Shown here: one piece after another, positions 1 through 64,000 of the stretch
Numbering within the stretch: the first letter of the stretch is position 1
Layout of the letters: each line of letters opens with the position of its first letter
NCBI GenBank assembly: GCA_973895155.1
Contig: OZ316891.1
Span: forward strand, 32,251,208-32,315,207
DNA length: 64,000 nt
Reading direction: 5' to 3'
From: Marsupella aquatica
Lineage: Eukaryota; Plantae; Marchantiophyta
Program-made: the position numbers and the translations under genes
Notes under the pieces: model-generated
What the model saw: the letters and a program-made list of their open reading frames with translations, nothing else
Database searches by the model: none
What the model was told of the DNA's origin: nothing

Positions 1-1163
1 CACTTGGAGCACTAAGCATGCGCTCGGATTTCCGGTGGTTTCTTCTTGTCAGGCGGTTTCTCCGCCAAGTGCACCGATAGTGCTTTCAGCCGGTCTGTGA
101 TTTCGTTCAGCTTTTCTACCTCCGCGGCCTTGGGGTCCGCGGTGACGACCTTGGCTCACGGTTTATGTTTACCCGTATCTGACCGTGATCCCTTCTTTCT
201 TCGGTGGTTATGAGACTCTGACTCGGTATTGTTGGAGGATGAGCCAGTTGATGTCGGGCTACTGGACAGAGAATTGCTAGACTCTGAATCAGAGTCTGAC
301 GAAGAGCTTGTCCGGCCCTTCTTCTTATGTCGTCGTTTCTTCTTCCTTTTCTTCTCGTCGTACTCAGAGTCGGAATCGCTGAAGGTATGATACCTCCTGC
401 TCTTCTTATGCTTGGTCCTCCTATTAAGTTGAGAGGCGTAGTGCGATTCCCTGAAGGACTCAACACTATCAATTGCTTGTTGTAGAGTGGTGGTCTTCTT
501 TTCTAGCACTGAGAACGCCATCCTTTGGGGTAGCGCGTTGACAAACCATTTCCTCAGTAGAGAATCATCGGGCTTAGGCCAAATCTTGGTGGCAACCTTC
601 TGGAATCGCTGCAGAAATTTGCGAAGTGAGTCATGCTTACCCATCTGCATTCGTCCGATTTTTGACAAGGCCCGAGATTCGATCCCCACGGGCCTAAATT
701 CTTGCAAAAATGCCGTCTGGAACTGGCCCCATGTGAAACCAAGGGGTTGCAAGTTATACCACGGGCGCGCTTCTCCTTGTAGCACGCCTGGAAGAATGGT
801 TAGCTTAATGGCTTCCTCGCCATTTGCCTTGGCCGTGGCCTCAAACTCAGCTATCCATTCATCGGGGTCGTCCGTGGGTCGTCCCTTAAAGGGTCGATAG
901 TGGAACCGGGATCGCTACGACACGTTCTTAGCTGCAAGGGGCCGCAATGCACCTGGTACCTATGGGGCAGGTGGAACCGGTGGAGTTCCTCCCGCCGTTG
1001 GTGCTTGGGTTCCCATCACAACAAGCGATCCTGCTTGGGAAGCCGAGCTCCCCGCTCCGTCGGATGCGGTATTCCCTTCCAAACTTGATGCTCCATCTGG
1101 TTGTACGCAGAACGTGACCGGGTAAGGGGCATGCCCCTTCCTACACGTCGAGTACAAAATCAA
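1..1163 (-). pseudogene. gag: Ty3/Gypsy gag of family-D element (runs off window), with in-frame stops
   Basis: ORFs 960-1163 and 156-785 share a frame. Retrotransposon capsid-like motifs (PFKGRPTDDPDEWIAEFE, LQGEARPWY, TWGQFQTAFLQEF) and a Ser/Lys-rich linker. Clear paralogy to gag at 18206-19666. Confidence 0.9.
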
Positions 1164-1205
1164 AGGTTACTAGCTCACTACACGGCTCCACTCATAAGGC
1201 AAAAT

Positions 1206-1229
1206 GAGTGCCCCCTCCATCTAGCGCCA
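1206..1229 (-). promoter_or_regulatory. PBS-like motif TGGCGCTAGATGGAGGGGGCACTC
   Basis: Lies between the LTR-D end (1247) and gag. An identical 24-mer lies between the LTR-B end and gag at 17973-17996. Confidence 0.7.
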
Positions 1230-1246
1230 AAAAACCAGTCGCCGTA

Positions 1247-2390
1247 TGTCGCGTCCCTAACCTGGGCCTTAAATCCAGTTTAGTTTCATGGCGCAACCTC
1301 GACCACCAGTAGGGGTGAGGGTTTGGGCAAGGAGGTGTGTAGTGGCCCCGATTAGCCCTAAGTCGGGCTAAGTCGATATACTTACTGGTATAACACTTAA
1401 GCAATTCGTACTAGTCATAGGTATATTTATTTTCCACCGCTGGAATTTTCCCTCAGTGACTCGGACTAACTCCCGGCTTGGGGCTTTTCAAGCCATCGAC
1501 GTGACAGAACCTTATGACATGCAATGGGTGGCAATCCCTACCATTAGTCCGCACCCAGTACGTCCCTTAAAATGGCGCCTTTGCCCAGACAAAGCATACA
1601 CACAACACCAATTACTTGTGGAAACATTAGAGGGAAAAGACTACATTTACTCAGCAAAGCATCAGTTTACATGGTTGACTCGATTTCTAAGGGGGTCAGC
1701 AGACCCAACGGCAGTCGATGCCCAGTCTCTATGAGGCCCCGCCTCGCTTTTGCCCAGCAAGCTCGACTCTGGCTCTCACTCCTTGGTGCGCTCTGACCCT
1801 ACTCAAGCCGGGACTCCCCGTGTCTTGCCTTTTCTTCTGCTGAGATAACTAAGCCTTCTCCCCCTTCCACGGCAAAGGGGAAACCTAAATACTACAATTG
1901 CGGAAGGGAACTGGAGGATACTACCTTTCGGGATACTACCTACTGACTAACTACCCTATGACTAACTAGCCATGCCGTACTGACTAGTTGACCGTTGACG
2001 ATAAGAGTGCTAACCGGAATGGCAACAGCTAAGCCTATTGACAAAATCTAGTTTGTTGATGGACTCCATCCTACGCTGGCGGCTCCTAACTGATTTGGTC
2101 CTAATTCTTCCTACTACCGCTAATCGGCGCCTAATGACAGCTATTCTGTCGTTACGCTTAACCAAAAGATGCCGCTGACTCAACTGCCTCGTGCGGCGCT
2201 TGCTTCCACCCTTTGCTAACCACCCCTTACGTGTGTGCTATGGTCAGACCAGGGTTTGTCCCCCTGTCGGGGCAAGACCTCGAGCCACCTTGATCAGAGG
2301 TTGGCCCAGGTTTTCCCCGCTGGAGGACAAGCAGGGCAATGCGATCTTGCAAGGCCTTGTTGTCCCGCACCGCGTCCTCCGCCTCGTTGG
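1247..2390 (-). mobile_element. Truncated 5' LTR of family D (3' part only)
   Basis: Colinear with 23396-24540 of the solo LTR-D. Ends ...CGCGACA on the minus strand just before the PBS. Fused to LTR-E sequence at about 2390. Confidence 0.85.
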
Positions 2391-4852
2391 CTAGGGAGAA
2401 GGATTTACCAGGAGGAGATTGGTCGGAGGACATCAGGTGGCTTGCCAAAAAAAGAAGCAACCCTCTTGCCACCATAGAAGAAATCCGCAAGGCGGCTTGG
2501 GAGCAGAGGCCGCGGTGGTTGATGCCGATGACTTCTAGTTACTCCACCTATGCTAAGGATAGAGCCATGGAGTACGGGGAGATGTGTGGGGACCTCGCGC
2601 TCAGCATCTTTGGGGAGGAGTTGGAGCAAGGACCCTTTTTCCAAAGGGAGTTGTTGGAAAAGCACCGATTAGAAGAAGCGGTGGCTTTGGAGAGAAGCAA
2701 GAAGGACGAGGTCATCCGGTGGCTTAGGGAGAAGGAAGCCGAGGTGGAAGTCCTGCAGGTGGCCAAGAAAGCCCAAGATGAGCTACAGATTAAGCGGCAT
2801 GAGCTAAACATCATGTAGGGGCAGTTGGATACCGCTCAGTCTGACAATCAGATTATCAAAGATAAATTGACTCGGACCCAAGGAGAGTTGGCCGGCGCAG
2901 TCAAGGAAAGAGAGAAATGGAAGCGGGAGCTAAGGGATGCAGAGGAGGCCCACTTAGCAACCAACAATCGGGCCATGGCAGAGAACCAGAGAAGGGAGAG
3001 GGCGTTGAAAGGAGAGCTTGAAGATATCCGCGGAGCCCTTGAGCAGAAGGAAGCAGAGTTAGGGAAATCCTATCAAGGGATTATTGCGCTGCAGTAGGAG
3101 CTTGCGTCCCTAACGGCCAGCTTCAAGGCCGACCTGCGTGAAAAGGACGACCAGCTCAACCAGACTTATGCCAAGATGAATAAGATGGAGTCTGTGGTCG
3201 TAGCAGAGCTCGACAAGGAGCTAAGAGCAACCCAGGAGGAGAGGGCTACCTTAAAGAAAAAATTGGAGGAAGCCAATAAGGAGCTGGAGGAGGCGTGCAA
3301 GGACCTGGACGAGACCTAAGAGGAGTTGGAGGGAATCACGAGGAAGATGGAGAACCTACAGCGGCGGGCCAACAACCAAATGGAGCGGCTGAAGACACAA
3401 GCCGCAGTATTTAAATGCTTGGCTTCATCAGGTCCAACTCCAAATGGGGAACCCAGTTACCAGGGGTAGTATTGGCCGCAGGACAAGCCGAAACACTCAC
3501 CCCGGTGCTGAAGGTAAGTGGCAAGGGGAAGGAACTGGCTGTCAAAATAGGGAAGAAGAAGAAGCGGAAACCTTCTAGGTCTGGGGGTTATACGGCTTCT
3601 CAAGCCGTTGTGACCGAGAAGATAAACCCGGCACCAATCTCTGGCATCGGCACGGCGGTGGATCCACCAGTCCTAGGAAGTGGAGATGGCAAGGCCAAGG
3701 CCGAGAGAACCAGTAATGATGCCGAGGTACCGGATCCTCCACTAGAACATGTCGAGGAGGCCGTAGCCGTATCGGAGGCCGTGACCGATGTTGAGGCCAA
3801 AGCCGAGGGTGGACCCAGTCAGGCCGATGAAGAGTTGACTCGATCAAGGGCAGGTAATCTGTCAGAGGACGGACCAACGGCAGTGGCTGCGGAGGAAGCA
3901 TTGGGGGCGTCCATTGAGGACCAGCCACCGGTGTCGTGATGGTGTAAGGGCGCCGTCCCTTTTAGGGAGGGCGGACGTGGAGGTAGGAGGCGTGAGTGGG
4001 CAGGGCAGGCGCTGATCTCCAAGTTTAGACTTAGGATCAGGACCAGGAGATGGCCCTGACACTTAGATTAGTGGGATTTCGGATCCACGGGTGAAGGCAA
4101 CACTTGTGCTCTTGCGTTGCTGTACATAGGTAGATTACAGTCAGGTAGATTACAGTAGGTAGATTAGGCTTACGCTGCAAGGAATCAGGCGGATCCACGA
4201 CCAGGATAAGTACTTGGGCTGCGGGGAGTGCAGGGCCTCTTCTTTAGCAAGTTTTTAGTTGCACCAGCAGGGCTGGGAACAAGTAGTAAGAGAAGCTCTC
4301 AGTTAGTTATATAGTGACCCTTGTGTATATTCATGTTTCCTCATACCTAAGAACTGAATAGAGTTGGCCTCACGGCTTAGTTTGCAGAGCTTGTGTATGA
4401 GATGTACTATTTGTATTGCAAGTGCATGGTATAACTCAGTCAGAAGGAGTCATTTTTCTATTTGTGTGTCGCATTAACTTGTGTGAAGAGTGCCCACATC
4501 AACAAGTAGAAGGGAAGTAAGCAAGGGAGTGAGAGTTGGATGTGTCGAGCTGAGAGAGGTCTTAGCGGCTTAACCAAACCAATTGGGGATCATTCCGGCG
4601 GCGGAATCCAAATATACCTAACCAACAGGAGGGAAAGACAAGAGAAGGTCTAGATTAGGCCAACTGCGTATCTCATGACCCGATGAAGGATTTGTCTAGT
4701 ATATGTGTGTAAAATGTTAATAGTAGTAGTAGGAGGTTAGCAGCATCCCATGCCGCTAAGCCACGGAAACGGCCTTGCCGAGCATGAAACCTGCGGGAAT
4801 CGGCTTGGGCGGGGGGGTTTCTTGGGTTTGGGGAGCCATGGGATGCACCACA
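2390..4852 (+). mobile_element. 3' half of a family-E LTR with decayed coiled-coil ORF (2392-3939)
   Basis: Near-identical to 27990-29013 + 33574-34994. Ends ...GGATGCACCACA like the other E copies. Confidence 0.85.
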
Positions 4853-5743
4853 CCCTCCTCTGAATTGATGGCCGCGGGGTACGACTCAGCAAGCGCCAAA
4901 CAACCCAGCACCACTCCAGCAGGGCCGAGGGGATAACACGGTAACTCTAGCCACCCCGGCACCAATACTCACGGTAGTCGCGCTACCACCACCTGACCAA
5001 GAGGAAGGAGAGATGTCCCCTTCTTCTAGTCACCCCGGGAATCAGTCTCGGGGTAGGAAGAGGAAGGAGCCTGCAGCCATATCTGGGTTGCCTTTGGCCA
5101 CGGTTGCGGTTGCCAAGCTGACCATGCATCGCATGGGGGACAATGTTCACAAGAACATCCTCCACCTCAAGCATGCATGCTATCTGAAGACCCAAGGGTT
5201 TGAGCACCTTGCCTCTCTCCCTTGGAACTCAAGCAGGTATTACAGACAGGATATGTCGGAGTTCATTCAGAACTTTGACGAGGCCCATCAACAAACCCGA
5301 GTGCACGAAAGAGTGATGTGTCTCAATGAGGCACGTCTAAAGATGATTTTTGGTTTACCTGAGGGGATAAACCGAGTAGAGTCGCGGGCTCCTAGGGGAA
5401 AGGGAGCCAAATACCAGTCCTCTAGCTTCCCGGCCGAGGGGGTAGTGGACAATGGGTTCTTAATGAGGACGTGCCTCATCCCGGAGGTAGCAGAATGCCT
5501 GGAGTTCCAGCGGTATGCCCTCCACATGATGGAACCCAGAGGAGAAATATTGGCCGCTCAGGTCATCCAGGTGGAGAACTATCGGCCTAGGAAGTGGGCG
5601 TCCTTCTTCATCAAGAAGTTCCACGAGGAGATGGAGCGGAGAAAAAAGACTTCGTACCTTGGCGGAAGGGCTACTTCGCTAGCCACATCGAAAGCATTAT
5701 CGAGTGGTACGCTTGTTTTGACCGCCATAGCCTCCCGCGTATC
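4853..5743 (+). pseudogene. Middle part of LTR-B encoded ORF inside the 5' LTR
   Basis: ORF 5013-5837 matches the central part of the 882-aa ORF (GLPLATVAVAK..YLKTQGFEHLASLPWN..MIFGLPEG..LHMMEPRGEI) until LTR-A sequence begins. Confidence 0.85.
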
Positions 5744-5825
5744 AATTCCTAAATTTTTTACGGTGTTTAGACTGCAATTATTGCTAACTATAACTGAAAT
5801 AGCATTCAAAGTTACTAAGTTCCTA

Positions 5826-5975
5826 AGTTACGAGTAAACTCCCTTTACGAGTTTACGAGTAAACTCCCTTTACGAGTTTACGAGTTTACGAGTAAACTCC
5901 CTTTACGAGTTTACGAGTTTATGACTTTACGAGTTTACGAGTTAGGACTTAAGAGTTTACGAGTTACGCTTTACG
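5826..5975 (+). repeat. Short tandem repeat (TTTACGAG) in LTR-A
   Basis: Directly visible 8-mer repeats. Confidence 0.9.
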
Positions 5976-6177
5976 ATTTGGCGATCCTATGTCGTGACAT
6001 CTTACGGCTAGTTCAACGGGACTCCACAATAGAAGAAGAGCGCGCCTTGGAAGGGAAGGAATGCAGGACATAAGCGCTCATTACTGACTTCTCTTCCACC
6101 TTACCTCTCAGACTCTTACAGAATTCAACCGGTATTTCAGAGATGTCAAATGGAGGCTTCACCCTTTCTATTCTAGG

Positions 6178-6444
6178 ATGCTAAACTCTGATGAATTCCT
6201 ATACCATTATCCCCAAGTATATGCTGCTACTTGCAATAATTATGACATGATTGGGATGTATAGAGAAGCTCTTCGAATAGACATATGTTATCTAAGGAAG
6301 ATAATGCCCCTGATGTATCCTAAAAGGCAATTGAGATGCCTACCCTATTCTCGAGGATTCCCACGCCAGGCTGAACTAATGGAAGTTACACAGAATCAGA
6401 CTCTTACCCTTGTGGAGTTACTCAAACCAGAAGAGATCCGATAG
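6178..6444 (+). CDS. Small LTR-A-encoded ORF (88 aa), unknown function
   Basis: Conserved in three LTR-A copies with many synonymous differences. Confidence 0.55.
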   Translation: MLNSDEFLYHYPQVYAATCNNYDMIGMYREALRIDICYLRKIMPLMYPKRQLRCLPYSRGFPRQAELMEVTQNQTLTLVELLKPEEIR

Positions 6445-6891
6445 CAAGCTTGAAGAGTAGTCTTAAGTGATTTAGTTAGTTTTAAGAATAGTGCATCTTA
6501 TCTGATTTTTAGAAATGTGTTCTAGAGCTTTAAAAGCTGTCATACTTCTTCAATATATAGTCTGTACTTAGGAAAGCCTTCTAGCAAAATTTGAGGCTTT
6601 TATGAGCTACGAGTAAGAAGTTAAAAATAGTTAAATTTGCCAAGTTTTTACTTCTATTGCAATTACGAGTTACGACTTAGTTAGACTTTTACGAGTTTAA
6701 GAGTTTACTAGTTCACAGCTTTTACTAGTTTACAAGTTCAGACTTAGCCAGATTTTTGGCTTTTCACTTACTGAATCGTCATTTTAACTTTTTGAGGAGT
6801 ATGAAGAGGCATGTCTCTTCGACTTTATGACCTCTTACTCTGTAGATTTTTACTATAAGACCCCTCCACCACTAGTGTAGATTATGGTTAA

Positions 6892-8944
6892 TGTGACGCC
6901 GATGACATGGTCCTTATTCTATAATCTGAGTAAGTAGGTTGCTGTATACAAGGAGTAGCTATTGATATTGCATAACAATTAGCAAGATGGCAAGAATAAG
7001 GGCAATCATGGCGTTGAGTAGGGAAATAAAAGCTATGTCGTGGGTGGTCGACGACCATATCTCTTTCAATACATCACCAAATCCGGATCTGTAAAGAGCA
7101 TTGGAAAGATCTGGTCAAGGCGAGTAAAATCGATATAAAACACTCGAGAAATGGAGGTGTATTAAGGAAGATATGATCTTATTAGTGTGACGGGTTAGTG
7201 TGTAACCCGGGATAGCGGACACGGATAGCGGATACAGATAGAGGTTAGCGGACACGGATATCGGATACGGATAGAGGTTAGCGGACACGGATAGCGGATA
7301 GCGAATAGAGGTTAGCGGACACGGATAGCGGATACGGATAGAGGTTAGCGGACACGGATATCAGATACGGATAGAGGTTAGCGGATACGGATAGCGAGCG
7401 GACACGGATAGCGGACACGGATAACGGACACGGATAACGGACACGGATAACAAACACGGACAACGAACACGGATAGCGGACACGGATAGCGGACACGGAC
7501 ACGGATAGCGGCTTAGCCCGAGGCCACGGGTTAACTCTTCTAAGGTTAGATAGGATAGCTAGGCTAGCCGAACTCGGGTTAGCTCTGTAACTCGGGTTAG
7601 CGTAGCAATGAGTACCCCCTCTCGGTTGCGGGGGCATAACTTTCTGTGTATTTGGCCAAATTGGCTATGATTGACCTCGTTGGAAAGAGGAGCTCAAGCC
7701 GCTTCCAACGCTGCTATCCACGCAGAAAATGGTTGAATAGAGAAATCGGGAGAGGAGGCGCAAGCTCGCAAAAACCATGGAGGAGGGCCAAATCCGAAGT
7801 ACATAGCCAATTCAAGATAGAAATAAAGTTGCGAGATAGGGTTCAGTAGTTAAGATAGTGGCGGCTCTGTTAGGGCTGGGATGGGGCTCCAGCAGTGTAG
7901 TATCCACCCATTTTGGCTCAGTATGAGAGTATATAGAGCAGCCCCCGGTAGAGGCAAGGGGGGGGGGAACTCCAGTTGTGTGATCTCACGTAGACTGAGC
8001 AGCATGGAGGAGCTCTGTGCAAGCAAGGCTAGACTTGGACACTGCGTGTTGGGGAGAGCTTGGTGGTGCTATTACTCAGGGAGTAATCAGCCAAGCTTCA
8101 CAACAACGGGTTGCTAGGTTGCGAGCTGGATTATGGCTCTTTCTAGTGGGCAACACAACTGGGTTCTTTTCCCTCGATATAGAGCCTTGGTGATAGGTGA
8201 TGTATTGGTGATTGTAAACTGTGGGAAGGATTTCAATTTGATTTGTGGTGAGCACATTAGGGAGGCTGAGACACTATTTGAGGGGCAGCAGGAGGAGCAT
8301 TTACAGTTCAGTCTGGCAAGGCTACGTGATCCATGGGGAGTGTTCTCAGTGAACTGTTGTGCACATCTTTGAATCTAATTGAGTTTTCCTCTCAGGCCTC
8401 ATTTCTCTCATGGATGTGTGTGTGTGTGAGGCAATCTGAGTGTATGATGGGACTAGCAGCGCCACTAAGAGGTGTACAGGGTGCATTGAAGCGGGTTGGG
8501 TGAGGACTGTCATAGCTCTGATTGCTGAGAGTGGAATGGCAGAGTGGTGGGGCAATGGCTTAGAAGTCCCTAAGCCGGGAATCAGTCAGGAGTCACTGGT
8601 TTATGGGTACATTCCGGCGGCGGAATAGAAACATACCTATGACAGTAAGCATACGTATAGACCTATGCGCACCGTAGCGCTAGGCCCTGTGTGTACGGGC
8701 CCGATATGAAGACCCCTTCTCACCAGAACTATCATGAGCGCAGATCTGATCCCCAACCTTGGTTCCTTGGGATTGAGCTTGGGTGATGTGTGATAGAGCT
8801 TTGCTATGATAGTCTGGTGTTAAGGGCATAAATTGGTGTTTACCGGCCTTCACAACATCCCTTCGTGATCCTCAGGTACAAGGAGATGGTTTTGGCACCC
8901 ATAGTGACGTCTTTGGTGTTAAGACCCATGTCAATCGCATGACA
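6892..8944 (+). mobile_element. Family-C LTR (2053 bp)
   Basis: Starts TGTGACGCCGATGACATGG and ends CCATGTCAATCGCATGACA (imperfect terminal IR). Carries the shared ATTCCGGCGGCGGAAT..ATACCTA motif at 8611-8639. GTTAA on the left matches GTTAA after 15242. Confidence 0.75.
7209..7512 (+). repeat. Minisatellite (GCGGACACGGATA-type units) in LTR-C
   Basis: Directly visible 13-bp and related units. Confidence 0.9.
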
Positions 8945-8994
8945 CAAATCACATCTTTTAAATAAATGTGATATTTGAACTAACGTAGCTTGTT

Positions 8995-9597
8995 ATGGTT
9001 GGTCGCAGTTGGACTTATTTTACTGTTGGCAGATTGTTGTTTCCTGTTGCCTGGGGGTGTCACTGTAAACTTACTAGGGGTGGGCTCAAATCTTGGCAGC
9101 AGACTTTGGTGGGTATGTTGCCTTTCCTACATCACCAGGCGCTATGTAGGCTCCTCCTACGGGTTGCCACATGGCTGGCCACTGTTTGGACTCTCCTGCA
9201 TGGGTTGGTGTTGAAACATATTTTGGCACCGCCTGAGGATGCAAGAGACGATGAATCTTATTTTTCAGCAGATGAAATAGAAGAGCAGAATGTTGTCGGG
9301 ACTTCCTTGTTGCCTGGTTTGCCAGATGATATAATGTTGTCAGATGTGTGGCTCAGAATTCTTCTATGGTCAACCGCACAAGACATTTGCAAATATAGAC
9401 TAATTAGCACACAATGGAGGGACTTGGTAGCTAGCTCCCCCCAGTGGAGGGCATTACAACCACTTCTTGTAGGCACAGATCGAACCCCACCCTGGTATGC
9501 CCATGGCATACTCCTTGATGACCTGATGTACATGCCAGTGTACCTCAGGTGTGAATACCATCGAGAACAGGGTGGGTATCCAGATGAGCTCTGGTAA
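8995..9597 (+). pseudogene. F-box-like gene fragment
   Basis: SLLPGLPDDIMLSDVWLRI...CKYRLISTQWRDLVASS matches the plant F-box consensus. No C-terminal substrate domain is recognisable. Confidence 0.55.
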
Positions 9598-12500
9598 TAA
9601 CGTGACACTAGAAGAAACCGGCCCTATCTGAGACCCTCCCTTACATGACTTACTTGAGACCTTTGGAAATCAGTGACTCCAAGGTTATTGGTGTCATCTT
9701 TGTTACACCTTCTCAACTAAGTTTTGGTGAATTTTTGGAGAGTCGTATCTTTAACTATTTGGAGTGTTGCAATTGGAACTTAGTGTAGGCAATTATTTTG
9801 AAGTTTTATAAGTGACTCAGCACAATTATAATAGCGCTTTCTGCCATCTTTATCACCATGGTTGCACATATATAAGAACAATGTAACTTTGGCTCTTATT
9901 AAATAATAATCTCGGCCCACATCCCAAATCCAACCCATACATATATACTTTATTTGTATGATTCACAAAATGATTATAGGTGTGGCTATATATACCTGAG
10001 GCCGGTGCAATTGCAAGTCGCGCGCCATGATGCAGGCCACTGGTTAATTACTCCATCATACAAACAAAAAGACACACACTAAACCCACTAACATCATTTG
10101 GCAACGTTCTGTCTCCAAATATACCCCTTGGCCAATTTCAAATGGTTGCAGCTCCCTTCATGTAGGAATATTGAACGGCCCAATATAAGGGACTCTTTTT
10201 GTTAAGGGTACAATGTAATGCCTTTGCCGCAAGACCACTTCTACCTACTCTTCCTTGTAATATGTGTTGCCCTCAATTGGCTTCATGAACCCCTTCACCT
10301 AATGGACCATGCCGCAAGTTTCCACATGCTACATGGTAATGCCTTTGCCCATCGAGTGTTTTGCCCGAACCCCTTGTGCCAAAACCCATGGGAGAAACAA
10401 CGAGTGCCTTTGCGCGCATAGAGTGTCGGCATTTGGTGAGCGGGAAGGAAGAGCCAAACATCGTCAGGCTTGGGCTTTCGAGTGAATCCTATCGAGCTTC
10501 TTTGAGTGTCTTGTCTCCGCGCTTGCAGGAGACCCTGCTTGGATTCTTGCTACTATTGGGAGCTCGGGGTTGGAAGGAGGGTTGAGTCATTGGTGGTGGA
10601 AGGAGCTGTGGGTTTAGGAGGCTGCTTATTGCGAGCACAAAACATTGCAGCGGTGACATTGCTAGGTTTTGCGATTGTGCTGTGGGTTTAGGCCGGGTTA
10701 CTATGAGCTTATGTTGTTGCAGCACTACCGTGGATAAGGGGCTGTGGAGGACCGAGGAGCTACGACGTAGAACTGAGGAGCTGCAAAAAAGTGGGGAGTG
10801 ATCTTGAAGGCCAACTATCTAGCGTGAGGTGGATCATCGTGGTTGCAATAGCGACCGGGCCCTGTTTTGCATTGGCACTGTCAGTAAGACAGTTTGTGGA
10901 CGCACGAAAGAGTCGCAAGGAGTTGTTCTTGCGGGCTGACACAACTTCATGGGAGTGTTGAAGGTTTAGGGTGAGCAACAGTGGAGAGCTCATTGCTTGG
11001 TGGCAGGATTCAAGGTCGTCGGCACATTGTGGACATCTCACAAAGTTCATTGTGTGAGGTGGATGATAGGGTTGCAAGGCCAACCGGGCCCTACTTTTGC
11101 ATTGAGCAATGTGAGTGAGGTGAGGGGACCTATTGCTACCCTTTATGTTTGCGCTCCCATTGCCCCGATTATTGCTTGACAGCTTGCTGCGGAGTTTGTG
11201 AGGAGAGCGGAGTTTGTGAGGAGAGACATTGCAACCCTTTCTCGAACAAAATCTCTGGAGGTGGATAGGGTGGCCGCATTTTAGGTTTGTGGAGGACATT
11301 GTTTTGCTTGCATTTGCATTGTTCTTGTTGCGGACATTGGATTTCAACAGCGAGGCTTTGAGGCGGAGTTGGAGTGGAGGTGAACATTGATCTCAACTGA
11401 GTGAGTTTGAGCTGCAACATAGGTGGACATTGCATCTGCTTTGAACCGCACTCCTCGGGAACAACTCTGGCATTTAAGCTTTCGGCGCTTCTCTTACTGC
11501 CGTGAACAACTCTGTAAGGTTGTAGGCAATAGTGCGCTTAGTGAGGTCCTACTTAGTCAAGAGCAACTTCTTCCTATCAAAGACACGCTTGGGATCCCAA
11601 ACTCACATGATTGTCTGTTGAATGTGCTTTTTCACTGTCTCTCCCCACGTCTCTCTTGGCAAAACTAGATGATACTCCAGCCTTTTACGATTCCTCTGTT
11701 TCATCAGTGTGTCAATCACTCCCTCACTTCTCATACCATAGTTACCTTCCCTATCAACATCGCTCTCATTGGAGCTGAAATCATCTTCTTGCGTCCTTCA
11801 CAGCATCTGCTTAACGTTTGTGTAACCGGGAGTTACCAGGCCCTTTGAGTTTTTCATTGTTTGCCTATGGTGCTGGCATTATTGTCACACTTGTTCTCAT
11901 TCCGCAGTGCACTATTTGCAATTCAATTATCCTTCAGAATTCTGTCAAAAGGTGAAGTATTAGTAAGTCCGACTACATTTTCCCTTTACTCACAATTTCA
12001 TTTCATAATCGCCTACGTGTGGGAGCATTCCACAAACTGAGCAAAGGTGCAACTGTGGTGGAGATATGCGGAGCTGAGCTAAGCTAAATCTTGGCAGGTC
12101 CTCATCAATTGAGCGCAGGCTGGACTGACATGAGCGTTACTATTCAAAGAGGAAGCTGCTGAGTGCATGGAGCTGCAATTGACATTTGGTACTAATTGCT
12201 GATTTTGTTGGAGCTTCCTTTGCGCAAGCTGGGTGTATTCTGACCTTGGAGCTACCGGGGCCGCTACTGGAAGGTACTATTGCTCCTGACTACCATGACT
12301 GTAATGTCGGATATATGCGTGAATTGTCGTTTGAGTAATGCTTGTAAAATCTTGTAATGCTTGTAAAATCTTTCAAAGTTTGTGAAGGTAAGATAAACTG
12401 TGGAGTCTCTCTGTCATTCTTCTTGTTCCAAGCCTACAACTCGTCCTTTTTGCCATGTCCTCTTCTGTATCCTGTTTTGTATCTTGTATTTTGTCACTTT

Positions 12501-14122
12501 AAATTGTCCATGATGTTGTGAGATGTTTCATTCATTCTAGTTCGCTCTGGTTCAAGTCATTACTCAGTAAGTCAAATCTTCCATGGTTAGAAATTAAAGA
12601 CAAGCTTAAAGAAACTAAATGGCAGTCCAATATTTGAGTTGGGGAAAATAATGAGGAAATGAATGAGGTACAGGATACACATAAATAAAAATGACTGTGA
12701 GCTGCAGCTGGTCAGGTGGAGGGGATTGCAAACGCGCTACCATCAGCGACACATCTCAACTTTCCGCAACGAGCGCTGTTGACATTCGGCTGGTTGTAAG
12801 TGTATTTCGAAATTGACCCTAACTTGCTTATGAAAATAAAACACTTCAAGCTGTGAATATAATTACAGGAATGACATTTAAGGCCACCGCATGTTTGGTA
12901 TTGGGTTCTCTAGAATTTTGGTACCCTCTTTCCTCACCTCAAATTTGAACAATGATGGTAGTCTCAGGCTCCGTATTGCCTACAATCAGTGGTACTCAGC
13001 GTGGGAGCTGTTGAGGCTGATTTTGAGCCGAGCTTACCTGAGCACACTTGGGAGCTGCTGCATTGACAGGTCTGAAACTCTGACGGGTTGGCTTAAATCC
13101 TTTGCTTCCTTGTGCTCTATTTTGGGGAGTTAATAAAGTTTGGCCTTGAAATGGTTACTTACACTTATGTTTGAAAGTTGACCTGTAACTCCCCTGAGAC
13201 CGGTACTCTGTCAGTTCCGCTGGTAGTCTGTCTGTCGGGTTCTTTCTAATTTTGGTAGTCTGTTTGTTGGGTTCTTCAACTCCAGACATCTGAAATTTTT
13301 CCCCTCTCGCTGTATCCACTGATGCCAACTCACTTTCATCACCTCAATTCTGAACAATGATGGTAGTCTCAGGCTCCATACTGCCTATAGTGAATGGTAC
13401 TTGGTAAAGTTTCTATTGTCTCAATCGTACTTGAATTCGAGGAGAATAAGAAGAAGCCAAGGTCATTAATTATGTTGGTTGTGTCGACTCCTTGTTTTGT
13501 GTATTGTGACTTTGGCTCTAATGTGTGAGAGCTTCTAGCTGCGATGTCCACCTCAGATGAAGTGATTTGTCTCACAATGCCATTGCTCATGAAATCTTGC
13601 TTCTGCTGATGAAACCTTGGATCTTCTTAATCAAATGCTTGCTGCCTTGTTACAACGTTTGTCCAGTTGACCGCTTCAGTGCCTATTCTTCATTTCCTGT
13701 TGTTCCATTTTTGGATATTTTTGCTTAAGGAACCTGCATTTCCTTCCCTGTCCCCATGCTATCTCCACTGCACCTTCCATTGCTAGCTATGCTGATTCCT
13801 TCCACTGCTAGCTCTAGACAATGATGCAGTCCAAATGCTGATCAGTCTCACTGGGGTTGCCGGTGCAGACATGACTCGCACTGTGTGATTGTAGTTTTGT
13901 TTTGTCGGGAAGAATGTGTTTGGCTAAGATGCTAGATTGTGGCTTGTCTTCTTGCTTCTAGCTCGTGTATATTCAATTAATAGAAGCTAGGAACGAAGTG
14001 AAAATTGAATTTCCTTATATTAAGCATCTTGACCTAGAAACTCAATACATAAACTCCAGGAGTCCCTTGGGACATAAAATGAGCCAAATTGTTTCAAAAT
14101 TGGGAACCTGCACCCGCACTAC

Positions 14123-14466
14123 TCAAACAAATGTGTTGGGCCTGGTGGCCTTGTAAGTCATCTTCAGCTTTCGCAATGGAGGTTGAATCTTGCGGTACGT
14201 CAAGGGGAACTTGATCTTCGAATCATGGAACTGCTTGGTACTTTCTCGCTTGCACAGAGAGACAGGGACTGTCGTAGTCTTGATGATCTGGATGCAAGGG
14301 AACCGAACTCTATGACAAGAAGCCATCTCATCATACATCTGCTCTACAGCTCCGTTCAACGTGGTATGACGATATTCCTTGTACATGTTGTGATAACCTG
14401 TACGACTCTAATACCTCACCCAGATACCGAAGTTCTTTTGTTTGTGGTGGGCTTCTTTTCGAAGAT
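14123..14466 (-). pseudogene. RPL18A: 60S ribosomal protein L18a (eL20) last-exon pseudogene fragment
   Basis: [71 protein letters not shown]. One frameshift and one in-frame stop. Preceded by a CAG splice acceptor at 14469-14467. Confidence 0.92.
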
Positions 14467-14995
14467 CTGGTAGACACATTATTCAGCATTTGCTAACTTC
14501 AAAACTAGAAGGGTAACACATTAAACAACAGAGAAACTCACAAGTTCATCCTCCTTTGGTCCTTTAGAGTCTGTACTTTGATTATGAAGTTTGACTGAGT
14601 TTCTATTTACTGAAAGAATGTGACTATGTAAGAGTTCCGTTTGGCAGTGGATTGGTTGAAGCACTTCATGCTAGTGTGTTGTCCACAGCTCTTCAACCAG
14701 CTTTCGTATTCCTTGTCTTTCACCACTTACAATGACATCAATTCAGCTAAGACCATAGAAGGTTCCAAAGCATCTAACTTGTAAAATCGCATTCTGTTAC
14801 ATCAAGGACTAAGGTGTTGGGTGCCAAAGGAGACAGCACAACAAACACGCTGAAAAGACTTCAGGACTAGGTTCAACAAGGTAGTGAAGGTGCTTAGAGC
14901 CATAGTAAGTATGCATTCTGTATCTTTCTCTGTTGATGTGAGCTTGTGCATAATGGGAGTTGTAGTTGGCAAGAGTTCCAAATATGAATAGAAGA

Positions 14996-15242
14996 GGCCC
15001 AATATGAAGACCCCTTCTCACCAAAACTATCATGAGCGCAGATCTGATCCCCAACCTTGGTTCCTTGGGATTGAGCTTGGGTGATGTGTGATAGAGTCTT
15101 GCTATGATAGTCTGGTGTTAAGGGCATAAATTGGTGTTTACCGGCCTTCACAACATCCCTTCGTGATCCTCAGGTACAAGGAGATGGTTTTGGCACCCAT
15201 AGTGACATTTTTGGTGTTAAGACCCATGTCAATCGCGTGACA
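14996..15242 (+). repeat. Duplicate of the last 247 bp of LTR-C (8698-8944)
   Basis: Near-identical direct repeat ending ...CGCGTGACA, followed by TSD GTTAA. Confidence 0.9.
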
Positions 15243-16004
15243 GTTAAGTTATGCATTTTTGCCTTTTCTTTGTGTTAAACTAGTTGATCATGAATCTATG
15301 AGTTCGAGATCAGGTTTAACATTTAGAGACTTACCTCCTTCTTGTGTTTTTACCTATGATTATAAACATAGGAAGTAAAATTCCTTTTGTGCAAATCTTT
15401 TGAATTGTAATGATAGATTCCTTGTTGGTGATTCATTGCAATCTCTTGAGTTCTTAAAGTTAACTCATTGAGTTTAAGTCTCATTGAAATTGATGGATTT
15501 TCTTTCGTGTTGCTCAGTACCATCTAAATGTTGAAGTAGCTACCTTTTAGATCTTATCTGAGTACCACTTAGAAAGAAAGGATAAGACATGTTGACGGCA
15601 TTTTAAAAGGTACTCTAGTAAGCAGTTTAGATCTGAGAAGCAATATGGATTTGAATCCTTAAGTCTTTTCATTTTGACTTATGTCTAAGGAGTAACCTTG
15701 GTCTATTCCAGACTCCCTTAGCGTACTTTGAGATGATTTTCTCTTGTGTTTTGTTAATCATTCCCTTTTCATTAATTTATGGTTACCTCATGCTGAGTTA
15801 TCATTGAAAACTACTCACCGCTGTGGAGTGATCTTCAAAATACCTTATTGAAGTAACCAAACTTGATTACTATGTGTGGAAAACATTTTTAGTTCTTTAT
15901 TATTGTTTAAATCTATCAAACCAACCCCATCTTGTTCTTTACGAGAACGAATACCAAGTTTGAAGACCTTTAAGTGTGTTTTTGGTTCTTCATAGCAAAC
16001 TACA

Positions 16005-17959
16005 GTTCCCAGCCCAGGTGAGGCGACCGCAGACCAAGGCCCAAAGTCTGGCAACTGCAAGTCCTGCTACCCCGGCCCTGCAACCTGCTGCTGCCACCCC
16101 GCTGGGCATACCCATTGACGTTATCGCGACCTTAGACGCGATCAATCGGGACAATGCAATCGAAGTCGGGCCGGATGAGGCCACACCCAAAGCAGATGCC
16201 ACGGTAGCTGAGGAGATTCTGCCACCCCCCGCGGTTATGCAGGAGAACCGCCCACCTCCAGTGGAACCAGCCCCTACGACCGACTTACCTCAAGGGCTGG
16301 ATGTGTCCACTCCTACTCTTGAACGGGTTGGAGTCTGCCCATGCCCAAATCCAGATGGACACAGTCTAGACCATCCGGAACTCTTTGCGTTGGGCACATT
16401 TCTGAACGGGTTGCTGGGAGATTTCTTGCAACAGATCTCTCGGGACACCAGGGAATACATGGCCCGGAGGGTGGCCTTCTTCTTCAACCAGGAGTTGGTC
16501 GTGGCTGTAAGGGCACGACATGCACAAGCAGAGACAATGTAGAGAATAGAGCAATATCGGGTTGAGTCTGCCTACCTGAAGGATGAAGTGGCAACCCTGG
16601 AGGCTGAACTCTAGCAACTACGACCTCAGGTAATGGCCACGGAGGACCAGGTTGCCAAGGCTAGGGCCCGAGAAGCTTTAGCAGAATAGGCCGGGCTTGG
16701 GAAGGACGCCGAGATCGCACGGCTCTGGACCAAAATTGACGGTTTGAAGGGACAAACCGTCAATTGGCAAAAGGATCTGGAGGAAGCTGACTCTACATCT
16801 TAGTGGGACACAGCCAAAATTGACACCCTAAAGGCAGAGGTGGCGCGGCTTCAAGGAGAACCCCCAAAACAGGCCCAGTTGGTGGATAAGCTGACGAGTG
16901 ACACCCAGCAACTGGAGGAGGCATGCGAGGAGGCCGCGGAAGAGGCGGATGCGGCAAAGCGGGAGGACAAATCTCTGCTAGACCAGGTCCAGCTACTCAA
17001 GCAGGACGTCGACAGACTCAGAAGGCAGCGGGATAGCCGCTCCCACTCAGGCGGCTCTGGCAAGCGTGCCAGGCATTAGCGGCGGAGTAGGATTAAAATA
17101 GAGTTAGGAATAGCTAAATCAGGCTATAGGGACAAGCACATGCCCTAGTTAAAGCAGCACTGCCATGCTGTCCAACCTGCGTAGATTAGGATCTTCTAAT
17201 AAGACAAGCCGTTTTTTGGCCTGACAGCCAGGTTAGTTAGGACCTTAGTTAGCAAATCTTTGGGCGCGAGGGCACTCAATTCCTTGGCCCTTAGTATTTA
17301 GTGCAGCCCTTGGTAGAGGCAAGGGGGGGATTTTTAGTCTCAGTGTTGGACATCCGCGGTATGTGCGGGGAGTCCCGACCTCTAGGAGTGAAAGAGTACC
17401 AAGGGGAGGGTGTAGGACTAAGCTCGCTGGGCGAGTGCGGAGCCGGGCTCCATTGTAGTGTACACCCTTGGCCTTGGACCTGTTCATTCCAGAGCTTCCG
17501 GGTCAACTAAGTGTACGCATATGTCCCCTATGTAGTAAAATCCCTTCCCATTATTTCCTTCATGTAAATCGAGATTGTATGCTTGTGCGTATGTATATGT
17601 GTGTGTCTTGTGTATAGGTGCCAACGCTTGGCTGAACGCACTACCCAAGTTGTGCACGGGGTGCAGCTTGCGGGTAAGTGGTTGCGAGCCCGGGTTGGGT
17701 ACCCATATCATCAAATCCGGATCAAAGGCGGACAACACGAAGGCTTAGAAGCCAGTAAGCTAGGGTCGATCCTGCTATCGACTGAGGTACATTCCGGCGG
17801 TGGAACACAAACCATACCTAGGAGGTGTCCGTATATGACAATAGGCGCACTTAGCGCTAGTTTATGTGAGTTAGGTGCATTCCGTGCCTCCCTCCCTGCC
17901 CAAACCCTCATTTTGACAAAGGATGTGCCCGGGTTAAGGCCTAGGTTGACGACATGACA
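16005..17959 (+). mobile_element. 3' part of family-B 5' LTR including C-terminal part of its ORF (to 17079, several stops)
   Basis: CPCPNPD.H.LDHPELF and ...GKRARH* match the 882-aa ORF. Ends GACATGACA just before the PBS. Confidence 0.88.
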
Positions 17960-17972
17960 TAGCCTTTGTTTT

Positions 17973-17996
17973 TGGCGCTAGATGGAGGGGGCACTC
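17973..17996 (+). promoter_or_regulatory. PBS-like motif TGGCGCTAGATGGAGGGGGCACTC
   Basis: 13 nt after the LTR end and upstream of gag. Identical to 1206-1229. Confidence 0.7.
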
Positions 17997-18205
17997 TACG
18001 AGTAGTAGAGGGGAGACATGTGCGGGTGCACCTGGGAAGAATACACCAGGCCCTTGTGAGTTACTAACCATCGCATTTATACGAGTAAATGCCCGTCACT
18101 CGTTCTCAAGCAGCTTACTTGAGAAGATTGACCATCAAATGAGAGAGTGCAACCCCAACAAGCTCCGACTCTTCAGGCTCGGAGGATTCACAATCACCTC
18201 GACGA

Positions 18206-19717
18206 ATGAACATACCACCGGGACCTTTGGGGTCTGGTCCAGCCGGTCCTGCTCTCGTCCCTGCTGCACCTCCGCCAGCACCACCACCGCCACCAGTACC
18301 TATGGCTGCCCCCCCACCGGCTATGGCCCGCGCTGCTCAAGCTCCCCCACAAATATCACAACGATCGCGGTTTCATTATCGAGCTTTCAAAGGGCGTCAT
18401 GGGGATGATCCGGATGAATGGTTGGATGAGTTTGAAGCCACTGCTAAGGCCAACGGGGAAGACGCCATTAAGCTAACCGTCCTCCCCGGAGTGATGCGGG
18501 GAGAAGCTCGTCCATGGTACAACTCGCTGCAACCCGGGATTACATGGGCACAATTCCAAGCCGCGTTGCTGCAAGAGTTTTGTGCCATTGGATCAATGCA
18601 GCGTTCTTTATTAAAGATCGGCCAGATTCGCATGGGGAAGAAGGAGTCCCTATGAAAGTTCATTCAGAAGTTTCAGAAACTTGCTGCCAAGATCTGGCCC
18701 AGGCCGGGAGACGCGCTCCAGCTTACGTGGTTCCTCCATGGTTTGCCCATGAATATGCAATTCTGGGTGCGCCAGAATAACCCAATTTCAATGCAAGCAG
18801 CCATAGCGTGCGCTGAAACCTACCGGGAGTCCACCTATAACTTCCGGCAAAGCCAGCGGGCACGCCGCAATAAGGGCAAGTATGAGACCTTCAATGATAG
18901 TGACTCTGAATCGGACGACAAGAAGAAGAAGAAATGCAAGAAGAAGAAGAAACATCGTTTGACCTCGTCCAGTTCGGAGACAGAATCTAGTTTGGATTCA
19001 ACTTCGACCAGCGGATCCTCCACTTCTAGCTCATCAGGAAGTGATTCAGAGAGCAAGAGCCGGGGCAAGAAGAAGAAGAGGCAAGTTAAGAAGGAGGGGA
19101 AAATCAAGCCCCGGGTTTGAAGAGCGATACCCGATCCAAAGGCCGCCAAAACAGACAAGCTTAATGAAATCACGGATCATCTCAAAGCATTGTCAGTACA
19201 TCTTGCGGAAAAGCCGGTGGAGAAGAAGAAGCCACCTGAGACCCGAGCCCATGCATGGTGTTCAAAGTGCCTCCAATCCGGGCATGTTGTGCAGGAATGC
19301 CCAAGATGGAAGAATCGAGTCCACCAGGTGGAATTAGATGATGTTGACAACCCGGGACCTGAATTGGAGTCCACGAAGTATTTCTTTGAAGACCCTTCTG
19401 ATTCGGTGTATCAAATTTCAACGATGGGTCCGGGTAACTTAGCAAGTAGAACTGCATACCCCTACCCAAACAATGGCAGGAGTTTCCAAGTTATCAGTAA
19501 CCTGAGCATTCCTCCTAAGCCAGGGATTTGGCGATCCCCGGTTTGTCACAACTGTGAGAAGCCAGGCCACTTTGCACGGGAATGCACTGAACCAAGACGG
19601 CAGGGGGATGGCCGAGGCAAGTCTGCAAAATGGAAGCTTGTTCCACGGCCAACTGTCCATTGGTAATAGCCGCTCAAACAAATGCAACAAGACCGGTCCA
19701 GGGCGGACCGGCCACAA
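18206..19717 (+). pseudogene. gag: gag of family-B element (stops at 18653, 19118, 19664)
   Basis: Capsid-like motifs (AFKGRHGDDPDEWLDEFE, RGEARPWY). CCHC knuckles CSKCLQSGHVVQEC and CHNCEKPGHFAREC. Interrupted by LTR-E at 19718. Confidence 0.9.
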
Positions 19718-20706
19718 TGTGATGCCTAGCCAAGAATCACTAGCCCGGTTTAATGGTAAGGCAGGAGTGTACCCTGGAAACACCTTAGTATAGGAACAAA
19801 ACAAGGAAAATATAAACAATTAAGGGTGACTATGGAACCCGGGCCGAGGCCAGAAGTAAGAATGCGGGGGGAGAAAACACGGTTAGGGTTAGGGCGCGCT
19901 AAGCGTCGGCAGCTAGGGGTGACCAACGGGAGGGAAGACCTTAGGAGGAGAGGGGTAAGGACCGCTCGCAAGGAATAGTGGCTCATTTGCAAGAATGAAC
20001 TGGGCAGACGACTATGGGAGGCCAATCGCTGTTAGCTGCTTAGGCAAGCACTCGGGGTGGGAACATATACCAACGATCGAGTCAAGGAGGTATGAGCAAC
20101 GTCAATCAAGCGGCACATTTTTGGGGATGCCTATTCAAACGGGCAACTGAGTACATTAGGACTTACGAGGATGAAGAATCGGAGAGAGCAGCTCGAGAAC
20201 GGCAGGAGCTTGCTCGACTGCGGGAGCTGCAGAAGTCTGCCTTCTTAGGAGGAGAACTCATCAAGGCTGAGTTCTTGTGGACTCCTACTGCCAATCAGCT
20301 CAATGACCTTCTGTTTTGCAAAGACAGAATCGTCGGCATTCGGGAAGCCATCAACCGCTGCAACGATGCGCACTGGGAGTTGAAGGGTAGCACGGAGGGG
20401 TGGACAAAGGCAACTGTTATGAGCAACGTTATTCAAGCGGCACATTTTTGGGGATGCTTGTTCGAACGGGCAGGTGAGTACATCAGGACTTACGAGGACG
20501 AGGAATCGGAGAGAGCAGCTCAAGAACGGCAGGAACTCGCTCGGCTCTGGGAACTACAGAAGACGGCTTTCTTAGGAGGAGAACTTATCAAGGCCAAGTT
20601 CTTGTGGACTCCTACTACCAATCAGCTCGACGACCTTCTGTTTTGCGAAAACAGAATCGTCGGCATCCGAGAAGCCATCAATCGCTGCAGCGACCTACAC
20701 TGGGAG

Positions 20707-22545
20707 TGTAGTTTGCTATAGAGAATCAAAAGAACTCTTTTACGTCTCTAAACTCGGTATTCGTTCCCGTTAAGAACAAGATTGGGTTGGTTTGATGAAA
20801 TAAACTAAAAATAAAGCTTTAAGCTGTTGTGTCACACATAGTAATCAATCTTGACTACTTTAATTAGGTACTTTGAAGATCGCTCCACAGCGGTGAGCAG
20901 TTTTTGATGATAACTCAACATCATATAACCATCAATTAATCAAAAGGTTGCAATTAACGAAACACAAGGAAAAATCTCTTAGAGTATGCTAAGGGAGTCT
21001 GGAATAGACCAAGGTTACTCCTTAGACATAAGTAATAATGGAATAACTTTAAGGGAATCCAAATCCACACGGCTTTTCAGATCTAAACTGCATACTAGAG
21101 TATCCTTTTAAAATGCTGGCAACATGTCTTGACCTTTCTTCCTAAGTGATACTTAGTCAAGATCTAAAAGGATAAATACTTCAGCATTTAGATGGTACTA
21201 AGCAACATGAAGGTGAAAACATCATTTCCAATGCAACTTAAACTCAATGAGTTAACTCTAAGAACTTGTGAGATTACAATGTGTCACCAAAGCGGAATCT
21301 GACATTATAATTCACGAGATTCATAACTGAGGTTTTACTTCAAGTATTTGGGTTCCAAAATACAAGAAGGAGGTAAGTCTCTCCAATTATTAAGTCTGAT
21401 TTAGAACTCGTAGGTTCAGAATCAATAGACTTAACAAAAGGGAGGCAAAAATGCAGAACTTAACCATCATCTACACTAGTGGTAGAGGGGTCTTATAGTA
21501 AAAATCTACTGAGTGAGAGGTCACAGGGTCGAAGAGACATGCCTCTTCATACCCCTCAAAATTTTAAAATGGCGATTCAGTAAGTGAAAAGCCGGAAAAA
21601 TGGCTAAGTATGAACTCTTAAACTCTTAAAAACTTAAACTCTTAAAAACGTAAAAACTTAAACTCTTAAACTCTTAATTTCAGTATACTAAAAATTGAGT
21701 AGATTCAACTATTTTTAACTTTCTACTCCTGGTTCGGAAAACTCTGAAATTTTTCCAGCAGGGTTTCCTAGGTACAGACTACAGCCTAAAGAAGTCTCAT
21801 AGCTTTTAAAGCTCTACAACACATTTAGAAAAATTGGTAAAAGTACTATACTTTTCAATACTAGCTAAAAAGATAGTCTCCTTCAAGCTTGTTGTCGAAT
21901 ATCATCGGGTTCGAGCAGCTCCACGTAGGTGACAGTCCGATTCTGTGTTACCTCCATCAGCTCAGTCTGACGTGGTGATCCTCGAGAGTAGGGTAGGCAC
22001 CTTAGTTGTCTCTCAGGATACATCAAAGGCATTCGCTTCATCAAATAACAGGAATCTATACGAAGAGCTTCTCTGTATATCCCGATCACATCATAGTTGT
22101 TGCAGGTAGCAGCATACACTTGAGGATAATGAAACAGGAACTCATCACTACTCATCATCCTGGAATAGAAGGGTCGAAGTCTCCATTTGACATCTCTGAA
22201 ATACCGGTTGAAGCTGGGCAGAGTTTGAGAGGTAAGGTGGAAGAGAAGTCAGTAATGAGCGCCTATGTCTTGCATTCCTTCCCTTTCAAGGTGAGCTCTT
22301 CATCCGTTGTGGAGTCCCGTTGAACTAGTTGTAAGATGTCACGATCACAGAGTCGCCAAATCTTAAGGTGTAACTCGTAAAGCAGTGAACTAGTAAACTC
22401 GTAAACTGAGTTTACTCGTAACTTAGGAACTTAATAACTTTGAATGCTGTTTTAGTTACAGTTAGCAATAATTGCAGTCTAAACACCGTAAAAAATTTAA
22501 AAATTTTCAGTTTCTTCATGCTTTTGGAATTACCCACTACTTACA
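20707..22545 (-). mobile_element. Solo LTR family A (1839 bp)
   Basis: TGTAG...TTACA termini. TSD GGGAG at 20702-20706 and 22546-22550. Host ORF resumes after it. Confidence 0.93.
21883..22158 (-). CDS. Small LTR-A-encoded ORF (91 aa)
   Basis: Homologous to 6178-6444 and 41820-42095. Confidence 0.55.
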   Translation of the reverse strand: MMSSDEFLFHYPQVYAATCNNYDVIGIYREALRIDSCYLMKRMPLMYPERQLRCLPYSRGSPRQTELMEVTQNRTVTYVELLEPDDIRQQA

Positions 22546-23395
22546 GGGAGTTGAAGGGTAACACGAACGGGTGGACGAAGGCAACCTTGCTAGGAGAAAC
22601 ATCCACGGCAGCCGAGATGAAGAGGAAAGGAAACAACAACAAAGAGGACACCCCGGCAAAAAGAACGAGGTCGGCGGCACCTAGGAAGCCAGCACCGCAG
22701 CAGAGCGGGACTAGGGGAGAAGCCGAGGAGGAAGAGGTCAATCCCATCAATGCCATTCCAACAGACAATGACACCTGGAAAGGCTGGGTGGCGACCCTAC
22801 CGGAGGAAGTGCAATTACACTTTGCACGAGAGGAGGATGCATGCTTTACAGCCATGCAGACCAAGAACTACCAAGGCTTCATGGCCGGATCCGGCTTGGA
22901 AGCCTTTGTAAGATTACCATGGCTGAAGTCGGAGGTGCCGGACTCAGACTTATTAGAATTTGTGGGATCATGGGAACCCGAGACCAATTCCACGAGGGTG
23001 TATGGGAAGGATTTCTATCTCACTCCCCGGGTGATTGCCGAGGTGTTTGGCTTGCCGATGGGTGATAAGACCAAGGTTGATACCAGGAAGACCTTACTTG
23101 ACAAGGAGTTTTGGTCGTTCCCAGGACCATCAACGAAGAATGGCTTTTTCCGGAACACCTGCACCAACCCACACATCGGAGAGATGATCGATTTCTTGCG
23201 GGTGACCATGCACTGTAACTTGCTGAGGGTAGAGATCAGCAAGGCTCAGGTCTACCTGGCAGAAAGGCCAGACCCAAGCCGGGATTATAACGGGTACCTC
23301 CTCAACCAACTGAAGGAGATCTTGAAGGAGGAATAGAAGGTGATCGGCGTGGGAAGCGTGTCCCGGCTTGGCTATCACATGCCGCTGTTGTGCCG

Positions 23396-26300
23396 TGTCG
23401 CACCCCTACCCTGGGCCTTAAATCCGGGTTAGTGTCGTGGTGCGACCTCGACCACCAGTAGGGGTGAGGGTTCGGGCAAGGAGGTGTGTAGTGACCTTCA
23501 ATAGCCCTAAGTTGGGCTAAGCCGCTATACTTACTGGTATAACACTCGCATAATTCGTACTTGTCATAGGTATATTTATTTTCCACCGCTGGAATTTTCC
23601 CTCAGTTAGTGACGCGGACTAACTCCCGACTTGGGGCTTTTCAAGCCATCGACGTGACAGGACCTTGTGACATGCAATGAGTGGCAATCCCTACCATTAG
23701 TCCGCACCCGGTACGTCCCTTAAAATGGCGCCTTTGCCCGGACAAAGCATACACACAACACCAGTTACTCTCAGAAACATTAAGGGGAAAAGACTACATT
23801 TACTCAGCGAAGCATCAGTTTACATGGTTGACTCGACTTCAAAGGGGGTCAGCAGGCCCAACGGCAGTCGATGCCCAGTCTCTACGAGGCCCTGCCTTGC
23901 ACTTGCCCAGCAAGCTCGACTCTGGCTCTCACTCCTTGGTACGCTCTGACCCTACTCAGGCCGGGACTCCCCGTGCCTCGCCTTTCTTCTGCTGAGATAA
24001 CTAAGCCTTCTCCCCCTTCCCATCGCGGAAGGGGAAGCCTAAATACTACCATAGCGGAAGAGAACCGGAGGATACTACCTTCCGGGGTACTACCTACTGA
24101 CTAACTAACTGCTGACTACCGGTCGCGCTGCACTGACCGGTTGACCGTCGACTACGAGTGTGCCAACCGGAATGGCAGCGGCCAAGCCTACTGACAAACT
24201 CTAGTCCGTTGATGGACTCAATCCTACGTTGGCTGATCCTAACTGACCGGCCCTAATTCTTCCTACTGCCGCTAATCGGCGCCTAATGACAGTTATTCTA
24301 TCGTTACGCCTAACTAAAAGATGCCGCTGACTTAACCGCCTCGCGCGGCGCCTGCTTCTACCCTTCGCTAACTACCCCTTACGTGTGTGCAGTGGTTGGA
24401 CCAGGGCTGGTCCCCTTGTCGGGGCGAGACCTCAAGCCGCCTTGATCAGAGGTGGGCCCAGGTTTTCCCCGCTGGAGGACGAGCAGGGTGACGCGGTCCT
24501 GCAAAGCCTTGTTGTCCCGTAATGCTTCCTCCGCCTCGTTTGCAGCTTTGTCGGCTTCAGTCTGGAGCCGCGCCACCTCCAAGTTGAGCTGGTCGATGGC
24601 GTCGCGATGGACCTGGTCCTGCGCTAGCAATTTATCTCGTTCGGCGGAGAGACTAGCCACCTGCTGTGCTGCCTGCAGGAATTGTTTGTTGAGGTCGGTC
24701 AGGCTGGTAACCCGAGCCAAAGATTCTGAGCGTAATTGAAGCACGGTGTCGTCCAGCTTCTTGAGTTCGGCCTGCGCTCCGCTTAACTCCTGGGTTAGTC
24801 CGTCCCTCTATTCGACAGTGCGGACTAAATCCTCGCGGCGGGTCGTTGCCTCCTCCTCGAGGTGCTCTACCAGCATCTGGAGACGCCCGATCTCATTCCC
24901 CTTCGCCATGAGTTCTTCTTCCAAGCGGCTGACGATCCGTGGTTGGTGCTCTAACATGAAGAAGGCTGGCTGAAAGTACGCCGAGACTTGTTGTCCGATG
25001 TATGTCGCCAACTCCCCAGACATAGTCTGGCTAAACTTCTGGACCAGGTCGTAGGCCATGGTCCCCGGGGCTACTTGGTAGTCCTCCATCCTCTTGGGTA
25101 CCGGTGGTTCCTCGGCAGGGGCAATGAGCTCCTCCGTAGTCAGCGCTAGGGAGGGGAAGGTTTCTTCAGGTGGTGGAGGGATTGGGGGTGGTTGTACTGC
25201 AGGTAGCGGAGGCTCAACGGAAGGAGGCGGTGGAATTTCCACAGGGGGCGGTTGCGGAGTATTAGTCGGGGCTTCCGGCTCGGGGTTTGTCCGAGGGACA
25301 GTAGTCCGCGTAGTCGGGGTTGCCTCCTCTGGGGTGGGGGTGACATTACCCGGGGCTGAGGTGGCCGTATTCTTTCCTCTGGCCTCCCACCGTGCCTTGT
25401 ACCAGGCGAGGATAATGGCGATATGACTCCCCAAGTAAGTCTTCCCTCCAATAGCCATACCACCCTGAGCCCGCTTCAGCTCCCCCGAGAATCTTCGGTA
25501 GAAGAATTGGGCCCAGTTTCGTCGTTTGTACTGTTCCACCTGCACTATCGTGCAGAGGGAAATCTCGGATCGTGGCTCAATCATGTGTAGGGTAGTCCGT
25601 ATGAAGTTAAGCCGCTCCATACAGGTTAAGTTGGTGCACGCCCCCTGCTTGTATCCGTTGTCCGTCTTACCCTCGGGTTTGAAGTGCCGCGGCGTATACT
25701 CCTTATCCCGAATTCGGATTTCCACCGGCACCGGCCCGGTTGGTAGGCCGAAAATTTGCGTTAACCGATGCTAGGTGAGTGATAAGGTCTGCCCCGAAAC
25801 CTTGGTGGTTGACGCATCAGTGTCAAAATTGGAGATGAACTCACAAATCTCCTTCGGCCCGGCGGCGCACGGCCTCCATAGTAAGTGGGCGAACCGCTCC
25901 AATTGATGCTCCTTGAGATAGTCCGCATGTTCGAGTTTCTTGATCGCGATCCAGACTACCTCGGGGACGCGGATTACCTGTAATAAGTTGGACTTTGGGT
26001 TATCCGGGGGCCGTCGGGTCTGGTTGGTCGGGGGGTTTGCCGGGGCAGGTGCAGGCGCGGCGTCGGTCCGTGTTGATTCGGGGGCCGTCATAGTCCTTGA
26101 CCGCTTATGAGGACGCTGTTCGAGTTGCGGACTAGCTCGCTCGGAACCCGAAGAACACTCCGCGTTGATTACTGGACGGACTTGGGACTGGTTCGGTGGT
26201 ACTCCGGTGGTCATCGGTTGAGGCGCTGGGGTAGCCATATCCCAATTGAAGGCGTTGGAGCTTTCCCTGAGGAACGTGAGATTACGCGCCGCTTCCCGTT

Positions 26301-27233
26301 GTCTGCTGATGTCTTCTTGGCGCTTTTCGGCTACGATCTGCTGGTCTAGGTACCCCGGAATCTTGTCGAACTCCGCTTGAGTAAGCCGCTGGTTGCCCTT
26401 CAGCTTAAAGAACTTAGCTGGAACCTCAAGAATCGCCTCTGCTACCGATCTAAGCCCTTCCTCGCTGAGATATAGTTCGGTGATGTAGTCTCGCAGCTCG
26501 TTATAGCTAGAATCCCTGGTGATGGCTGTCCTTTCGCAATTAACTAGTGCTACCTTGGTTACCAGCTTCGCGTACCTTCGTTCGTAAGCGGCTTTCTCGG
26601 GGCAAGAGTACCAGTAAGTCTCAGAGAACTTAGCACCTACCTCGCCAAACAAGGTCCAAAATCCCAAGGCTGTGAGGGTCATACTAACCTCGTAGTCCAG
26701 TTCGTTGTGTCCACGTTCCCACCTGGCTGGTCCTTTTTCGCGGAGGCCTCGCTCGTCCTGACTAAATCTCGCCACATTTCGCTCTTCTCCCTCGATAATT
26801 TCCTCGTAAAGGTCGACTGGATTCAATCAAAAAGGCGAGCGGATGGCAGCATCCGTGAATTCCAAAAAGGTAAACGTGAGCGAATGGCCCGCAGTGCCAT
26901 CGGCTCCTCTCTTATGGGGGTGCCCGGACGAGCTCGAGCGTGAGAAGGTCAGGCCGTTTGGTCATTGATAACGAGCTGAAGTCGGCGTCTCGGTCCAAGC
27001 GTGATTCTTCTAACTGATTTTTACTCCACTGCCGCCACCGTACCTTGGTCGTGCGTAATAATCCCTTTCCTGAACTCGTAATTATTCGGTTATCTTAACC
27101 TACTCCTAATCTAATCATAATGGCAACTTGACGGCTATACGTGCTATTCTATGCTATGGCTACGGTCCTAATGACCGTATAAGTCCTAATCTACGACCTG
27201 GGTTCGGTCAAGTGACACGTTACCCGTGTCACA
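23396..27233 (-). mobile_element. Solo LTR family D (3838 bp)
   Basis: TGTCG...TCACA termini. TSD TGCCG at 23391-23395 and 27234-27238. Its end matches the LTR preceding PBS+gag at 1247. Confidence 0.93.
24379..26826 (-). pseudogene. LTR-D-encoded ~815-codon ORF (PMD-like core, Pro-rich, coiled coil), two in-frame TAG stops
   Basis: ORFs 25771-26826, 24808-25731 and 24379-24744 share one frame. Core EFISNFD..LSLT..IFGLP.G..DNGY..ERLNFIR..LHMIEPRSEIS aligns with the 882-aa ORF. Confidence 0.85.
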
Positions 27234-29013
27234 TGCCGGTATGCCAGAAGTCAAATCTTTGCCCCAGTACTTCCCCTATTGGCAAGGGCACCGGAGGAGG
27301 TTTCGGAGCAGAGGCCGGCACCAGAGAAGCCCAACCAACCCGACATTCCAACGATCAAGCAGGTGTTTCGGACAAGGAAAGAAGCTGTGCCGATGTAGCA
27401 ACCAGGCATGCAAATTCTGCTGAACTTGCTGGAGAAGGAAAAGAGAACGGTTCCGGCAACGGCAACGGCAACGGCAACAATACAGGACGATGCCCCCGAG
27501 GTCGGCTTAAGCCGACTCAGAGGGGAAGATCCCTTTACCGGAGCCAAGGAGAGAAGGAGGCCAGAACACAAGCCGGGAGTGCGAATGTATGTGGGAGCCT
27601 CAAGCCCCGAATCAGAGGCAGAGCAGCCTAAGGCTCCTTTCCACGGAGAGCAGAAGGAGACGACAGCCTGGAAACCAGAGGAACCAGAGGCCGTTTTCAC
27701 GATTGGACCAGGGGAACAAGGGGAGAAGGCGGGAGTCCAAGTAGTGGAGGAGGCGGGAGAGGACTACAGCAATGATAACTCCGGCTATGGGTTGGATCAT
27801 CATGTTCCAGGAGTAAGGACCTGTGGCCAATTTATCCCCACGCTTCCAAGAGTAGTTTGAGGGGACCCCAACCAGCAGAGTAGCCCCGAGTCTCCCCCAC
27901 GAGAGATTTCTCCCCCAAGCTTTGATGGCATAAAGCAGACGGCACAGGAATTTCAGGAGTGACTTAGGGAGGAAGAGAAAGCAGCCCTGGCTAGGGAGAA
28001 GGATTTACCAGGAGGAGATTGGCCGGAGGACATCAGGCGGCTTGCCAAAAAAAGAAGCAACCCTCTTGCCACCATAGAAGAAATCCGCAAGACGGCTTGG
28101 GAGCAGAGGCCGCGGTGGGTAATGCCGATGACTTCTAGTTACTCCACCTATGCTAAGGATAGAGCCATGGAGTATGGGGAGATGTGTGGGGAACTGGCGC
28201 TCAGCATCTTTGGGGAGGAGTTGGAGCAGGGACCCTTTTTCCAGAGGGAGATGTTGGAAAAGCATCGATTAGAAGAACCGGTGGCTTTGGAGAGGAGCAA
28301 GAAGGACGAGGTCATCCGACGGCTTAGGGAGAAGGAAGCCGAGATGGAAATCCTGCAGGTGGTCAAGAAAGCCCAAGATGAAATACGGATTAAGCGGCAT
28401 GAGCTAAACATCATGCAGGGGCAGTTGGATACCACTCAGTCTGACAATCAGATTATCAAAGATAAACTGACTCTGACCCAAGGAGAGTTGGCCGGCGCAG
28501 TCAAGGAAAGAGAGAAATGGAAGCGGGAGCTAAGGGATGCAGAGGAGGCCCACTTAGCAACCAACAATCGGGCCATGGCGGAGAACCAGAGAAGGGAGAG
28601 GGCGTTGAAAGGAGAGCTCAAAGATATCCGCGGAGCCCTTGAGCAAAAGGAAGTAGAGTTAGGGAAATCCTATCAAGGGATTATTGCGCTGTAGCAGGAG
28701 CTTGCGTCCCTGACGGCCAGCTTCAAGGCTGATCTGCGTGAAAAGGACAACCAGCTCGACCAGACTTATGCCAAGATGAATAAAATGGAGTCTGTGGTCG
28801 TAGTAGAGCTCGACAAGGAGCTAAGAGCAACCCAGGAGGAGAGGGCTACCTTAAGGAGGGAATTGGAGGAAGCCAATAAGGAGCTGGAGGAGGCGTGCAA
28901 GGACCTGGACGAGACCCAAGAGGAGTTGGAGGAAATCACGAGAAAGATGGAGAACCTACAACGGCGGGCCGACAACCAAATGGAGCGGCTGAAGACACAA
29001 GCCGCAGTATTTA

Positions 29014-32000
29014 TGTGGTGCATCCCATGGCTCCCTAAACCCAAGAAACCCCCCAGCTCAAGCCGATTCCCGCAACTTTTGTGCTTGGCGGGGCCGTTTC
29101 CGCGGCTTAGCGGCATGAGACGCTGCTAATCTCCTCTACATCTATTAACAATTTACACACATATACTGGACAGATCCTTCATCGGGTCATGAGATATGAA
29201 GCCGGCCTACTCTAGGCCTTCCCTTGTCTTCCTCTCCTTTTGGTTAGGTGTATTTGGATTCCGCCGCCGGAATGATCCCCAATAGGCTTGGTTAAGCCGC
29301 TAAGACCTCTCTCAGCTCGACACATCCAACTCTCACTCCCTTGCTTACTTTCCTTCTCCTATTAGTTGATGTGGGTACTCTTCACACAAGTTAATGCGAC
29401 ACACAAATAGTAAAATGACTCCTTTTGACTGAGTCATACCATGCACTTGCCATACAAACAGTACATTTCATACACAAGCTCTGCGAACTAAGCCGTGAGG
29501 CCAACTCTATTCAGCTCTTAGGCATGAGGAAACATGAATATACACAAGGTCACTGTATGACTAACCGAGAGCTTCTCTTAGTACTTGATCCTAGCCCAGC
29601 TGGTGCAAACTAAAAACTTGCTAAAGAAGAGGCCCTGAGCTCCCCGCAGCCCAGGTATTTATCCTGGTAGCGGATCCGCCTAATTCTTTGCAGCGTAAGC
29701 CTAATCTACCTAACAGTAATCTACCTGCCCGGATCTACCTATGTACAGCAAGGTAGGGGCACAAGTGTTGCTCCTACCAGTGGAACCGCAATCCCACTAA
29801 GCTAAGTGTCAGGGCCGCTCCTGGTCCTGATCCTAATCTTAAACTTGGAGATCAGCGCCCGCCCTGCCCACTCACGCCTCCTACCTCCACGTCCGCCCTT
29901 CCTAAAAGGAACGGCGCCATTGCACCATCACGACACCGGTGGTGGATCCTCAATGGACGCCCCCAACGCTTCCTCTTCAGCCACTGCCGTTGGCCCGCCT
30001 ACTGACAGATTACCTGCCCTTGACCGAGTCAACTCTCCCTTGGCCTGAGCCACTCCCACGGCTTTGGCCTCCCCTTCTTCTAGGGTAGTTGGATCCTTTG
30101 CCATGACCCTGTCTGGGGTCGGTGCTGGGTCTACCTCCTTGGTCACCACGGCCTGTGGAGTCGTATTACTCCTTGACCCTGAAGGTTTCCGCTTCTTCTT
30201 TGTTTCCGGCTCGGCAGCTGGTCCCTTCCCCTTCCCACTTACTTTCGGCACTGGTGCAGGTGGTGCGGCTTGTTCTTCGGCCAGTACCACTCCTGGTAAC
30301 TGGTTCGCCCCAACGGGCGATGGACCTGCTGCAGCTAAGCATTTAAATACTGCGGCTTGTTTCTTCAGCCGCTCTGTTTGGTTGTCGGCCCGCCGCTGTA
30401 GGTTCTCCATCTTCCTCGTGATTTCCTCCAATTCCTCCTGGGTCTCATCTAGGTCCTTACGTGCCCCCTCCAACTCGTTTTTGGCCTCCTCCTGCTCCCT
30501 GTGGGCTTCCTCCAATTCCTTCTTCAAGGTAGCCCCTCCTGGGTTGCTCTTAGCTCTTTGTCGAGCTCTGTCACGATCTCAGACTCCATTTTATTCATCT
30601 TGGCATAAGTCTGATCGAGCATATCGTCCTTCTCCCTTAGGTCGGCCTTGAAGCTGGCCGTTAGGGACGCAAGCTCCTGCTGCAACGCAATAATCCCTTG
30701 ATAGGATTTCCCTAACTCGGCCTCCTTCTACTCAAGGGCTCCGCGGCTTTTCTCGAGCTCCCCCTTCAACGCCCATTCCTTTCTTTGGGTCTCCGCCATG
30801 ACCCGGTTGTTGACTGCTATATGGGCCTCCTCTGCGTCTCTCAGCTCCTTCTTCCATTTCTCCCTGTCCTTGATTGCGTCGGCCAATTCTCCCTGGGTCT
30901 GAGTCAGTTTATCCTTGATAATCTGACTATCAGCCTGCGCTGTGTCCAGCTGCCCCTGCATGATGTTCAGCTCATGCCGCTTAATCCGCAGTTCATCTTG
31001 GGCTTTCTTGGCCGCCCTTAGATCTTCAATCTCGGCTTCCATCCTCCTAAGCCACCGGATGACCTCGTCCTTCTTGCTTCTCTCTAAAACCACCGCTTCA
31101 TCTAATTGGTGCTTCTCCAACTGCTCCCTATGGAAAAAGGGTCCTACCTCCAACTCCTCCCCAAAGATGCCGAGCGCAAGTTCCCCACACATCTCACCAT
31201 ACTCCATGGCTCTATTCTTAGCGTAGGTGGAGTAAGTAGAAGTGATCGGCATCGCCCATCGCGGCCTCTGCTCCCAAGCCGTCTTGCGGATCTCTTCAAT
31301 CGTGGCTAGAGGTTTGCTTCCTTTTTTGGCTAGCCGCCTGATGTCCTCCGGCCAATCTCCTCCTGGTAAATCCTTTTCCCTAGCCAGGGCTGCCTCCTCT
31401 TCCTGCCTGATTCGCTCCTGAAATTCCTGCGCCGTCTGTTTTATGCCGTCAAAGCTCGGGGAGAAACATCTGGTGGGGGAGACTCAGGGCTACTCTGCTA
31501 GTTGGGGTCCCCTCGTACTACCCTTGGAAGTGTGGGGATAAACCGGACACAGGTCCTTACTCCTGGAACGTGATGGTCCGACCCATAGCCGGAGTTATCA
31601 TGGCTGCAGTCCTCCACTGCCTCCTCTACTTCTTGGACTTCCGGCTTCTCCCTCTCTTCTTCGTCGGTAGGAGCTTCAGGCAATTCTGCCTCAGATTCTG
31701 AGCTTGAGACTCCTACGTACATTCGAACACCCGGCTTGGATTCTGGCCTGATTCTCTCCTTATTTCCGGTAAAGGGGTTTTCCCTTCTAAGTCTGCTTAG
31801 GTTGACCTCTGGGGCAGTGTCCTGCATTGTTGCCGTTGCCGTTGTCGTTGCCGATCTCTTTTCTTTCTCCAGTAGTAGCAGATTCTGCATGCCTGGTTGC
31901 TGCATCGGCAAGTCTTCCTTCCTTGGCCTAAACACCTGCTCAATCGTAGGGCTAACAGGTGGTTGAGGCTTTTCTGCTACCGGCCTCGGTGCTGGAGCTT

Positions 32001-33568
32001 CCTCGGGTGTCCTTACCTGCAGGGGAAGTACTGGGGCAAAGGTCTGACCTCTGGCATACCGGCACAACAGCGGCATGTGATAGCCAAGCCGCGACACGCT
32101 CCCCATGCCGATTACTTGCTGCTCCTCCTTTAAGATCTTCTTCAATTGGTTGAGGAGGTGCCCATTGTAGTCCCGGCTTGGGTCTGGCCTCTCTGCCAGA
32201 TAGACCTGTGCCTTGCCAATCTCTGCCCTCGGCAAGTTACAATGCATGGTCACCCGCAAGAAGTCGATCATCTCTCCTATGTGTGGGTTGGTGCAGGTGT
32301 TCCAGAAGAAGCCATTCTTTGTTGATGGCCCGGGGAACGACCAGAACTCTTTGTCAGGCAAGGTCTTCCTGGTATCAACCTTGGTCTTATTGCCTATCGG
32401 CAAGCCAAACACTTCGGCAATTACCTTGGGAGTAAGATAGAAATCCTTCCCATATATCCTCGTGCAATTGGTCTCGGGTTCCCATGACCCCACAAATTCT
32501 AATAGGTCTGAATCCGGCACCTCCGGCTTCAGCCATGGTAATCTTACAAAGGCCTCTAAGCCGGATCCGGCCATGAAGCCTTGGTACTTCTTGGTCTGCA
32601 TGGCCGTAAAGCATGCATCCTCCTCCCGTGCAAAATGTAGTTGCACCTCCACTGGTAGAGTTGCCGCCCAGCCCTTCCAGGTGTCATCCCTGGTTGGAAT
32701 GGCATTAATGGGATCGACCTCCTCCACTTTGGCTTCTCCCTGCCTCCTGCTCTGCTGCTCGGCTGGCTTCATTGGTGCCGCCGACCTCGTTCTTTTGGCC
32801 GGGGTGGCTTCATCGTTGACGGCTCCCTTCCTCTTCATCTCGGCTGCCGTGGAGGTTTCTCCTAGCACCGTTGCCTGGGTCCACCTTTCCGTGCTACCCT
32901 TCAATTCCCAGTGTATGTCGTTGCAGTTCTTGATGGCCTCTCGAATGCCGATGATTCTGTCTTCGCAAAACAGAAGATCGTCGAGCTGATTGGAAGTAGG
33001 AGTCCACAAGAACTCGGCCTTGATGAGTTTGCCTCCTAAGAAAGCCGTTTTCTACAGCTCCCACAATCGAGCGAGCTCCTGTCATTCTCGAGCTGCCCTT
33101 TCTGATTCTTCGTCCTTGTAAGTCTTGATGTACTTAGTTGCCCATTCGAACAGGCATCCCCAGAAATGTGCCGCTTGATTGACGTTGCTCATACCCTCCT
33201 TAGGTCGATCGTCGGTATCTACTCTCTCCCCGAGTGCTTGCCTAAGCAGCTGACAGTAGTTGGCCTCCCGTAGTCGTCTGCCTAGTTTGTGCTCGCAAAT
33301 GAGCCACCATCTCCTGCAAGCGCTCCTTACCCCTCTCCTCTTCCGGTCCTTCCTCCCGTTGATCCTTCCTAGCCGCCGATGCTTAGCGCGCCCTAACCCT
33401 AATCGAGTTTTCACCCCCAACGTCCTTACCTCCGGCCTCGGCCCGGGTTCCATAGTCGCCCCTAATTGTTTATATTTTCCTTGTTTTGTCCCTATACTAA
33501 GGTGTTTCCAGGGTGCATTCCTGCTTTACCTACTTAACTGGCCGAGTGATTCCTGGCTAGGCATCACA
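29014..33568 (-). mobile_element. Solo LTR family E copy 2 (4555 bp)
   Basis: TG..CA termini identical in type to copy 1. TSD ATTTA at 29009-29013 and 33569-33573. Confidence 0.93.
29928..33453 (-). pseudogene. LTR-E-encoded ~1100-aa ORF (PMD-like core + long coiled coil), stops and frameshifts
   Basis: Pieces 33082-33453, 31498-33009, 30728-31252 and 29928-30527. Core LEAFVRLPW..LLEFVGSWE..LTPKVIAEVFGLP.G..NGF homologous to B and D ORFs. Confidence 0.85.
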
Positions 33569-35578
33569 ATTTAAATGCTTGGCTTCATCAGGTCCAACTC
33601 CAATTTGGGGAACCCAGTTACCAGGGGTAGTATTGGCCACTGGACAAGCCAAAACACTCACCCCGGTGCCAAAGGTAGGTAGCAAGGGGAAGGAACTGGC
33701 TATCAAAATAGGGAAGAAGAAGAAGCAAAAACCTTCTAGGTCTGGGAGTTATACGGCTTCTCAAGCCGAGGTGACCGAGAGGATAAACCCGACACCAATC
33801 TCCGGCATCAGCACGGCGGTGGATCCACCAGTCCTAGGAAGTGGAGATGGACCGGATCCTCCGCTAGAACATGCCGGGGAGGCCTGAGCCGTATCGGAGG
33901 CCTGAGCCGTATCGGAGGCCAGGACCGATGATGAAGCCAAAGCCGGGGGTGGACCCAGTCAGGCCGATGAAGAGTTGACTCGGTCAAGGGCAGGTAATCT
34001 ATCAGTGGACGGACCAACGGTAGTGGCTGCGGAGGAAACGTTGGGGGCATCCATTGAGAACCAGCCACCGGTGTCATGACGGTGTAAGGGCGCCGTCCCT
34101 TTTAGGGAAGGCGGACGTGGAGGTAGGAGGCGTGAGTGGGCAGGGCGGGCACTGATCTCCAAGTTTAGATTTAGGATCAGGACCAAGAGTCGGCTCTGAC
34201 ACTTAGATTAGTGGGATTTTGGATCCACGGGTGAGGGCGACACTTGTGCTCCGGCCTTGCTGTACATAGGTAGATTATAGTTAGGTAGATTACAGTAGAT
34301 AGATTAGGCTTACGCTGCAAGGAATCAGGCGGATCCACAACCAGGATAAGTACCTGGGCTGCAGGGAGTTCAGGGCCTCTTCTTTCGCAAGTTTTTAGTT
34401 GCACCAGCAGGGCTGGGATCAAGTAGTAAGAGAAGCTCTCGGTTAGTTATACAGTGACCTTGTGTATATTCATGTTTTCTCATACCTAAGAACTGAATAG
34501 AGTTGGCCTCACGGCTTAGTTCGCAGAGCTTGTGTATGAGATGTACTATTTGTATTGCAAGTGCATGGTATAACTCAGTCAGAAGGAGTCATTTTGCTAT
34601 TTGTGTGTCGCATTAACTTGTGTGAAGAGTGCCCACATCAACAAGAAGAAGAGAAGTAAGCAAGGGAGTGAGAGTTGGATGTGTCAAGCTGAGAGAGGTC
34701 TTAGCGGCTTAACCAAACCAATTGGGGATCATTCCGGCGGCGGAATCCAAATATACCTAACCAACAGGAGGGAAAGACAAGAGAAGGCATAGATTGGGCC
34801 AACTGCGTATCTCATGACCCGATGAAGGATCTGTCCAGTATATGTGTGTAAAATATTAATAGTAGTAGTAGGAGGTTAGCAGCATCCCATGCCGCTAAGC
34901 CGCGGAAACGGCCTCGCCAAGCACAAAACCTGCGGGAATCGGCTTGGGCGGGGGGAGGGTTTCTTGGGTTTGGGGAGCCATGGGACGCACCACACACAAG
35001 CGATGCAGTCGTCCAAATGATTGTTGTGGACTGGCAAGATGACAACACCGAGTGGGTAAATTTGGTGGACGTGGCGGAGCACCCTAATCCATCTGACGAG
35101 GCTGAGTGCTACCAAGTGTCAACAAGAGCCAAGCGGAAGGAAGAGAAACAGGAAGAGAAACGCAGGAAAAAGCAAGATACTACTCCGGTGTAGCCAGCAA
35201 TAGATATACCCCCGAAGAAGGACAATGACTACCGTCAAGACGACCCAAAGCTATTTTACCCCCACACCGAAGAATTGGTAAAGAAACAGTTGGAGGCCTA
35301 CGAAGCTCAAGAATACCAGAAGGCAATCAATAAAGACATCAAAGTAGCCGAGGCTGCCCGGTGATAGGAGCAAGAAAAGCAAGAGGAGGAAGCCAAATAG
35401 CAGCCGAAGGAAGAAAAGGAGGACTATGATATTAAGGCAGACGTGAAAAGTTGCCCGGTTACAGCAACGGTAGGGGCAACTGCTGCAGAACAATCCACAG
35501 TACCGACGGCAACTGAGGGAGTTGCTTACCGGTCGGCGACGGAGGTGACTACCCCGAGTTGGGATCGCGGACTGCAAC

Positions 35579-35998
35579 ATGATATGCGAGGACCTAGGAG
35601 CGCTGGACATCTTGATTGAGATCAATAATTGTACCATCAAGATGGTTCTCGTAGACGGAGGAGCGGGAGTCAACATCATGATTGAGGAAACATCAGTCAA
35701 GTTAGGATACCTCACGTATCAACCCACAGCCCAAGCTATCAGATTAGCAAACGGGGCAAGGGTCCTTCCATTGGGCATGCTCACGCGGGTGCTCACTCTT
35801 GTAGGAGGGGTGGAGTTCTATCTCAACTTCCTAGTCATGAGGCCGGTTCGGCCCTCCTCTTATCCGGTCCTTGTGGGCAGGCCATGGTTGTATGGTGGCC
35901 GTGTGATCATGGATTGGGGAAAGAAGGAGCTACGATTTGGGACACCCACAGTACGAGTATCATGGGCAATGGATGATTATCAGGGTGAAACCCCATAG
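35579..35998 (+). pseudogene. Retrotransposon aspartic protease
   Basis: VLVDGGAGVNIM active-site motif and YPVLVGRPWL. Confidence 0.88.
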
Positions 35999-36549
35999 GG
36001 ACCCGAGGAATATGATTCGGAGACCTTGGAGGAAGAGGAGCTCAATATGATTGAACTCATTTTGTCCCTGTGCGAGGAAGATGTCTTTGGAGTAGAGGCA
36101 ACCCGGGAAACGCATCTCCTGAATTACCCGAAGGTTGCTATTGAGTCCACCCCGAGCACCTCTACCGCCCGGGCCGATGAAACACAAAAACGGCCCATCA
36201 ATACGGAGGACACGGCTCCAGCTAAGTAGGGAGCCGATGCTGATTCTACCAGTGCAGGACCTAGTGACCACGAACCGGCCGAACAATTGCCCGGACCCGA
36301 GACTGAGACTTAAGAAACGAGTCTCATGGGACCTGTCCATCCTGCAATTGGAGGAAGTAACTCCAAATCCGAAACCGATCCTGGTTCCACCCATGTACGG
36401 AGGAGTTTGGTTAGCTAAGCTAGATGCAAGCCTGGACCTGAGCTTGCGGAACCAGGTGGAAGTCATAAGGAAGGAGCACTATCGGAAGTACACCATTGGG
36501 ATGGATAAGTCTTTTAACCTGGGGGCCCATGCGGTACGTAGGGACAACG

Positions 36550-36921
36550 AGGTGTTTACAAAAGACAGCAAACAGGAAACAGGATTTAATAACATAAACT
36601 GGTAACAGGTTAAAAATCTGGTAACAGGAAAATGGGTGGAATTTTCTTTTGATTTTTTTTGAAATTTTTTTTTTTGAGAAAAAAAAAGTTTTTTTTTCCG
36701 GTCGACCACTTTTTTTTGCTAGCGCCCGGTGCTGCTAATAGTAGCGCCCAAAGCTAGCCAAAAATATTGCATTGTTAATTTTTTTTGGAAATAACATGTT
36801 TTAGGAGACATTTTTAAATTGTCATTTTTCCTGGTAATAGTGATTTTTTCCTGGCAATAGCATTTTTAAAACAGGAAAAAAAAATCCTGTTTTCCTGTTT
36901 CCTGTCTCCATCGCTATACCC
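36550..36921. mobile_element. 372-bp MITE-like insertion in pol
   Basis: Flanked by direct repeat GGGACAACG (36541-36549, 36922-36930). AT-rich. Imperfect terminal IR containing AGACAG(C/G)AAACAGGAAA(A)CAGGATTT. The 9-bp TSD suggests a Mutator-type element. Confidence 0.7.
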
Positions 36922-36934
36922 GGGACAACGTTGC

Positions 36935-38362
36935 ATGAACCCAAGGTACTCCATCTTAGTGAAGGAGGAAATTGACCGTCTCCTCGCCGCAGATTTCATC
37001 TACTCGGTAATGGCTAGCGACTGGGTTTCGCCCAATGTCATGTTACCAAAGAAGGGAGGTACGGAAAGAAAACCTAAGATTTGGATCTATCAAGACTATC
37101 ATAAGTTGAACGACGCAACCCGGAAAGACCATTACCCGTTACCATTCACGAATATGGTTCTAGATATGGTAGCCCGAAACAAAATTTATACATTCCTTGA
37201 CGGGTATTCGGGTTATAATCAAATTTGGATCCGCCTCTTGGATCAGCTCAAAACAATGTTCACTACGGAATGGGGGACATTCGCATTTCGGAGAATGCCG
37301 TTCGGGCTGTGTAACGCCCCGGCCATGTTTCAGCGACTCATGATGAATATCTTCCACGATTTCCTACGGGAATTTCTGGAAATATTTATCGACAACTTTG
37401 CCTTCTTTGGAACCATCGCCATGCACCCCGAACATCTACGACGTACGCTACAACAATGCCGAGAGGTTAACCTCAAGCTTTATCCCGCCAAATATTTTTT
37501 TGGGGTAGAGGAGGGAGTGTTACTTGGGCATCGTGTGTCCAAACGGGGTATCGAGGTGGACCAAGAGAAGGTCGCGGCTTGGATGGCGGTGGTGTTTCCC
37601 GTAGATCAAAAAGCGGTACGATCCTTCTTGGGCTGTGTAGGGTACTATCGTCAGTTCATTAAAGATTTTGCTAAAATTGCATTGCCCTTAACTGAGATGA
37701 TGAAGAAGGACGCGGTAATCAAGGAGACACCCAGGAGACGGATTGCTTTCGAAGAACTCCGTAAACGACTCACCACCGCACCTATCATGGTCACCCCGGA
37801 CTGGAATAAGGAGTTCCATGTGTATGTCGATGTGTCAGGGTTCTGTATCGGGTCCGTACTCAGTCAGCTTGATGAAGATGGACGTGACCACCCCATCTAC
37901 TTTGCTAGCCGTCAACTATTCACAGCCAAAAAAAATTATTCTCCCATTGATCGAGAAGCTCTAGGAATAATCTACTCATGTAAGAAGTTCCGACACTATC
38001 TGCTTGGCTACAAGGTCATATTCCACACGGATCATGATAGCCTGAAGTATATGGTCAACAAAGTGAACGTGACGGGACAGATAGCCCGGTGGGTGCTACT
38101 TCTCCAGGAATTTAACTACAAAGTTTGGGTTTGGCCAGGAAAGGCACATCTCAACGCCAACTTCTTTTCAAGGCTGGACGGCATACCAGTCAATCAACCA
38201 ATTAATGATACTTTTCCGGATGAGGAGTTATTCCACATAGGGGCGGGAACGCCTACGTGGTACGGTTCAATAATCACCTTCCTCTTAACAGGCCGCATCC
38301 CCGACGACATCAATCAGGAGGCCGCCACTGTGTTTTTATGGAAGGCCAGGCCATACTTATGA
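36935..38362 (+). pseudogene. pol: Reverse transcriptase + RNase H
   Basis: WVSP..PKK, DY.KLNDATRKDHYPLP, FLDGYSGYNQI, MPFGLCNAPA.FQR. YxDD is degenerate (FIDN). RNase H motifs VYVDVS..G.VLSQ, REALGIIY, TDHDSLKY. Confidence 0.95.
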
Positions 38363-39510
38363 TACAGGGTCACCTACATAAAGAAGGAGTTAATGGGAAG
38401 CTACGACGCTGCTTAGAGTACAAGGAGACGCTCATTGTTATGCGGGCCTTGCATGAAGAAGAAGCTGGAGGTCATTTTGCGTCTCTCACGACAGCCCGAA
38501 AGATTCTGGATTTGGGGTATTGGTGGCCTACGTTGCATCGAGATGTACAACGCTTTATCAAGGGATGTGATTTGTGCCAACGGGCTGGTGCCCCAAGGAG
38601 AACCCATAACCACCCCCTCACTTCTGTGCTCCCGCTAGCACCATTCGAGAAGTGGGGTATTGATTATATCGGGCCGTTCACTCCCGTTACCCGAAGACGA
38701 AGATGCAGGTACATCCTGCTAGCTATAGATTACTCCACCAAATGGGTCGAAGCACGGGCTACGGTAAAGGACAACGCTACAACCAGTGCCAGGTTCTTAT
38801 ACGAGCAGATCTTCACGCAGTTCGGGCTGCCCTTGGAATTAGTAAGCGACCCGTGGAACACATTTCCTCAATGACACCGTAGCCCAGCTTACGGAGCGTT
38901 ACCTAGTCAAGCACCGCAAGACTACCCCGTATCATCCTAAAGCCAATGGGCTGACAGAGAGAGCCAATGGGATCATTGGGAAGATCCTCAACAAGACAGT
39001 AGCCGTGCACAAAACGGATTGGGATGACAAGTTGTACGTAGCGGTGTACTCATATAATCTGGCTTACAAGACTACTACGAGTCACAGCCCATACTTTCTC
39101 GTGTTTGGCCAACATTTGTTGGTGCCCGTTGAGTTTGAAGTCCACACTCCACGGGTAAGCATTCGGGATCGCTTACCCGAAGCTGAAAGTTTGTCAGACA
39201 GAGCTTACCAGATTGAAGCATTAGAAGAAGCACGGCTACTGGCAGCTTGACATGTCGTAAAGCAGCAGGTAGCTTCCAAGAAGCAGCACAACAAAGGACT
39301 ACGGAAGGTCGACGTCATGACAGGCGATCTAGTCTTGCTGTACGACAGTAGGTACATGCAGTTTCTGGGGAAGCTTCATACCCATTGGTTAGGGCCTTTC
39401 CTAGTCAATCAGATCTATCCTAACGGATCTTTGGAACTTGCAACGTACGCCGGCGATTTACTACCCACGCGAGTTAGTTATGATCGTGTGAAGAAGTACC
39501 ACTATCAAGA
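38257..39510 (+). pseudogene. Integrase (frameshifted)
   Basis: HHCC (LHEEEAGGHF..GYWWP..CDLCQR), WGIDYIGP, IDYSTKWVEA, LVSD, TTPYHPKANGLTERAN, and GPF motif (KLHTHWLGPF). Confidence 0.92.
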
Positions 39511-39552
39511 CGACGACGTCGAGAGTGATGTTTGCGAGGATGCTTCACAATT

Positions 39553-39562
39553 AAACAGGGAG
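39553..39562 (+). promoter_or_regulatory. Polypurine tract
   Basis: AAACAGGGAG, 3 nt before the TG of the 3' LTR. Confidence 0.6.
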
Positions 39563-39565
39563 CTA

Positions 39566-40442
39566 TGTGATGCCGCCGATACGACGGGTAATGAGTGATC
39601 CGGTCTAACCGCGCTTAGCATGCGCGTTAGGGGTATCTTAGGCCGTTATTATTAGCATAACAACAGTATTTAGGTAGCCATTATGAGTAGGAAATCATTA
39701 GTCAATAAGGGGAATTCATGTTCGGGCTGGCGGTGGGTCTCCATTCGCACGCCCGGGTTGTGAGCGTGTAATGGGCCCCCTTTCCCCCCTCAGGTCCGTA
39801 TAACAAACCCCGAGAGGCGGCCACTGACACGAGTTGACCCGGACCGGCGAAGGGGCCGGTACACTGCGAGCATGAAAGGCTTGGCCTATAAGCGACAAGG
39901 AGGCGTCGGGCGATCGACGAGCTCTCAGGGTATAAAAGGTGGCCGATCCTTTGCAGTGCACCAATTCTTCAGTTCACGCGCTAGCTTTGACCCCGTCTCT
40001 CTCTCGCTTTTCCTTAGTCACCTGTTATCTCCTCTGAATGTCGCACACAATCCTTTCCAGTTTGGCCATACGATTTTGGACTCAGTTCCTGTCTATCAGA
40101 GGGCACTTGGCTGACTCATTGAAACACGCCAACTTGCGCCGATACGAGATTGAACGCGAATACAAGAGAGCCATCCGCCTAGCAGGACAACACCACTATC
40201 TCCTTAACTTTGATTATCCATCCCAAAGCGAGCTTTACCGACCCAAAGAAGTATCAGGGTACTTCTTTGACAAAGGAAAATACATCGGCTTCTAGGAGGC
40301 ATTGCTTTGGCTCCCGGATGAGGTCTTCAATATCCCGGGCACGATCAACTTGCAGCGGCACCACTTCGGCCACATCCCCGCTCGGGTCCGGGTTATCATC
40401 AACAGCGAGTTCAGCACTACCCGGTCGACAGGGCCGTCTGCA
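39566..40442 (+). mobile_element. Truncated 3' LTR of family B including start of LTR ORF (ATG 40038)
   Basis: TGTGATGCCGCCG matches the start of the solo LTR at 47156 (minus strand). MSHTILSS ORF start is conserved. Confidence 0.9.
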
Positions 40443-40589
40443 GATGTTGCATCAACAACAGGCCCTTTATCTATTCCCTTCCTCTTCTTTGACTTGGATG
40501 ATCTGGTAGAAGGACCAACCTCTGTAGCAAACTCAAACAAAACTGCTATATCAGTACCAATGTCAAACAAACAAGTCACAGAGTCACCA

Positions 40590-42482
40590 TGTAGTTTGCC
40601 ATAGAGAACCAAAAATCACATTTTAAAGTCTCCAAACTCGGTATTCGTTCCCTTTAAGAACAAGATGGGGTTGGTTTGATGTAATAAACTAAAAACAAAG
40701 CTTTAAGCTCTTGTGTCACACATAGTAATCAATCTTGACTACTTTAAACAGGTACTTTGAAGATCGCTCCACAGCGGTGAGTAGTTTTTGATGATAACTC
40801 AACATCAGATAACCTTCAATTAAGCAAAAGATTGCAATTAACAAAACACAAGGAAAAATCTCTCAGAGTATGCTTAAGGGAGTCTGGAATAGACCAAGGT
40901 TACTCCTTAGACATAAGTAATAATGGAATGACTTTAAAGGGAATCCAAATCCACACGGCTTTTCAGATCTAAACTGCATACTAGAGTATCCTTTTAAAAT
41001 GCCGGCAACATGTCTTGACCTTTCTTCCTAAGTGATACTTAGTCAAGATCTAAAAGGATAAATACTTCAGCATTTAGATGGTACTAAGCAACATGAAGGT
41101 GAAAACATCATTTCCAATGTAACTTAAACTCAATGAGTTAACTCTAAGAACTTGTGAGATTACAATGTGTCACCAAAGCGGAATCTGACATTATAATTCA
41201 CGAGATTCATAACTGAGGTTTTACTTCAAGTATTTGGGTTCCAAAATACAAGAAGGAGGTAAGTCTCTCCAAATGTTAAACCTGATCTCGAACTCATAGA
41301 TTCATGATCAACTAGTTTAACACAAGGGAGAGGCAAAACTGCAAAACTTAACCATCTCTCTACACTAGGGGAAGAGGTATAAATAGTGATGAACTACAGA
41401 ATAAGAGGTCACAGGGTCGAAGAGACATGCCTCTTCATAACTCTCAAAAAGTCAAAACGACGATTCAATAAGTGGAAAGCCGGAAAAAATGGCTAAGTAT
41501 GAACTCTTAAACTCTTAAAAACTTAAACTCTTAAAAACGTAAAAACTTAAACTCTTAAACTCTTAAAAACTTAAACTCTTAAAAACGTAAAAACTTAAAC
41601 TCTTAAACTCTTAATTTCGGTATACTAAAAATTGAGTAGATTCAACTATTTTTAACTTTCTACTCCTGGTTCGGAAAACTCTGAAATTTTTCCAGCAGGG
41701 TTTCCTAGGTACAGACTACAGCCTAAAGAAGTCTCATAGCTTTTAAAGCTCTACAACACATTTAGAAAAATTGGTAAAAGTACTATACTTTTCAATACTA
41801 GCTAAAAATATAGTCTCCTTCAAGCTTGTTGTCGAATATCATCGGGTTCGAGCAGTTCCACGTAGGTGACAGTCCGATTCTGTGTTACCTCCATCAGCTC
41901 AGTCTGACGTGGTGATCCTCGAGAGTAGGGTAGGCACCTTAGTTGTCTCTCAGGATACATCAAAGGCATTCGCTTCATCAAATAACAGGAATCTATACGA
42001 AGAGCTTCTCTGTATATCCCTAGTACATCATAGTTGTTGCAGGTGGCAGCATATACTTGGGGATAGTGATGCAGAAACTCATCACTATTCATCATCCTGG
42101 AATAGAAGGGTCGAAGTCTCCATTTGACATCTCTGAAATACCGGTTGAAGCTGGGCAGAGTTTGAGAGGTAAGGTGGAAGAGAAGTCAGTAATGAGCGCC
42201 TATGTCTTGCATTCCTTCCCTTTCAAGGTGAGCTCTTCATCCGTTGTGGAGTCCCGTTGAACTAGTTGTAAGATGTCACGATCACAGAGTCGCCAAATCT
42301 TAAGGTGTAACTCGTAAAGCAGTGAACTAGTAAACTCGTAAACTGAGTTTACTCGTAACTTAGGAACTTAGTAACTTTGAATGCTGTTTTAGTTACAGTT
42401 AGCAATAATTGCAGTCTAAACACCGTAAAAAATTTAAAAATTTTCAGTTTCTTCATGCTTTTGGAATTACCCACTACTTACA
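40590..42482 (-). mobile_element. Solo LTR family A (1893 bp)
   Basis: TGTAG...TTACA termini. TSD CACCA at 40585-40589 and 42483-42487. Confidence 0.93.
41820..42095 (-). CDS. Small LTR-A-encoded ORF (91 aa)
   Basis: Third copy of the conserved ORF. Confidence 0.55.
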   Translation of the reverse strand: MMNSDEFLHHYPQVYAATCNNYDVLGIYREALRIDSCYLMKRMPLMYPERQLRCLPYSRGSPRQTELMEVTQNRTVTYVELLEPDDIRQQA

Positions 42483-43144
42483 CACCATTTTCCTTCTCCT
42501 TACCAGTAGTGTAATAGGTCTTCTGGGCTATCCTAGTTAGTCTATCCTTTGACATGAAAGGATTGTAGCACAATTGACTCACAAGAGTGGACTTGTAGAT
42601 AGTCCTTCCCTCATAAGTTACACTAGACACTACTGACCGGGGTGTCTGCACATCAGTTAAGTCTGCTTGAACTCCAGCCAAGACATGCCTTACTTCATGT
42701 CCTAGTGTCTCCATCTCACAAAATGGGTTAGTGTCCACCTCAATCAAACAATCATCAACTGTTAGTGGCTCAATACAATCCTGACTGTCCAGAGTGTCCC
42801 ATGAATCAATCCAATTGAGATCTTCTTCAGGATCTTCAAACTCTAGAAAATCTCCAATTGGGGGCTCAGGTCTAGGGCCTATAGTAGATTGATGCTCAAC
42901 TGTGTCTTCAGCATCATCACATAACACAGCCTCTTTCATGACACTTGTATCCGGCCAAGTCTCTGCCTCCACCTCCCAAGGATGAACCCACCATCATCTT
43001 TTTGCTGTTGGCAAAGAACTCCTTGGTGACATGTTCAGCTTGCACAACAAATCCTTTGCTTCCTACAAACCTTCCTTTAGAGCATCAACAACCAGCTCAT
43101 TAGTTTGAATTGCAGAGTAATCAAATAAATTTGGAGCTTGTTCT

Positions 43145-46100
43145 TGTCACGTCGTAGGCTTCGGCCTTAACTCAGACTTCAGCTTAGACGGGCACATCCC
43201 TCGTAAATCTGAGGGTTCGGGCAGGAAGGGAAGCACGTAATGCACCTTATTCTCGTAAACTAGCGCTAAGTGCGCATACTGCTAAATACGAACACCTCCT
43301 AGGTATGGTTTGTGTTCCGCCGCCAGAACGTACCTTAGTCGATAGCAGGATCGACCCCGGCTTAAGGGCTTCTAAGCCTTCGTGCTGTCCGCCTTCGATC
43401 CGGATTCGATGATACAGGTCCTCAACCCGTGCTCGCAACCACTTACCCGCAGGCTGCACCCTGTGCACGTCTCGGGTAGTGCGTTCGGCCTGGCGCTACC
43501 ACCCATATACGAGAAACCCACACACATATGCGCACACATGCATACAATCTCGATTTACATGAAGGAAAATGATGGGAAAGGATTTTACTACAAAGGGAAC
43601 ATATGCATACACTTAGTTGACACGACAGCCCTGGAATGCACAGGTTCAAGGCCGAGGGTGCACACTACAACGGAGCCCGGCTCTGCACTCGCCCGGCGAG
43701 CTTAGTCCTACCCCCTCCCCTTGGTACTCTGTCATTCCCAGAGGTCGGGACTCCCCGCATGTCCCGCGGATGTCCGACTCTGAAACTAAAAACCCCCCCT
43801 GCCTCTACCGAGGGGTGCACTAAATACTAAGAGCCGAGGAACGGGGTGTCCTCACGCTGAAGATTCGCTGACTAAGGTCCTAACTAAGCTGACAGTCAGG
43901 CCGGAAAACGGCTGTGTCTTATTAGAAGATCCTAATTTACGCAGGCTGGATAGCAGGGCAGCGCTGCTGTACCTAAGGCAGGTGCCTGTCCCAAGAGCCT
44001 GACTAAGCCAATCCTAATCCTAATCTATTCCTACTCCGCCGCTAATGCCTGGCACGCTTGCCAGAGCTGCCCAAATGGGAACGGCCATCCCGCTGCCTTC
44101 GAAGCCTGTCATTGTCCGCTTTGAGGAGCTGGACCTGGTCCAGCAGAGATTCGTTCTCTCGCCTCGCCGCGTCCGTCTCCTCTGCTGCCTCCTGACATGC
44201 CTCCTCCAGCTGCTGGGCGTCGCTCATCAGTTTACCCGCCAGCTGGTCCTGCTTCTCGGCCTCGGTTTGGAGCCGCGCCATCTCGACCTGCAGCGTGGCT
44301 ATCTCCGTCGCATCCCGTTGGGCTCGCTCCTCGGCCTCCTCCAGGTCTTTCTGCCAGGTGACAGCTTGTTTCTTCAAACTGTCAATCTGGTTCCGGAGTC
44401 GTGTAATCTCGGCCTCGTTCCCAGCTTTGGCCTGTTCGGCTAGGGCGGTAAGAGCGTACGCCTTTGCTAACAACTCATCGGCGGCTGCAACCTTGGGTCG
44501 TAGTTGCAGAAGCTCAGCCTCTTGAGCCGCCACTTCGTTCTTTAGGTACACGGACTCCACCCGGTACCGCTCTATCCTCTGAAGGGCCTCCGACTGGGCC
44601 CGACCTGCCTTTACGGCGGCAACCAACTCCTGATTGAAGAAACAGGCTACCTTCCGGGCCATGAACTCCCCGGTATCCCGGGCAATTTGGTGAGAGAAAT
44701 CTCCCAGAAGCCCGTTCAGAAATGTACCCTGTACGAAGAGTTCCGGGTGGTCCAAGTTGTGCCTGTCCGGATTTGGGCACGGGCAGACATCAACACGCGC
44801 AGGGGCCGGGGCAGTGACGTCCAGCCCTGGGGACATAACGTTGGAAGGGGCTGGAGTGTCCTCCTGCAGCGATGTCCGGTTCTCCGGAATTGCCACCGGC
44901 GGGTCCTTGGGAGACCCGGGTTCGGGTAAGACCTCTGCCGTACCAACTTCTGTACTTAGCCCGGCTAGTTGGGTTGCATCAACGGTTGCGACGACCGACC
45001 CCTCCGGCGCCTCCTCGGTTACGATTACAGCTATTTGTGGAGGTGGGGTGGGTGAAGCTGGCGTGTCCACTGGACTTCGGGCCTCGGGTTGGGGCCGTCT
45101 CTCCAATGCCGGAAAAACCCACCTAGCTGGGACCAGCTTTGTAACGTTGATGCGGGGAAGGGTTCGTCGATCAAACCGGGCGTACCACTCAAGAATGATT
45201 TCGATGTGGCTAGCGAAATACGCCTTCCCGCCAATGTACAGCGTCTTCCTTCGCCGCTCCATCTCTTCATGGAATTTCTTAGCGAAGTACGACGCCCATT
45301 TCCTAGGTCGATAGTTCTTGACCTGGATAACCTGGGCGGCGGAGATCTCCCCCCGGGGTTCCATCATGTGGAGAGCGTACCTCTGGAACTCTAGCCGCTC
45401 AGCTATCTCGGGCATGAGGCAGGTCCTCATCACGAACCCGTTGTCTACTGATCCCTCTGAGGGAAAACTTGAAGATTGGTACTTGGCCCCCTTGCCCCCG
45501 GGAGCCCGTGATTCGACTCGATGGTCACCTTCGGGTAACCCGAAGATCATCTTGAGCCGTTCTTCTGTGAGGGACATATTCCTTCCCCGCAGCCGAGTCT
45601 GTTGACGTACGTCGTCATAATTCTTGACGAATTCTGTCATGTCCTCCCCGTAGTACCTGCAAGTGTTCCAGGGGAGAGAGGCGAGGTGCTCAAATCCCTG
45701 AGTCTTCAGGTACACCGCATGCTTGGGATGGAGGATGTTGCTGTGAACGTTTTCCCCCATGCGATGCATCGTCACCTTGGCTACGGCTACCGTGGCCAAC
45801 GGTAACCCGGATGCAGTGGCGGATTCCTTCCTCTTCTTTCCCCGTGACTGACTCGGGGAAGGTGATACTTCCCCATCCTCCTGATCGGGCCTGGGGAGTG
45901 CCACTGCGGTTGGTAACGGGCCCGGGGCGGCCACGGTCACCATGTTGTCTGCTAGGGCCGCTCCTGGGGTCAGAGCAGGGGGTGGGGACGATATAGTGTC
46001 GGCCCCCCGAGCGCTTGTTCCTCTGGGCCGCCTGGTCAAGGGTGGGGTAGCCTCGTCGTCATCGCTAAGATCCACAGCGTTGATGACGGAGCATACCTGT

Positions 46101-47156
46101 GCTGGCTGGGTGATAGGTGGTGGGGTTTGGCTAGGCTGCGGCTGAGGCTGAGGCTGAGGCTGAGGCTGAAGCTGAGGTTGCATGGGCACGGGTACGGGTA
46201 CGGGCCCGGCTGAGTTGGTCATGTTGGTTGATGGCCGAGTTCCCATGAAGCTCTGCAGGTGCTGGTAGAAGTTCTCCGAAGCGAGTGCGGACGCCCTTGT
46301 CGAACGGTTGGTACTGGACTCGCCGTTAATGACAGCCCGAACCTGGGCAGGGATGTGGTCGAAGTGATGTCGCTGCAGGTCGATTGTACCCGGGATATTG
46401 AAGACCTCGTCCGGAAGCCGAAGCAATGCTTCCCAGAACCCGATATATTTGTCTCCGTTGAAGAAGTACCTAGATACCTCAGCTGGTCGGTAAAGCTCGC
46501 TCTGAGATGGGTAGTCAAAGTTAAGGACGTAGTGGTGTCGTCCTGCTAGGCGGATGGCTCTCTCGTATTCGCGTTCGATCTCGTATCGGCGCGGGTTGGC
46601 GTGTTTCAATGAATCGGCCAAGTGCCTTCCGGTAGATAGGAACTGCGTCCAGAATCGAATGGCCGAGCTGGAGAGGATCGTGTGCGACATTCAGAGGAGA
46701 TAGTAGTGGCGACCTAGAGAGAACGAGAGAGCTGGGGTCGAAGCTGGCGCGCGGACTGATGGACTGGTGCACTACAAAGGGTTGGCTCTCCTTTTATACT
46801 TTGAGGGCTTGTCGATCCCCGACGTCTCCTCGACGCCCATAGGTTGAACCGCTCACGCTTGTGGTGTACCGGCCACTCCGCCGGTCTGAGTCAGCGTGCG
46901 TCAGTGGCCGCTTCCTTAAGTTCGTTATACGGACCCGAGGGAGGGGCCCCTCCACGCTCGTAACCCGGGTGTGCGAATAGCGACCCGCCGCCAGCCCGAA
47001 CCTGAAGTCCCCCTTATTGCCTAATGATGTCCTACCCCTAATGATTACCTAAATACTGTCGTTATGCTAATAATAGCGGCCTAAGACCTACCTAACGCGC
47101 GTGCCGAGCGCAGTTAGACTGAATCACTCATTAACCGCCGTACCGGCGGCGTCACA
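43145..47156 (-). mobile_element. Solo LTR family B (4012 bp)
   Basis: TG..CA termini. TSD GTTCT at 43140-43144 and 47157-47161. Start matches the post-PPT sequence (39566) and end matches the pre-PBS sequence (17959). Confidence 0.95.
44042..46690 (-). CDS. Intact 882-aa LTR-encoded protein (N-terminal helical region, PQ tract, PMD/plant-transposon-like core, Pro-rich linker, coiled coil, basic C-terminus)
   Basis: Uninterrupted ATG-to-TAG ORF in LTR sense orientation. Homologues in four other LTR copies. Confidence 0.88.
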   Translation of the reverse strand: MSHTILSSSAIRFWTQFLSTGRHLADSLKHANPRRYEIEREYERAIRLAGRHHYVLNFDYPSQSELYRPAEVSRYFFNGDKYIGFWEALLRLPDEVFNIPGTIDLQRHHFDHIPAQVRAVINGESSTNRSTRASALASENFYQHLQSFMGTRPSTNMTNSAGPVPVPVPMQPQLQPQPQPQPQPQPSQTPPPITQPAQVCSVINAVDLSDDDEATPPLTRRPRGTSARGADTISSPPPALTPGAALADNMVTVAAPGPLPTAVALPRPDQEDGEVSPSPSQSRGKKRKESATASGLPLATVAVAKVTMHRMGENVHSNILHPKHAVYLKTQGFEHLASLPWNTCRYYGEDMTEFVKNYDDVRQQTRLRGRNMSLTEERLKMIFGLPEGDHRVESRAPGGKGAKYQSSSFPSEGSVDNGFVMRTCLMPEIAERLEFQRYALHMMEPRGEISAAQVIQVKNYRPRKWASYFAKKFHEEMERRRKTLYIGGKAYFASHIEIILEWYARFDRRTLPRINVTKLVPARWVFPALERRPQPEARSPVDTPASPTPPPQIAVIVTEEAPEGSVVATVDATQLAGLSTEVGTAEVLPEPGSPKDPPVAIPENRTSLQEDTPAPSNVMSPGLDVTAPAPARVDVCPCPNPDRHNLDHPELFVQGTFLNGLLGDFSHQIARDTGEFMARKVACFFNQELVAAVKAGRAQSEALQRIERYRVESVYLKNEVAAQEAELLQLRPKVAAADELLAKAYALTALAEQAKAGNEAEITRLRNQIDSLKKQAVTWQKDLEEAEERAQRDATEIATLQVEMARLQTEAEKQDQLAGKLMSDAQQLEEACQEAAEETDAARRENESLLDQVQLLKADNDRLRRQRDGRSHLGSSGKRARH

Positions 47157-48843
47157 GTTCTCCTTCATCTAGAGGATGTAAAGTTGCCCAAACATGATCT
47201 TGTTTATCATGGGATTGACGTATCTTCAATCCCTCTAGTCCATACTCTAATCCAGCTAGTCGATTCAGTCCCACTGCACTGTCTAGTAGAGATCCAAAGT
47301 CATAATTTCTCTCATGGCCACTCATGCCACCTACCTTGCTGAAAAATATCTCACAACAATCTGATCCCAACAAGTGAAATGGAACTTGCAAATATGGGAA
47401 CTTGTCCCGAAAGGCACATGTCACACCATTCTGAGTAGTGTAGTAGTATATCGTGCTATTAGAGTATGTATGTTTGGTATGAGTGCTATTGGAGCCGATA
47501 AGGTTCCGTCAGGTTTGTGTGAGAGGGTACTTCTCACTTGTGAAGCATTGAAAGGTCATCTTTCAATGTTGAGCCTTGGAGAGAGAGGAGCTTGAGTGTG
47601 GCTATGGTGGCTGTGAGCTCCGCTTGTGTAACATGGATTCCTTGAGTAGTGCAAGGTGCGTTGGCTTGACATACGTGTGTGATCGGATCGATGCGGGATT
47701 GATGGGGTATTGTTGACCGGGATCGTTGTGCCGATTGTATTGAGATTACATTGAAAGATCAGATGCAAACTCTGTTGTGCGGACTGTGCAAACAGAAGTT
47801 CATTTTGGATTGATCGAGCTGGTGATGGTTTGTGGAAATCGTTTCAATCTGTTGCGTGGATCCGTGGTATCTCGGATCTCATTGAGTAGATCGTTAGTCC
47901 TTCAATCTGCTGCAGTTTGTGTTGGCGAATGCTATTTTGAGGAAAGAGATCACAGATCATTGAAGATTGCAGATCGCTCATTGTGTCATCGGATCTGGGC
48001 ACATAACGCTGCTGTTGTAGCCGAGTTTGAATGTTGGTTTTCGTGGAGGAAAGCATTCCGCGAATGTTGGCAGATCGTCGGACAGTGGAAGTCATCTGCG
48101 AGGCTTCAGATCTGATTTTCGACTACTGTGATAAGGCACAAGTGAAGCGGCGATCTGCCGATGCTCCGCGCGGTTATGTGGAAGGGCCAATCCGCGCGAA
48201 GTTGCTGCAACTCGCGGATCCGAGCGACAGGGCGCCGACTGCTCGCAGCTGATCCGCAACTCCCGACTGTCCGTCGTTCTGTGAAGGGAAACTGAGAGAC
48301 GGAAATCTGAATGTTGCCGAAACTCGATTCGGTGTAGCGAAGCGTTGCGGGCGTGAAGGGCTCACTCTTTGGCTCATCTCGGCGTTTGAGGCTTCGAGGC
48401 AACTCGTGGCTATTCTGGGCCGTGAGCGCGAGGGGAGGCACGAGGTCGAGCGCGAGGAGGTCACCCATCCCGGGGCTATTCCCAGCCGCAAGCGCTTAAC
48501 TGGCAAGTTCTCATCCCACCTTGTGTACACACAAGCTTTGACAACTTGTTGTTTAGATTCAAGCGCCAGGGGGCTTTATACACTTCCCGGTTTGTTTAGA
48601 GGCCTATTCTAGGCCAAATCAAAGGTTGTTTCAGGGTTTTTGATACTTCTGAGTCCATCTAGACTCACATATTGAACCAATTTTGCCTTGGTTCTCATCT
48701 ACAACATTGGAGTGCCATTGTGAAGCCTATTATGAAGGCTCTTCCTTGAACCTTATGCACATTGTCATATTGATTTGCATTTGCTTTTGTGTGGAGAGTT
48801 GAATGATCAGCCTATTCATTAAAAGTGTATTATTATTTGATTT

Positions 48844-49146
48844 ATGTACATTTGGGCAATGAAAAGTGTACTTTTGGGCTTAGAAAAGTGTACATTTGGG
48901 GATAAAAAAGTGTACAATTGGTCTAAAGAGTGTATATTTGGGCAATGAAAAGTGTACATTTGAGCATCAAAATATGTACATTTGGCTTAAAAAGTGTACA
49001 TTTTAGTACATTTGGCCTAGAAAGTGTACATTTGAGTGAAAAAGGATACATTTGGCTTAAAAAGTGTACATTTCAGTGCATTTAGTCTAGAAAGTGTAGC
49101 TTTGAGTGCAACAAAGAGTACATTTGGCCTAAAAAGTGTACATTTT
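48844..49146 (+). repeat. Left subterminal repeats AAAAGTGTACATTT
   Basis: About a dozen spaced copies. The motif overlaps the inner TIR sequence. Confidence 0.85.
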
Positions 49147-49366
49147 CCTGAAAACTTTTATTGTAATCATTTAAAATAAAGAAATTAATAAAAAATATTT
49201 TTAATTATGCAGAAAAAATAAACATTCATATTCATAATAATCAAAAGTTTAGAAAATGAGTAGATAGTCTACTAAGTAACTAAACACTCAATGGCATGGT
49301 CTCACAATATATATAATTCTTACATAAAAACTAGTAACTATCTAATTATACCTTAGCTAGTGACAA

Positions 49367-52300
49367 CTAAGTGTACTTGTCCATCCTTTGGAGATAACTT
49401 TGGACAGTTTGTAGAACATTTCGAGGAATCTTCAAACCTCTGCCAACCATGTTTTCTTCCTTCATTCCAGATTTAAAACCATACATTGCAGAATTTGCAT
49501 ACTGCCAATGTTGAGTGTTCTCACCAAATCCTGGATCTCGTTCCCATGTCTTGGTGGACATGAAACAATTGAGATACCTAGCACTCTCACTCACATCAAG
49601 TTTAGAGTGTTTAGGCCTCCACCATTCCACGGGGAACATTGGAGCATATTGTTGAGTCAAAGGAGGGTCTCTTGAAGATGCAATTGGGACTTCATGCTTA
49701 GGGTCCACCTGACCCAAAGCTCTCACCAACCAGAAATGACCTCCACCATTTTTCTTCTCCCAATCATCCTCGGGTCGAAGAAACACAAAGTTTCCTTCAC
49801 AAATATCCTGGAGGGGAATCCACCGTCCTTGTTCTCTCTCAGCTCGAGATCCAACAAATGGTGCTGCTTGATCTTCCATCTCTTCCAAGACTTCATTTTG
49901 AAGAGCTGTCATCTCTGCAGTCTCCTCATCTTCACTTAGAGGACCACTCTGTTTGCATGCCGATTGGTTGACCTTGTAACCAGTGCCGTGGTTAGTCTTA
50001 GGCCAAAATCCATTTTTCAATGGAAATTGATTATTTCCCTCCCCTTCCATTGCAAGCCCATTTGACAACAGCTCCACAATTCTTTCCCAATATTTAACAA
50101 GAGGAAATCTTTCCTTGTATGCTATTGAAGTCTCATCAATGCAACTCCTTCTCAAAAAATCAAGGTACTTGTTAAGGAATGGGATTATCTCTTCTGATTT
50201 TTTGTGTATCTCTCCTATGGATTTAGCTAAGGGTTGTCCACTGGGTAAAAGAAGAGAATTTGTTATTGGATCAGTTTCCCAAATGCACCTTCCGCCAACG
50301 GGAGCCCAAGCTTGCTTAACATGGGACTTATACTGAAATATTGGTACATTATCTCTCATAGAGAAAAGAAATGATACCGGTTTTGAGTGACCTTGAATAT
50401 CTTTGACCTTAAAACTTTGAAGATATTCTTTGTAAGATGCAACTTCTTGTATCAATCTTGGAACTGGATGAATGCTCTCACATTCCCAAACCTCTGCCAT
50501 TAGTGCAAGAAGGGTTGCAACTTCCTTGTGCTGAACTTGATATGATACCTTGGAAAATAGTGCATCAACATCTTCGTGCGTATGACCAACCATTAGAAAG
50601 GACATTTGAACAGTTTCAAATATTCCTCTACTCACAAGCTCCGAGCAAAATGCCATGACCGTTTGGTTTTTGTTGTCCTTTGCTGAATTATCCATTTGCA
50701 ATGTTAGGTGCCTTGGCAAGGGCATGAACAACGGACTGCCCTTCTCACCACCCACGTCCCCTCCATCATCCTCATCCTGTCGGGTTGTGATGGTCTCAGT
50801 CTGACTGTCGGTAGCTCCATCTTCAGAACCAATATACCTATTTACTTGAATATTCTTTGGTTCCAAATATCCCGACAAAAATGCATCAAAGTCAAGTAGG
50901 GCTTGAAAGAAAGGTTTGTGAGGTTCCCAATGCAAGCCATCAAGCATGTCACCTGTCTTGTCTCCATTGTACTCTTCAAGATCTCGAAGACATTTAGCCA
51001 AGGATGTCATTGTGAAATCTGCATCTCCTGGCCAAAGGCCAGTGACACTAAAGTGTGCATATACTCCTGGATCTCTCCCGTGGGTCAACATCCCCGTGAG
51101 AGCGATAGGTAGCGACATTCCATGACCCAAAAGTGATTTAGGAGTACTAACCATTTTTGGAATCCATGTCTTTGCTTGATCCATCTTGTCGTGAATAATG
51201 CAAAGATATTCTCCTGGATGTTGCTTGGCCATCACTCGATGAGCGTAGTAAACATATCTACGTGACATTTGCTCACAAAGATGTTGAGCTCTTCTTTCTT
51301 CAATTTCAGCACGTTCTTTTTTCCTTCTCTCTCGCATCAAACTGTCTTTGTATTCACAACAAAGCGTACACTTGGCAAATGCGCCATCCTTGTGAAAACT
51401 GAAGTTTGCAAATGATGTGCTCCATATCTTGTAGAGAGTGTTATCCGTAACAGGAGGAAGCCCTTCTTCCTTCATCTTTGTTCTCACATCTTCCAAAATC
51501 TCTAACTTTTTGTAACACGCTAGAAGTTGATACTCAATGCTGTCTGTCCCATGAGCCCCTCCATAAGGCATATGAGGCATTGGCTCTGCATTTTGAGTCA
51601 AAAATGCCTCTAGAAGAGCTCGCGCATGCAAGGTATTTGACCTTGTTTTCTTCAAGCCTGTGTTCCCATGGAACCCAATTTTGCAACCCTCCATGTATCT
51701 TCTCTTGTAATCATAATACTTGGTGTGACTAAAACCATGGATGGTTGCAAATGCATCTTTACAGATGACCATACCTTTGAGAACATGGTGTCCCTTATCA
51801 CGAACATCATCCTCTCTGTAGTGGAAGAGGTTGAAAATGTGTGATGTTTTGGACTCGCTAGACATCCCATGAAATTCCATCCTAACATCTTCTATATCTT
51901 CCCTTGGCATAATGAGACAACATTTATGCTTGCAGCAATTTACTCTTTTGATCTCATCGATTGCGGCTTCTATTGTTTTTGAAACTGCCTTGGTTTGCAA
52001 GAGCCTCCTTTTCTTCTCAACAGGATCAACTTGATTCCTCTTGTTGAAGTTATATGGCCTTTGACGACATCCGGATACGGATCCAACCACATGATCCGGA
52101 TTCAGATCATCCCTATCCATTGACTCCATATTCTCTGTACCTTCTACCAGAATGTCTGACAAAAATTTTCCAGTTGCTACTAGTTTTGTGTGATCAATTC
52201 GCCACCGAACCAAACTAATTACTCCCTTGTTAATGCTTGGAAAGTATTGCGATTCCATGACATCTTTCACAGCAACCCCTACATAGTCTTCTCCCAAGAT

Positions 52301-53158
52301 TTCATCATCAACAGCCGCCGTTGCTTGAGGCATAGTGATAGTCCCAGTGGCAACCTTACTCGATCGTTCTGAACCAATGTATAATTCGACCAACTCTGAC
52401 ATCCAGTTGGACCATTGGTAATAATCAGAATGAGTTTTGGTCGATTTTGTTGATGGAGAATGTGAGACAAAACTCTCCTCAATTAAAACGTCGCCATCAC
52501 CTTGCTTCTTAGAGGAAGACTTTCTACCTTCATCAACATTCCAACCTTTTTTATGAACATCGGCCAAGTCCCAGAGAACCCATGAGTCTTTTGCCTCTTC
52601 AATTGTTTCAGCCCCATTGTGTATGTAAGGTAAAGCCTTACTACCATGAATAACATCAGTGATTTTCACACTGATCCGAGACTCACCAAGAAATATGTTG
52701 TGACATCGGTCCTTTGGATTTACCTTGAAAATAACTCCAAGGGCTACACAACACCCATCAATGAGCATTTCAACCTCGTCCCCTTGCCTTAGAGTGTTTG
52801 ATGCATCCTCCATAACAATTGTAGGAGATTTATCCAAGTTATTATCTGGTCGAGTTGAACAACTACCAGTACTGATGCGTTTTGGGGAATCTAGAGTTAT
52901 AGAGAGATAGGCGCACGAGATCTCCCAAATAACACATGAGTCAATGGCATCGAAAAGATTTTCTACCCTTGGTAGTGGAAATGGTAGTTTTTGAGTTGGC
53001 TCAAAAACCTTCTCCACGAGCACACCAATTCGATTATCTCCCAACAATATGTTGTGCACCCTATCCTGGGGGTTAATTTTCTGAAGTGTCCCATAACCGA
53101 CATCATATCCATCAATTGTCAAGGTCACATCATCACCTCTTGAAAACCTTCCAGTCAT
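49367..53158 (-). CDS. Sola-like DDD transposase, intact (ATG 53158; ORF open from 53182)
   Basis: FAKCTLC CxxC..H motif. Candidate catalytic Asp motifs IIHDKMDQ, LQMDNSAKDNKN and FLMVGHTHEDVDALFS. Three N-terminal ~75-aa repeats and a C-terminal beta-rich domain. Confidence 0.88.
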   Translation of the reverse strand: MTGRFSRGDDVTLTIDGYDVGYGTLQKINPQDRVHNILLGDNRIGVLVEKVFEPTQKLPFPLPRVENLFDAIDSCVIWEISCAYLSITLDSPKRISTGSCSTRPDNNLDKSPTIVMEDASNTLRQGDEVEMLIDGCCVALGVIFKVNPKDRCHNIFLGESRISVKITDVIHGSKALPYIHNGAETIEEAKDSWVLWDLADVHKKGWNVDEGRKSSSKKQGDGDVLIEESFVSHSPSTKSTKTHSDYYQWSNWMSELVELYIGSERSSKVATGTITMPQATAAVDDEILGEDYVGVAVKDVMESQYFPSINKGVISLVRWRIDHTKLVATGKFLSDILVEGTENMESMDRDDLNPDHVVGSVSGCRQRPYNFNKRNQVDPVEKKRRLLQTKAVSKTIEAAIDEIKRVNCCKHKCCLIMPREDIEDVRMEFHGMSSESKTSHIFNLFHYREDDVRDKGHHVLKGMVICKDAFATIHGFSHTKYYDYKRRYMEGCKIGFHGNTGLKKTRSNTLHARALLEAFLTQNAEPMPHMPYGGAHGTDSIEYQLLACYKKLEILEDVRTKMKEEGLPPVTDNTLYKIWSTSFANFSFHKDGAFAKCTLCCEYKDSLMRERRKKERAEIEERRAQHLCEQMSRRYVYYAHRVMAKQHPGEYLCIIHDKMDQAKTWIPKMVSTPKSLLGHGMSLPIALTGMLTHGRDPGVYAHFSVTGLWPGDADFTMTSLAKCLRDLEEYNGDKTGDMLDGLHWEPHKPFFQALLDFDAFLSGYLEPKNIQVNRYIGSEDGATDSQTETITTRQDEDDGGDVGGEKGSPLFMPLPRHLTLQMDNSAKDNKNQTVMAFCSELVSRGIFETVQMSFLMVGHTHEDVDALFSKVSYQVQHKEVATLLALMAEVWECESIHPVPRLIQEVASYKEYLQSFKVKDIQGHSKPVSFLFSMRDNVPIFQYKSHVKQAWAPVGGRCIWETDPITNSLLLPSGQPLAKSIGEIHKKSEEIIPFLNKYLDFLRRSCIDETSIAYKERFPLVKYWERIVELLSNGLAMEGEGNNQFPLKNGFWPKTNHGTGYKVNQSACKQSGPLSEDEETAEMTALQNEVLEEMEDQAAPFVGSRAEREQGRWIPLQDICEGNFVFLRPEDDWEKKNGGGHFWLVRALGQVDPKHEVPIASSRDPPLTQQYAPMFPVEWWRPKHSKLDVSESARYLNCFMSTKTWERDPGFGENTQHWQYANSAMYGFKSGMKEENMVGRGLKIPRNVLQTVQSYLQRMDKYT

Positions 53159-53295
53159 TCTCGGATTTAGTAACCTGCACAATTTTCAGAAAAACCATCA
53201 CAAATCCGAATGACAAGAATTTGAAGAGACTCACAATTATCCATACGGTCATTTGATTGCCATTCCGCGAATCCAAACGTTGGCTCAACTATCAC

Positions 53296-54432
53296 ACTTG
53301 GATTGGGGTGGTCCAAATCAAAACCACAAAGATTGTATTCCGAAGGTCAAATTTAAGCATCTCGCTTGAATTGGGATCGTCCGAATCCAAACCAACCTCT
53401 ATCCAACACACCCTCTTGGATTTGGATGGTCCGAATCCAAACCCAGATGGGATCCCAAAGGTCCCAATTCAACAAACGCGCTTGGATTGGGATGGTCCGA
53501 ATCCAAACCCAGATTTTATTTCAAAGGTCCCAATTTAAGCACCGGGCTTGGATTCGGATGGTCTGAATCCAACACCAGATTGTATTTCAAAGGTCCGAAT
53601 TCAACCCACCATCTTGGATCCGAATCCAAACACAGATTCTATCCCAAAGGTTACAATTCAACAAACCGGCTTGGATTGGGATGGTCCGAATCCAAACCCA
53701 GATAGTACTTCAAAGGTCCCAATTTAAGCATTGGGCTTGGATTCGGATGGTCCGAATCCAAAACCAGATTGTATTCCAAAGGTCCGAATCCAACCCACCA
53801 TCTTGGATTCGGATGGTTCGAATCCAAACACAGATTCTATCCCGAAAGGTCCCAATTCAACAAACCGGCTTGGATTGGGATGGTCCGAATCCAAACCCAG
53901 ATTGTATTTCAAAGGTCCCAATTTAAGCATCGGGCTTGGATTTGGATGGTCCGAATCCAAAACCAGATTGTATTTCAAAGGTCCGAATCCAACCCACCAT
54001 CTTGGATTCGGATGGTCCGAATCCAAACACAGATTCTATCCCGAAGGTCCCAATTCAACAAACCCTCTTGGATTGGGATGGTGCGCGAATCCAAACCCAG
54101 ATTGTATTTCAAAGGTCCCAATTTAAGTATCGGGCTTGGATTCGGATGGTCCGAATCCAAAACCAGGTTGTATTTCAAACGCCCAAATTCAATCATCTCG
54201 CTTGGATTGGGATGGTCCAAATCCAAACCGAGATTGGATCCCAAAGGTCACAATTTAAGCATTGCACGCTTGGATTCGGATGGTCCGAATCCAACACACC
54301 CAAGATTGGATTCTGATCAGATGGTCCCAATCCTACAAAATGGATTGGATTCGGATCATCCGAATCCAAACAACAATCTAGGATTAGGACCATTATAATC
54401 CACACATCAAGTCTGGATTCAGATGGTCTAAC
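53296..54432. repeat. Array 1 of palindrome TTGGATTCGGA-TGG-TCCGAATCCAA (~66-bp monomers, ~198-bp trimers)
   Basis: About 17-19 copies. Higher-order period visible at 53671, 53870 and 54068. Lies in a putative minus-strand intron (GT at 54637, AG at 53175). Confidence 0.93.
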
Positions 54433-54902
54433 TCCACAATGAAGATTATGTTGAGATGGATATATTGAGATTGAGATCTCTTCCTAATCAAATTTAGACA
54501 TTCCGGGTTTTTTGGAACATTGGGTAATTCGTGAAATAATAATTGGGAAGTCACTAGAATGCAGAACAAAGTGAAAGGTAAACCCTAAACTTCCCTAAGA
54601 ACTCAAAATAAGCAAAGCGACTAAGACCATAACTCACCTCAGCAGTCTTGTTTTTCCAGTATGTCTCCAAGGTTGGCTCTGCTACCTCTAAATTGATGAA
54701 TAAGTTCATATCAAACTGACTAAGAAAGCTATCAAAGCCACTTCAAGTCTAAACTCCATCAGAGAGAAGAGCTGAGGAGGAGTTGCGCAGACCTGGATGC
54801 CCAAGTGAAGATATGAAACTAAAACAACAATGATGTCCGTAGAGTACCTCTTATACTCGTGGGTTGGTATGTTCGGCCCTGAATGTGCAATCCGATAAGG
54901 TT

Positions 54903-55012
54903 GAGGCAACACCGAGTATCGCGGTTAGAACAATCATCCAATCCTTTTTCAATCCATTGTGTCAGACAAAGGATTGGATGATTGTTCTAACCGCGATACT
55001 CGGTGTTGCCTC
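54903..55012. other. Perfect 45-bp inverted repeat with 20-bp loop between divergent genes
   Basis: 54903-54947 is the exact reverse complement of 54968-55012. Confidence 0.95.
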
Positions 55013-55393
55013 CCAAACTGATAGGACCAGATCCCTTCTTGGTCTCTATCCGTACAGAGATCATCCGTACAGAGATGATCCGTGTAGCGATCATCCGTAC
55101 GCAAACAAGCCTTTCAGGAGGGGGTAAAGGGATGACAAGGTCTTCCATAGACCTCATTGTTGTTTCGCTCTCTGTCGCTCCTCACTGTCGCTCCTCACTC
55201 TCGCTCCTCACTCTCGCTCCTCACTCTCGCTCTAGCTCCTCATTCTCACTCCTTGCTCTCGCTCTTGGCTTGCTGCCGCCGCTATCCCTTGCCCTTGCCC
55301 TAATTGCCTTCTTGCCCTAATCTGTTGCAACGCCCTAGATCTTGCCCATCTTGACGTGTCCTCAATATATCCTGCCACGTGTCACTCCTAAAA

Positions 55394-58300
55394 ATGGAAG
55401 TTGCCAAGAAAACTGTCATTGTCCTGCTCGCCGAAGAATCTGATGACTTGGATCTCTCCTCTGTCGGTGATCTTGTGGCCCTAGCGCTTGGGGATTCCCA
55501 AGAATTTCAATCACAAGTCCAAAGTAAGTTTCCAGAGGTTTATTCATGCATCTTAAGTTGTTGGATTCGGATGGTCCGAATCCAAGAGGGTTGTTTGGAT
55601 TCGGACCATCCGAATCCAAGTGGGTTGTTTGGATTTGGATGGTCCGAATCCAAGTGGCTTGATTGGATTCGGATGGTCCGAATCCAAGTGGCTTGATTGG
55701 ATTCGGATGGTCCGAATCCAAGAGGGTTGTTTGGATTCGGACCATCCGAATCCAATGGGTTGTTTGGATTTGGATGGTCTGAATCCAAGTGGCTTGATTG
55801 GATTCGGATGGTCCGAATCCAAGTGGCTTGATTGGATTTGGATGGTCCGAATCCAAGAGGGTTGTTTGGATTCGGACCATCCGAATCCAAGTGGGTTGTT
55901 TGGATTCGGATGGTCCGAATCCAAGTGGCTTGATTGGATTCGGATGGTCTGAATCTAAGAGGGTTGTTTGGATTCGGACCATCCGAATCCAAGTGGGTTG
56001 TTTGGATTCGGACCATCCGAATCCAAGTGGGCTTCTTGTATTGGATTTGGATGGTCCGAATCCAAGAGCCCTCAATCTCACTTTGACAGTGATTTCTTAA
56101 AACAAATTTCATGGATTTAAAGTCTAATATGAATTTTCACTCTCCAATGCAGAGAGTGATCTGGTGAATACAACTCTCGCCATTTCAGAGGCAGACTGCG
56201 ACGATGGGTTCATTTTGGAGGACCGCGATCCAGGATTTCAGTGGGGACTTGAGTTCTCGCGAGTAAACTTCCGCCTAAATTCATTTAACATTCAGGATCC
56301 AGTGTTATGTGTCAAGATCAGGACAGGCAACAACCAAACATTGGTCATCGGACCCGTGGTCTCTGTGGGAATGATAGGAAGAGGAATGAATTCTATCATT
56401 GTAGAGGTGTCGGACACGATGAGGTGGGCAAAGTTGCAGCTCCCGTCAAAGGCTTTCTCGGCCGAGTTCAATGTGGAATGGTATGCAAGTGGGGAATTAA
56501 GTGTGTTGTCGATGGGATTCTTTCCAAAATCCTACACAAAGGAGAAGATTATTGGAGGACTGAAGGGAATGCTTCCTTTGGACATTTTTTATGGGTTTCT
56601 TTATTTGAAACTCAACATTGTAAACAACCCATCAAAGTTCTCTCTTCCATCCACATGGACTCTTAACAATTTGCTTCAGAAAGCAGGTCTGGTGTCACCA
56701 GACTCAAATGTTTGGATCACCAAGGCACTAGCCTTTGCACACACGCTTGACCTGGAAAAAGCAAATCTATGGGTAGAGTCTTTGGTGAAGTTGAGGAAAA
56801 GTACACAACCACAGAACATAATTGAGTCTACGCCAGCCAAAGGAACTCCAGCAACTACGACGGAGATAGCACAAACTACTGCAGCAACAACCATGGATAG
56901 AGCGGCAGGGAAGCGGAAGTAGAGGGAGAAGAAGCTTCCGGTTGAGAAACCTACTTCAGTTGAGAAGAAGATCACGGCTCCAGCCGAGAAGAAGAAGCTT
57001 CCAGCCGAGAAGAAGTCGAGGGAGAAGAAGAAACAAAAAACCAACACCGGAGTTGTGAATTCAACTCCTGTAGATTTTTCATTACATGCTGAAGATGAGG
57101 GTGATAGGCCACATGCTCCAGAGGAGAAAGACGTCTTAGAAGGGAATGAAGTTCTTCAACAAATGGAGCAGTACTATACTTTTGGGATAAACGAAATTTT
57201 TCTGATCCCAGTTGAAAGTATTTTTGCCGCACCAGCGAGACTATGCTATCGGATGATGAATTTTGATCATGTGCAAGACATTGTTGATTCCATGATCAAA
57301 ACACCTGGGCATGAGCCACATGTCGCTGATTTGATTCCTTTTAATGTCGAGCGAAGAAAGGTACTCCACTTTGAGAATACGGAGTCGGACCGGAAGGATT
57401 TTTTGGCCAGAGTGAAAAAGGGCGAGGTCCAATTTCTAGCAGTTAGTGGTCAGCACTCTGCGAGAACTGCGAGATGGATTCATGATTGGGCAACGAAGGA
57501 TGCCAAGCTCACCCAGTTGGCCAAGAAGTTAGAATTCAGGAAATCCAGAATATTGTCTAATCGCACACCGTCTTCAATTCTTGTTGAGCACTCCATGAGA
57601 TCGAACGCCATCAATAGCACGATGGTGTTTCAGTCTTGCTTTAAAGATACAGTTGTCCATGCGAGGCGGCAGTTTGTTGAATGTGGAAATCCAGACAAAC
57701 CAAAACATGGCGACAACAAAACAAATGCTCAAGACAACCAAAAATTTCAGGTAAGAAATGTGATTACTTTGTATGCATTTCTCTACCATAGAGAGTAATT
57801 CTATTTTGGATTCGGATGGTCTCAGTCCGACACAATTTGTCAAAGAGTATTGGAACTTTTGGAATGTTTAGTACAAGTTTTGTTTTTGATTGAGACCATC
57901 AGAATCCAAAACTATTATCGCACATTAGAATCCTTTTTTTCCAACCCTTGAGTTGGGGATAACTGACTAGCTTTCCTTTTGGATTGTAGGATTGGTTGGC
58001 TCTGGCAAGAATGACTATGGGCAGGAAGGACTTGCGAAATGTATATTGGCTACTTTTTGCGGACAATGATCTTTTTGAGTTGTGGCGGTTAGTCTGTGAG
58101 ATGTGGTTGCATGGGAAACTTCCTAATGGAGCTGGGATGGAAGGAAATAACAAGTCCAAAAAAGCAATTACCGTTGCCATGTTTCGTCCCTTTGATGGTG
58201 AGTTGATCTCACAGAAAGACATCACAAAAATCCTGACACAAGTGAAGTCAAGAAAGGCATTGCTGAAGAAAGATGCCACTAATAAATCTGACATACCCTC

Positions 58301-61300
58301 AATAGAGGAGCTTGCGAAGGATGTGAAAAAAGTGAGGAAGCTCAAGTCTCTCATTGAAGAGTACTACTTCGGCAAGGATCCAAGGAATTTCCCTTCGGAT
58401 ACCGACTGGAAGAAAGTTGTAGAGGTTCTGCCATTGTTGAGTGTTGATGCAGAATTCAGTAGATGCAGAAGAGCGGCTGGTGAAGTTTTTTTGTCAAATC
58501 TGTTGAAGCCAAATCATACTAGGGAGAGTGCAATCTTGCCAATAGCTCTGGTGATGCGCCTTGATGACATTTATTGCCAGAAGTTTGGCGGAGGGACACA
58601 TTCTCGGAGCCAACCGTGGGTCACGTTCTTTAGTGACAATCTAATGAAAACAGTTGATCCACCAGCAATAGAAGAATCATCTCCAACGTGCTCACTTGCC
58701 ATTGTTGACTTCAGTCAAGATCACCAGAAGCTGTGGACGGAAGTAGAAGTTTTGGTCTTTCTGCAATACATTGTGGAGCTACCACGAAATCTTACAATCG
58801 TTGTAGCCATAACTGTTCATCCGGGGCCTCTTGCAATGAATGTCCTAAGCTCACTTCGAAAATTGGGACAAGAGAAATCTCTCACGATTCACATTGAGTA
58901 TGGGAGTTATTCTCGAGAGGATCAACCACACCCGCTTGATTCGTGTTGGGGAGGCGGAATTGAAGAAGTTATATTTGCAGGAATTTCTCGAGATGAAAAT
59001 GTCAATTGGAATGATGTTTTCAAACCCAATCACCCAAAGCCAAAATTCTTTTTTGGTTCAAAAGATACTGATTTTGAGGTCACCAAGATTGACACTGGGA
59101 AGGCAAAGGTTGACACAGACGACGTGTCAAAACCCGAAGATCTAAAAATGATGCTGACCCCAGAAGAGGCGACCAAGGTTTTGCACATGGCCCCTTGATT
59201 GAGATAGTTGGTGCTCGTGGTGGTTGGGTGAATCCACATGCCAAACCCACGCGGATGATACAGAGGATTATTGAATCCTTGTCAGAAGCTGGAGACTTGA
59301 TTCTTGATTTTTTCTCGGGTGGTCAAGTGATGAAGACATCATTCTTGGTGCAACGCGAATGCTTTGTTTATTGTGACTCTCAAGATGAGAGACACTTTGT
59401 GGAAGCGTATGCTTCATTCCTTTGCGAGAGGGTCCCCTCAATCAAGGAAAATTGGGATCCTCGTGGTGGGAGTTCTAGGCATTGGAAACCCACTATTGCG
59501 GATGTTTCTGCCAAACATGAATCAGCTGATAATTCCGAAGAAGTGAGCGCTAAGTCAGTCAAAGATGATGGGGAATCAGAGGTGGCGTATGCAAAGAATT
59601 TGGATGACCGTGTAGGTCAAAGTGAAAGCATAGAACCCTACGATGTTGATGATAACATTGGTCTTGCACCACGCCCTTCATCAGGTGCAGATGACGTCCC
59701 TTTGGAACCCTATGAAGTTGAGGTTGATGACAACTTGGACAAGGATGGTCTCAATCCAAATGTGGTGCAACGAGAAACGGACGGAATTGGTGATCCAATT
59801 GACATTGATACATTTGAAAATCATTCGTCAACCAATTTGGTCGTGGACGGTGGAGACAGACAGGTCAATTCGAATGAAGCTGACACCCAAAATTTGATTC
59901 CCGGGACGGCTATCGAAGTACGTGAGATTCCCATGACCCCAAAAGCCCGTGCATCAGCGACTATTGACAACCAGGCAGGTGCTTCAATTTGTCCTGACAC
60001 ACTCTTTTCAGCTTCTGATGACAAATTGGTTTTTGTTCGTTCACACTCGGGAAGTCCAGTTGTCCTTCCTTTCTCAAAGAAAAAAGGGAATAGAGTTGGA
60101 TCAAGCGGATGGAGGTCACTTGAACGTGATGCACGATGTTATGTGTGGAAAAGTGGGCCAAATAGAGGCCAAGAAGTTTCATTGGATGCTGCTCCATCGA
60201 TTCTTAACAGGAAGGAGTATAAGAGAGGAGAATTGGGATTGATAACTCCTGTTTGGACGTCACCTTATTGGGTAGAACAAAGTACTTCAGATGTCAACTT
60301 TGAAATCCAAGAGGAGCTGGGTGTTGACATTATTGATGAATACGGATCTCTTTTTTCAGACTGAGATCAAACCGTCTGACTTTCCATTTTTTCATACCAA
60401 TCTAAAATACTTCTCGGTCTCACAGAATGCGGTCAGCAATTAGAGCCTCGATATCCACCTACGCTCTTTGGGGCTTCTAAAAATGGTATGTAGGTTTTCT
60501 TTGTTGTTAGTCATTGTCTTGTATTTTTGGACTGAGATTGTCTCAGTCCAAAGTTCAAATTTGGTTTTCTTTCTAAGAGTTGTATTTGTTGCACTTGCAG
60601 AATCGAGACCTTGTCCCATCAAGCGGAAGTTGCTGATTTTGGATCTTAACAAAATACTTTGGGATTCACTTGAATTCCAAAGCAAGGGCAAATCCAGAAA
60701 CATTGTGACCCCAAATGGAGTGCATTGGGATAGATCAAATGGAACTAGTCGCATGTATACAGAGAGGCCAGGGTTCCATGAGTTTCTAAAGTTGGTTTTT
60801 GACCGGTTTGACGTTGCAATTTGGACATGTGCTGGGATGCCGCGGACAGTGAAAATGTTGAACATGATGTTCACTGTTGAGGAGCGGTTGAAACTGAAGT
60901 TTGTATTCACACAGGTGGAAGCCTTTGACACAGGCATTCAAAGGCGTGACATTACAAATGGAAAGGCAAATGTGCTATTGAAGGATTTTCGGGTGGTATG
61001 GAGTGCATTTGGAAATCTATATGATGAAACCAACACACTCCTTGTGGATGACTCCCCCTTGAAGGCATTTGCCAACCTAGACATGACCGGACTATTTCCA
61101 GTGCCCTACACGCATGCCAATCGTGGAGACAATTTTCTTCTAACAATTCTTTGGCCATGTCTTGAGAAACTGTCACATGCAAGTGACATTCGTTGTTATC
61201 TTCTCCTAAACTCTCCAAAGTGGTCTCTATTGCACATTAAGAGAGACAAGGCAAAAAATGAGATTACTTATGATCAACTTAGTAAGAGATGTGCAGCAAA

Positions 61301-61637
61301 AATTTGGAAGTCACAGTATAGGCATAGTGTGCTGGACCTCAATAGCAATGAGATTCCTTGGGCTGTGAAGCACCGTATATGTAGCTTACGTCCTGAGGTG
61401 GAACTTGACGATGCACTTGTCACCTCACTTACTAGATCATTTGTAGGACGGGAATATTCAGGTTTGTATAGAGAAAATCCCAGACACTTTTTGCGGGAGA
61501 TTATAGCAGTTAGGAACAACACCACCAAATTTCATCTCCCTGAAGATAAAGGGAGTTGCAACCGTGACATTAGGGTAGATAGTAAAGGAGACAAGGGCAC
61601 GTGCTCAAATAAATATTGTAAGGAGCACTTTGTTTAG
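55394..61637 (+). pseudogene. Spliced cargo gene: ParB/Srx-like + beta-class N6A/N4C DNA methyltransferase-like + FCP1/NIF HAD phosphatase-like (~1750 aa reconstructed)
   Basis: Exons 55394-55523, 56153-57750, 57990-60485 and 60601-61637 are joined by GT-AG introns that keep frame. Lesions: TAG 56920, frameshift between 59114 and 59195, TGA 60362 and TGA 60377. Motifs: YRMMNFDHVQDIVDSM..FLAVSGQHS..SN (ParB-like); NPHAKPTRMIQRIIESLSEAGDLILDFFSGG (MTase motifs X/I); LLILDLNKIL, RPGFHEFL, VAIWT, NTLLVDDSPLK (NIF). Confidence 0.75.
55561..56065. repeat. Array 2 of the same 25-bp palindrome (34-bp period, ~15 copies)
   Basis: Copies at 55561, 55595, 55629, 55663, 55697... with recurring 9-bp spacers. 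Entirely inside intron 55524-56152. Confidence 0.95.
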
Positions 61638-61896
61638 AGATCTGACTCATGTTAAGCCCATTAGATTGTAAAAATGGGTGCCAGCCCTGGATATTCATCG
61701 TAAGTTTGGACACAATTGTATATAATTATTTCACACATTATCAATCAATGGTCCTTGCCTAGGCTTCTTTGTGCGTAAATGTTTTTACAAGTATGATCTC
61801 TATCCCATGGTTCTTTGTGAACTAATAAGTAATATAATACTATTATAATTAATATAATATAATATAATAATATAATACTAATAAGATTTGGCCTAT

Positions 61897-61976
61897 AAAG
61901 TGTACATTTAGGTATCAAAAAGTGTACATTTGGGCTTCTTAAAGTGTACATTTGGGGACATAAAAGTGTACATTTC
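61897..61976 (+). repeat. Right subterminal repeats AAAGTGTACATTT (4 copies)
   Basis: Same motif as the left end. Confidence 0.85.
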
Positions 61977-62267
61977 AGGACTGATTTGTGAACAAAAGAA
62001 AATACACTTTTAATGAATAGGCTGATAATGGTATCCATTCTTGTTTCTGGATCCTCTTCACACATGTTTCCTATTTATGCGCCATGTTAGTTTGGTGTGG
62101 GCATTTGATTCCATAAGAATGATCCGGGTTTGCAACCGGACATTCTAGTTGTGCTGCGTATTTCTCTCCCGGTGATGTTGGAGTGATGCCCAACACACCA
62201 TGGTGAGTGCTTGTGGTGCTGACAGGGATAGATTGCCCTTAGGGTTAGCACATAGATTAGGTTAGGG

Positions 62268-63905
62268 TTGGTCACCACGGATTCTTCTGGTGCTGCTGGA
62301 TTACCCAATGGACGACGGACCAGTTTCACTCGGAGTGGGGCACAGTTTCGGCCAACGGCATTGGTAGCAGTCAATAGTGCAGCTTCAGACAGTGATTCTG
62401 ATGAGGACTCAGTGACCAGTTCTCCTCGTCATCAGGTGGTTGCACCTTTGTTGTGGGATATGGACGAGATGTACGGGGCTACAAAGGGCCCACGACGATA
62501 CTCTGGTGCAGTTGGCACAATTGATCTGGATGACTTCATCCAGGAGTTTGATACGTGGTGCGATATGCAGACATTGCATAACGCCACGTTGTTTACCCCT
62601 TTCATGGCATGGAAGGGATTATTTCAGCATTTGGAGGGGCCACCCATGGATGACTACCATGAGTTTCGGAAGGCTCATTTGGTTGAGATTGAGGCATGGA
62701 GGCAGCATTGGTCACCTAATTATGTGTCCATCACCTATGGCACTAGTGCGGCTGCCCAACCCATTGCCACAGCTGTTGCCTCTTCTAGCAGCACTAGCCA
62801 GAGTGGCACACCATCCACCAGCAGCACTCCAGCAGCATCCACCGCTACTCCTGCCGGTGTGATTGTGACAGGAACTGGAGTTGCGCCAGCATTTAATCCT
62901 GTGGTGGAATTCTTTGAGGTACTGAAGCAGAACTATCAGGGTGTGAGAACTGATAAGTTGAAGGGTCTCCAGGAGTTCCACCGCAAGACTGGAGAGAGTC
63001 TACGTGAGGCATACACTCGTATGCACAGATTGATCACTGTCACCAAGGGAGTGATAGAGGCTCAAGCAGTCCAGTTTTGGTATGCAATTTTGGATAGAGA
63101 ATTGCGACGTAGAGTGAGAGATGTCACTCTGCTTAGGGATGCAGATCCCACATTAGCAGTTGTTTTCACCCTTTCTGAGCGCATTGAGCTCAATATGGTG
63201 AATGAGAAGGTGGTGACTTCTGGATTTACCAAGGAAGCACCAAAGGCTGCATCTACATCCACACCACAGCCTACTGCATGGAAGAGCCAGAGGGAGAAGC
63301 CTACTGCACGAGAGTCTACCAGCCAGAGACCTGTGCCCTCTTATGCTGGACAGCAGTCAGGATGTTGCACCTGTGGTGGGGATCATGCACGGAGATATTG
63401 TCCAGATCATAGAGGATCAGGGGGAGCATCAGCGCCTGATCAGCGACAGTGTGATCACTGTGGAGCTCCTGGACACACCAAGGATAGGTGTTTCTCACTC
63501 CATCCTGAGTTACGGAGAGGAGGATCCCGTACACATGATCAGGGAAGAGGAGGAGGAGGTAGAGGGGGTGGACGTGGTCGTGGCATGCCACATGCAGGGA
63601 GACAGGGAGGTAACGCTGCCCCTGCTGTAACCATAGATCCAAAGGATGCTAAGATTGCTCAATTGGAGCAACAACTAGTTGCCATGGCTAGTTCCCAAGT
63701 GAGACCTACTTCTGGTGATGGGGCATCTACATCCTATGGACCTTCCACATCCCATGGTCCTTCCACATCTTATGGAGCTGATGGAGATCTTGCCACCATG
63801 GGATTCATGTCTGGCACTGCACATATTGATGCATCAGCAACTTTAACACGTGGGGTAGCCAAAGCTCTTGAGCCCCGAGGAGCAGTAGTGGAGCTAGATC
63901 CATAG
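62268..63905 (+). CDS. gag: Gag-like protein of another LTR retrotransposon
   Basis: RYSG..DLDDFIQEFDTWC, RKTGESLREAYTRM, knuckles CTCGGDHARRYC and CDHCGAPGHTKDRC, RGG-rich tract. The frame continues past the TAG to the window end. Confidence 0.8.
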   Translation: MVTTDSSGAAGLPNGRRTSFTRSGAQFRPTALVAVNSAASDSDSDEDSVTSSPRHQVVAPLLWDMDEMYGATKGPRRYSGAVGTIDLDDFIQEFDTWCDMQTLHNATLFTPFMAWKGLFQHLEGPPMDDYHEFRKAHLVEIEAWRQHWSPNYVSITYGTSAAAQPIATAVASSSSTSQSGTPSTSSTPAASTATPAGVIVTGTGVAPAFNPVVEFFEVLKQNYQGVRTDKLKGLQEFHRKTGESLREAYTRMHRLITVTKGVIEAQAVQFWYAILDRELRRRVRDVTLLRDADPTLAVVFTLSERIELNMVNEKVVTSGFTKEAPKAASTSTPQPTAWKSQREKPTARESTSQRPVPSYAGQQSGCCTCGGDHARRYCPDHRGSGGASAPDQRQCDHCGAPGHTKDRCFSLHPELRRGGSRTHDQGRGGGGRGGGRGRGMPHAGRQGGNAAPAVTIDPKDAKIAQLEQQLVAMASSQVRPTSGDGASTSYGPSTSHGPSTSYGADGDLATMGFMSGTAHIDASATLTRGVAKALEPRGAVVELDP

Positions 63906-64000
63906 AGGGGGGATGCACGTCAGACAAAGCTTCCTCAGTCTTTTACATTGTCAGAGACAGTTCACACTGCCTCTATGAACCCTGTTCGGACAAACCCTGA

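Follow-up and report, generated by a model that had tools for sequence, protein, structure and literature searches.

The window analyzed here, the whole 64,000-nucleotide stretch of Marsupella aquatica DNA, contains five copies of a protein core of about 200 residues, spread over three LTR families that we call A, D, and E, which are labels of this analysis and are not matched with certainty to the families B, D, and E of the initial annotation. A six-frame HMM scan detects these five copies and no others, on the plus strand in the A-type LTR copy A(+)2 (5112-5657) and in an outer E-type LTR (22812 to 23395/23399, with a D-type LTR inserted from 23396), and on the minus strand in D (25387-25980), in the E-type LTR E(-) (32041-32643), and in the intact A copy (45161-45781). 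The three LTR families have no mutual nucleotide similarity in blastn, and the cores are 25 to 41% identical among them, a similarity far above chance, with pairwise BLASTP E-values that span 4e-20 (E(-) core versus the intact A protein) to 1e-49 (D core versus A), with 8e-21 for D versus E. The alignment of the five sequences has 27 invariant columns, including EF..., T, L, FGLP.G, NG, C, E, F.R, H, and R.EI, and reproduces the residue pattern described in the initial annotation. That annotation placed three core-sharing families within 23396-33568; three families are present in the window, but only D and E lie inside that interval, and A lies outside it (43145-47156 and 4842-5786/16005-17960).

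The core-bearing units are true LTRs of 3.8 to 4.6 kb and belong to Ty3-type elements that are related to one another and have a PBS-like motif in common. Four units have TG..CA ends and 5-bp target duplications: the D-type solo LTR (23396..27233, minus strand, 3838 bp, duplication TGCCG), whose ends in element orientation are TGTGACAC...GTGCGACA; the E-type solo LTR E(-) (29014..33568, minus strand, 4555 bp, duplication ATTTA), with the ends TGTGATGC...GCACCACA; the A-type solo LTR A(-) (43145..47156, minus strand, 4012 bp, duplication AGAAC); and the outer E-type LTR (19718..34994, plus strand, duplication CACAA). This outer LTR is located between gag and pol of a Ty3-type element and is broken by three insertions, a C solo LTR (20707-22545), the D LTR, and E(-), so that its coiled-coil ORF runs from 27963 to 29013 and resumes at 33569. 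The uninterrupted site of the D insertion is visible in the E(-) copy at about 32060, the empty site of E(-) is found in a paralogous copy at 3409-3413, and that of A(-), with 43139 joined to 47157, is present in public contigs from three of four runs (one contig in X1, three in X2, and two in X5).

The pol of the Ty3-type element carrying A-type LTRs (36818..38874, plus strand) has RVT_1 and RT_RNaseH in the ORF 36818-38362 and Integrase_H2C2 in the ORF 38224-38874. About 0.7 kb past the integrase zinc-domain ORF, and after a purine-rich stretch, the LTR start A(+)1 (39566..40589, plus strand) begins with TGTGATGCC and retains only the first 168 codons of its ORF. The other LTR copy, A(+)2, is split on the plus strand by a roughly 10-kb insertion into 4842 to ~5786 and ~16005-17960; A(+)1 and A(+)2 are the LTRs of the one full element in the window and cover different LTR parts. 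The 15-nt PBS-like motif TGGCGCTAGATGGAG (17973..17987, plus strand) lies 13 nt beyond the end of A(+)2, followed downstream by a gag zf-CCHC ORF (19121-19666), and a second copy (1215..1229, minus strand) lies between a chimeric LTR (1247-4853), which consists of an antisense E tail and a sense D 3' kilobase, and a gag on the minus strand (156-914). These are the only exact matches in the window, a count of two that is reached in 0 of 100 shuffles, and both are positioned just after the end of an ORF-bearing LTR and before a gag ORF. All three families have this motif after an LTR end: A and a D-type 3' end in the window, and E in other genomes, where the end corresponding to 29014 runs into the reverse-complemented motif in a single contig of X5 and a single contig of X6, which bears out the adjacency of E copies to a PBS that the initial annotation had implied.

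The best copy of the accessory gene is the intact A ORF (P0001; 44042-46690, minus strand), which encodes 882 residues comprising an N-terminal domain (1-170), a Pro-rich linker with a basic patch, the core (311-510), a second Pro-rich region (511-650), and a coiled coil (651-882). Proline makes up 19% of residues 171-310 and 511-650, and coiled-coil tails are present in the accessory proteins, as had been described from the sequence at the outset. The D ORF (24379..26682, minus strand) is a single frame of about 767 codons from the Met aligned to the start of the A protein, with two in-frame stops (25771-25773 and 24808-24810). The E copies are frame-split or interrupted by insertions; in E(-) the ORF (29928..33051, minus strand) is in three frame pieces (31498-33051, 30728-31483, and 29928-30578), and the protein has an acidic/Pro-rich middle and a coiled-coil tail. 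A basic KRK-type patch precedes the core in all three families, and the core is itself basic, with a pI of 9.4.

Oriented (A)TTAGG clusters lie on either side of the ORF in all three families. The layout common to A, D, and E is a 400- to 550-nt leader with a TTAGG cluster, a 2.3- to 3.1-kb sense ORF, a second cluster at once after the stop codon, about 600 nt in which two non-coding blocks are conserved, and the CA end. All of the following clusters are on the minus strand: in the A LTR, cluster 1 (47020..47095, five copies at LTR positions 62-133) and cluster 2 (43879..44023, five copies within 160 nt past the stop codon); in the D LTR, 27105-27189 (three copies) and 24038..24313 (five copies past the stop codon); and in E(-), 33241-33465 (four copies) and 29679..29905 (five copies past the stop codon). 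The motif was spotted by eye and the 200/300-nt regions were fixed before the unbiased k-mer ranking, in which, among all k-mers of the six flank regions, TTAGG ranks first of the 5-mers and ATTAGG first of the 6-mers; TTAGG counts in these regions are 5, 5, 3, 4, 3, and 5, compared with 1.08 per kb in the background. The 64 kb hold five clusters of at least four TTAGG per 200 nt, all within these LTRs and in ORF orientation, while TTAGG is at background in the C-type LTRs, gag, and pol of the window and does not occur inside the A or D ORFs. The flanks had been called unalignable, which holds for blastn but is overstated, as MAFFT finds two short non-coding blocks kept in all three families, about 600 and 200 nt from the LTR end; the conserved C.GGGGAG block lies 575 to 635 nt before that end. 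Downstream of TTAGG cluster 1, the A LTR has a TATAAA (position 359) and then the ATG (position 467). This box, the sole TATAWAW match in the A LTR, is upstream of the ORF, and its position fits an ORF in R/U5, or a promoter of its own, as well as an ORF in U3.

The AF2 model of the core, built from a 40-sequence alignment, has a pLDDT of 93.2 and a pTM of 0.88. Its best Foldseek match in the PDB is the VANC21-DNA complex (9lnj_A; probability 0.99, E 0.019, TM 0.52), every other PDB row has E>2, and the structural alignment covers 208 of 221 core residues at 9% identity; VANC21 was not found by a PDB sequence search with the core. In the case of sequence profiles, none of the five window cores matches PMD (PF10536), Transposase_32 (PF20167), ATHILA, or DUF1985, even at E<=10, so the comparison with PF10536 and PF20167 proposed in the initial annotation is negative for the window's own cores, and PF10536 is absent from all 54 homologues scanned at E<=0.01. 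PF20167 matches 8 of the 54 homologues over nearly the full model with a best E of 1.6e-7, all eight falling below the Pfam 45-bit cut-off and none coming from the window. The close family aligns with this PF20167-like subgroup in hhalign with a probability of 97.7% (E 2e-12, 199 columns), and the nearest named clusters in a protein atlas are PF20167, ATHILA, and DUF1985, all with scores below 0.9. The suggested link to PMD and other plant transposon proteins thus fails as a direct match of the window cores but is indirectly supported through the PF20167-like intermediates and the VANC21 fold.

Our preferred reading, to which we assign a probability of roughly 0.45, is that the accessory gene in the three LTR families encodes a VANC-like core that would bind the flanking (A)TTAGG arrays and act against silencing. 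As the core is predicted to fold like the part of VANC21 that is bound to DNA, the protein would likely help the elements escape host silencing: PMC5735166 describes VANC21 as removing methylation and binding short motifs that recur in a single orientation in non-coding regions of the transposon encoding it, and a preprint (bioRxiv 10.1101/2024.09.27.615353) describes PMD-C proteins as acting at specific DNA motifs against Polycomb. The accessory protein would be nuclear, as the KRK-type patch suggests, and would oligomerize through its C-terminal coiled coil, with the core recognizing the TTAGG arrays. It may keep the LTR family that encodes it open to transcription, whether by countering DNA or histone methylation, like VANC, or by opposing Polycomb, like PMD-C proteins. 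The most probable location of the ORF is U3, with transcription of the genomic RNA beginning close to the C.GGGGAG block; the 3' end of that RNA would then include the ORF. Separate transcription from the leader, solo LTRs included, is also possible, given that in A a TATAAA precedes the ATG by 108 nt. Since the LTR itself contains the gene, each insertion has two copies and each solo LTR keeps one. MMTV sag and HIV nef are retroviral accessory genes in or overlapping the U3 LTR and are likewise duplicated into both LTRs on integration, and by analogy the same expression logic, with the ORF in the U3 of the 3' LTR, may apply here, although the proteins and hosts are unrelated and the retroviral ORFs are short compared with the LTR-internal gene.

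The closest comparator is VANC21 of the Arabidopsis VANDAL elements, which are MuDR-type DNA transposons. VANC is likewise a transposon-encoded accessory protein with a coiled-coil region, and the coiled coils of VANC and Athila-domain proteins are predicted to oligomerize, according to PMC13547354. The same-orientation motif arrays in VANC21's own non-coding DNA resemble the TTAGG clusters, but VANC contains DUF1985 and DUF287, as described in PMC5735166, and neither was matched here. Sequence similarity to VANC21 is undetectable, and the VANC gene is outside the terminal repeats of a dicot DNA transposon, whereas the gene here is inside the LTR of a liverwort retrotransposon. The targets of VANC paralogues have diverged and differ by VANC family, whereas one short motif is common to all three families here; this observation counts against a VANC-like reading, and a conserved host factor would account for such a common motif just as well.

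The L..FGLP.G motif of the core may resemble that of PMD (PF10536; MAIN, MAIL1, and Ogre ORF1), as the initial annotation suggested. PMD is also associated with transposable elements and found in extra ORFs of Ty3-type elements, including those of 57% of Ogre elements (PMC6317226). The PMD protein MAIN is reported to be structurally homologous to VANC21 in a 2026 paper (PMC13547354), but PMC7156037 describes PMD as a domain of angiosperms, and known PMD ORFs lie between LTR and gag, not within the LTR. The extra ORFs of the Transposase_32 (PF20167)/Athila ORF1 (PF03078) type, to which the eight homologues give a remote sequence link, sit in the internal region instead; in sunflower Athila, a 3' extra ORF that partly resembles PF20167 likewise carries a nuclear localization signal (PMC11728184). 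Rice Retrosat2 and other long-LTR ORF0 elements have LTRs above 3 kb and an extra lineage-restricted ORF, as PMC3485330 describes, but PMC11728184 lists the extra ORFs of Retrosat-2 and its relatives as 5' aORFs, classed relative to the GAG-POL ORF and not as LTR ORFs, and they bear no sequence relation to the core. A search of a plant extra-ORF review for phrases on LTR location found no description of a long LTR-internal ORF.

It is possible, though less likely, that the LTR gene is real but its protein is a replication or structural accessory, as proposed for Athila ORF1/Transposase_32-type extra ORFs, with a role in, for example, the handling of RNA or particles, import into the nucleus, or the targeting of integration and not in anti-silencing, and with the TTAGG arrays serving two LTR promoters as enhancers or as sites for host transcription factors. 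The chain of sequence similarity does end at Transposase_32, which the sunflower paper (PMC11728184) presents as a relative of Athila ORF1 without a known function; an identical motif across families whose cores are so diverged suits a conserved host factor; and the clusters are upstream of the TATA box (A and E) and of the C.GGGGAG block. The sole structural match, however, is a DNA-bound anti-silencing protein, the core is basic, and same-orientation arrays in the element's non-coding DNA mirror VANC targets.

Another alternative concerns expression only and not the role of the protein: transcription would start within a few hundred nucleotides of the LTR's 5' end, placing the ORF in a very long R/U5, where it would be first on the genomic RNA, like the 5' extra ORF of Ogre/Tekay but upstream of the PBS. 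The position of the A box and a TATAAA at LTR position 95 in E are consistent with such a start. We consider it improbable, since the minus-strand strong-stop DNA would have to be about 3.5 kb long, the two blocks at fixed distances from the LTR end suit a conventional promoter/R/U5 after the ORF, and the chimeric LTR retains only the D 3' kilobase beside the PBS.

There is very little likelihood that the core is a piece of a host gene that was captured and is now a decaying passenger without a role for the element, even though most copies in the window are broken and some Riccia homologues are in gene models with DDE_Tnp_4 fragments. Substitution patterns indicate that the accessory gene is under purifying selection: a comparison of A copies yields pN 0.11 versus pS 0.74 in the core, for an omega of about 0.04, and omega is 0.21 for the coiled coil, 0.17 for the N terminus, and 0.29 for the E pair, figures that compare LTR subfamilies with saturated synonymous sites. 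The gene also has the same position and layout in three families, and its intact copy resides in a solo LTR. Its relatives form 91 representative clusters at E<=1e-3 (38 at <=1e-10), and the 16 named proteins among them are all from the liverworts Calypogeia fissa or Riccia sorocarpa and carry no functional annotation, being titled "unnamed protein product," hypothetical, or uncharacterized, with two of the titles referring to a DDE Tnp4 fragment. The three window cores fail to form one clade in 84% of bootstrap trees, and together with the selection and the liverwort relatives this supports the earlier proposal of an old architecture over a one-off capture. That the units are self-standing mobile elements of another kind is scarcely credible, for while the four complete ones in the window are all solitary and without internal terminal repeats, they have TG..CA ends and 5-bp duplications, the PBS-like motif and gag occur directly past unit ends, one unit starts directly downstream of integrase, and the core-bearing units encode no transposase, RT, or other enzyme.

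Solo LTRs keep a copy of the gene, and if the VANC-like, anti-silencing reading is true, a factor borne by the LTR would aid its own element's escape from silencing.

The units that carry the conserved core of the accessory protein, a region of about 200 residues, are long terminal repeats (LTRs), and self-comparison together with a reading of the junctions resolved this repeat-rich eukaryotic DNA into mutually nested retrotransposons. All complete units of the three core-bearing families (A, D, and both E) begin with TGTG and end with ACA, with the TG..CA termini set in short inverted ends. The outer E-type unit (19718-34994, plus strand, target duplication CACAA) sits between the gag and pol of a Ty3-type element, with a zf-CCHC ORF (19121-19666) on its gag side and RVT_1/RT_RNaseH (36818-38362) and Integrase_H2C2 (38224-38874) on its pol side, and it has been broken by three later insertions: a C-type solo LTR of 1.8 kb (20707-22545, duplication GGGAG), a D-type unit of 3838 bp (23396-27233, duplication TGCCG), and a minus-strand E unit of 4555 bp (29014-33568, duplication ATTTA), the uninterrupted targets of the D-type and minus-strand E insertions being visible in paralogous copies. 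The solitary units flanked by target duplications are most readily interpreted as solo LTRs. Within the outer E LTR, a 327-nt tandem duplication (20091-20707, 1.9 copies, 87% identical) lies in the leader and N-terminal part. A second C-type solo LTR lies at 40590-42482 (duplication CACCA); the two C LTRs (1.84-1.89 kb) share TGTAG...TTACA ends, each has a (AACTCTTA)n array, and neither holds a core ORF or a TTAGG cluster.

The A family lies outside the interval on which the initial annotation focused. Its one complete unit is on the minus strand (43145-47156, 4012 bp, duplication AGAAC), and the empty site of this insertion, with 43139 joined to 47157, is present in public contigs of three coded organisms, X1 (one contig), X2 (three) and X5 (two), with none found in X6. 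Run depth shows extreme abundance of the A and E families in two of these four organisms. Two partial A copies lie on the plus strand, at 4842-5786/16005-17960 and at 39566-40589, and the order of first remnant, gag, pol and second remnant is that expected for an LTR pair, the two remnants covering different parts of the LTR and leaving no intact pair to compare. The second remnant begins about 0.7 kb past the integrase zinc-domain ORF, after a purine-rich stretch that is weak as a polypurine tract, and it is truncated, with A-likeness lost after about 1 kb. This LTR start retains just the first 168 codons of the accessory ORF. The sequence past the C-type and complete A insertions (42483-43139, and from 47157 onward) is non-A-like yet high-copy, with empty-site contigs at high depth, and the continuation of the remnant may reflect a deletion or a further type of chimeric LTR.

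Each LTR of the three families holds one long ORF in the sense orientation of the element, with 400-550 nt between the LTR start and the ORF and 900-985 nt between the ORF and the LTR end. The ORF is intact in the complete A unit, where it encodes an 882-residue protein, runs in one frame interrupted by two stops in D, and is split over frames or cut by insertions in the E copies. Scanning the window with a family HMM gives five core copies and no more. The proposal in the initial annotation that divergent LTR families share one protein core is borne out by pairwise BLASTP between the families (4e-20, 1e-49 and 8e-21), with core identities of 25-41%, and the A, D, and E proteins further have in common a basic KRK-type patch ahead of the core, Pro-rich linkers and a coiled-coil tail. 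An N-terminal domain (residues 1-170 of the A protein; 46181-46690, minus strand) is common to A and D and absent from E, and for this domain no Pfam relative and no usable protein-atlas match was found. When A subfamilies are compared across the core, the non-synonymous difference is 0.11 per site against a synonymous difference of 0.74, which is saturated, for an omega of about 0.04; the corresponding values are 0.21 for the coiled coil, 0.17 for the N-terminus and 0.29 between the two E copies. The accessory ORF is a selected gene rather than a decaying passenger. Third-position differences inside the A ORF number 15 among the 29 best-supported differences, a small selected subset with 365 more differences beyond it, and we place no weight on that tally.

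A comparator for the core was found at the level of fold. The AlphaFold2 model from a 5-sequence alignment reached a pLDDT of only 54.6 and was set aside, whereas a 40-sequence alignment gave a confident alpha/beta model with a pLDDT of 93.2 and a pTM of 0.88. The top Foldseek match of this model in the PDB is the crystal structure of VANC21 with its target DNA (probability 0.99, E 0.019, TM 0.52), all other matches having E above 2, and the core is predicted to share the fold of the DNA-bound region of VANC21; a search of BFVD viral structures gave nothing at E≤0.001. In Arabidopsis, VANC21 serves the transposon VANDAL21 as its anti-silencing protein, and it is reported to bind a 9-nt motif, repeated in a single orientation across the non-coding DNA of the element, with loss of methylation (PMC5735166). 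A second report describes VANC21 as structurally homologous to the plant mobile domain (PMD) protein MAIN and, like the Athila-domain proteins, as having a coiled coil predicted to oligomerise (PMC13547354). The link from the core to a putative MAIN/MAIL1 fold passes through VANC21 only.

Sequence comparison gives a more distant picture. None of the five window cores matches PMD, Transposase_32, ATHILA or DUF1985 in Pfam even at E≤10, where only chance-level rows appear, as they do for all the core ORFs, and thus the comparison with PF10536 and PF20167 that the initial annotation had proposed yielded no match for the cores themselves. PF10536 is likewise not found at E≤0.01 in 54 homologues, the DUF1985 and DUF287 domains match neither the window cores nor those homologues, and PDB sequence searches with both profiles returned coiled-coil noise only. 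PF20167, which has a gathering score of 45 bits, gives sub-threshold matches in 8 of the 54 homologues (17-32 bits, E 1.6e-7 to 6e-3) that cover most of the model. A profile of five of these eight, a subgroup whose own link to PF20167 is sub-threshold, aligns in hhalign with a profile of the 22 closest family members over 199 columns (97.7% probability, E 2e-12). The protein-language-model neighbours are PF20167, ATHILA and DUF1985, all below 0.9. The original suggestion of a PMD-like core thus has support from the fold, through VANC21, and from distant relatives, through PF20167, and has none as a statement of family membership.

Word-indexed protein searches returned nothing for the A core among full-length candidates and only one or two fragments for the alignments, and are uninformative on the range of the family. 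When 1.84 billion representatives were searched exhaustively with an HMM, 91 clusters passed E≤1e-3, 38 passed ≤1e-10 and 4 passed ≤1e-30. In the 30 clusters looked up, all 16 named members are from liverworts (Calypogeia fissa 13, Riccia sorocarpa 3) and are annotated as "unnamed" or "hypothetical," the remaining members coming from assemblies without a name; a liverwort is therefore the likely source of the window. The gene models of three Riccia sorocarpa homologues (P0060, P0061 and P0090) also hold fragments of a DDE_Tnp_4 transposase of PIF/Harbinger type, and these are either chimeric gene models produced by nested elements or a second type of carrier of the domain. An IQ-TREE phylogeny of 37 cores places E beside two database proteins (100/100) and A beside three others (90/86), and the three window cores come together in just 16% of bootstrap trees, on an unresolved backbone. 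This scatter fits an old diversification, as had been proposed, rather than a one-off capture.

A cis feature beyond those of the initial annotation is a set of TTAGG clusters that flank the ORF in the A, D, and E LTRs. Counted in LTR positions and element orientation, TTAGG occurs in the A leader at 62, 73, 105, 116 and 133, nowhere in the 2.65-kb ORF, and after the stop at 3134, 3140, 3181, 3222 and 3274; in D it occurs at 45, 63 and 125 in the leader, nowhere in the ORF, and after the stop at 2921, 2948, 2978, 2992 and 3192; and in E it occurs at 104, 167, 173 and 324 in the leader, at 530, 1638, 2519 and 2854 inside the ORF, and after the stop at 3664, 3733, 3856, 3865 and 3886. When all 5-mers and 6-mers in six flank regions (200 nt from the LTR start and 300 nt past the stop) were ranked against the window background, TTAGG was the top 5-mer and ATTAGG the top 6-mer, and among the ten top-ranked words of each length only these two occur at least twice in all six regions, the motif having first been spotted by eye so that the limits of the flank regions were not blind to it. 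All five clusters of at least four TTAGG per 200 nt in the 64 kb fall in A, D, or E LTRs and in the orientation of the ORF, and TTAGG is at background in the C-type LTRs, gag and pol. A tandem-repeat scan of the LTRs found no long tandem arrays of the VANC style around the motifs, only short degenerate runs.

The junctions with internal regions bear on how these LTRs are organized. The 15-nt sequence TGGCGCTAGATGGAG, which begins with TGG and resembles a primer binding site (PBS), has exactly two matches in the window, and none of 100 shuffles reaches two. One copy lies 13 nt past the end of the first plus-strand A remnant, directly ahead of the gag region, and the other lies on the minus strand, 17 nt past the end of a chimeric unit at 1247-4853 whose last kilobase is D-type, directly ahead of a gag ORF (Retrotrans_gag, 156-914). 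X5 and X6 each have one contig in which a few T and then the reverse complement of TGGCGCTAGATGGAG follow the 3' end of the minus-strand E unit, and E-type units therefore adjoin the PBS-like motif in other genomes too; the initial annotation had regarded a lack of such adjacency for E copies as grounds against its reading. A tRNA scan of the window found no tRNA gene. The chimeric LTR (minus strand) is a fusion of the 3'-terminal 2.4 kb of an E-type LTR in antisense and the 3'-terminal 1.15 kb of a D-type LTR in sense, which meet at 3-4 nt of microhomology. The PBS-like motif and gag come next. The chimeric unit has no core, and the 3' kilobase of D can thus serve beside the PBS without the ORF.

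A MAFFT alignment of the post-ORF regions of A (43145-44044), D (23396-24381) and E (29014-29930) shows two short non-coding blocks that each of the three families keeps at a set distance from the LTR end, C.GGGGAG at 575-635 nt and the near-palindrome TTCCRGCGGYGGAA at about 170-240 nt, and their conservation indicates that the whole LTRs, beyond the ORF alone, are of common ancestry. The two blocks are candidate promoter/R and poly(A) regions. Scans for TATA and poly(A) patterns gave few matches, inconsistent among the families, and leave the division of U3 from R/U5 undecided. The ORF is most likely placed in U3, because the downstream conserved blocks resemble a conventional promoter/R/U5 of about 600 nt and because the chimeric LTR keeps just the D-type kilobase beside the PBS. 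With the ORF in U3, it would ride at the 3' end of the genomic RNA, and it may also have its own leader promoter, as suggested by a TATAAA 108 nt ahead of the ATG in A.

One interpretation, to which we give a probability of roughly one in four, is that each LTR is a self-contained anti-silencing cassette, in which a gene for a sequence-specific DNA-binding protein of the VANC/PMD fold has an array of its (A)TTAGG target on each side, inside the repeat that holds the promoter. A full element would have two copies, and solo LTRs would stay behind as trans-acting protectors of the whole family. The mechanism that we consider most likely is narrower: the protein would enter the nucleus and oligomerise through its coiled coil, its VANC-like core would bind the (A)TTAGG arrays on either side of its own gene, and the bound protein would keep the chromatin of the LTR permissive. 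The main rival explanation accepts the gene as real and makes its protein a replication accessory, with the motifs serving as sites for host factors, and it is somewhat favored by the occurrence of one motif in three families.

Other features of the window lie around these LTRs. An ORF of 1272 residues with a strong DUF7869 match (E 1.6e-43) occupies 49367-53185 on the minus strand, and the possibility that the complete A unit is the 3' LTR of a minus-strand element carrying this ORF is ruled out by the unit's own target duplication and empty site. Tandem arrays with units of about 66 and 34 nt adjoin the DUF7869 ORF (53285-54400 and 55493-56114), and ORF and arrays are possibly another kind of mobile element. 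Inside the insertion of about 10 kb that splits the first plus-strand A remnant, a pair of 247-nt direct repeats (8698-8944 and 14996-15242; 97% identical, 6.3 kb apart) encloses an ORF with an F-box match (8989-9597), and the pair may mark a small LTR element or a segment that was duplicated. Finally, ORFs at 59114-61637 match a short DNA methylase fragment (N6_N4_Mtase) and a NIF-type phosphatase, and around them are long unexplained ORFs at 56128-59198 and 62256-63905.

Extra ORFs are common in plant LTR retrotransposons, their function is opaque, and they have been described between the LTRs. Two sources place extra ORFs that encode PMD, Transposase_28 or Athila ORF1 domains in the internal region of the Ogre, Retand and Athila retrotransposons (PMC6317226; PMC11728184). 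In contrast, the ORF described here is long, selected and inside the LTR itself, in three divergent families. In open-access full text we met no account of plant LTRs that hold a long conserved ORF, a review of plant extra ORFs contains none of the searched wordings that would place them in the LTR, and a liverwort genome paper lists the Athila, Tat, Phygy and Selgy lineages with nothing akin to this layout. VANC has been described as confined to dicots, and PMD as a domain of angiosperms. The accessory protein here would belong to a known class, in a new position and a new host group and with a candidate target motif.

A version in liverwort LTRs would join VANC, PMD, Transposase_32 and Athila ORF1 in one superfamily, and would date the VANC fold, and possibly anti-silencing directed by motifs as well, to early land plants. 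The case also supplies a concrete and testable pair of protein and motif, the core domain and the (A)TTAGG arrays, and raises the question of whether solo LTRs, usually taken as inert scars, can be protein-coding loci. If the anti-silencing cassette is real, motif-directed anti-silencing by this fold would be an old strategy of land-plant transposons, shared by the retrotransposons of liverworts, rather than an invention of dicot VANDAL elements, and it would help account for the very high copy number of these families.

What the first reader, a model, noticed from the sequence alone, without database searches (positions are those of the whole stretch)
43145..47156. LTRs that are genes: a 4-kb solo LTR encodes an intact 882-aa protein
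Seen: the TSD-bounded TG..CA unit is demonstrably the LTR, since its start follows INT+PPT at 39566 and its end precedes PBS+gag at 17959. Two-thirds of it is one sense ORF. Established: extra ORFs of Athila/Tat/Ogre elements normally lie in the internal region, and ORFs within LTRs are known mainly from retroviruses (MMTV sag, HIV nef overlap). Inference: the gene is doubled in each element and survives solo-LTR formation, so the usual genome-purging route leaves a trans-acting gene behind.
Basis: partly seen in the sequence, partly recalled or inferred. Interest (0 to 1): 0.87.

Follow-up and report, generated by a model that had tools for sequence, protein, structure and literature searches.

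The report
Retrotransposon LTR carrying its own gene
A 4-kb solo long terminal repeat of a Ty3/gypsy retrotransposon (host likely a liverwort) contains a complete 882-codon gene whose central domain is predicted to fold like the transposon anti-silencing factor VANC21, so the repeat left behind when an element is deleted would still carry a possibly working gene.

Summary
43145-47156 is a 4,012-bp TG..CA unit flanked by a perfect GTTCT duplication. Contigs from three public runs join the two flanks across it, skipping 4,017 bases. It has no internal terminal repeats. Its first 871 bases follow integrase at 39566, and its last about 1.7 kb end at 17959 just before gag. An intact sense ORF of 882 codons fills 66% of it.

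Two further families in the window (M', N) have the same build: 3.8-4.6 kb, a 5-bp duplication, and a homologous sense ORF.

dN/dS between copies is 0.04-0.20. A conserved TATA box lies about 100 bp upstream of the ATG, which suggests the ORF sits in R/U5 rather than U3 (inferred).

The central domain has 86 library relatives; the named ones are all liverwort proteins. It folds with confidence (pLDDT 92), and its only clear structural match is VANC21 (Z 7.2).

Only 1 of the 4 flanked units keeps an intact ORF, so long-term survival of the gene in solo LTRs is not shown. I found no RNA evidence and no full-length element carrying the whole ORF at both ends.

Verdict: a real LTR-borne accessory gene and a new variant of the known extra ORFs of plant Ty3/gypsy elements.

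The parts
43140..43144 (.). left copy of the target-site duplication, GTTCT
   Evidence: empty-site joint
43145..47156 (-). solo LTR 'L', 4,012 bp, TG..CA. Its sense strand is the minus strand, so LTR base 1 = 47156.
47157..47161 (.). right copy of the target-site duplication, GTTCT
46790..46799 (-). TATA box GTATAAAAGG (LTR bases about 358-367), about 100 nt upstream of the ATG. It is identical in the second copy at 39566-40090 and is the only TATAAA in the unit.
44042..46690 (-). intact ORF of 882 aa (P0001), LTR bases 467-3115, stop codon included
45101..45724 (-). conserved central domain (aa 323-530). It is shared with families N and M and with 86 library proteins. The predicted fold matches VANC21.
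44087..44605 (-). C-terminal coiled-coil region (aa about 696-868)
   Evidence: sub-threshold matches to SMC/GAS coiled-coil models only
39566..40442 (+). 3' LTR fragment of element E (LTR bases 1-871, ORF aa 1-168 with 1 stop). It is cut off at 40442 and joined to unrelated DNA.
39550..39565 (+). purine-rich stretch (ATTAAACAGGGAGCTA) between the integrase end and LTR base 1; a weak polypurine tract
4854..5749 (+). 5' LTR of element E, first piece (ORF aa 212-515)
16005..17959 (+). 5' LTR of element E, second piece (ORF aa about 527-882 plus the 3' non-coding part). It is separated from the first piece by a nested insertion at 5750-16004.
17969..17996 (+). conserved block TTTTTGGCGCTAGATGGAGGGGGCACTC, 10 nt after the LTR end. 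It is the putative primer-binding site and overlaps the gag ATG. The same block follows the N-type LTR end in element E2 (reverse complement of about 1207-1234).
17982..19663 (+). gag of element E (weak Retrotrans_gag match, zf-CCHC), with frameshifts
35549..39565 (+). protease (weak match), RT, RNase H and integrase of element E
23396..27233 (-). solo LTR 'N', 3,838 bp, duplication TGCCG. One reading frame runs 26826->24382 with 2 in-frame stops and holds the same central domain and a coiled coil.
29014..33568 (-). solo LTR 'M''', 4,555 bp, duplication ATTTA. The homologous ORF is split over three frames.
19718..34995 (+). LTR unit 'M(+)', duplication CACAA, inserted in element E between gag and protease. 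It carries the nested insertions X, N and M'.
1247..2391 (-). last 1,145 bases of the N-type 5' LTR of a second element, E2. It abuts E2's primer-binding block and gag (159-1246, minus strand).

Best explanation
The TG..CA unit at 43145-47156, flanked by a 5-bp duplication and read on the minus strand, is a solo LTR of a high-copy Ty3/gypsy family and holds an intact 882-codon ORF with a TATA box about 100 bp upstream. The ORF likely lies in the transcribed R/U5 part of the LTR because the primer-binding site sits downstream of it. Its protein is predicted to be a VANC/PMD-fold, coiled-coil accessory factor that would act on the family's own DNA.

Shown by calls or directly by the sequence:
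- the unit is a discrete insertion;
- its start follows integrase and its end precedes gag;
- the ORF is intact, in sense, conserved across three LTR families, and under purifying selection between copies.

Inferred:
1. Transcription starts about 30 nt after the TATA box, near LTR base 390-400. The ORF would then be the first cistron of the genomic RNA, as in Ogre ORF1 or Retrosat2 ORF0.
2. Because the primer-binding block lies after the ORF and not before it, minus-strand strong-stop synthesis would copy the ORF. Each new insertion would then carry the ORF in both LTRs.
3. Recombination between the two LTRs removes gag-pol but leaves promoter plus ORF.
4. The protein would form oligomers through its coiled coil. 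By analogy with VANC21, it would bind the family's non-coding DNA and counteract silencing.
For: The unit is an LTR:
- TG..CA ends and a GTTCT duplication.
- Empty-site joints skipping 4,017 bases in 6 contigs from 3 runs.
- No terminal repeats inside the unit.
- LTR bases 1-871 follow integrase at 39566, and LTR bases 2303-3968 run up to 17931, with the LTR ending at 17959 before gag.

The same build recurs in two other families:
- N (TGCCG), M' (ATTTA) and M(+) (CACAA) are 3.8-5 kb TG..CA units, each with a sense ORF.
- The N-type LTR end in a second element, E2, is followed by the same 28-nt block and gag start as in E.

The ORF is a real gene:
- 882 aa against a maximum of 308 aa in 500 shuffles.
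- dN/dS against E's LTR copies is 0.037 (272 codons), 0.071 (27), 0.205 (356) and 0.169 (147).
- The central domain is shared with N (E 6e-32) and M' (E 1.5e-19).
- A profile search found 86 relatives at E<=1e-3 and 37 at E<=1e-10. The five I read in full have the same domain-linker-coiled-coil layout.
- 9 of the 14 listed variant sites inside the ORF are synonymous, against 34% expected.

Promoter: the only TATAAA in the unit is at LTR base 359. It is conserved in the second copy, together with the context around the ATG.

Fold:
- The AlphaFold2 model has pLDDT 92.1 and pTM 0.88.
- VANC21 is the only match with Z>=5 among 48,161 chains: Z 7.2, rmsd 4.0, 184 of 208 residues aligned. The next best is Z 2.9. 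A second look gave the same result.
- VANC is reported to be structurally homologous to the PMD protein MAIN (passages of PMC13547354).
Against: - No single element in the window shows the complete ORF in both LTRs. E's two LTR pieces do not overlap, and its 3' LTR is cut off at 40442.
- The putative primer-binding site starts 13 nt after the LTR end, and I could not match it to any tRNA (no tRNA gene in the window).
- The polypurine tract is weak.
- TSS and poly(A) site are unknown, and no RNA holder was listed.
- Only one listed contig bridges the integrase-to-LTR junction with 31 or more letters on both sides. It is identical to this locus, so it may be this very locus.
- Pfam finds no family in the window's own protein.
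- The link to Transposase_32 is sub-threshold and indirect: 8 of 58 relatives, best 31.8 bits against a cut-off of 45.
- The Foldseek E-value for VANC21 is only 0.41. Z 7.2 lies in the range the tool calls middling. There is no sequence-level link to VANC21.
- 3 of the 4 flanked units have broken ORFs, so solo copies decay.
- dS is saturated (4.4) in one segment, which makes that ratio rough.
Confidence: 0.6

Rival explanations
1. The unit is an LTR, but the ORF lies in U3. The genomic RNA would start in the last roughly 900 bases of the LTR. The ORF would be an independent or 3'-terminal gene, as with MMTV sag, created when the polypurine tract came to lie upstream of a former 3' extra ORF.
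For: The 897 bases after the stop codon are long enough to hold a promoter, R and U5. U3 is usually the largest part of an LTR (established knowledge). Sense extra ORFs between pol and the 3' LTR are the commonest kind in plants (passages of PMC7264820). Blocks in the last 450 bases are conserved between families L and N.
Against: No TATAAA or TATATA occurs in the last 900 bases of L. The AATAAA near the end of N is not conserved in L. The one TATA box sits about 100 nt upstream of the ORF's ATG with a CT-rich leader, and it is conserved in both L copies.
Confidence: 0.22
2. The unit is not an LTR. It would be an internally deleted or chimeric element, and the ORF would be an ordinary internal 5' extra ORF (Ogre ORF1 type) lying behind a short LTR.
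For: The ORF lies directly upstream of gag in sense, as in Ogre, Retrosat2 and RIRE3/8 (passages of PMC4408406 and PMC3485330). No complete element with two full LTRs is in the window.
Against: The unit has no terminal direct repeats. The ORF's first 168 codons also follow integrase at the 3' end of element E. Four units from three families end at the same kind of boundary, each with its own 5-bp duplication. The solo end of N coincides with the LTR/gag boundary of E2.
Confidence: 0.05
3. The unit is an LTR, but the ORF is a passenger with no role for the element: a captured host sequence kept open only because this copy is young.
For: This copy is young: 2,085 of 8,237 laid contigs in X1 are 99% or more alike. 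The other three flanked units have broken ORFs. Word-based protein searches found nothing.
Against: dN/dS is 0.04-0.20 between diverged copies. The domain and the whole layout are conserved across three LTR families at 27-44% identity and in 86 library proteins. The promoter and ATG context are conserved.
Confidence: 0.08

Closest known systems
5' sense extra ORFs of Tat/Ogre elements (Ogre ORF1; the 'PMD-CC' eORF of Tat lineage IV)
   Same: A sense ORF directly upstream of gag. A PMD-type globular domain followed by a C-terminal coiled coil. A very long LTR. A non-chromovirus Ty3/gypsy element (passages of PMC4408406 and PMC6317226).
   Different: In those elements the ORF is described as lying in the internal region, behind the primer-binding site. 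Here it lies inside the duplication-bounded LTR, and the putative primer-binding block follows it. No archaeal-type RNase H (aRH) was found in E. Pfam PMD does not match.
ORF0 of rice Retrosat2 / RIRE3 / RIRE8
   Same: LTRs above 3 kb, an extra fast-evolving ORF upstream of gag-pol, and similar LTR ends (...GTGACA) (abstract and passages of PMC3485330).
   Different: ORF0 is described as separate from the 3.2-kb LTR. Those elements are from grasses. I detected no sequence relation.
[quoted passage not shown]
   Same: The only clear structural match of the central domain: Z 7.2, 184-186 of 208 residues aligned, rmsd 3.9-4.0. It is a transposon-encoded accessory protein. A coiled-coil helix is predicted to mediate VANC self-association (passages of PMC13547354).
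   Different: VANC21 comes from a DNA transposon of dicots. Identity is 10-12%, and there is no sequence-level match. DNA binding or anti-silencing by this protein is untested.
Retroviral genes in or overlapping the LTR (MMTV sag in U3, HIV nef overlapping U3)
   Same: Coding sequence inside a long terminal repeat. For MMTV I saw only search listings; the rest is recalled.
   Different: Those lie in U3 and are expressed from the 3' end of viral RNAs. Here the promoter lies upstream of the ORF, which suggests R/U5. No homology.
Pfam PF20167 Transposase_32 ('putative plant transposon protein')
   Same: 8 of 58 relatives of the domain match it at E<=0.01 (best 1.6e-7). It was also a language-model lead.
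   Different: All matches are below the curated cut-off (31.8 against 45 bits). The window's own protein does not match.

Membership tests
LTR of an LTR retrotransposon (solo LTR) | TG..CA termini with short inverted ends | tested here: met
   TGTGAC...GTGACA on the sense strand
LTR of an LTR retrotransposon (solo LTR) | 4-6 bp target-site duplication, and an empty site elsewhere | tested here: met
   GTTCT on both sides. A joint skipping 4,017 bases appears in 6 contigs from 3 of 4 runs.
LTR of an LTR retrotransposon (solo LTR) | the same sequence as a direct repeat at both ends of a gag-pol element | tested here: inconclusive
   Element E has LTR bases 1-871 after integrase and bases about 1100-4012 before gag, in the same orientation, but the two pieces do not overlap. 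No genome was held in which to look for complete copies.
LTR of an LTR retrotransposon (solo LTR) | the 3' end abuts a primer-binding site and the 5' end abuts a polypurine tract | tested here: inconclusive
   A 28-nt block conserved in two elements starts 10 nt after the LTR end, and its TGG starts 13 nt after. Complementarity to a tRNA was not testable. The purine stretch before base 1 is weak.
LTR of an LTR retrotransposon (solo LTR) | not itself bounded by shorter terminal direct repeats | tested here: met
Ty3/gypsy (Metaviridae) element | domain order gag - protease - RT - RNase H - integrase | tested here: met
   zf-CCHC at 19121-19663; weak gag-asp_proteas at 35549-35995; RVT_1 plus RT_RNaseH at 36818-38359; Integrase_H2C2 and rve at 38224-38871
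Tat clade (Ogre, Retand, TatI-III) | an additional archaeal-type RNase H (aRH) domain | tested here: not met
   No RNase_H or RVT_3 match in any plus-strand ORF of 45 aa or more between 34996 and 39600 at E<=1. The element is degenerate. Liverwort Tat-like elements are reported to lack aRH (passages of PMC13468544).
Chromovirus | a chromodomain at the integrase C-terminus | tested here: not met
   No Chromo match in 38846-39595
Pfam PMD (PF10536) / Transposase_28 (PF04195) | a match at the curated score | tested here: not met
   No match at E<=10 for the domain. The only leads are language-model scores of 0.78.
Pfam Transposase_32 (PF20167) | a match at the curated score (45 bits) | tested here: not met
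   0 matches for the window's own protein. 8 of 58 relatives match below threshold, best 31.8 bits.
VANC / PMD structural fold | superposition over most of the domain, standing well clear of unrelated chains | tested here: met
   Z 7.2, rmsd 4.0, 184 of 208 residues aligned, next row Z 2.9, among 48,161 chains. A second look gave Z 7.2 with 186 aligned. The Foldseek E-value is only 0.41.
VANC-type anti-silencing factor | sequence-specific binding to the transposon's own non-coding DNA, and loss of methylation there | not testable with these tools
   needs protein-DNA binding and methylome experiments
Retroviral U3 accessory gene (sag type) | the ORF lies upstream of the transcription start of the LTR | not testable with these tools
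   The TSS is unknown. The TATA box upstream of the ORF argues against it.

The most novel reading that the evidence does not exclude
Every LTR of this family is a self-contained gene (promoter, ORF, terminator) for a VANC/PMD-fold protein that recognises the family's own DNA and lifts silencing. Because the gene sits in the LTR, it is doubled at each transposition and is not removed by LTR-LTR recombination. Young solo LTRs would then form a dispersed reservoir of a trans-acting anti-silencing factor that keeps the family active after most full-length copies have been purged.
Probability: 0.18. Interest if true: 0.88.

Novelty: new variant of a known kind. Interest (0 to 1): 0.72.

Why it matters
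LTRs are treated as non-coding control regions. Solo-LTR formation is treated as the step that disarms an element. Annotation pipelines and surveys of plant extra ORFs look only between the LTRs.

A family whose accessory gene lies inside the LTR changes three things:
- **Gene dosage.** There are two copies per element, and one copy remains after deletion.
- **Reverse transcription.** It implies a strong-stop DNA of about 3.6 kb.
- **What solo LTRs can do.** They may still express a protein.

The fold match to VANC21 links an extra ORF of a bryophyte retrotransposon to the only transposon anti-silencing factor with a solved structure, and through it to the PMD proteins. This makes the long-open question of what the extra ORFs of Ogre, Tat and Athila elements do directly testable.

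Tried and rejected
- **Whole genome:** none is held.
- **Earlier findings of this scan:** nothing by place, by sequence or by words.
- **Word-based protein searches:** empty for the whole protein, for residues 300-560, and for a domain alignment against longer proteins.
- **Metagenome scans:** both found no relative.
- **RNA:** no RNA holder was listed for the stretch, so expression could not be examined.
- **First AlphaFold2 run:** with 4 sequences it gave pLDDT 36 and I discarded it.
- **Family and sequence searches for the domain:** Pfam at E<=10, NCBIfam, and PDB sequence searches with two profiles gave only coiled-coil noise.
- **Language-model look-alikes:** scores were 0.78-0.80 (Transposase_28, PMD, ATHILA ORF-1, Transposase_32). 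I used them as leads only.
- **tRNA genes and Rfam families in the window:** none found, so the primer-binding site could not be assigned.
- **Self-priming:** by eye, the leader after the TATA box resembles the region after the LTR end rather than complementing it.
- **AATAAA near the end of N as a shared poly(A) or TATA signal:** rejected, because it is not conserved in L.
- **Contig depths:** not used to estimate the ratio of solo to full-length copies, because the tool warns against this.
- **Internally deleted element with short LTRs:** rejected.
- **Literature:** searches for an ORF inside a plant LTR returned only retroviral cases. Steinbauerova et al. 2011 is not held. I did not read the supplements of the surveys, and they could list 5' extra ORFs that in fact lie in LTRs.


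Full report
**1. The observation.**
The borders read ...GTTCT|TGTCACG... at 43145 and ...GCGTCACA|GTTCT... at 47156/47157. That is a 4,012-bp TG..CA unit with a perfect 5-bp duplication.

I laid contigs of four public runs on 42800-47500. A joint from 43139 to 47157 that skips 4,017 bases (unit plus one duplication copy) was found in 1 contig of X1, 3 of X2, 2 of X5 and 0 of X6. Other copies of the host repeat therefore exist without the unit, which makes it a discrete insertion.

The family is very abundant. 2,085 of the 8,237 contigs laid from X1 are at least 99% alike, so this copy is young.

The minus strand holds one ORF, 46690->44042, of 882 aa with no stop. That is 66% of the unit. In 500 shuffles of the unit the longest ORF was 308 aa.

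**2. Is the unit an LTR?**
blastn of the unit against the window gave three non-self matches, all inverted. The unit's sense strand is therefore the minus strand, and the ORF is in sense.
- LTR bases 1-871 match 39566-40442. They begin directly after ORFs with RT, RNase H and integrase domains (36818-39250) and after a purine-rich stretch.
- LTR bases 2303-3968 match 16267-17931. The LTR ends at 17959. The sequence that follows is TAGCCTTTGTTTTTGGCGCTAGATGG..., and then gag with its zinc knuckles.
- tblastn places ORF aa 1-168 at 40038-40481, aa 212-515 at 4842-5746, and aa 514-882 at 15970-17076.

Element E therefore carries the front of the ORF behind its integrase and the rest of the ORF in front of its gag.

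The unit has no terminal direct repeats of its own.

What is missing is one element with the whole ORF at both ends. E's two LTR pieces do not overlap, and its 3' LTR is cut off at 40442.

**3. The nest, and two more families.**
A self-comparison and a print of all junctions resolve the region into successive insertions, each with a 5-bp duplication:
- M(+), 19718-34995, duplication CACAA, inserted in E between gag and protease.
- Inside M(+): X (20707-22545, GGGAG), N (23396-27233, TGCCG) and M' (29014-33568, ATTTA).
- X2 (40590-42482, CACCA).
- X3 (5750-16004, ATTCC/GTTCC), which splits E's 5' LTR.
- An 8,351-bp unit nested in X3 (6892-15242, GTTAA).

M' (4,555 bp) and N (3,838 bp) are built like L:
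- TGTG...ACA ends.
- About 400-500 bases of leader.
- A sense ORF of about 800-1,000 codons.
- About 900 bases of trailer.

N's ORF is one frame with 2 in-frame stops. M' is split over three frames.

At the left end of the window a second element, E2, lies on the minus strand. The last 1,145 bases of an N-type LTR (1247-2391) abut the same 28-nt block and the same gag start as in E, although the flanks differ.

The boundary between LTR end, conserved block and gag is therefore seen twice, in two families. The solo end of N coincides with that boundary.

**4. Is the ORF a gene?**
- **Selection between copies.** Codon alignments of the solo copy with E's LTR pieces give dN/dS of 0.037 (272 codons; dS is saturated), 0.071 (27), 0.205 (356) and 0.169 (147). 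E's copies carry 1, 0, 4 and 1 stops.
- **Conservation across families.** The central domain (aa 323-530) is shared with N (blastp E 6e-32, 44% identity) and M' (E 1.5e-19, 28%). Twenty-seven columns are invariant among five window copies. The N-terminal region is also collinear between L and N.
- **Variation among copies.** Of the 14 variant sites inside the ORF that one search listed (it showed 40 of 463 rows in all), 9 are synonymous. For transitions, 34% would be expected, giving a binomial P of 0.019. This is a biased subset and weak evidence.
- **Against lasting selection on solo copies.** Only 1 of the 4 flanked ORF-bearing units in the window is intact.

**5. Where in the LTR?**
The only TATAAA in the unit is at LTR base 359 (46798). 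It lies about 100 nt upstream of the ATG and is followed by a CT-rich leader. Both the TATA box and the ATG context are identical in the second copy at 39566-40090, whose surroundings are about 79% identical. N has a degraded version at the same place.

I infer that the LTR promoter drives the ORF. U3 would then be only about 390 bases, and the ORF would sit in R/U5.

In that reading the genomic RNA has the Ogre or Retrosat2 layout (extra ORF, then gag-pol). The primer-binding block, however, lies after the ORF and not before it. That placement is what would put the ORF inside the repeat.

Families L and N share T-rich AGTAAA/TGTAAA blocks about 400-450 bases before the LTR end. These could be a poly(A) region, which would make each LTR a complete transcription unit. 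This is speculation.

The rival reading (ORF in U3, genomic TSS in the last 900 bases) cannot be excluded without RNA data. No RNA holder was listed.

**6. What is the protein?**
Pfam and NCBIfam see only coiled-coil noise at aa about 696-868. Word-based searches found nothing.

A profile of the window's domain copies, run against 1.84 billion representative proteins, found 86 proteins at E<=1e-3, 37 at E<=1e-10 and 2 at E<=1e-30.

I looked up 10 of their clusters:
- 3 are named Calypogeia fissa.
- 1 is named Riccia sorocarpa. Both species are liverworts.
- 1 is named only 'hypothetical protein'.
- 5 are unnamed.

The five relatives I read in full show the same layout of domain, linker and coiled coil.

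Eight of 58 aligned members match Pfam Transposase_32 below its cut-off (best E 1.6e-7; 31.8 bits against 45).

With this alignment AlphaFold2 gave pLDDT 92.1 and pTM 0.88. The first attempt, with 4 sequences, had given pLDDT 36.

Structure searches:
- Foldseek against the PDB had no hit at E<=1e-3. Its first row was VANC21 bound to DNA (E 0.41, probability 0.54), and every later row had probability 0.03 or less.
- An independent all-against-48,161-chains alignment gave VANC21 as the only chain with Z>=5: Z 7.2, rmsd 4.0, 184 of 208 residues aligned. The next best was Z 2.9.
- A second look gave Z 7.2 with 186 residues aligned.
- There is no sequence-level link.

VANC proteins are sequence-specific anti-silencing factors of VANDAL transposons (search listing of PMC5735166 and PMC10398659). 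VANC is reported to be structurally homologous to the PMD protein MAIN, and to self-associate through a coiled coil (passages of PMC13547354).

The fold is therefore the VANC/PMD fold. The function is inferred by analogy only.

**7. Comparison with what is known.**
- Extra ORFs with PMD, Transposase_28 or Athila ORF-1 domains are typical of the Ogre, Tat and Athila elements.
- Tat lineage IV has a sense 'PMD-CC' ORF at the 5' end (passages of PMC4408406 and PMC6317226).
- Rice Retrosat2, RIRE3 and RIRE8 combine LTRs above 3 kb with an ORF0 upstream of gag-pol (PMC3485330).
- All of these are described as internal. A 2020 review speaks of additional ORFs 'in the internal region' (PMC7264820). 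A 2019 review calls LTRs 'long noncoding terminal repeats' (PMC6431247).
- Five literature searches for an ORF within a plant LTR found only retroviral cases. Survey supplements and Steinbauerova et al. 2011 were not seen.
- E has the Ty3/gypsy domain order, no chromodomain and no detectable aRH. Liverwort Tat-like elements are reported to lack aRH (PMC13468544), so a basal Tat/Athila-type lineage is plausible. I did not test this by phylogeny.

**8. Verdict.**
The unit is a solo LTR that carries a complete accessory gene. The trait is shared by at least three LTR families in this genome.

Placing the gene in R/U5, and its role as a VANC-like factor, are inferences. The claim that solo LTRs leave a working trans-acting gene behind is possible for young copies, but the decayed ORFs of the older units argue against it.

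I file it as a new variant of a known kind: an extra ORF of a plant Ty3/gypsy element that has been moved into the LTR.

Noticed in passing
window 40443-40589, 42483-43144, 47157 to about 56100: The solo LTR sits inside another high-copy repeat that looks like a CACTA (En/Spm) DNA transposon. It holds a 1,272-aa ORF (49367-53185, minus strand) with DUF7869 (E 1.6e-43) and a weak TNP1/EN/SPM match. It also holds arrays of 66-bp (53.3-54.4 kb) and 34-bp (55.5-56.1 kb) tandem repeats.
   Followed up: partly
window 57990-63905 (+): A run of long plus-strand ORFs with a weak N6_N4 DNA-methylase match (59114-60361), an NIF/CTD-type phosphatase (60444-61634, E 2.4e-14) and a faint Med13_C match (62256-63902). 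I did not decide whether they are host genes or cargo of the neighbouring transposon.
   Followed up: no
window 6892-15242: An 8,351-bp TG..CA unit with duplication GTTAA, whose ends resemble those of L. Its first 2,053 bases look like an LTR without the ORF, and the last 247 of those bases recur at the unit's end. Between them lie an F-box ORF (8989-9594) and a ribosomal protein L18A fragment (14126-14407, minus strand). It may be a relative of L/N that lacks the ORF and carries captured host sequence.
   Followed up: partly
window 20707-22545, 40590-42482, 5750-16004: Three copies of a 1.84-kb solo LTR of another family (X), each with its own 5-bp duplication. Two are 92.8% identical, and the third is inverted and about 79% identical.
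   Followed up: partly
window 2391/2392: A breakpoint joins the N-type LTR of element E2 (minus strand) directly to the inside of an M-type LTR (plus strand). This is a deletion that removed the front of E's 5' LTR. The M-type copy at 3409-3414 shows the empty site of the M' insertion.
   Followed up: partly
window 20091-20707: A tandem duplication of about 327 bp (87% identical) inside the M(+) LTR.
   Followed up: no
library proteins P0057, P0060, P0085: Three relatives of the central domain carry weak DDE_Tnp_4 (Harbinger-type transposase) matches. One of them is a Riccia sorocarpa protein. The domain may therefore also travel with DNA transposons.
   Followed up: no

Follow-up and report, generated by a model that had tools for sequence, protein, structure and literature searches.

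Does a protein encoded by a giant plant transposon act on repeat arrays within that same transposon? The question is raised by a 13,221-bp element (48806..62026) in the 64,000-nucleotide stretch of Marsupella aquatica DNA that was analysed (the window), where a cargo gene runs divergently from the transposase gene (cargo on the plus strand, transposase on the minus strand) and one palindrome recurs in arrays. The element is a land-plant variant of an arrangement that has been put forward before for transposons of algae. Our answer is a tentative yes: the cargo protein may well bind the element's own palindromic arrays, helping to counter host DNA methylation.

Element boundaries and family

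The element is a multi-copy Sola-like cut-and-paste DNA transposon. The first-pass annotation had delimited a 13.2-kb unit bounded by TIRs and a TSD, and this stands: the 26-bp TIRs are perfect, AATG is present on both flanks, and the empty site is found in 4/4 public runs. Its joint passes from 48801 to 62027, with 13,225 bases skipped and 4 letters that fit either side, and so fixes the element ends and the 4-bp TSD independently. A high-copy repeat is interrupted by the element, just upstream of a gag-like ORF (62256-63905).

As defined in the literature (PMC10741241), the Sola superfamily has a DDD transposase, a 4-bp TSD and TIRs of 11-1124 bp. The DDD triad, the TSD AATG and a 26-bp TIR are all present here, in agreement with the Sola-like nature first suggested. 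The transposase, 1263 aa without an internal stop, matches DUF7869 (E=1.6e-43) and carries CxxC at 597-600; in an alignment that took in 120 homologues, D657 is kept in 100/101 aligned sequences, D823 in 113/115 and D863/D865 in 109/110, near-invariance that bears out the earlier call of an intact DDD enzyme. It is 29% identical over 583 aa (E=8e-68) to a Physcomitrium DUF7869 protein, the relative compared here in place of a named Sola1 reference. The best match given for Ectocarpus Sola1-1 is Sola1-1_PPa (PMC12477816), and the Physcomitrium protein is probably of the same family as the latter.

The left subterminal repeats are likely transposase-binding sites and, as the termini bear this other repeat, the internal palindrome is not simply an end signal. 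The perfect hairpin reported between the divergent genes is confirmed (45-bp arms, 20-nt loop, z=-13.9); it matches no Rfam family at gathering score and has no 18-mer target elsewhere inside the element.

Table 1. Features of the element and its flanks (window positions)
Feature	Position	Strand	Remarks
Left TSD, AATG	48802..48805	.	matches right flank; empty-site joint shares 4 letters
Left TIR, 26 bp, perfect	48806..48831	+	pairs with right TIR
Left subterminal ~22-bp repeats	48845..49146	+	core AAAGTGTACATTT, 12 copies at <=2 mismatches
Sola-like DDD transposase, 1263 aa	49367..53158	-	ATG 53158, stop at 49367, uninterrupted
Predicted 5'-UTR intron of transposase gene	53175..54637	-	GTGAGT...TGCAG, 1463 nt; splice consensus only
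Array 1	53298..54369	.	16 palindromes, mostly 66-bp units
Perfect hairpin between divergent genes	54903..55012	.	arms 54903-54947 / 54968-55012
Pyrimidine-rich 13-bp tandem repeat	55168..55265	+	before cargo ATG
Predicted cargo exon 1	55394..55523	+	ATG 55394; in frame with exon 2 across phase-1 intron
Predicted cargo intron 1	55524..56152	+	GTAAGT...TGCAG, 629 nt; encloses array 2
Array 2	55561..56065	.	15 palindromes, 34-bp spacing
Cargo exon 2	56153..57750	+	N-terminal domain of no assigned family, basic linker, ParB/Srx-fold domain
Cargo intron 2	57751..57989	+	variant palindromes 57806 and 57885; Calypogeia protein continuous across junction
Cargo exon 3	57990..60364	+	helical region, beta-class amino-methyltransferase fold; stop at 60362
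Predicted mini-exon, 60 nt, phase 1/1	60426..60485	+	would link methylase part to FCP1-like exon
Predicted intron	60486..60600	+	variant palindrome 60527 with perfectly matched 11-bp arms
FCP1/NIF-like HAD phosphatase exon	60601..61637	+	
Right subterminal 22-bp repeats	61897..61975	+	4 copies
Right TIR, 26 bp	62001..62026	-	pairs with left TIR
Right TSD, AATG	62027..62030	.	empty-site joint

The cargo gene

Of the head-to-head spliced cargo gene described at first, the divergent orientation holds. Its splicing is predicted, with the phosphatase fusion relying on a weak donor at 60321, and in this copy the frame is broken twice, by a TAG at 56920 (in the basic linker) and by a 1-base deletion at 59198. 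The position of the TAG reads CAG in other copies (X1 and X2), and the base absent at 59198 is present in one X2 contig, X1 being without a covering contig.

A Riccia gene model (P0224) fuses ParB, methylase and NIF domains, and the methylase fold and CTD-phosphatase-like domain are kept across liverwort orders. Four of 11 Riccia cargo homologues lie no more than 7 locus tags from one of 81 listed transposases (null 4.1% per gene; P=7e-4, for a 7-tag window picked after the data were seen), while the remaining seven have none of the listed transposases within 100 tags. This proximity supports the proposed tie between cargo and Sola-like transposase, and the cassette appears to be old and to travel with this transposase family.

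The ParB/Srx domain (at about 57100-57690; model pLDDT 92.5) gives structural matches that are consistent with the ParB-like fold first suggested, if middling: the best VIA match has Z 7.7 (rmsd 4.1, 119 aligned), and the best Foldseek match is Noc (E 2.8e-3). KorB is among the top VIA matches, the best 9 of which all belong to the ParB/Srx superfamily. The motif SGQHS occurs in 41/58 aligned rows; its last position, which presumably corresponds to the arginine of the ParB GxxR box, is S, T or L and in none of the 58 rows Arg. The match spans the nucleotide-binding N-domain and not the parS-reading part. The helical region that follows is modelled at pLDDT 80-92, and neither an HTH nor any other domain that reads DNA was identified in the cargo, the post-ParB region having been searched inside the 818-aa model only.

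That the next part has a beta-class amino-methyltransferase fold, as had been suspected, is borne out on a Calypogeia homologue (P0002), for which the best 11 VIA matches are amino-methyltransferases (Z 10.3-12.9). Its residues 271-520 align to CcrM (Z 12.9, rmsd 5.1, 192 aligned) and also to RsrI, MboIIA and PvuII; Foldseek gives E 1.8e-4 for this homologue and an HMM match to RsrI has E 3e-6. The motif order in the cargo, IV...X-I, is that of beta-class N4C/N6A DNA methyltransferases. Motif IV is DFS here and DFS, DFG, DLA, DFA or DLT among homologues; the catalytic (D/N/S)PP(Y/F/W) is absent from all eight that cover it, the Asp being kept in each. Motif I, DFFSGG, is invariant in 10/10 covering sequences and is without the last Gly of FxGxG when compared with M.RsrI. 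An acidic linker and a small conserved C-terminal domain complete exon 3.

The phosphatase exon matches Pfam NIF above cut-off (E=2.4e-14), in line with the phosphatase part originally annotated, and its closest solved relative is UBLCP1 (E=1e-8). The catalytic motif of FCP1/SCP/UBLCP1 (NIF) phosphatases is DxDx(T/V); the first motif here is DLNKI, not DxDxT. The Riccia model is without a stretch matching DLNKI, its Pfam match beginning at profile position 36.

With catalytic motifs substituted in the liverwort proteins, prediction shifts to binding or recruitment over methyl transfer. The cargo protein is unlikely to be a working amino-methyltransferase that has a non-canonical catalytic motif and labels the arrays, or DNA close to them, as self with 4mC or 6mA, a reading in line with that of the first-pass annotation and of the Ectocarpus authors. 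The predicted beta-class fold is complete, DFFSGG and the Asp of motif IV are kept, each palindrome contains two CpGs, and Marchantia is described as using a prokaryote-type N4 cytosine methylase (bioRxiv 2021.02.12.428880). Against this, PP(Y/F/W) follows the Asp of motif IV in 0/8 homologues whereas Marchantia DN4MT1 has TSPPY (bioRxiv 2021.02.12.428880), and the glycine missing from motif I also counts. As every homologue examined has a substitution both in motif IV and at the ParB arginine position, a scaffold role is more likely than 4mC or 6mA writing; the cargo protein would then work by binding and recruiting, as VANC does.

The palindromic arrays

The palindrome is interrupted, 11-3-11, with a 25-bp core TTGGATTCGGA-nnn-TCCGAATCCAA. 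At <=4 mismatches the element has 33 copies: array 1 holds 16, array 2 holds 15, and 2 lie in a cargo intron. None turned up in the remaining 50.8 kb of the window or in 100 Markov resamples of the element. The first estimate of about 33 was accurate, and the confinement to the element that went with it holds within this window. Thirty-one sites are in two predicted first introns, on either side of the divergent promoter region, array 1 falling inside that of the transposase 5'-UTR; three variant sites (57806, 57885, 60527) are in two other predicted cargo introns.

Unit length and spacers differ between the arrays (66 vs 34 bp), with the 25-bp core common to both. Degenerate copies midway between the palindromes of array 1 give it a period of ~33 bp. 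Palindromes are 95% alike in array 1 vs 65% for spacers, and arms 96.5% alike in array 2 vs 73% for the 9-nt spacers, a comparison that is partly circular, the sites having been chosen by likeness to the core. A core held in common, with unlike spacers and a ~33-34-bp period, is what selection on a binding site should leave, and a dimer of the cargo protein may bind the 11-3-11 palindrome.

The arrays may instead be unrelated to the cargo, being internal transposase sites or neutral minisatellites grown from one hairpin-forming sequence, with the cargo a passenger that has another role. Repeat expansion is tolerated in introns, palindromes favour their own duplication and conversion (the central triplet of array 2 is found in both orientations, 9 TGG and 5 CCA in 14 copies compared), and the cargo search yielded no DNA-binding domain. 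This is nonetheless quite unlikely, as two independently amplified arrays keep one core and a similar period with unrelated spacers, the termini are marked by a different motif, and a ParB gene with inverted-repeat arrays recurs in an unrelated superfamily, Plavaka, as described for Bostrychia (bioRxiv 10.1101/2025.02.11.637652).

Host methylation and array function

The element is targeted by the host, as its decay is of the CG/CHG methylation type. Among the private C>T/G>A changes of this copy, 17/19 are in CG/CHG, contexts that hold 28% of C (P=4.5e-8). Codon-boundary CpG ratios are 0.36 for the transposase, 0.41 for the cargo and 0.14 for NIF; three control ORFs are at 0.70-1.05 and a fourth (gag) at 0.16. 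Of 62 array CpG positions 18 are changed, 11 of them by transition. Such CpG depletion means that protection cannot be durable or element-wide.

The first pass had envisaged a self-marking or anti-silencing module. Array-binding anti-silencing is what we predict, and in it occupancy of the arrays would help the central promoter region that both genes share to stay usable despite host DNA methylation. Marking is weakened by the degenerate motif IV (8/8), and durable protection by the CpG depletion and the CG/CHG decay of this copy.

An unlikely alternative is that the cargo protein binds the arrays for autoregulation or a structural purpose, as a KorB-like repressor of the divergent promoter or a looping factor in transposition, and leaves host silencing unaffected. 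The arrays symmetrically bracket the promoter region, KorB is a top fold match, and CpG depletion is expected of an unprotected element; against it, the conserved methylase fold and CTD-phosphatase-like domain exceed a plain repressor's needs.

It is improbable that land-plant transposons have domesticated a bacterial ParB/parS-like system whose dimer would load on intronic palindrome arrays and spread or bridge along the element in the manner of Shigella VirB on its plasmid, with a catalytically rewired methylase fold sensing or shielding cytosines and the FCP1-like domain engaging RNA polymerase II. If so, it would be a second plant anti-silencing system, independent of VANC and conserved across liverwort orders, and kin to the ParB accessory genes that giant transposons of algae, animals and perhaps fungi carry.

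Relation to known systems

The first-pass annotation knew of no description of this combination and took Sola elements to be transposase-only. Neither view survives: Ectocarpus and Bostrychia elements had already been described (PMC12477816; bioRxiv 10.1101/2025.02.11.637652), and Sola1-1_Ec32 has an opposite-strand ParB plus N4/N6-methylase gene (PMC12477816). As described (Genome Biol 2025), Sola1-1_Ec32 of Ectocarpus is likewise a giant Sola1 (21.5 kb) with a 4-bp TSD and termini starting with A, its opposite-strand gene encoding a 1104-aa ParB-like and N4/N6 methyltransferase protein for which the authors propose self-binding and modification (PMC12477816). It differs in its host, a brown alga, in a 282-bp imperfect TIR and, by its description, in having no FCP1-like domain and no comment on catalytic motifs; palindromic arrays are unmentioned in the main text (PMC12477816).

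In the Plavaka (EnSpm) elements of Bostrychia (PAG2/PAG3), a ParB-like gene adjoins tandem inverted-repeat arrays, an N6-methylase-type accessory gene is present, and self-binding is proposed with an explicit VANDAL analogy (bioRxiv 10.1101/2025.02.11.637652). These are, however, red algal elements of another superfamily, in which ParB has a 2OG oxygenase as its fusion partner and the methylase has its own gene, together with a SET domain (bioRxiv 10.1101/2025.02.11.637652).

In the liverwort element, transposase, cargo and a clearly delimited candidate site come together in one compact unit, near-identical copies exist in which the cargo frame looks intact, and the plant group has a tractable genetic model; the self-binding idea is thus directly testable. 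If true, it would offer epigenome editing a new part, namely a protein-motif pair able to relieve silencing.

VANDAL transposons belong to the Mutator superfamily. According to the Bostrychia paper, no transposon but VANDAL is known that binds and modifies its own sequence (bioRxiv 10.1101/2025.02.11.637652); ParB-based accessory proteins were proposed as a further class in two algal papers of 2025 (PMC12477816; bioRxiv 10.1101/2025.02.11.637652). The likeness to VANDAL drawn at first inspection is supported: both have a transposon-encoded accessory protein and dense, tandem-born motif arrays in non-coding parts of their own element, and the likely intronic position matches that of sites bound by Arabidopsis VANC21, which lie in VANDAL21 introns and upstream regions (PMC5735166). 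The VANC21 motif differs in being 9 bp, non-palindromic and in one orientation, and VANC anti-silencing is proven (PMC5735166) whereas the cargo function is predicted.

Bacterial ParB-parS, Noc, KorB and VirB, the last a ParB-like, CTP-requiring anti-silencer (PMC10245682), share the ParB/Srx N-domain fold and palindromic sites with the liverwort system. Unlike them, the cargo has no Arg in its box (58/58 rows) and no identified HTH, there is no ParA in the element, and the gene is eukaryotic and spliced (predicted).

By language model, the ParB-like piece most resembles DUF3723 proteins (score 0.95), a similarity that serves as a lead only. Fungal Starships are tyrosine-recombinase elements, unlike the present one, but DUF3723 genes are described as conserved accessory genes of these giant transposons (bioRxiv 2021.12.13.472469).

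A variant of a recently described class

The 13,221-bp Sola-like element carries, divergent from its transposase, a plus-strand cargo gene with predicted ParB/Srx, methylase and FCP1/NIF-like parts. It is a variant of a recently described class, and both the class and the hypothesis of self-binding are published. The first-pass annotation had taken the combination to be undescribed; that claim falls on excerpts of PMC12477816 and bioRxiv 2025.02.11.637652. In the former, Sola1-1_Ec32 of Ectocarpus is 21.5 kb long with a 4-bp target site duplication (TSD) and an opposite-strand gene for a 1104-aa ParB-like plus N4/N6 methyltransferase protein; its authors propose self-binding and modification, and cite Iyer 2011 for similar green-algal proteins. 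In the latter, the ParB-domain gene PAG3 of Plavaka elements adjoins tandem inverted-repeat arrays, and the analogy to VANDAL elements is drawn. Excerpts of two further papers report that VANC21, the VANDAL21 anti-silencing protein of Arabidopsis, occupies motif arrays in introns (PMC5735166) and record, for chlorophytes and chytrids, adenine methylases linked to ParB (PMC4738411). A term search of PMC5751038 and PMC6431247 gave nothing further on cargo.

A full-text literature search, mostly of less than whole papers and without Bao 2009 and Iyer 2011, turned up no land-plant element of this kind, no FCP1 fusion and no degenerate motifs. What is added here is a land-plant family with every part within one recently mobile element, the placing of the arrays in predicted introns, a conserved FCP1-like addition and the substitution of catalytic motifs.

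Element ends, insertion and copies

An excerpt of PMC10741241 defines Sola elements by terminal inverted repeats (TIRs), a TSD of 4 bp and a transposase of the DDD type, and the element has all three. The TIRs are 26 bp and perfect, with AATG on both flanks. Contigs of all four public sequencing runs compared (at most four samples, two studies) contain a joint, 48801->62027, that skips 13,225 bases and at which four letters fit either side. The joint is the empty site, with 13,221 bp inserted and 4 bp duplicated in the window copy, and it bears out the 13.2-kb TIR/TSD-bounded unit first noticed in the sequence alone. [An alternative 2-bp AT TSD with shorter TIRs is ruled out by the same joint.] The element sits in a high-copy repeat, and a gag-like ORF lies downstream of the target. 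Both termini are marked by a 22-bp repeat unlike the array palindrome.

Between 1,448 and 8,960 contigs per run fall on the window, at identities from below 90% to above 99%, so the element family is multi-copy and has diverged subfamilies. Two of the runs, X1 and X2, hold a variant with a 1.7-kb internal deletion that loses most of the methylase fold, and loose contig ends reveal further insertions into the cargo.

The transposase

The transposase ORF runs for 1263 aa without a stop and matches DUF7869 (E=1.6e-43). In an alignment of 120 homologues, those listed of 160 found, its Asp residues are near-invariant, D657 being kept in 100/101 aligned rows, D823 in 113/115 and D863/D865 in 109/110; the DDD transposase is intact, as initially claimed. 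Named homologues are from the liverworts Calypogeia fissa and Riccia sorocarpa and, more distantly, from Physcomitrium, which makes a liverwort the probable host. Sola1 membership has indirect grounds: identity to a Physcomitrium DUF7869 protein is 29% over 583 aa, and the best match of Sola1-1_Ec32 is Sola1-1_PPa, according to the PMC12477816 supplement. Close homologues contain PF26133. The C-terminus has a conserved Trp-rich domain (W1143, Y1195, W1205), which, as a guess, is possibly chromatin-reader-like.

The cargo gene and its folds

The predicted exons give a protein of ~1367 aa, lesions aside. Across the intron 2 junction the Calypogeia gene model runs unbroken, and Riccia models join both sides. 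The window copy has two lesions, a TAG and a 1-base deletion. The TAG is CAG in other copies (X1, X2) and, since it is a CHG C>T change, assembly error is unlikely to be its sole cause; the base missing at the deletion is present in one X2 contig, and here assembly error may be the sole cause.

Features of the element and of the rest of the window
Feature	Position	Strand	Basis or remark
Element	48806-62026
TIRs	48806-48831; 62001-62026
Transposase start (ATG)	53158	-
Transposase stretches noted for PF26133 and the Trp-rich C-terminus	52600-53158; 49370-49850	-
Predicted transposase 5'-UTR intron	54637-53175	-
Hairpin	54903-55012
Predicted cargo exons	55394-55523; 56153-57750; 57990-60364	+	splice consensus and frame
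Cargo N-terminal domain	56153-56900	+
ParB-like piece	57100-57750	+
Cargo C-terminal domain	60020-60360	+
Lesions	56920; 59198	+	TAG; 1-base deletion
Internal deletion variant	58835-60528		X1, X2
Further insertions into the cargo	58175; 58815; 59025		loose contig ends
Palindromic sites in coding sequence	59735; 52096
Variant palindromes	57806; 57885; 60527
Match to hairpin arm	20469		outside element
Repeat nest	1-48800
LTR pol ORF	36818-38874
Related long ORFs	4869; 22422; 24808; 31498; 44042
Short tandem arrays	7210-7511; 5828-5976; 21613-21677; 41502-41614		outside element

The N-terminal domain (~200 aa), of no known family, is conserved at 24-33% identity in 9 proteins and shares one ORF with the ParB piece in 9 proteins; an Atlas search gave no usable match for it. 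A 276-aa ParB-like query finds 81 relatives at E<=0.001; the ParB-like domain escapes sequence searches of Pfam, NCBIfam, PHROGs and PDB. The structure predicted for a 217-aa piece has pLDDT 92.5 (58-row alignment), and the top nine structures in the comparison ranking VIA are Pnob8 ParB-N, PadC, KorB, free serine kinase, Atu1540, SbnI, two sulfiredoxins and SspE (best Z 7.7), all of which we take to be of the ParB/Srx fold. Foldseek agrees weakly (best E 2.8e-3). The top language-model look-alikes of this piece are fungal DUF3723 clusters (score 0.95). Because of this likeness, and because Starship elements carry DUF3723 as a conserved auxiliary gene (excerpt of bioRxiv 2021.12.13.472469), there is a hint that DUF3723 might be a ParB/Srx-fold transposon accessory domain.

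The methylase part was modelled on P0002, a Calypogeia cargo homologue 43% identical to exon 3, with a mean pLDDT of 53.9 and long disordered stretches. Its residues 271-520 match the amino-methyltransferases CcrM, RsrI, TTHA0409, MboIIA, EcoP15I Mod, PvuII and bdelloid N4CMT (Z 10.3-12.9). The ParB-like and methyltransferase-like readings of the cargo, for which structure searches had been proposed as the check, both find fold matches. Among the matches listed by whole-model fold searches there was no HTH for the helical region. The small conserved C-terminal domain, of no known family, ends in DEYGS.

The ORF downstream encodes a NIF/FCP1-like HAD domain, which can be joined in frame if a weak donor (60321) and a mini-exon of 60 nt are used. 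Because the cargo ORF end at 60364 coincides with the end of 6 homologues, two isoforms and two genes are both possible for the methylase and FCP1-like parts. In R1sor_025532 (P0224), an automatic Riccia gene model, ParB-like, helical, methylase and NIF parts follow in that order, so the adjacency of the cargo parts is old.

Textbook motifs of the ParB box, methylases and FCP1-type phosphatases were the yardstick for catalysis, and all three cargo domains deviate from them. The ParB box is SGQHS in 41 of 58 rows, and none of the 58 has arginine at the last position. Motif I of the methylase is DFFSGG in 10/10; motif IV, TSPPY in N4 methylases (excerpt of bioRxiv 2021.02.12.428880), reads DFS, DFG, DLA, DFA or DLT in all eight sequences that cover it (the cargo homologues P0215, P0216 and P0060 do not). 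The phosphatase motif in the window is DLNKI. That the altered motifs are strongly conserved suggests that the cargo keeps a binding role; catalysis of a non-canonical kind is conceivable. An active 4mC/6mA writer is a rather unlikely reading of the cargo.

Palindrome arrays and central hairpin

The array motif is an 11-3-11 interrupted palindrome, with 33 copies at <=4 mismatches, none elsewhere in the window and none in 100 resamples; the earlier figure of about 33 stands, and the earlier confinement to the element holds as far as the window reaches. Array 1 (16 sites, 66-bp units, degenerate sites half-way) lies within the predicted transposase 5'-UTR intron, and array 2 (15 sites, 34-bp units) within predicted cargo intron 1. 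Array cores are 95-96% alike versus 65-73% for spacers (11 and 14 units compared; the comparison is partly circular). Beyond the array region five further sites score above the best site found outside the element, three of them in predicted introns (2 and 4, together 354 of the region's 5485 bases) and two in coding sequence. That the arrays are unrelated to the cargo is improbable.

At three variant palindromes in the downstream introns one or both CpG-containing half-sites are replaced by a CpG-free form; in the one at 60527 the 11-bp symmetry is still perfect.

The perfect central hairpin reported at first sight is indeed present, 45 bp and between the two genes. Its Rfam matches are all generic and below the gathering score, and at <=3 mismatches its arm 18-mers have no match within the element and one outside. 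A nested mini-element was rejected, there being no flanking 4-bp duplication (GGTT vs CCAA). By eye, the inner arm (GGATTGGATGATTG) looks like the array palindrome (GGATTCGGATGGTC); the likeness is visual.

Methylation-type decay and the proposed role

Over 3.9 kb, 29 substitutions separate the window from the majority of copies, and at 19 of them the window shows a C>T or G>A change. CG and CHG contexts, which hold 28% of the available C, account for 17 of these 19 (P=4.5e-8), the premature stop codon among them. Codon-boundary CpG is depleted in transposase (ratio 0.36), cargo (0.41) and NIF (0.14); four control ORFs give 0.90, 1.05, 0.70 and 0.16. With this decay and depletion, the host likely methylates the element family. 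Such methylation would give a motive for anti-silencing, and would also mean that any protection is neither durable nor element-wide. [Raw CpG o/e is 0.74 at the centre and 0.17-0.45 at the ends; as a sign of spreading protection this gradient was rejected, because it is absent when the transposase is followed at codon-boundary sites alone (0.38, 0.34, 0.44, 0.29).]

The most likely reading, held tentatively, is that the cargo protein, presumably a dimer, would bind the element's palindromes, the bound sites flanking the shared promoter region on both sides, and that it would act as a scaffold, helping transcription to persist or resume despite host silencing. We infer binding, expression and effect alike. 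With sites so placed, a cargo that is an autoregulator or looping factor is a further reading, and an improbable one.

Relatives and linkage

Among 11 Riccia cargo homologues, drawn from 30 selected proteins, four have a transposase (one of the 81 among the 120 listed of 160 matches) within 7 locus tags, at distances of 2, 2, 6 and 7; the null is 4.1% and P=7e-4, the 7-tag window having been chosen post hoc. The other seven are 116-601 tags from listed transposases. Only 2/81 transposases lie within 7 tags of one another. Riccia sorocarpa has a much expanded set of these transposases (at least 81 locus tags among the 120 matches listed), and its annotation calls at least 11 ParB-like cargo models hypothetical proteins.

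Blanks from metagenome, viral and phage searches say little because the collections are non-plant: the ParB alignment gave 78 pattern matches in metagenome contigs and 29 in viral contigs, the transposase core 6 in viral contigs, none of them confirmed; the ParB piece had no match in the phage search and the exact palindrome none in metagenome contigs.

Rest of the window

Outside the element the window is a repeat nest, with many 0.7-1.9-kb segments duplicated at 75-95%. It holds an LTR pol ORF and related long ORFs of no known family. The short tandem arrays there, with units GGATAGCGGACAC, TTTACGAG and AACTCTTA, are possibly subterminal repeats of other transposons.

Follow-up and report, generated by a model that had tools for sequence, protein, structure and literature searches.

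A 25-bp palindrome arrayed in a Sola1-type DNA transposon: candidate docking sites for the element's own ParB-fold protein

What could two arrays of one palindrome, placed on either side of the start region of two divergent transposon genes, be there for? The question is raised by a 64-kb stretch of DNA, the whole of which is called the window here, in which a DNA transposon of 13,221 bp (~13 kb) occupies positions 48806–62026. The element is of the Sola1 type: its transposase has a DUF7869 domain, which we take to be Sola1-like, its target site duplication is 4 bp long, and it has terminal inverted repeats. The duplication, AATG, is found at 48802–48805 and 62027–62030, and the public runs X1, X2, and X3 contain an empty-site joint that passes from 48801 to 62027, skipping 13225 positions with 4 shared letters. 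According to the available passages of PMC3845634, Sola1 elements prefer AWWT/AWDT as target duplication; the length observed here agrees with this, and the letters agree with AWDT at three of the four positions. The terminal inverted repeats are 26 bp long, the left one (48806–48831, plus strand) being the perfect reverse complement of the right one (62001–62026, minus strand). Repeats of ~22 bp with a TGTACA core, which have no relation to the 25-bp palindrome, form a subterminal array at the left end (48845–49146; TRF, repeat families D4 and D18) and recur at the right end (61880–61975).

Three genes are recognized in the element. The transposase is encoded on the minus strand (49367–53158) with a match to PF25273 (E = 1.6e-43; 149 bits vs a cut-off of 26), and has 61 homologues, the best with 53% identity. 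Its N-terminus contains three repeats and matches TNP1/En/Spm weakly (PF03017, E = 0.0011, below the cut-off). The cargo gene, treated below, runs in the opposite direction, and a third ORF (60483–61637, plus strand) encodes a NIF/FCP1-like phosphatase domain (PF03031, E = 2.4e-14). Between the two divergent genes lies a perfect inverted repeat with 45-bp arms and a 20-nt loop (54903–55012), which is absent from the main copy type of a related organism, A, and within which an X1 contig across 54846–55039 is 26 nt short. The family is of high copy number in at least two related organisms, and homologues are found in liverworts and mosses.

The preliminary description of this DNA had reported two arrays of a palindrome consisting of an 11-bp arm, a 3-nt loop, and an 11-bp arm, and the arrays are readily recovered. 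Array 1 (53298–54436; TRF period 66, 14.6 copies, with a higher-order period of 199 bp) contains 15 full palindromes as well as decayed copies and has degenerate edges, while array 2 (55561–56065; TRF period 34, 14.9 copies) is made of 15 palindromes separated by 9-nt linkers and organized in a 4-unit higher-order repeat. When up to three mismatches are allowed, the 25-mer gives 44 strand matches, all within 53366–56065, and none of 100 shuffled sequences gave a match. Each arm contains one CG and one GANTC, and the arrays bracket the bidirectional promoter, as had been described; they lie on both sides of a 1.12-kb central region with both putative 5′ exons. The arrays were also said to have unrelated spacers, and this does not stand. 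In the 41-bp spacer of array 1, a decayed palindrome sits between linkers of 7 nt and 9 nt, so that every second palindrome of this array is a decayed one. When the 14 spacers were compared with the palindrome, the observed score was reached by none of 500 shuffles for five spacers, by 1–3 for three, and by 27–217 for six, and the whole 199-bp repeat of array 1 matches six units of array 2 at 142 of 199 positions. Because the array-1 spacer contains the decayed palindrome, both arrays share a base period of 33–34 bp. The consensus palindrome is the same in the two, and the rest of the unit is ~70% alike overall. The reported flips of the loop between TGG and CCA do occur in array 2, where five of the 15 copies have CCA and the others TGG (in array 1, TGG is present in 13 of 15, the remaining two being TCG and TCA), yet they track the 4-unit, 136-bp higher-order repeat, and a few events suffice to explain them. 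Among 28 copies, 14 of 18 deviations fall at the two CpGs and none is compensated. Both arrays are, in short, tandemly amplified from one 33–34-bp unit, and its 25-bp palindrome is, as far as the window shows, peculiar to this Sola1-type transposon.

The palindrome also occurs singly. A copy at 57806–57830 that had been described as “lone” has an inverted partner at 57885–57909, and these two hybrid copies together form a 104-nt hairpin (57806–57909; −20.5 kcal/mol, z −5.6) bordered by a direct repeat, CTATT, at 57801–57805 and 57912–57916. Two further copies had been overlooked: a decayed one in cargo exon 3 (59735–59759), with four of its 11 arm pairs broken, and a solitary perfect 11-3-11 variant at 60527–60551, located 44 nt past the first in-frame ATG of the third ORF. 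In the latter, three arm positions are changed relative to the array palindrome, and all three are compensated on the opposite arm. The exact half-site TTGGAYTSRGA gives 56 strand matches, of which 52 are in the arrays and four in the element's other 10,440 bp; the remaining 50,779 bp of the window have none. Likewise, the 16 perfect 11-3-11 palindromes of the 64 kb are all inside the element, 15 of them in the arrays (none appeared in 20 shuffles). Flanks of the four non-coding motif contexts have nothing further in common in 12 comparisons; even in the one with the lowest count, 65 of 300 shuffles scored as high as the real sequence. The idea that what is conserved is the palindrome itself holds, albeit on other grounds; the argument once given for its selection, unrelated spacers, falls away since the spacers are related, while its recurrence in unrelated contexts (57806/57885, 59735, and 60527) and the compensated variant speak for it.

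Both arrays had been assigned to first introns of the divergent genes. For array 2, the sequence agrees with this. Exon 1 of the cargo gene (55394–55523, plus strand) has an ATG, 167 bp past which the array starts, and a GTAAGT donor; it is joined in frame to exon 2 across intron 1 (55524–56152, phase 1, GT..AG ends), which contains the array, and the ORFs of homologues start at the equivalent acceptor. On the transposase side, the segment with array 1 (53175–54637, minus strand) is upstream of the start codon (53158–53156), to whose Met the N-termini of homologues align; it is a putative 5′-UTR intron, for which the splice consensus GTGAGT...CAG is the evidence, or else an upstream region. 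Cargo exon 2 (56153–57750, plus strand) encodes a weak PH/PTB-like N-domain, a Lys-rich linker, and a ParB/Srx-fold domain. Intron 2 (57751–57989, plus strand) is supported by one homologue, P0063, that reads through the junction, while the other homologue ORFs stop just beyond its donor. Exon 3 (57990–60364, plus strand) encodes a helical region, a beta-class methylase fold without motif IV, a disordered acidic tail, and a small C-terminal domain. With an in-frame TAG at 56920–56922 in exon 2 and a frameshift by a 1-bp deletion near 59196 in exon 3, the cargo gene of this copy is broken.

Two folds are recognized in the cargo protein. In bacterial ParB, the N-domain serves CTP binding, not sequence reading, and GERRxR is its CTP-binding arginine patch. 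Residues 345–490 of exon 2, in a predicted model with pLDDT of 73–91 over most of the domain, superpose on the N-domains of ParB, Noc, and KorB with Z of 10.0–10.4 and rmsd of 2.2–2.6 over 92–98 residues; ParB, Noc, or Srx proteins occupy all the top rows in Foldseek, and the structures matched are 7bnk, 6sdk, 8qa8, and 7ol9, with 7BNR second. These alignments reach ParB residues ~130–150, barely covering the region after the N-domain, which is helical (residues 60–190 of model 2), and no helix-turn-helix is aligned within them. The GERRxR patch is not kept. The cargo protein reads SGQHSAR instead, of which SGQHSA plus A is invariant in nine of nine aligned sequences and the position of the last Arg alone is partly kept. 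The methylase-like core of a homologue resembles CcrM (Z 14.9), M.MboIIA (14.8), and M.RsrI (13.5), the methylase profile matches M.RsrI residues 224–280 (E = 2.1e-5), and the cargo has a PF01555 match of 25.8 bits, slightly below the cut-off of 26.7; both the fold and the motif I region of beta-class enzymes are present. The catalytic motif (D/N/S)PP(Y/F/W/H), however, is found in none of four homologues and none of the three cargo segments of the window. Where motif IV is expected, DFS(R/Q), DFGR, or DLAR follows a strand, DFSR coming after strand 227–231 of the model. A HinfI/CcrM-type methylation of GANTC, as once suggested, is thus not what these proteins point to.

ParB-fold proteins and their sites offer a natural comparison. 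The bacterial and plasmid systems ParB-parS, KorB-OB, and Noc-NBS use palindromic sites, often several and in the case of KorB some beside promoters, and these proteins share the ParB/Srx-fold N-domain with the cargo protein. Here, by contrast, the site is 25 bp (11-3-11) rather than 13–16 bp and the host of the system is a eukaryotic transposon; the arginine patch is not kept, the alignments up to ParB residues ~130–150 show no helix-turn-helix, and palindrome binding is putative. A closer design, a ParB-like gene beside inverted-repeat arrays, has already been reported in 2025 for red-algal transposons, as far as the available text of that report goes: in giant Plavaka (EnSpm/CACTA-type) elements, the accessory gene PAG3 encodes a ParB-like N-domain (best HHpred match 7BNR) and is adjoined by inverted-repeat arrays, and the protein is hypothesized to bind its own element (Petroll et al., bioRxiv 10.1101/2025.02.11.637652). 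The giant DNA transposon, the ParB-like accessory protein, the tandem inverted-repeat arrays beside its gene, and the proposal of self-binding, a hypothesis in both, are common to that description and ours. On the other hand, the partner domain of PAG3 is described there as a 2OG-dependent oxygenase rather than a beta-class methylase fold, the transposase superfamily differs from Sola1-like DUF7869, and the arrays here are in the (putative) 5′ introns of both divergent genes, in a lineage that is probably a land plant. Sola1-1_Ec32 of Ectocarpus, a Sola-1 element of >10 kb, has an opposite-strand gene for a protein of ~1100 aa with ParB-like and DNA methyltransferase domains, and its authors suggest that this protein binds its own transposon and modifies it (Dinatale et al., 2025, PMC12477816). 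The portion of that account at hand mentions no palindrome arrays, whereas two are present here; furthermore, methylase motif IV is missing and a third (NIF-like) gene is present in our element.

Because ParB-like accessory genes of red-algal transposons are reported to adjoin inverted-repeat arrays, our best reading, held tentatively and with somewhat less than even confidence, is that the palindromes are docking sites for the ParB-fold, methylase-like accessory protein encoded by the element itself. A parS-like role would fit both the ParB/Srx-fold domain of the cargo and the red-algal observation.

Several other explanations have to be weighed against this. It is very improbable that a generic satellite or MITE was inserted in the element independently of the family. 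The 5-bp repeat bordering the intron-2 hairpin would suit it, and so would the depth of array 1 in one of the three coded organisms in which arrays were found: in organism B, one array-1 unit (three bins) reaches a depth of 36,000–72,000 vs 150–2,400 in neighboring bins, which could be a separate expansion. Against it, none of the 56 exact half-sites lies outside the element in the window, and the pattern is absent from the searched metagenome and viral contigs. A depth peak across 57720–58180 is missing in three of four runs, X1 showing ~1.5 times the neighboring bins. In organism A, the depth of array 2 is 317–956 vs 158–267 in its flanks, that is, element depth times internal repetition; as this fits 4–15-fold repetition within each element, a separate satellite is unnecessary. 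The preliminary description had regarded a motif scattered independently of the transposon as fatal to its proposal, and neither the window nor the depth in organism A shows such scattering, while organism B shows the three very deep bins. A neutral minisatellite, whose hairpin-prone unit grew by slippage or unequal crossing-over with no function and whose symmetry was maintained by hairpin-templated repair or reflects recent origin, is unlikely but deserves more weight. The 199-bp and 136-bp higher-order repeats, the degeneracy at the array edges, and loop flips that are passed on together with the repeat are what it expects, as are the uncompensated CpG decay and the decayed alternate units. 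Array size varies among copies down to one unit: in cargo intron 1, one contig of organism A (loose end at 55588) carries just one palindrome, and array length is therefore not conserved. Tandem repeats within transposons are indeed common, and the review PMC12628747, in its available part, treats those inside DNA transposons as satellite seeds with internal arrays, higher-order repeats, and variable copy number, as here. Our unit, unlike those, also occurs as single copies and is paired with a ParB-fold gene. The minisatellite explanation leaves unexplained why the motif also stands singly at three further sites of the element, why the variant at 60527 is both perfect and compensated, why the two arrays have one and the same palindrome while the other letters of their units differ, and why arrays are present in three organisms.

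A structural role for the palindromes is possible, though we consider it unlikely too. Arrays transcribed in 5′ introns would give long near-perfect dsRNA and, from it, Dicer-type small RNAs and methylation, making the arrays silencing hot spots or self-limiting devices. As RNA, intron 55524–56152 folds at −389.3 kcal/mol (shuffles −202.6 ± 6.6; z −28), and a TGG unit followed by a CCA unit forms a perfect 25-bp stem (−30 kcal/mol as DNA). The full compensation at 60527 suits base pairing, the arm variants of array 2 are all C-to-T on the sense strand, where G-U pairs would survive, and CpG decay suggests methylation. Rfam 15 gives 28 matches with E up to 0.1 and none at the gathering threshold (best MIR2630, 57.7 bits vs 144); these sub-threshold matches, to many unrelated miRNA-precursor models, indicate a generic hairpin shape. 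A precedent, for which such a role has been proposed, comes from maize: Sirevirus LTRs have a palindrome-rich region at which, according to the available part of Bousios et al. (2016, PMC4728375), an siRNA hot spot was measured. There, too, transposon-specific, hairpin-capable palindromes occupy a cis-regulatory part, but of a retrotransposon LTR, while ours belong to a DNA transposon. Any tandem palindrome array must fold in this way, however, and the fold is therefore no evidence of use. Moreover, array 1 has no such strand bias, a lone 11-bp stem is too short for Dicer, and the recurrent pairing with ParB-like genes in other transposons is left unexplained. Sites for another factor, either the transposase (an internal transposition enhancer) or a host transcription factor (an intronic enhancer), are improbable. 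The palindromic form and the position beside both promoters would suit them, the arm contains GATTCG, presumably a GARP/LUX-type site, and the transposase has its N-terminal repeats and sub-threshold PF03017 match; yet the expected transposase site is the different TGTACA-core repeat at the element ends. Lastly, we give hardly any credence to arrays that are clustered GANTC targets for N6-adenine modification by the cargo methylase. GANTC is dense in the arrays (33.5 per kb vs 4.1 in the rest of the element) and the best structural match, CcrM, is a GANTC enzyme, but a single recurring word accounts for the enrichment, M.MboIIA and others are level with CcrM, and the catalytic motif is lacking in the four homologues and the three cargo segments of the window.

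Under the docking reading, the cargo protein, probably a dimer, would bind the palindromes flanking the divergent promoters. Once bound, it may control or shield the transcription or chromatin of the element, like KorB or ParB from their palindromic sites. As it lacks the catalytic motif, its action would consist in binding, not in methylation. The number of sites would then change between copies as the hairpin-prone unit undergoes unequal crossing-over and slippage. Some observations count against docking: the domain recognized here corresponds to the part of bacterial ParB that binds CTP, not to the one that reads sequence, and no helix-turn-helix is aligned over the range covered; where positions vary, the kept symmetry agrees with base pairing no less than with protein reading; CpG deviations are uncompensated, alternate array-1 units decayed, and array length variable; GERRxR is not kept, the cargo gene is broken, and organism B has its deep unit; and the published red-algal parallel is itself a hypothesis. 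A bolder proposal, which we regard as doubtful, is that ParB/parS has a functioning eukaryotic equivalent on a land-plant transposon, in which a ParB-fold dimer with a catalytically dead methylase domain would spread or bridge from element-specific palindromes and set the chromatin state of its own element, protein and half-sites co-evolving symmetrically. That its sites would stand on both sides of the bidirectional promoter and singly elsewhere in the element is part of the same proposal, and the doubt applies to the whole jointly.

If the palindromes are landing sites, this element would allow a clean test of an idea that has so far been proposed only for algal transposons, namely, that giant DNA transposons took over a DNA-recognition module from bacteria or phages and use it for marking or controlling their own DNA. 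It is well suited for this purpose: the cis site is sharply defined (25 bp) and occurs in natural variants (perfect, compensated, hybrid, and decayed), the folds of the trans factor are recognizable, and the family is of high copy number with liverwort and moss homologues. The case also shows such sites turning into minisatellites, a route from transposon parts to satellite DNA. If the bolder proposal is true, this element, together with the algal and animal cases, would define a system of self-recognition in giant DNA transposons that is widespread and was acquired horizontally.

Two tandem arrays, array 1 (53298-54436) and array 2 (55561-56065), occupy the region 53296-56065, and both are built on the palindrome TTGGATTCGGA-TGG-TCCGAATCCAA, in which two 11-bp arms enclose a 3-nt loop and each arm carries one CG and one GANTC, as the preliminary description had noted. 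Tandem Repeats Finder assigns array 1 a period of 66 (14.6 copies, 76% matches) and a higher-order period of 199 bp (4.5 copies, 87%), and array 2 a period of 34 (14.9 copies, 86%). With up to three mismatches allowed, the 25-mer has 44 strand matches in the window, every one within 53366-56065, against no match in any of 100 shuffles, which upholds the claim that the two arrays share one palindrome. Perfect 11-3-11 palindromes of any sequence number 16 in the window, 15 of them in the arrays and one at 60527, and none occurred in 20 shuffles. A flip of the loop between TGG and CCA had also been described; in array 2, CCA is found in 5 of 15 copies, and in array 1 the loops are TGG in 13 of 15 copies and TCG and TCA in the remaining two. 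Array 2 is a four-unit (136-bp) higher-order repeat with the loop order TGG, CCA, TGG, TGG, and its CCA loops are largely inherited through amplification.

The spacers, formerly regarded as unrelated, turned out to be related. The 41-bp spacer of array 1 consists of a 7-nt linker, a decayed palindrome copy and a 9-nt linker; in these copies, for example that at 53769-53793 with 3 mismatches, the left arm is eroded and the right arm is near-intact. When 14 spacers were aligned to the palindrome, the observed score was reached by 0 of 500 shuffles for five of them, by 1-3 of 500 for three and by 27-217 of 500 for six, the weaker-scoring spacers being repeat types homologous to the strong-scoring ones. 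One 199-bp repeat of array 1 aligns over its full length with six array 2 units (142/199 matches). Both arrays thus descend from one 33-34-bp unit, and in array 1 every second palindrome has been left to decay. As to a mirror-image layout of the arrays around the promoter, BLAST favors an inverted relation (106 vs. 66 bits), while global alignment yields 142/199 matches in the direct and 140/199 in the inverted orientation, and the loops favor the direct one. Counted over 28 full copies, deviations from the consensus number 18, and none is compensated; 14 affect the two CpGs (palindrome position 8 in ten cases, 17 in three and 18 in one), and these CpG-centered deviations look like methylation-driven decay.

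Palindrome copies are also found outside the arrays. The copy at 57806, previously considered solitary, is one of two mutually inverted hybrid copies (57806-57830 and 57885-57909) that fold together into a hairpin of 104 nt (-20.5 kcal/mol, z -5.6) in intron 2 of the cargo gene. Further copies are a decayed one within cargo exon 3 (59735-59759) and a perfect 11-3-11 variant at 60527-60551, which differs from the array palindrome at arm positions 6, 8, and 9, each change being compensated on the opposite arm. The exact half-site pattern TTGGAYTSRGA has 56 strand hits, 52 in the arrays and 4 elsewhere in the surrounding transposon, and none in the 50,779 bp of the window outside it; the palindrome pattern matched neither metagenome contigs nor viral contigs. 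Flank similarity among the four non-coding contexts was non-significant in all 12 comparisons (lowest count, 65/300 shuffles), and the idea that the introns form a single “introner” family was rejected on this result. The view that the palindrome itself is the unit thus stands on better grounds than those originally offered, namely its recurrence in unrelated flanks and the compensated variant at 60527. A direct repeat, CTATT, at 57801-57805 and 57912-57916 brackets the intron 2 hairpin (the right copy is offset by AA) and could have arisen as a target duplication when a small foldback element inserted.

Both arrays lie inside a 13,221-bp DNA transposon (48806-62026) with perfect 26-bp terminal inverted repeats and AATG duplicated at either side, and contigs of three public runs connect 48801 with 62027, with 4 shared letters, as an empty site. 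The 4-bp target duplication agrees with that of Sola1 elements, as far as these are treated in PMC3845634. The element ends carry a distinct repeat of ~22 bp with a TGTACA core, unlike the palindrome. The flanks (48600-48800 and 62030-62300) are deep in all runs and belong to another repeat into which the element is inserted, and contigs with its uninterrupted form were seen. The transposase (1,263 aa, minus strand) has a DUF7869 domain (E 1.6e-43); its homologues bearing names come chiefly from Riccia, a liverwort, and from mosses (best, 53% identity), which makes a bryophyte host probable, a phmmer search of the PDB gave no hits, and no literature was found under the name DUF7869. Since the N-termini of homologues align at the Met at 53158, array 1 is upstream of the transposase coding sequence, in a putative 5′-UTR intron (53175-54637) read from its splice consensus (GTGAGT...CAG). 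The transposase N-terminus (51800-53158, minus strand) contains three similar modules of ~45 aa, with a weak, below cut-off match to TNP1/En/Spm (PF03017, E 0.0011).

The divergent cargo gene, which encodes the accessory protein, has three exons on the plus strand. Its proposed intron 1 (55524-56152, plus strand) joins in frame and contains array 2, and a Calypogeia protein reads through the junction of intron 2 (57751-57989, plus strand). The window copy is decayed by an in-frame TAG (56920-56922) and a 1-bp deletion frameshift near 59196; homologues are open at both sites, with AP-x-(F/Y/W)-E-M at ~59196. The cargo alignment gave 142 pattern matches in metagenome contigs, none confirmed. A third ORF (60483-61637) has a NIF/FCP1-like phosphatase domain, with DLNK in place of the DxDx(T/V) that usually starts such phosphatases. 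The 60527 palindrome falls in its hydrophobic N-terminus, and a GTATGT...CAG pair in this region would, as an intron, break the frame.

In a model of cargo exon 2 built from 9 sequences (pLDDT 73-91 across most of the ParB-like domain), residues 345-490 have the ParB N-domain fold (Z 10.0-10.4, rmsd 2.2-2.6 over 92-98 residues). Noc and KorB follow ParB among the structural matches, and the top Foldseek rows are all ParB, Noc, or sulfiredoxin. Pfam, NCBIfam, and PHROGs assigned no ParB family to this segment, and the fold search alone revealed ParB. The alignment covers just the nucleotide-binding N-domain and includes no helix-turn-helix, and cargo homologues conserve SGQHSA where ParB carries GERRxR. 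The model of homologue P0062 (core pLDDT 65-81) contains a complete beta-class methylase fold (CcrM, Z 14.9; M.MboIIA, 14.8; M.RsrI, 13.5), and a sequence profile matches M.RsrI around motif I only (E 2.1e-5). The motif (D/N/S)PP(Y/F/W/H) is absent from all four homologues and all three window segments, and the strand at which the motif would be expected to lie is followed by DFSR. The methylase-like domain is therefore predicted to bind rather than methylate, and the suggested link of GANTC to M.HinfI/CcrM was abandoned.

Depths, which are rough sums from contigs, range over the element from hundreds to hundreds of thousands; the family has a high copy number in organisms A and B, two of the coded organisms behind the public runs, and is present in C. 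In organism A (run X1), array 2 bins have a depth of 317-956 vs. 158-267 in the flanks, which is the expectation from 4-15 repeats per element, and one contig carries a single palindrome copy in intron 1 of the cargo gene, with a loose end at 55588. The intron 2 hairpin shows no depth peak in three of four runs and ~1.5 times the neighboring bins in X1. In organism B, array 1 bins 53456-53557, 53864-53965, and 54170-54271 reach 36,000-72,000 vs. 150-2,400 in neighbors, a depth that may reflect longer arrays or a separate expansion; contigs there have a different spacer, again with a decayed palindrome copy. Joints in run X3 linking array 1 to array 2 were set aside as probable repeat artefacts (sides of 20-33 letters).

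The interval 54903-55012, between the two genes, is a perfect inverted repeat whose 45-bp arms enclose a 20-nt loop (-56.7 kcal/mol as DNA). In organism A, the principal contig across 54846-55039 is 26 nt short in the right arm, so that this inverted repeat seems confined to the window copy or a minority of all copies, and it was dropped as part of the palindrome system. This central region also has a 15-nt repeat (3.5 copies, 55048-55100) and a 13-nt CT-rich repeat (~7 copies, 55175-55265), and organism B copies differ here by whole units. Elsewhere, 7210-7511 is an unrelated tandem array (periods 13, 20, and 33 bp; GGATAGCGGACAC-type units) within another repeat, and a Gag-like ORF containing a CCHC knuckle (62256-63905) and an 882-aa coiled-coil ORF (44042-46690) are parts of other repeats. 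Several long repeat pairs, e.g., 21048/40934 at 99%, make the window a nest of transposons.

What the palindromes do is best explained, tentatively, by docking: they would be binding sites for the element's own accessory protein. This reading is ranked first because of two parallels. Across red-algal Plavaka families, tandem inverted-repeat arrays are reported to adjoin a ParB-like gene, PAG3, whose protein is proposed to bind its own transposon (bioRxiv 10.1101/2025.02.11.637652, Petroll et al.), and an Ectocarpus Sola-1 element is described with a ParB-like and methyltransferase gene on the opposite strand (PMC12477816, Dinatale et al.). A role in small-RNA production through structure ranks next and is unlikely; the compensated 60527 variant, the prediction of a long RNA duplex (-389 kcal/mol, z -28), and a precedent in the Sirevirus LTR palindromes, as presented in PMC4728375, speak for it, and Rfam returned only sub-threshold miRNA-like hairpin matches. 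That the arrays are a neutral minisatellite, as higher-order repeats, variable array length, and CpG decay would suggest, is about as unlikely and comes third.

Transposons that combine a ParB-like accessory gene with arrays of inverted repeats, the design on which the docking reading draws, are already published for algae; a literature search of limited coverage found nothing on it in bryophytes. New here are the probable land-plant host, the fusion of the ParB-like domain to a methylase fold that lacks the catalytic motif, the location of both arrays in 5′ introns flanking a divergent promoter, and a series of natural variants of the palindrome site.

Follow-up and report, generated by a model that had tools for sequence, protein, structure and literature searches.

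A predicted ParB/Srx-fold domain with remote similarity to DndB in a multi-domain protein of a liverwort DNA transposon

A DNA transposon of the liverwort Marsupella aquatica carries a gene for a protein in which a DndB-like ParB domain is fused to an apparently degenerate DNA-methylase-like domain of prokaryotic type; one relative of the domain stems from a lycophyte. Through this protein, a superfamily that is under study as a general NTP switch gains a eukaryotic branch which travels on a transposon. Moreover, the domain represents a natural variant without the arginine of the P-motif, which makes it a probe of what the fold can do without canonical nucleotide chemistry. Liverworts already employ an N4-cytosine methylase that derives from prokaryotes; in this lineage the protein is a candidate regulator or anti-silencing factor encoded by a transposon. 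In the following, the window is the whole stretch of 64,000 nt that was analysed (contig OZ316891.1, forward strand).

Gene structure and predicted fold of the ParB-like domain

The ParB-like domain is one module of a larger multi-domain protein that combines it with a methylase-like domain. The parts of the gene are listed here in the order of the window.

56128..56919, plus strand: N-terminal domain of the accessory protein; of no known family, common to relatives P0002-P0007; frame without opening ATG
56920..56922, plus strand: in-frame TAG in the Lys-rich linker, which interrupts the reading frame; 56128-56922 and 56923-57798 belong to one frame
56923..57198, plus strand: Lys-rich, low-complexity linker
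57199..57750, plus strand: predicted ParB/Srx-fold domain of DndB type, assigned from relatives, conservation, profiles, model and structure matches
57751..57989, plus strand: intron, GT..AG, 239 nt, splice junction matched by the predicted proteins P0008 and P0014
57990..59195, plus strand: helical middle region and first half of the methylase-like domain
59196..59200, plus strand: two lesions, TGA at 59196-59198 and one T lost behind 59198
59201..60364, plus strand: remaining half of the methylase-like domain with NPHAKP and LILDFFSGGQ, then acidic tail

The domain lies in a plus-strand frame (frame 1) which is open from 56923 to 57798. Its translation contains exactly the peptides quoted in a first-pass annotation of this DNA (IFLIPVESIFAAPARLCYRMMNFDHVQDIVDSMIKTPG, FLAVSGQHSARTARWI, KSRILS and LVEHSMRSN), and the translation of 57139-57750 agrees with the wording given there. 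The codons of GQHS are located at 57448-57459 (SGQHS at 57445-57459), those of the S..N motif at 57592-57606, both within the ParB/Srx-fold domain. The domain had been placed at 57055..57750. The end of this interval is the true exon end: a GT donor follows at 57751, and the junction KFQ/DW to 57990 matches two predicted proteins of Calypogeia fissa (P0008 and P0014). The start has to be moved, since 57055 is located in the Lys-rich linker and the folded domain begins at ~57199 according to the structure model.

The copy of the gene in the window is a pseudogene, broken in three places. At 59196-59198, where the window reads TGA, a contig end of sequencing run X3 has a C in place of the first T (loose end at 59199). 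The additional T behind 59198 is found in other copies in 3/3 runs with depth at this site. A change of frame within 59114-59198 by a frameshift or by an intron of 95 nt was considered and ruled out, as the other copies show a lesion of the window copy. In the linker, the stretch 56939-57185 is missing from some copies elsewhere, with the joint 56938>57186 present in contigs of the sequencing runs X1, X2 and X4.

The structure of the ParB-like domain was predicted with AF2 from an alignment of 71 rows (pLDDT 93.8, pTM 0.88). Foldseek against the PDB ranks Noc first (7ol9_B, E 2.5e-3, prob 0.99), all E-values being above 1e-3. The 34 rows listed between ranks 1 and 41 consist of Noc, PadC, sulfiredoxin (including Arabidopsis sulfiredoxin 6ky4), ParB, KorB, SbnI, Atu1540 and SerK. 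VIA-align, which is independent of Foldseek and was applied to 48,161 chains, yields ParB/Srx folds for the top 8/8 with Z from 7.6 to 4.5, values below 8 and hence middling by the tool's own scale: Pnob8 ParB-N (7.6), PadC (7.3), KorB (7.2), SerK (6.8), SbnI (5.6), At-Srx (5.4), Atu1540 (5.1) and human Srx (4.5). The next unrelated row has a Z of 3.1. Among the BFVD matches (best E 2.4e-4) nearly all named rows are ParB/Spo0J, ParB-like nuclease or Srx, in addition to some DNA methylases. On the basis of this model the domain is predicted to possess a ParB/Srx-fold three-dimensional core. The fold call of the first-pass annotation is thereby upheld, the best matches of the predicted structure being almost only ParB/Srx proteins.

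That the domain has another fold, and resembles ParB/Srx only by chance or as alpha/beta folds do in general, is highly improbable. Such a view could refer to the PDB E-values and Z values just mentioned, as well as to a first, shallow AF2 model from 17 close sequences (pLDDT 49.7), which matched nothing beyond Foldseek noise and was discarded. However, three libraries and two aligners put almost only ParB/Srx proteins on top. Moreover, an independent profile-profile match to DndB (see below) brings three conserved motifs into register and beats 270/270 shuffles.

To our knowledge, sulfiredoxin (Srx) is essentially the only known land-plant form of the ParB/Srx fold. Srx of Arabidopsis is the only land-plant protein of this fold that surfaces in the structure searches. 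Srx is a stand-alone enzyme of ~100 aa with the catalytic Cys and Arg in GGCHR. The domain described here shares its fold (6ky4: Z 5.4, 87 aligned residues, 20% identity) and the His of G-x-H, but has Gln at the position of the Cys and Ser at that of the Arg. Furthermore, it exhibits extra helices and is part of a multi-domain transposon protein.

A plant family with remote similarity to DndB

A search of 1.84 billion proteins yields far more relatives than chance would give: the representatives number 123 with E<=1e-3, of which 77 have <=1e-10 and 34 <=1e-30. P0089 and P0117, both among the 123, appear to be spurious. Sixteen close relatives show 50-59% identity, and in this diverse family even members with no more than 16-20% retain the same conserved residues. 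The relatives are named 'hypothetical protein' in the databases, many of them are fragments, and no Pfam family exists for them; the named ones come from two liverworts and one lycophyte. Taken together, the domain opens an undescribed plant family, which is large, diverse and unannotated with at least 120 cluster representatives. We found no description of this family in the literature, while the supplements of a ParB-fold survey (PMC12704722) may list eukaryotic members.

The alignment of 71 rows shows H106 to be invariant and P67, G104, Q105, A110, S152 and N156 to be conserved to at least 90%. The first-pass annotation had recognised a ParB N-terminal pattern. Owing to the strong conservation of H106, G104, N156 and the others, its 'GxH' and 'terminal N' are a true signature of the family. 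A match to the ParB_N profile (PF02195) is absent: none is found at E<=10 in 17/17 members, nor at E<=0.01 in 51 further relatives. The family motif reads (S/N/D)GQH(S/T). In 93 motif strings the residue behind GQH is S in 81, T in 5 and L in 4 cases, while K, C and M occur once each. GQHS instead of GxHR, as it had been noted for the window, is a trait of the whole family, with R behind GQH in 0/89 relatives in which the motif was found. Compared to DGQHR, the family keeps G, Q and H, has S at the position of D in most members (D in 7) and never has the R.

The first-pass annotation had suggested a profile search against ParB and DndB families. Apart from the missing ParB_N match, it reveals a remote similarity to DndB below the Pfam cut-off. 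Pfam DndB (PF14072) matches 4/17 members in one and the same register with E 0.005-0.05; the best score among the 17 is 16.4 bits and does not reach the gathering cut-off of 29.1. Profile-profile comparison by hhalign of the family with 26 proteobacterial DndB-family proteins results in P 7.8e-5 for 16 sequences and ~1e-5 for 71 sequences (lowest 8.9e-6), with a probability of 62-83% overall (82-83% for 71 sequences) and columns 9-117 aligned to columns 18-125. In the alignment, YR.lN..HV..I is set opposite QR.l...Ri..I, SGQHS opposite DGQHR, and S...N opposite F.diN. None of the column shuffles reaches the observed score (0/150 and 0/120; maxima 22.1 and 17.8 vs 37.8 and 43.9 observed). The comparison of the family with 30 canonical ParB/Noc proteins yields P 0.019, and the same test applied to DndB vs canonical ParB gives only P 0.15. 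A HMMER profile of the domain finds the dndB gene in 0/5 dndB-bearing genomes. The sole DndB-containing entry in the VIA-align list (9jfl_A) has a structural Z of only 2.4, and the placement nearest to DndB is therefore one by profile comparison. By this measure the nearest family is bacterial DndB (DGQHR branch), which points to a remote homology of the N-terminal domain.

Domain and DndB resemble each other in the order of motifs, (Q/Y)R...helix, xGQHx and a conserved Asn ~50 residues on. Both moreover accompany a module of DNA-modification type, in the case of DndB that of bacterial DNA phosphorothioation. In contrast to DndB, the R of DGQHR is replaced by S/T and the D mostly by S/N, and only the N-terminal ~110-160 positions align. 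Partners of the dndCDE type are missing here, and the gene resides on a transposon in a eukaryotic host.

Several other searches were carried out. Scans of 17 members with NCBIfam, PADLOC and PHROGs gave nothing consistent or relevant. Sequence matches in the PDB (phmmer, hmmsearch) consist of rhinovirus VP1 (E 0.003) and Lys-rich ribosomal proteins and were judged to be due to chance or composition. A tblastn search of the domain against plasmids returned three matches at E 5-9, none of them ParB-like, and a scan of viral contigs based on the family alignment produced 31 pattern matches, none of which is a relative. In the ESM Atlas the domain is located near fungal clusters, some of them with DUF3723 (score 0.93-0.94); Pfam DUF3723 has no match at E<=10. 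DUF3723 is described as a Starship accessory gene (PMC9156397).

The methylase-like domain and the host transposon

The C-terminal part of the window protein matches PF01555 at E 1.2e-5 by the last quarter of the profile only, with 25.8 bits at a cut-off of 26.7. NPHAKP ('HP.KP'-like) and motif I, LDFFSGG, are kept. The methylase-like half matches 79 phage records, and 15/15 of those listed fall under genes annotated as methylases. Its prokaryotic relatives number 109, with N6_N4_Mtase in 42/42 and a ParB domain in 0/42 of those scanned. In Riccia, P0066 (KAL3695087.1 of Riccia sorocarpa, an intact copy) and P0093 show weak matches to PF01555 and P0090 and P0101 the same motif I. The C-terminal halves of four Riccia proteins align by hhalign with 12 small N6_N4 methylases (probability 90.4%, P 1.4e-6). 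Thus, the window protein and no fewer than four Riccia proteins carry the fusion to an N6/N4-methylase-like domain.

The tetrapeptide of motif IV, (D/N/S)PP(Y/F/W), is absent from the window protein. The window has AIVDFSQ (~58701-58721) at the presumed motif IV and six relatives have D[FL]xx there, so that 7/7 are without PP[YF]; this putative site was located by eye in alignments and by means of an hhalign row of low confidence. Judged by its motifs, the methylase-like domain appears degenerate, with motif I kept and a putative D[FL]xx in place of DPPY.

Fusions of the ParB fold to N6_N4 methylases are reported to be frequent in phages (PMC12704722). We compared ten ParB_N-N6_N4 methylase fusions from Bacillota genomes. 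Like the protein described here, such phage or prophage fusions start with the ParB fold, end with a beta-class N6/N4 methylase(-like) domain and reside on a mobile element. They are ~420 aa in length with canonical GxxR and DPPY, whereas the protein here is far longer, has neither the arginine nor PP[YF] and features an extra N-terminal domain, the Lys-rich linker, a helical insert of ~230 aa and the acidic tail. The hhalign comparison of the family with ten bacterial ParB_N-methylase fusions is non-significant (P 0.16 and 0.38), as is that of exon 2 alone with ParB-methylase fusions (P 0.6). Together with the 0/42 methylases carrying a ParB domain, there is therefore no support for descent from such a fusion.

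The protein might still be an active DNA methyltransferase that is guided by the ParB-like module and sets 6mA or 4mC on the DNA of the element, thus escaping or exploiting host chromatin control. The shared architecture of the window and Riccia proteins and the retained LDFFSGG and NPHAKP would be in line with this. Moreover, liverworts use the prokaryote-derived N4-cytosine methylases MpDN4MT1a/b (bioRxiv 10.1101/2021.02.12.428880), and prokaryotic adenine methylases are reported to be co-opted by eukaryotic retrotransposons (bioRxiv 10.64898/2026.05.21.726589). However, none of the seven members has PP[YF] in its putative motif IV, while MpDN4MT1 has TSPPY (bioRxiv 10.1101/2021.02.12.428880), and the Pfam score of the window protein stays just under the cut-off. 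We thus regard methyltransferase activity as unlikely. From the kept SAM loop LDFFSGG and D[FL]xx for DPPY we rather infer binding of SAM or DNA without ordinary amino-methyl transfer.

The gene is part of a TIR (cut-and-paste) DNA transposon, which spans 48806-62026 (13,221 bp) and comprises the following features.

48802..48805 (left) and 62027-62030 (right), unstranded: target-site duplication AATG
48806..48831, plus strand: left terminal inverted repeat (TIR), 26 nt, ATCAGCCTATTCATTAAAAGTGTATT, agreeing at 26/26 positions with 62001-62026 read as reverse complement
48844..49127, plus strand: left subterminal array, 22-bp unit holding GTGTACATTTGG, 9 sites
49367..53185, minus strand: 1272-aa open frame with DUF7869 (PF25273, E 1.6e-43), putative transposase
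53368-54367 and 55563-56063, unstranded: two mutually inverted palindrome arrays between the two divergent genes
60444..61637, plus strand: NIF/FCP1-like (CTD-phosphatase-like) open frame (PF03031, E 2.4e-14)
61900..61975, plus strand: right subterminal array with the same 22-bp unit as the left one
62001..62026, minus strand: right terminal inverted repeat

The earlier placement of the domain in a plant transposon is borne out by the TIRs, by the duplicated target site and by an empty-site joint in related genomes. Contigs of the runs X2 and X4 join 48801 to 62027, with four letters that fit both sides (2/2 runs examined). The element is present in many copies, others being found in the contigs of sequencing runs. 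Sites of GTGTACATTTGG occur 12 times in the window (0.18 expected), all of them in the array at 48844-49127 or in 61900-61955. The arrays between the divergent genes consist of ~30 copies of the palindrome GGATTCGGA-TGG-TCCGAATCC, the 21-mer GGATTCGGATGGTCCGAATCC, with 45 strand matches vs 0 expected. The only match outside of the arrays, a degenerate one, falls into the intron (57808). The DUF7869 frame is read as transposase-like from its context and motifs; a solved relative was not found in the PDB by sequence. Literature on DUF7869 was not found either, and regarding DndB or ParB in eukaryotic transposons no title dealt with plant elements. The NIF/FCP1-like frame could represent either a gene of its own or an additional exon.

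The gene could also be captured or decaying cargo without a role for the element, or a member of a host gene family whose surroundings happen to be rich in repeats. The threefold broken window copy and the many fragments among the relatives would fit. Yet the gene is located inside the TIRs of a discrete multi-copy element, and Riccia paralogues that have diverged from each other retain the fusion of the domains. In addition, conservation of the same residues down to 16-20% identity speaks for long purifying selection and therefore weakens this explanation, which we consider very unlikely.

Possible role of the protein

We consider it probable that the domain is a DndB-branch ParB/Srx module of a transposon accessory protein, likely with a DNA-binding or regulatory role, and not a canonical ParB that hydrolyses CTP or ATP. 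DndB, which represses its own operon, is described as a member of the ParB superfamily and as an ATP-dependent, DNA-binding negative regulator (PMC10853773). By analogy with DndB and the phage ParB-methylase fusions, the domain would bind the element's own DNA. Either of two sets of repeats is a candidate for the sites: the 21-mer palindromes (~30 copies) that separate the divergent genes, or the 22-bp units near the ends of the element. The accessory protein would not be the transposase but would regulate or shield the element by expression control or anti-silencing.

The Box-II arginine is reported to be needed for NTP binding, which is abolished by an R>A exchange, and a DndB-like protein to bind ATP/GTP (PMC12704722). 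Owing to the loss of the P-motif arginine, weak or altered NTP binding or hydrolysis is predicted for the family, which corresponds to the altered nucleotide chemistry that the first-pass annotation had considered.

This also bears on the idea that the ParB-like domain acts in transposition, either as an enzyme (a nuclease or NTPase nicking or processing the DNA of the element) or as a clamp at the palindromes that tethers or partitions excised copies. The ParB/Srx superfamily does include nucleases and NTPases (PMC10853773), the motif varies hardly or not at all at G, Q and H, and the array of ~30 palindromes adjoins the gene in a manner resembling parS or centromere-like repeats beside parB. 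But the phosphate-binding arginine is missing from all relatives with an identified motif, and Pfam scans detect neither the HTH nor the C-terminal dimerisation domain of partition ParBs. Moreover, a partition system is not needed by eukaryotic cut-and-paste elements and a transposase-like ORF is already present in this one. An enzyme or clamp of this kind hence seems unlikely, and a DNA-binding or regulatory accessory protein remains our preferred reading.

A functional analogy exists with VANC of the Arabidopsis VANDAL transposons, likewise a transposon-encoded accessory protein distinct from the transposase (PMC5735166, PMC10398659). VANDAL elements also resemble the element here by short motifs that are tandemly repeated in non-coding DNA (PMC5735166, PMC10398659). 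The likeness is one of function, without a claimed relation in sequence or fold, and repeat binding by the protein described here is conjecture.

A more specific and, taken as a whole, improbable proposal is a 'centromere-like' module of ParB type. Here, the arginine-less, DndB-like ParB domain together with the pseudo-methylase would load on the ~30 palindromes and gate transcription or block host methylation. The palindrome array between its own gene and the transposase gene would be the loading place. In this scenario a regulator of bacterial or phage DNA modification would have been rebuilt into a eukaryotic anti-silencing device in early land plants, and some Riccia paralogues would add an N-terminus resembling the histone H3 tail (MARWKQTAR...).

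The transposon and the lesions of its copy

Contigs of two sequencing runs join 48801 straight to 62027, whereby 13,225 bases are skipped and 4 letters fit both sides. This joint, an AATG pair and perfect inverted repeats together very probably define a TIR transposon of 13,221 bp (48806-62026) that is flanked by a 4-bp target duplication. The first-pass annotation had assigned the domain to a plant transposon, which the repeats, the duplication and the joint bear out. The main features of the window are:

48802-48805 and 62027-62030: target duplication AATG (sequence)
48806-48831 and 62001-62026: 26-nt perfect inverted repeat (sequence)
Near both element ends: arrays of a 22-bp unit (12 sites vs 0.18 expected)
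49367-53185, minus strand: DUF7869 ORF, 1272 aa (E 1.6e-43)
53368-56063: palindrome GGATTCGGA-TGG-TCCGAATCC, about 30 copies in two mutually inverted arrays exactly between the divergent transposase-like and ParB-like genes
56128-56919, plus strand: N-terminal region of the ParB-like gene, open in the same frame and common to relatives
56920-56922, plus strand: TAG, the sole interruption between 56128-56919 and the downstream frame
60444-61637: NIF/FCP1-like phosphatase ORF, RNA polymerase II CTD-phosphatase-like (PF03031, E 2.4e-14)
44042-46690, minus strand: host-repeat ORF, coiled-coil, 882 aa (repeat region 44001-48800)
62256-63905: host-repeat ORF, 549 aa (repeat region 62030-64000)
156-914 and 36818-38362: retrotransposon remains (gag-like frame; reverse transcriptase/RNase H frame with RVT_1 and RT_RNaseH)

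Contig depth reaches 5-30 thousand in the flanks vs 0.2-2 thousand inside the element, hence the element is inserted in a far more abundant repeat. Since all bins are covered by contigs 90-99% alike, it is multi-copy in at least two organisms. Other contig joints at the insertion site (48367>62150, 48757>62048) indicate that the host repeat varies there.

The DUF7869 ORF is presumably the transposase of the element; no description of DUF7869 was found in the literature searched. The ORF also exhibits a CCxxxC-type cysteine cluster and a ..MVGHTHEDVDALF.. stretch. The NIF/FCP1-like ORF has several times the contig depth of the ParB-like gene, so this ORF may be common to other, more numerous elements. 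The palindrome comprises 21 nt (9-nt arms, 3-nt spacer) in tandem units of 66 and 34 bp, and one degenerate copy lies within the intron of the ParB-like gene (57808-57828). We consider these palindromes candidate protein-binding sites.

The peptides quoted in the first-pass annotation are the exact translation of an open plus-strand frame (56923-57798), with GQHS encoded at 57448-57459. Of the proposed bounds, 57055 and 57750, the latter does mark the end of an exon: it is followed by a GT donor, with an AG just before 57990, and two spliced predicted proteins of Calypogeia fissa (the relatives P0008 and P0014) have the same ...KFQ|DW... junction. The start falls within a Lys-rich linker, the folded part beginning near 57199 in the structure model. 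Exon 2 (from 57990) runs on as in the C. fissa proteins. The domain order is an unknown N-terminal domain, the Lys-rich linker, the ParB/DndB-like domain, a helical region, a degenerate methylase-like domain and an acidic tail.

In addition to the TAG at 56920, the reading frame of the window's copy changes within 59114-59198. In all three runs with depth there, contigs of related copies contain one extra T behind 59198, and a contig end of run X3 has C in place of T at 59196, turning the window's TGA into CGA. In other copies, a single open frame thus spans exon 2 and the methylase-like part, and the copy in the window is a pseudogene. The accessory gene also has a deletion variant: in runs X1, X2 and X4, 56939-57185 (247 bases, Lys-rich linker) is missing from some copies, which show the joint 56938>57186 with a single T in the middle.

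Fold and probable DndB affinity of the domain

Sequence profiles give little for this domain. Pfam ParB_N matched none of 17 members at E<=10; NCBIfam, PADLOC and PHROGs returned nothing for the 17 members scanned, and PDB sequence searches no meaningful match. A structure model built from 17 close sequences was dropped (pLDDT 49.7, its fold search being noise).

The model from a 71-row alignment (the window plus 70 relatives selected for good domain coverage) reached pLDDT 93.8 and pTM 0.88. Foldseek against the PDB (best E 2.5e-3, probability 0.99) returned Noc, PadC, sulfiredoxin (human and Arabidopsis), ParB, KorB, SbnI, Atu1540 and SerK in the 34 rows listed between ranks 1 and 41. VIA-align, which is independent of Foldseek, was run against 48,161 representative chains and gave 19 at Z>=2; the top 8 all have the ParB/Srx fold (Z 7.6 to 4.5), followed by a drop to Z 3.1 and, lower down, the superfamily members SspE, Osa, Spo0J, a DndB-containing entry (a weak match, Z 2.4) and BrxU. 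In BFVD (best E 2.4e-4) nearly all named rows are ParB/Spo0J, ParB-like nuclease or ParB/sulfiredoxin, with a few DNA methylases. Single scores are middling; it is the near-exclusive ParB/Srx content of all three lists that leads to the fold. Judged by this model, the domain almost certainly adopts the ParB/Srx fold, as first proposed, the best matches lying within that fold.

Within the superfamily, Pfam DndB (PF14072) matched 4 of 17 members in one shared register (profile positions about 11-128 of 338) with E 0.005-0.05, scores that all fall below the cut-off and hence outside PF14072 membership by Pfam's own rule. Using hhalign, we compared the family with three sets: 26 proteins of the DndB family, taken from 23 of 401 proteobacterial genomes, and 30 canonical ParB/Noc proteins along with 10 fusions of ParB_N to an N6_N4 methylase from Bacillota. 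Against DndB, 16 sequences gave P 7.8e-5 and 71 sequences P 1.1e-5 to 8.9e-6 (probability 82-83%), pairing YR.lN..HV..I with QR.l...Ri..I, SGQHS with DGQHR and S...N with F.diN of DndB. No column shuffle reached the observed score (0/150, maximum 22.1 vs 37.8; 0/120, maximum 17.8 vs 43.9). With canonical ParB the register is plausible and P is 0.019; the fusions score P 0.16 and 0.38. For comparison, DndB itself reaches only P 0.15 when set against canonical ParB in this test. Two results speak against a DndB placement: a HMMER profile of the domain detected no dndB in 5 dndB-bearing genomes, and the DndB-containing entry is a weak structural match. Taken together, these results argue for a member of the ParB/Srx superfamily whose nearest branch is probably DGQHR/DndB.

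A conserved family with a methylase-like partner

Sixteen relatives at 50-59% identity came from word-based searches; those with a name are entered as 'unnamed protein product' and belong to the liverwort Calypogeia fissa. The trimmed-domain profile, scored against 1.84 billion representatives, matched 123 proteins at E<=1e-3 (77 at <=1e-10, 34 at <=1e-30). Two of the 123, P0089 and P0117, were treated as spurious, being repeat or DNase II proteins with weak scattered stretches. An organism name was available for 8 of 20 representatives looked up: seven from the liverwort Riccia sorocarpa and one from the lycophyte Diphasiastrum complanatum. In the 71-row alignment, numbered by the translation of 57139-57750, H106 is invariant, and conservation reaches 90% or more at P67, G104, Q105, A110, S152 and N156. 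By these comparisons the domain family is real and conserved.

A motif string was detected in 93 of 133 family sequences scanned (SGQHS 63, NGQHS 6, DGQHS 5, NGQHT 3, DGQHT 2, a few others), and none of the 93 has arginine after GQH. The departure from GxHR, first noted as GQHS in the window, thus applies family-wide. As the Box II arginine of ParB-fold proteins is described as required for NTP binding in PMC12704722, altered or lost nucleotide chemistry is a fair prediction for the domain.

The frame from 59201 contains NPHAKP...LILDFFSGGQ and matches Pfam N6_N4_Mtase at the motif I end of the profile (E 1.2e-5, 25.8 bits vs a cut-off of 26.7). It matched 79 phage records, all 15 listed sitting under genes annotated as DNA methylases. 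Among its 109 prokaryotic relatives, the 42 scanned are all N6_N4 methylases, and a ParB domain is absent from these 42. In the Riccia relatives P0066, P0093, P0090 and P0101, this motif I likewise comes after the ParB-like domain; their C-terminal halves align with 12 small N6_N4 methylases (hhalign probability 90.4%, P 1.4e-6). The presumed motif IV, placed by eye and by a low-confidence alignment, reads hhhhD[FL]xx in the family: AIVDFSQ in the window, AIVDFSR in the relatives P0018 and P0019, and VFADFAR, VFVDLAR, VIADLIA and VFADLTS in the Riccia proteins. PP[YF] is absent at this position in those sequences. That both the arginine and PP[YF] are missing suggests a change of the two 'enzymatic' modules into binding modules.

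Proposed role and wider leads

The domain would be a DNA-binding/regulatory module of an accessory protein distinct from the transposase. This role is tentative, at best about as likely as not; among its bases are ParB-fold domains of phages, often fused to N6_N4 methylases according to PMC12704722, and the palindrome arrays exactly between the two promoters. In function, the nearest analogues are the anti-silencing VANC proteins encoded by VANDAL elements, which bind motifs in non-coding regions of their own elements (PMC10398659; cf. PMC5735166). For the statement as a whole, a ParB/Srx-fold, DndB-like domain of a transposon accessory protein binding the element's own DNA, the balance is modestly favourable.

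The ParB fold, the ParB-methylase fusion type and prokaryote-type methylases in eukaryotic mobile elements are already known (the latter from bioRxiv 10.64898/2026.05.21.726589). PMC4738411 mentions a ParB-type HTH fused to Dam-like methylases for chlorophytes and chytrids, and N4C methylases with TSPPY are described for Marchantia in bioRxiv 10.1101/2021.02.12.428880. New are a land-plant, DNA-transposon-borne, DndB-like branch, the family-wide loss of the key arginine, the pseudo-methylase partner and a family without annotation. No prior description of it was found in the literature searched.

The divergent Riccia sorocarpa members P0095 and P0070 start with MARWKQTARK.. and MARWKQTARR.., respectively. 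The N-terminal tail of histone H3 is ARTKQTARK. Both N-termini resemble it and could mimic the H3 tail from within a transposon protein; a MARWKQTAR-type start is absent from the window's copy.

The nearest ESM Atlas clusters to 57139-57750, based on language-model features, are fungal hypothetical proteins, some with DUF3723. In PMC9156397, DUF3723 is a conserved accessory gene carried by the giant Starship transposons, with its function listed as unknown. If DUF3723 holds a ParB-like domain, the module would be common to two unrelated kinds of eukaryotic cargo transposons.
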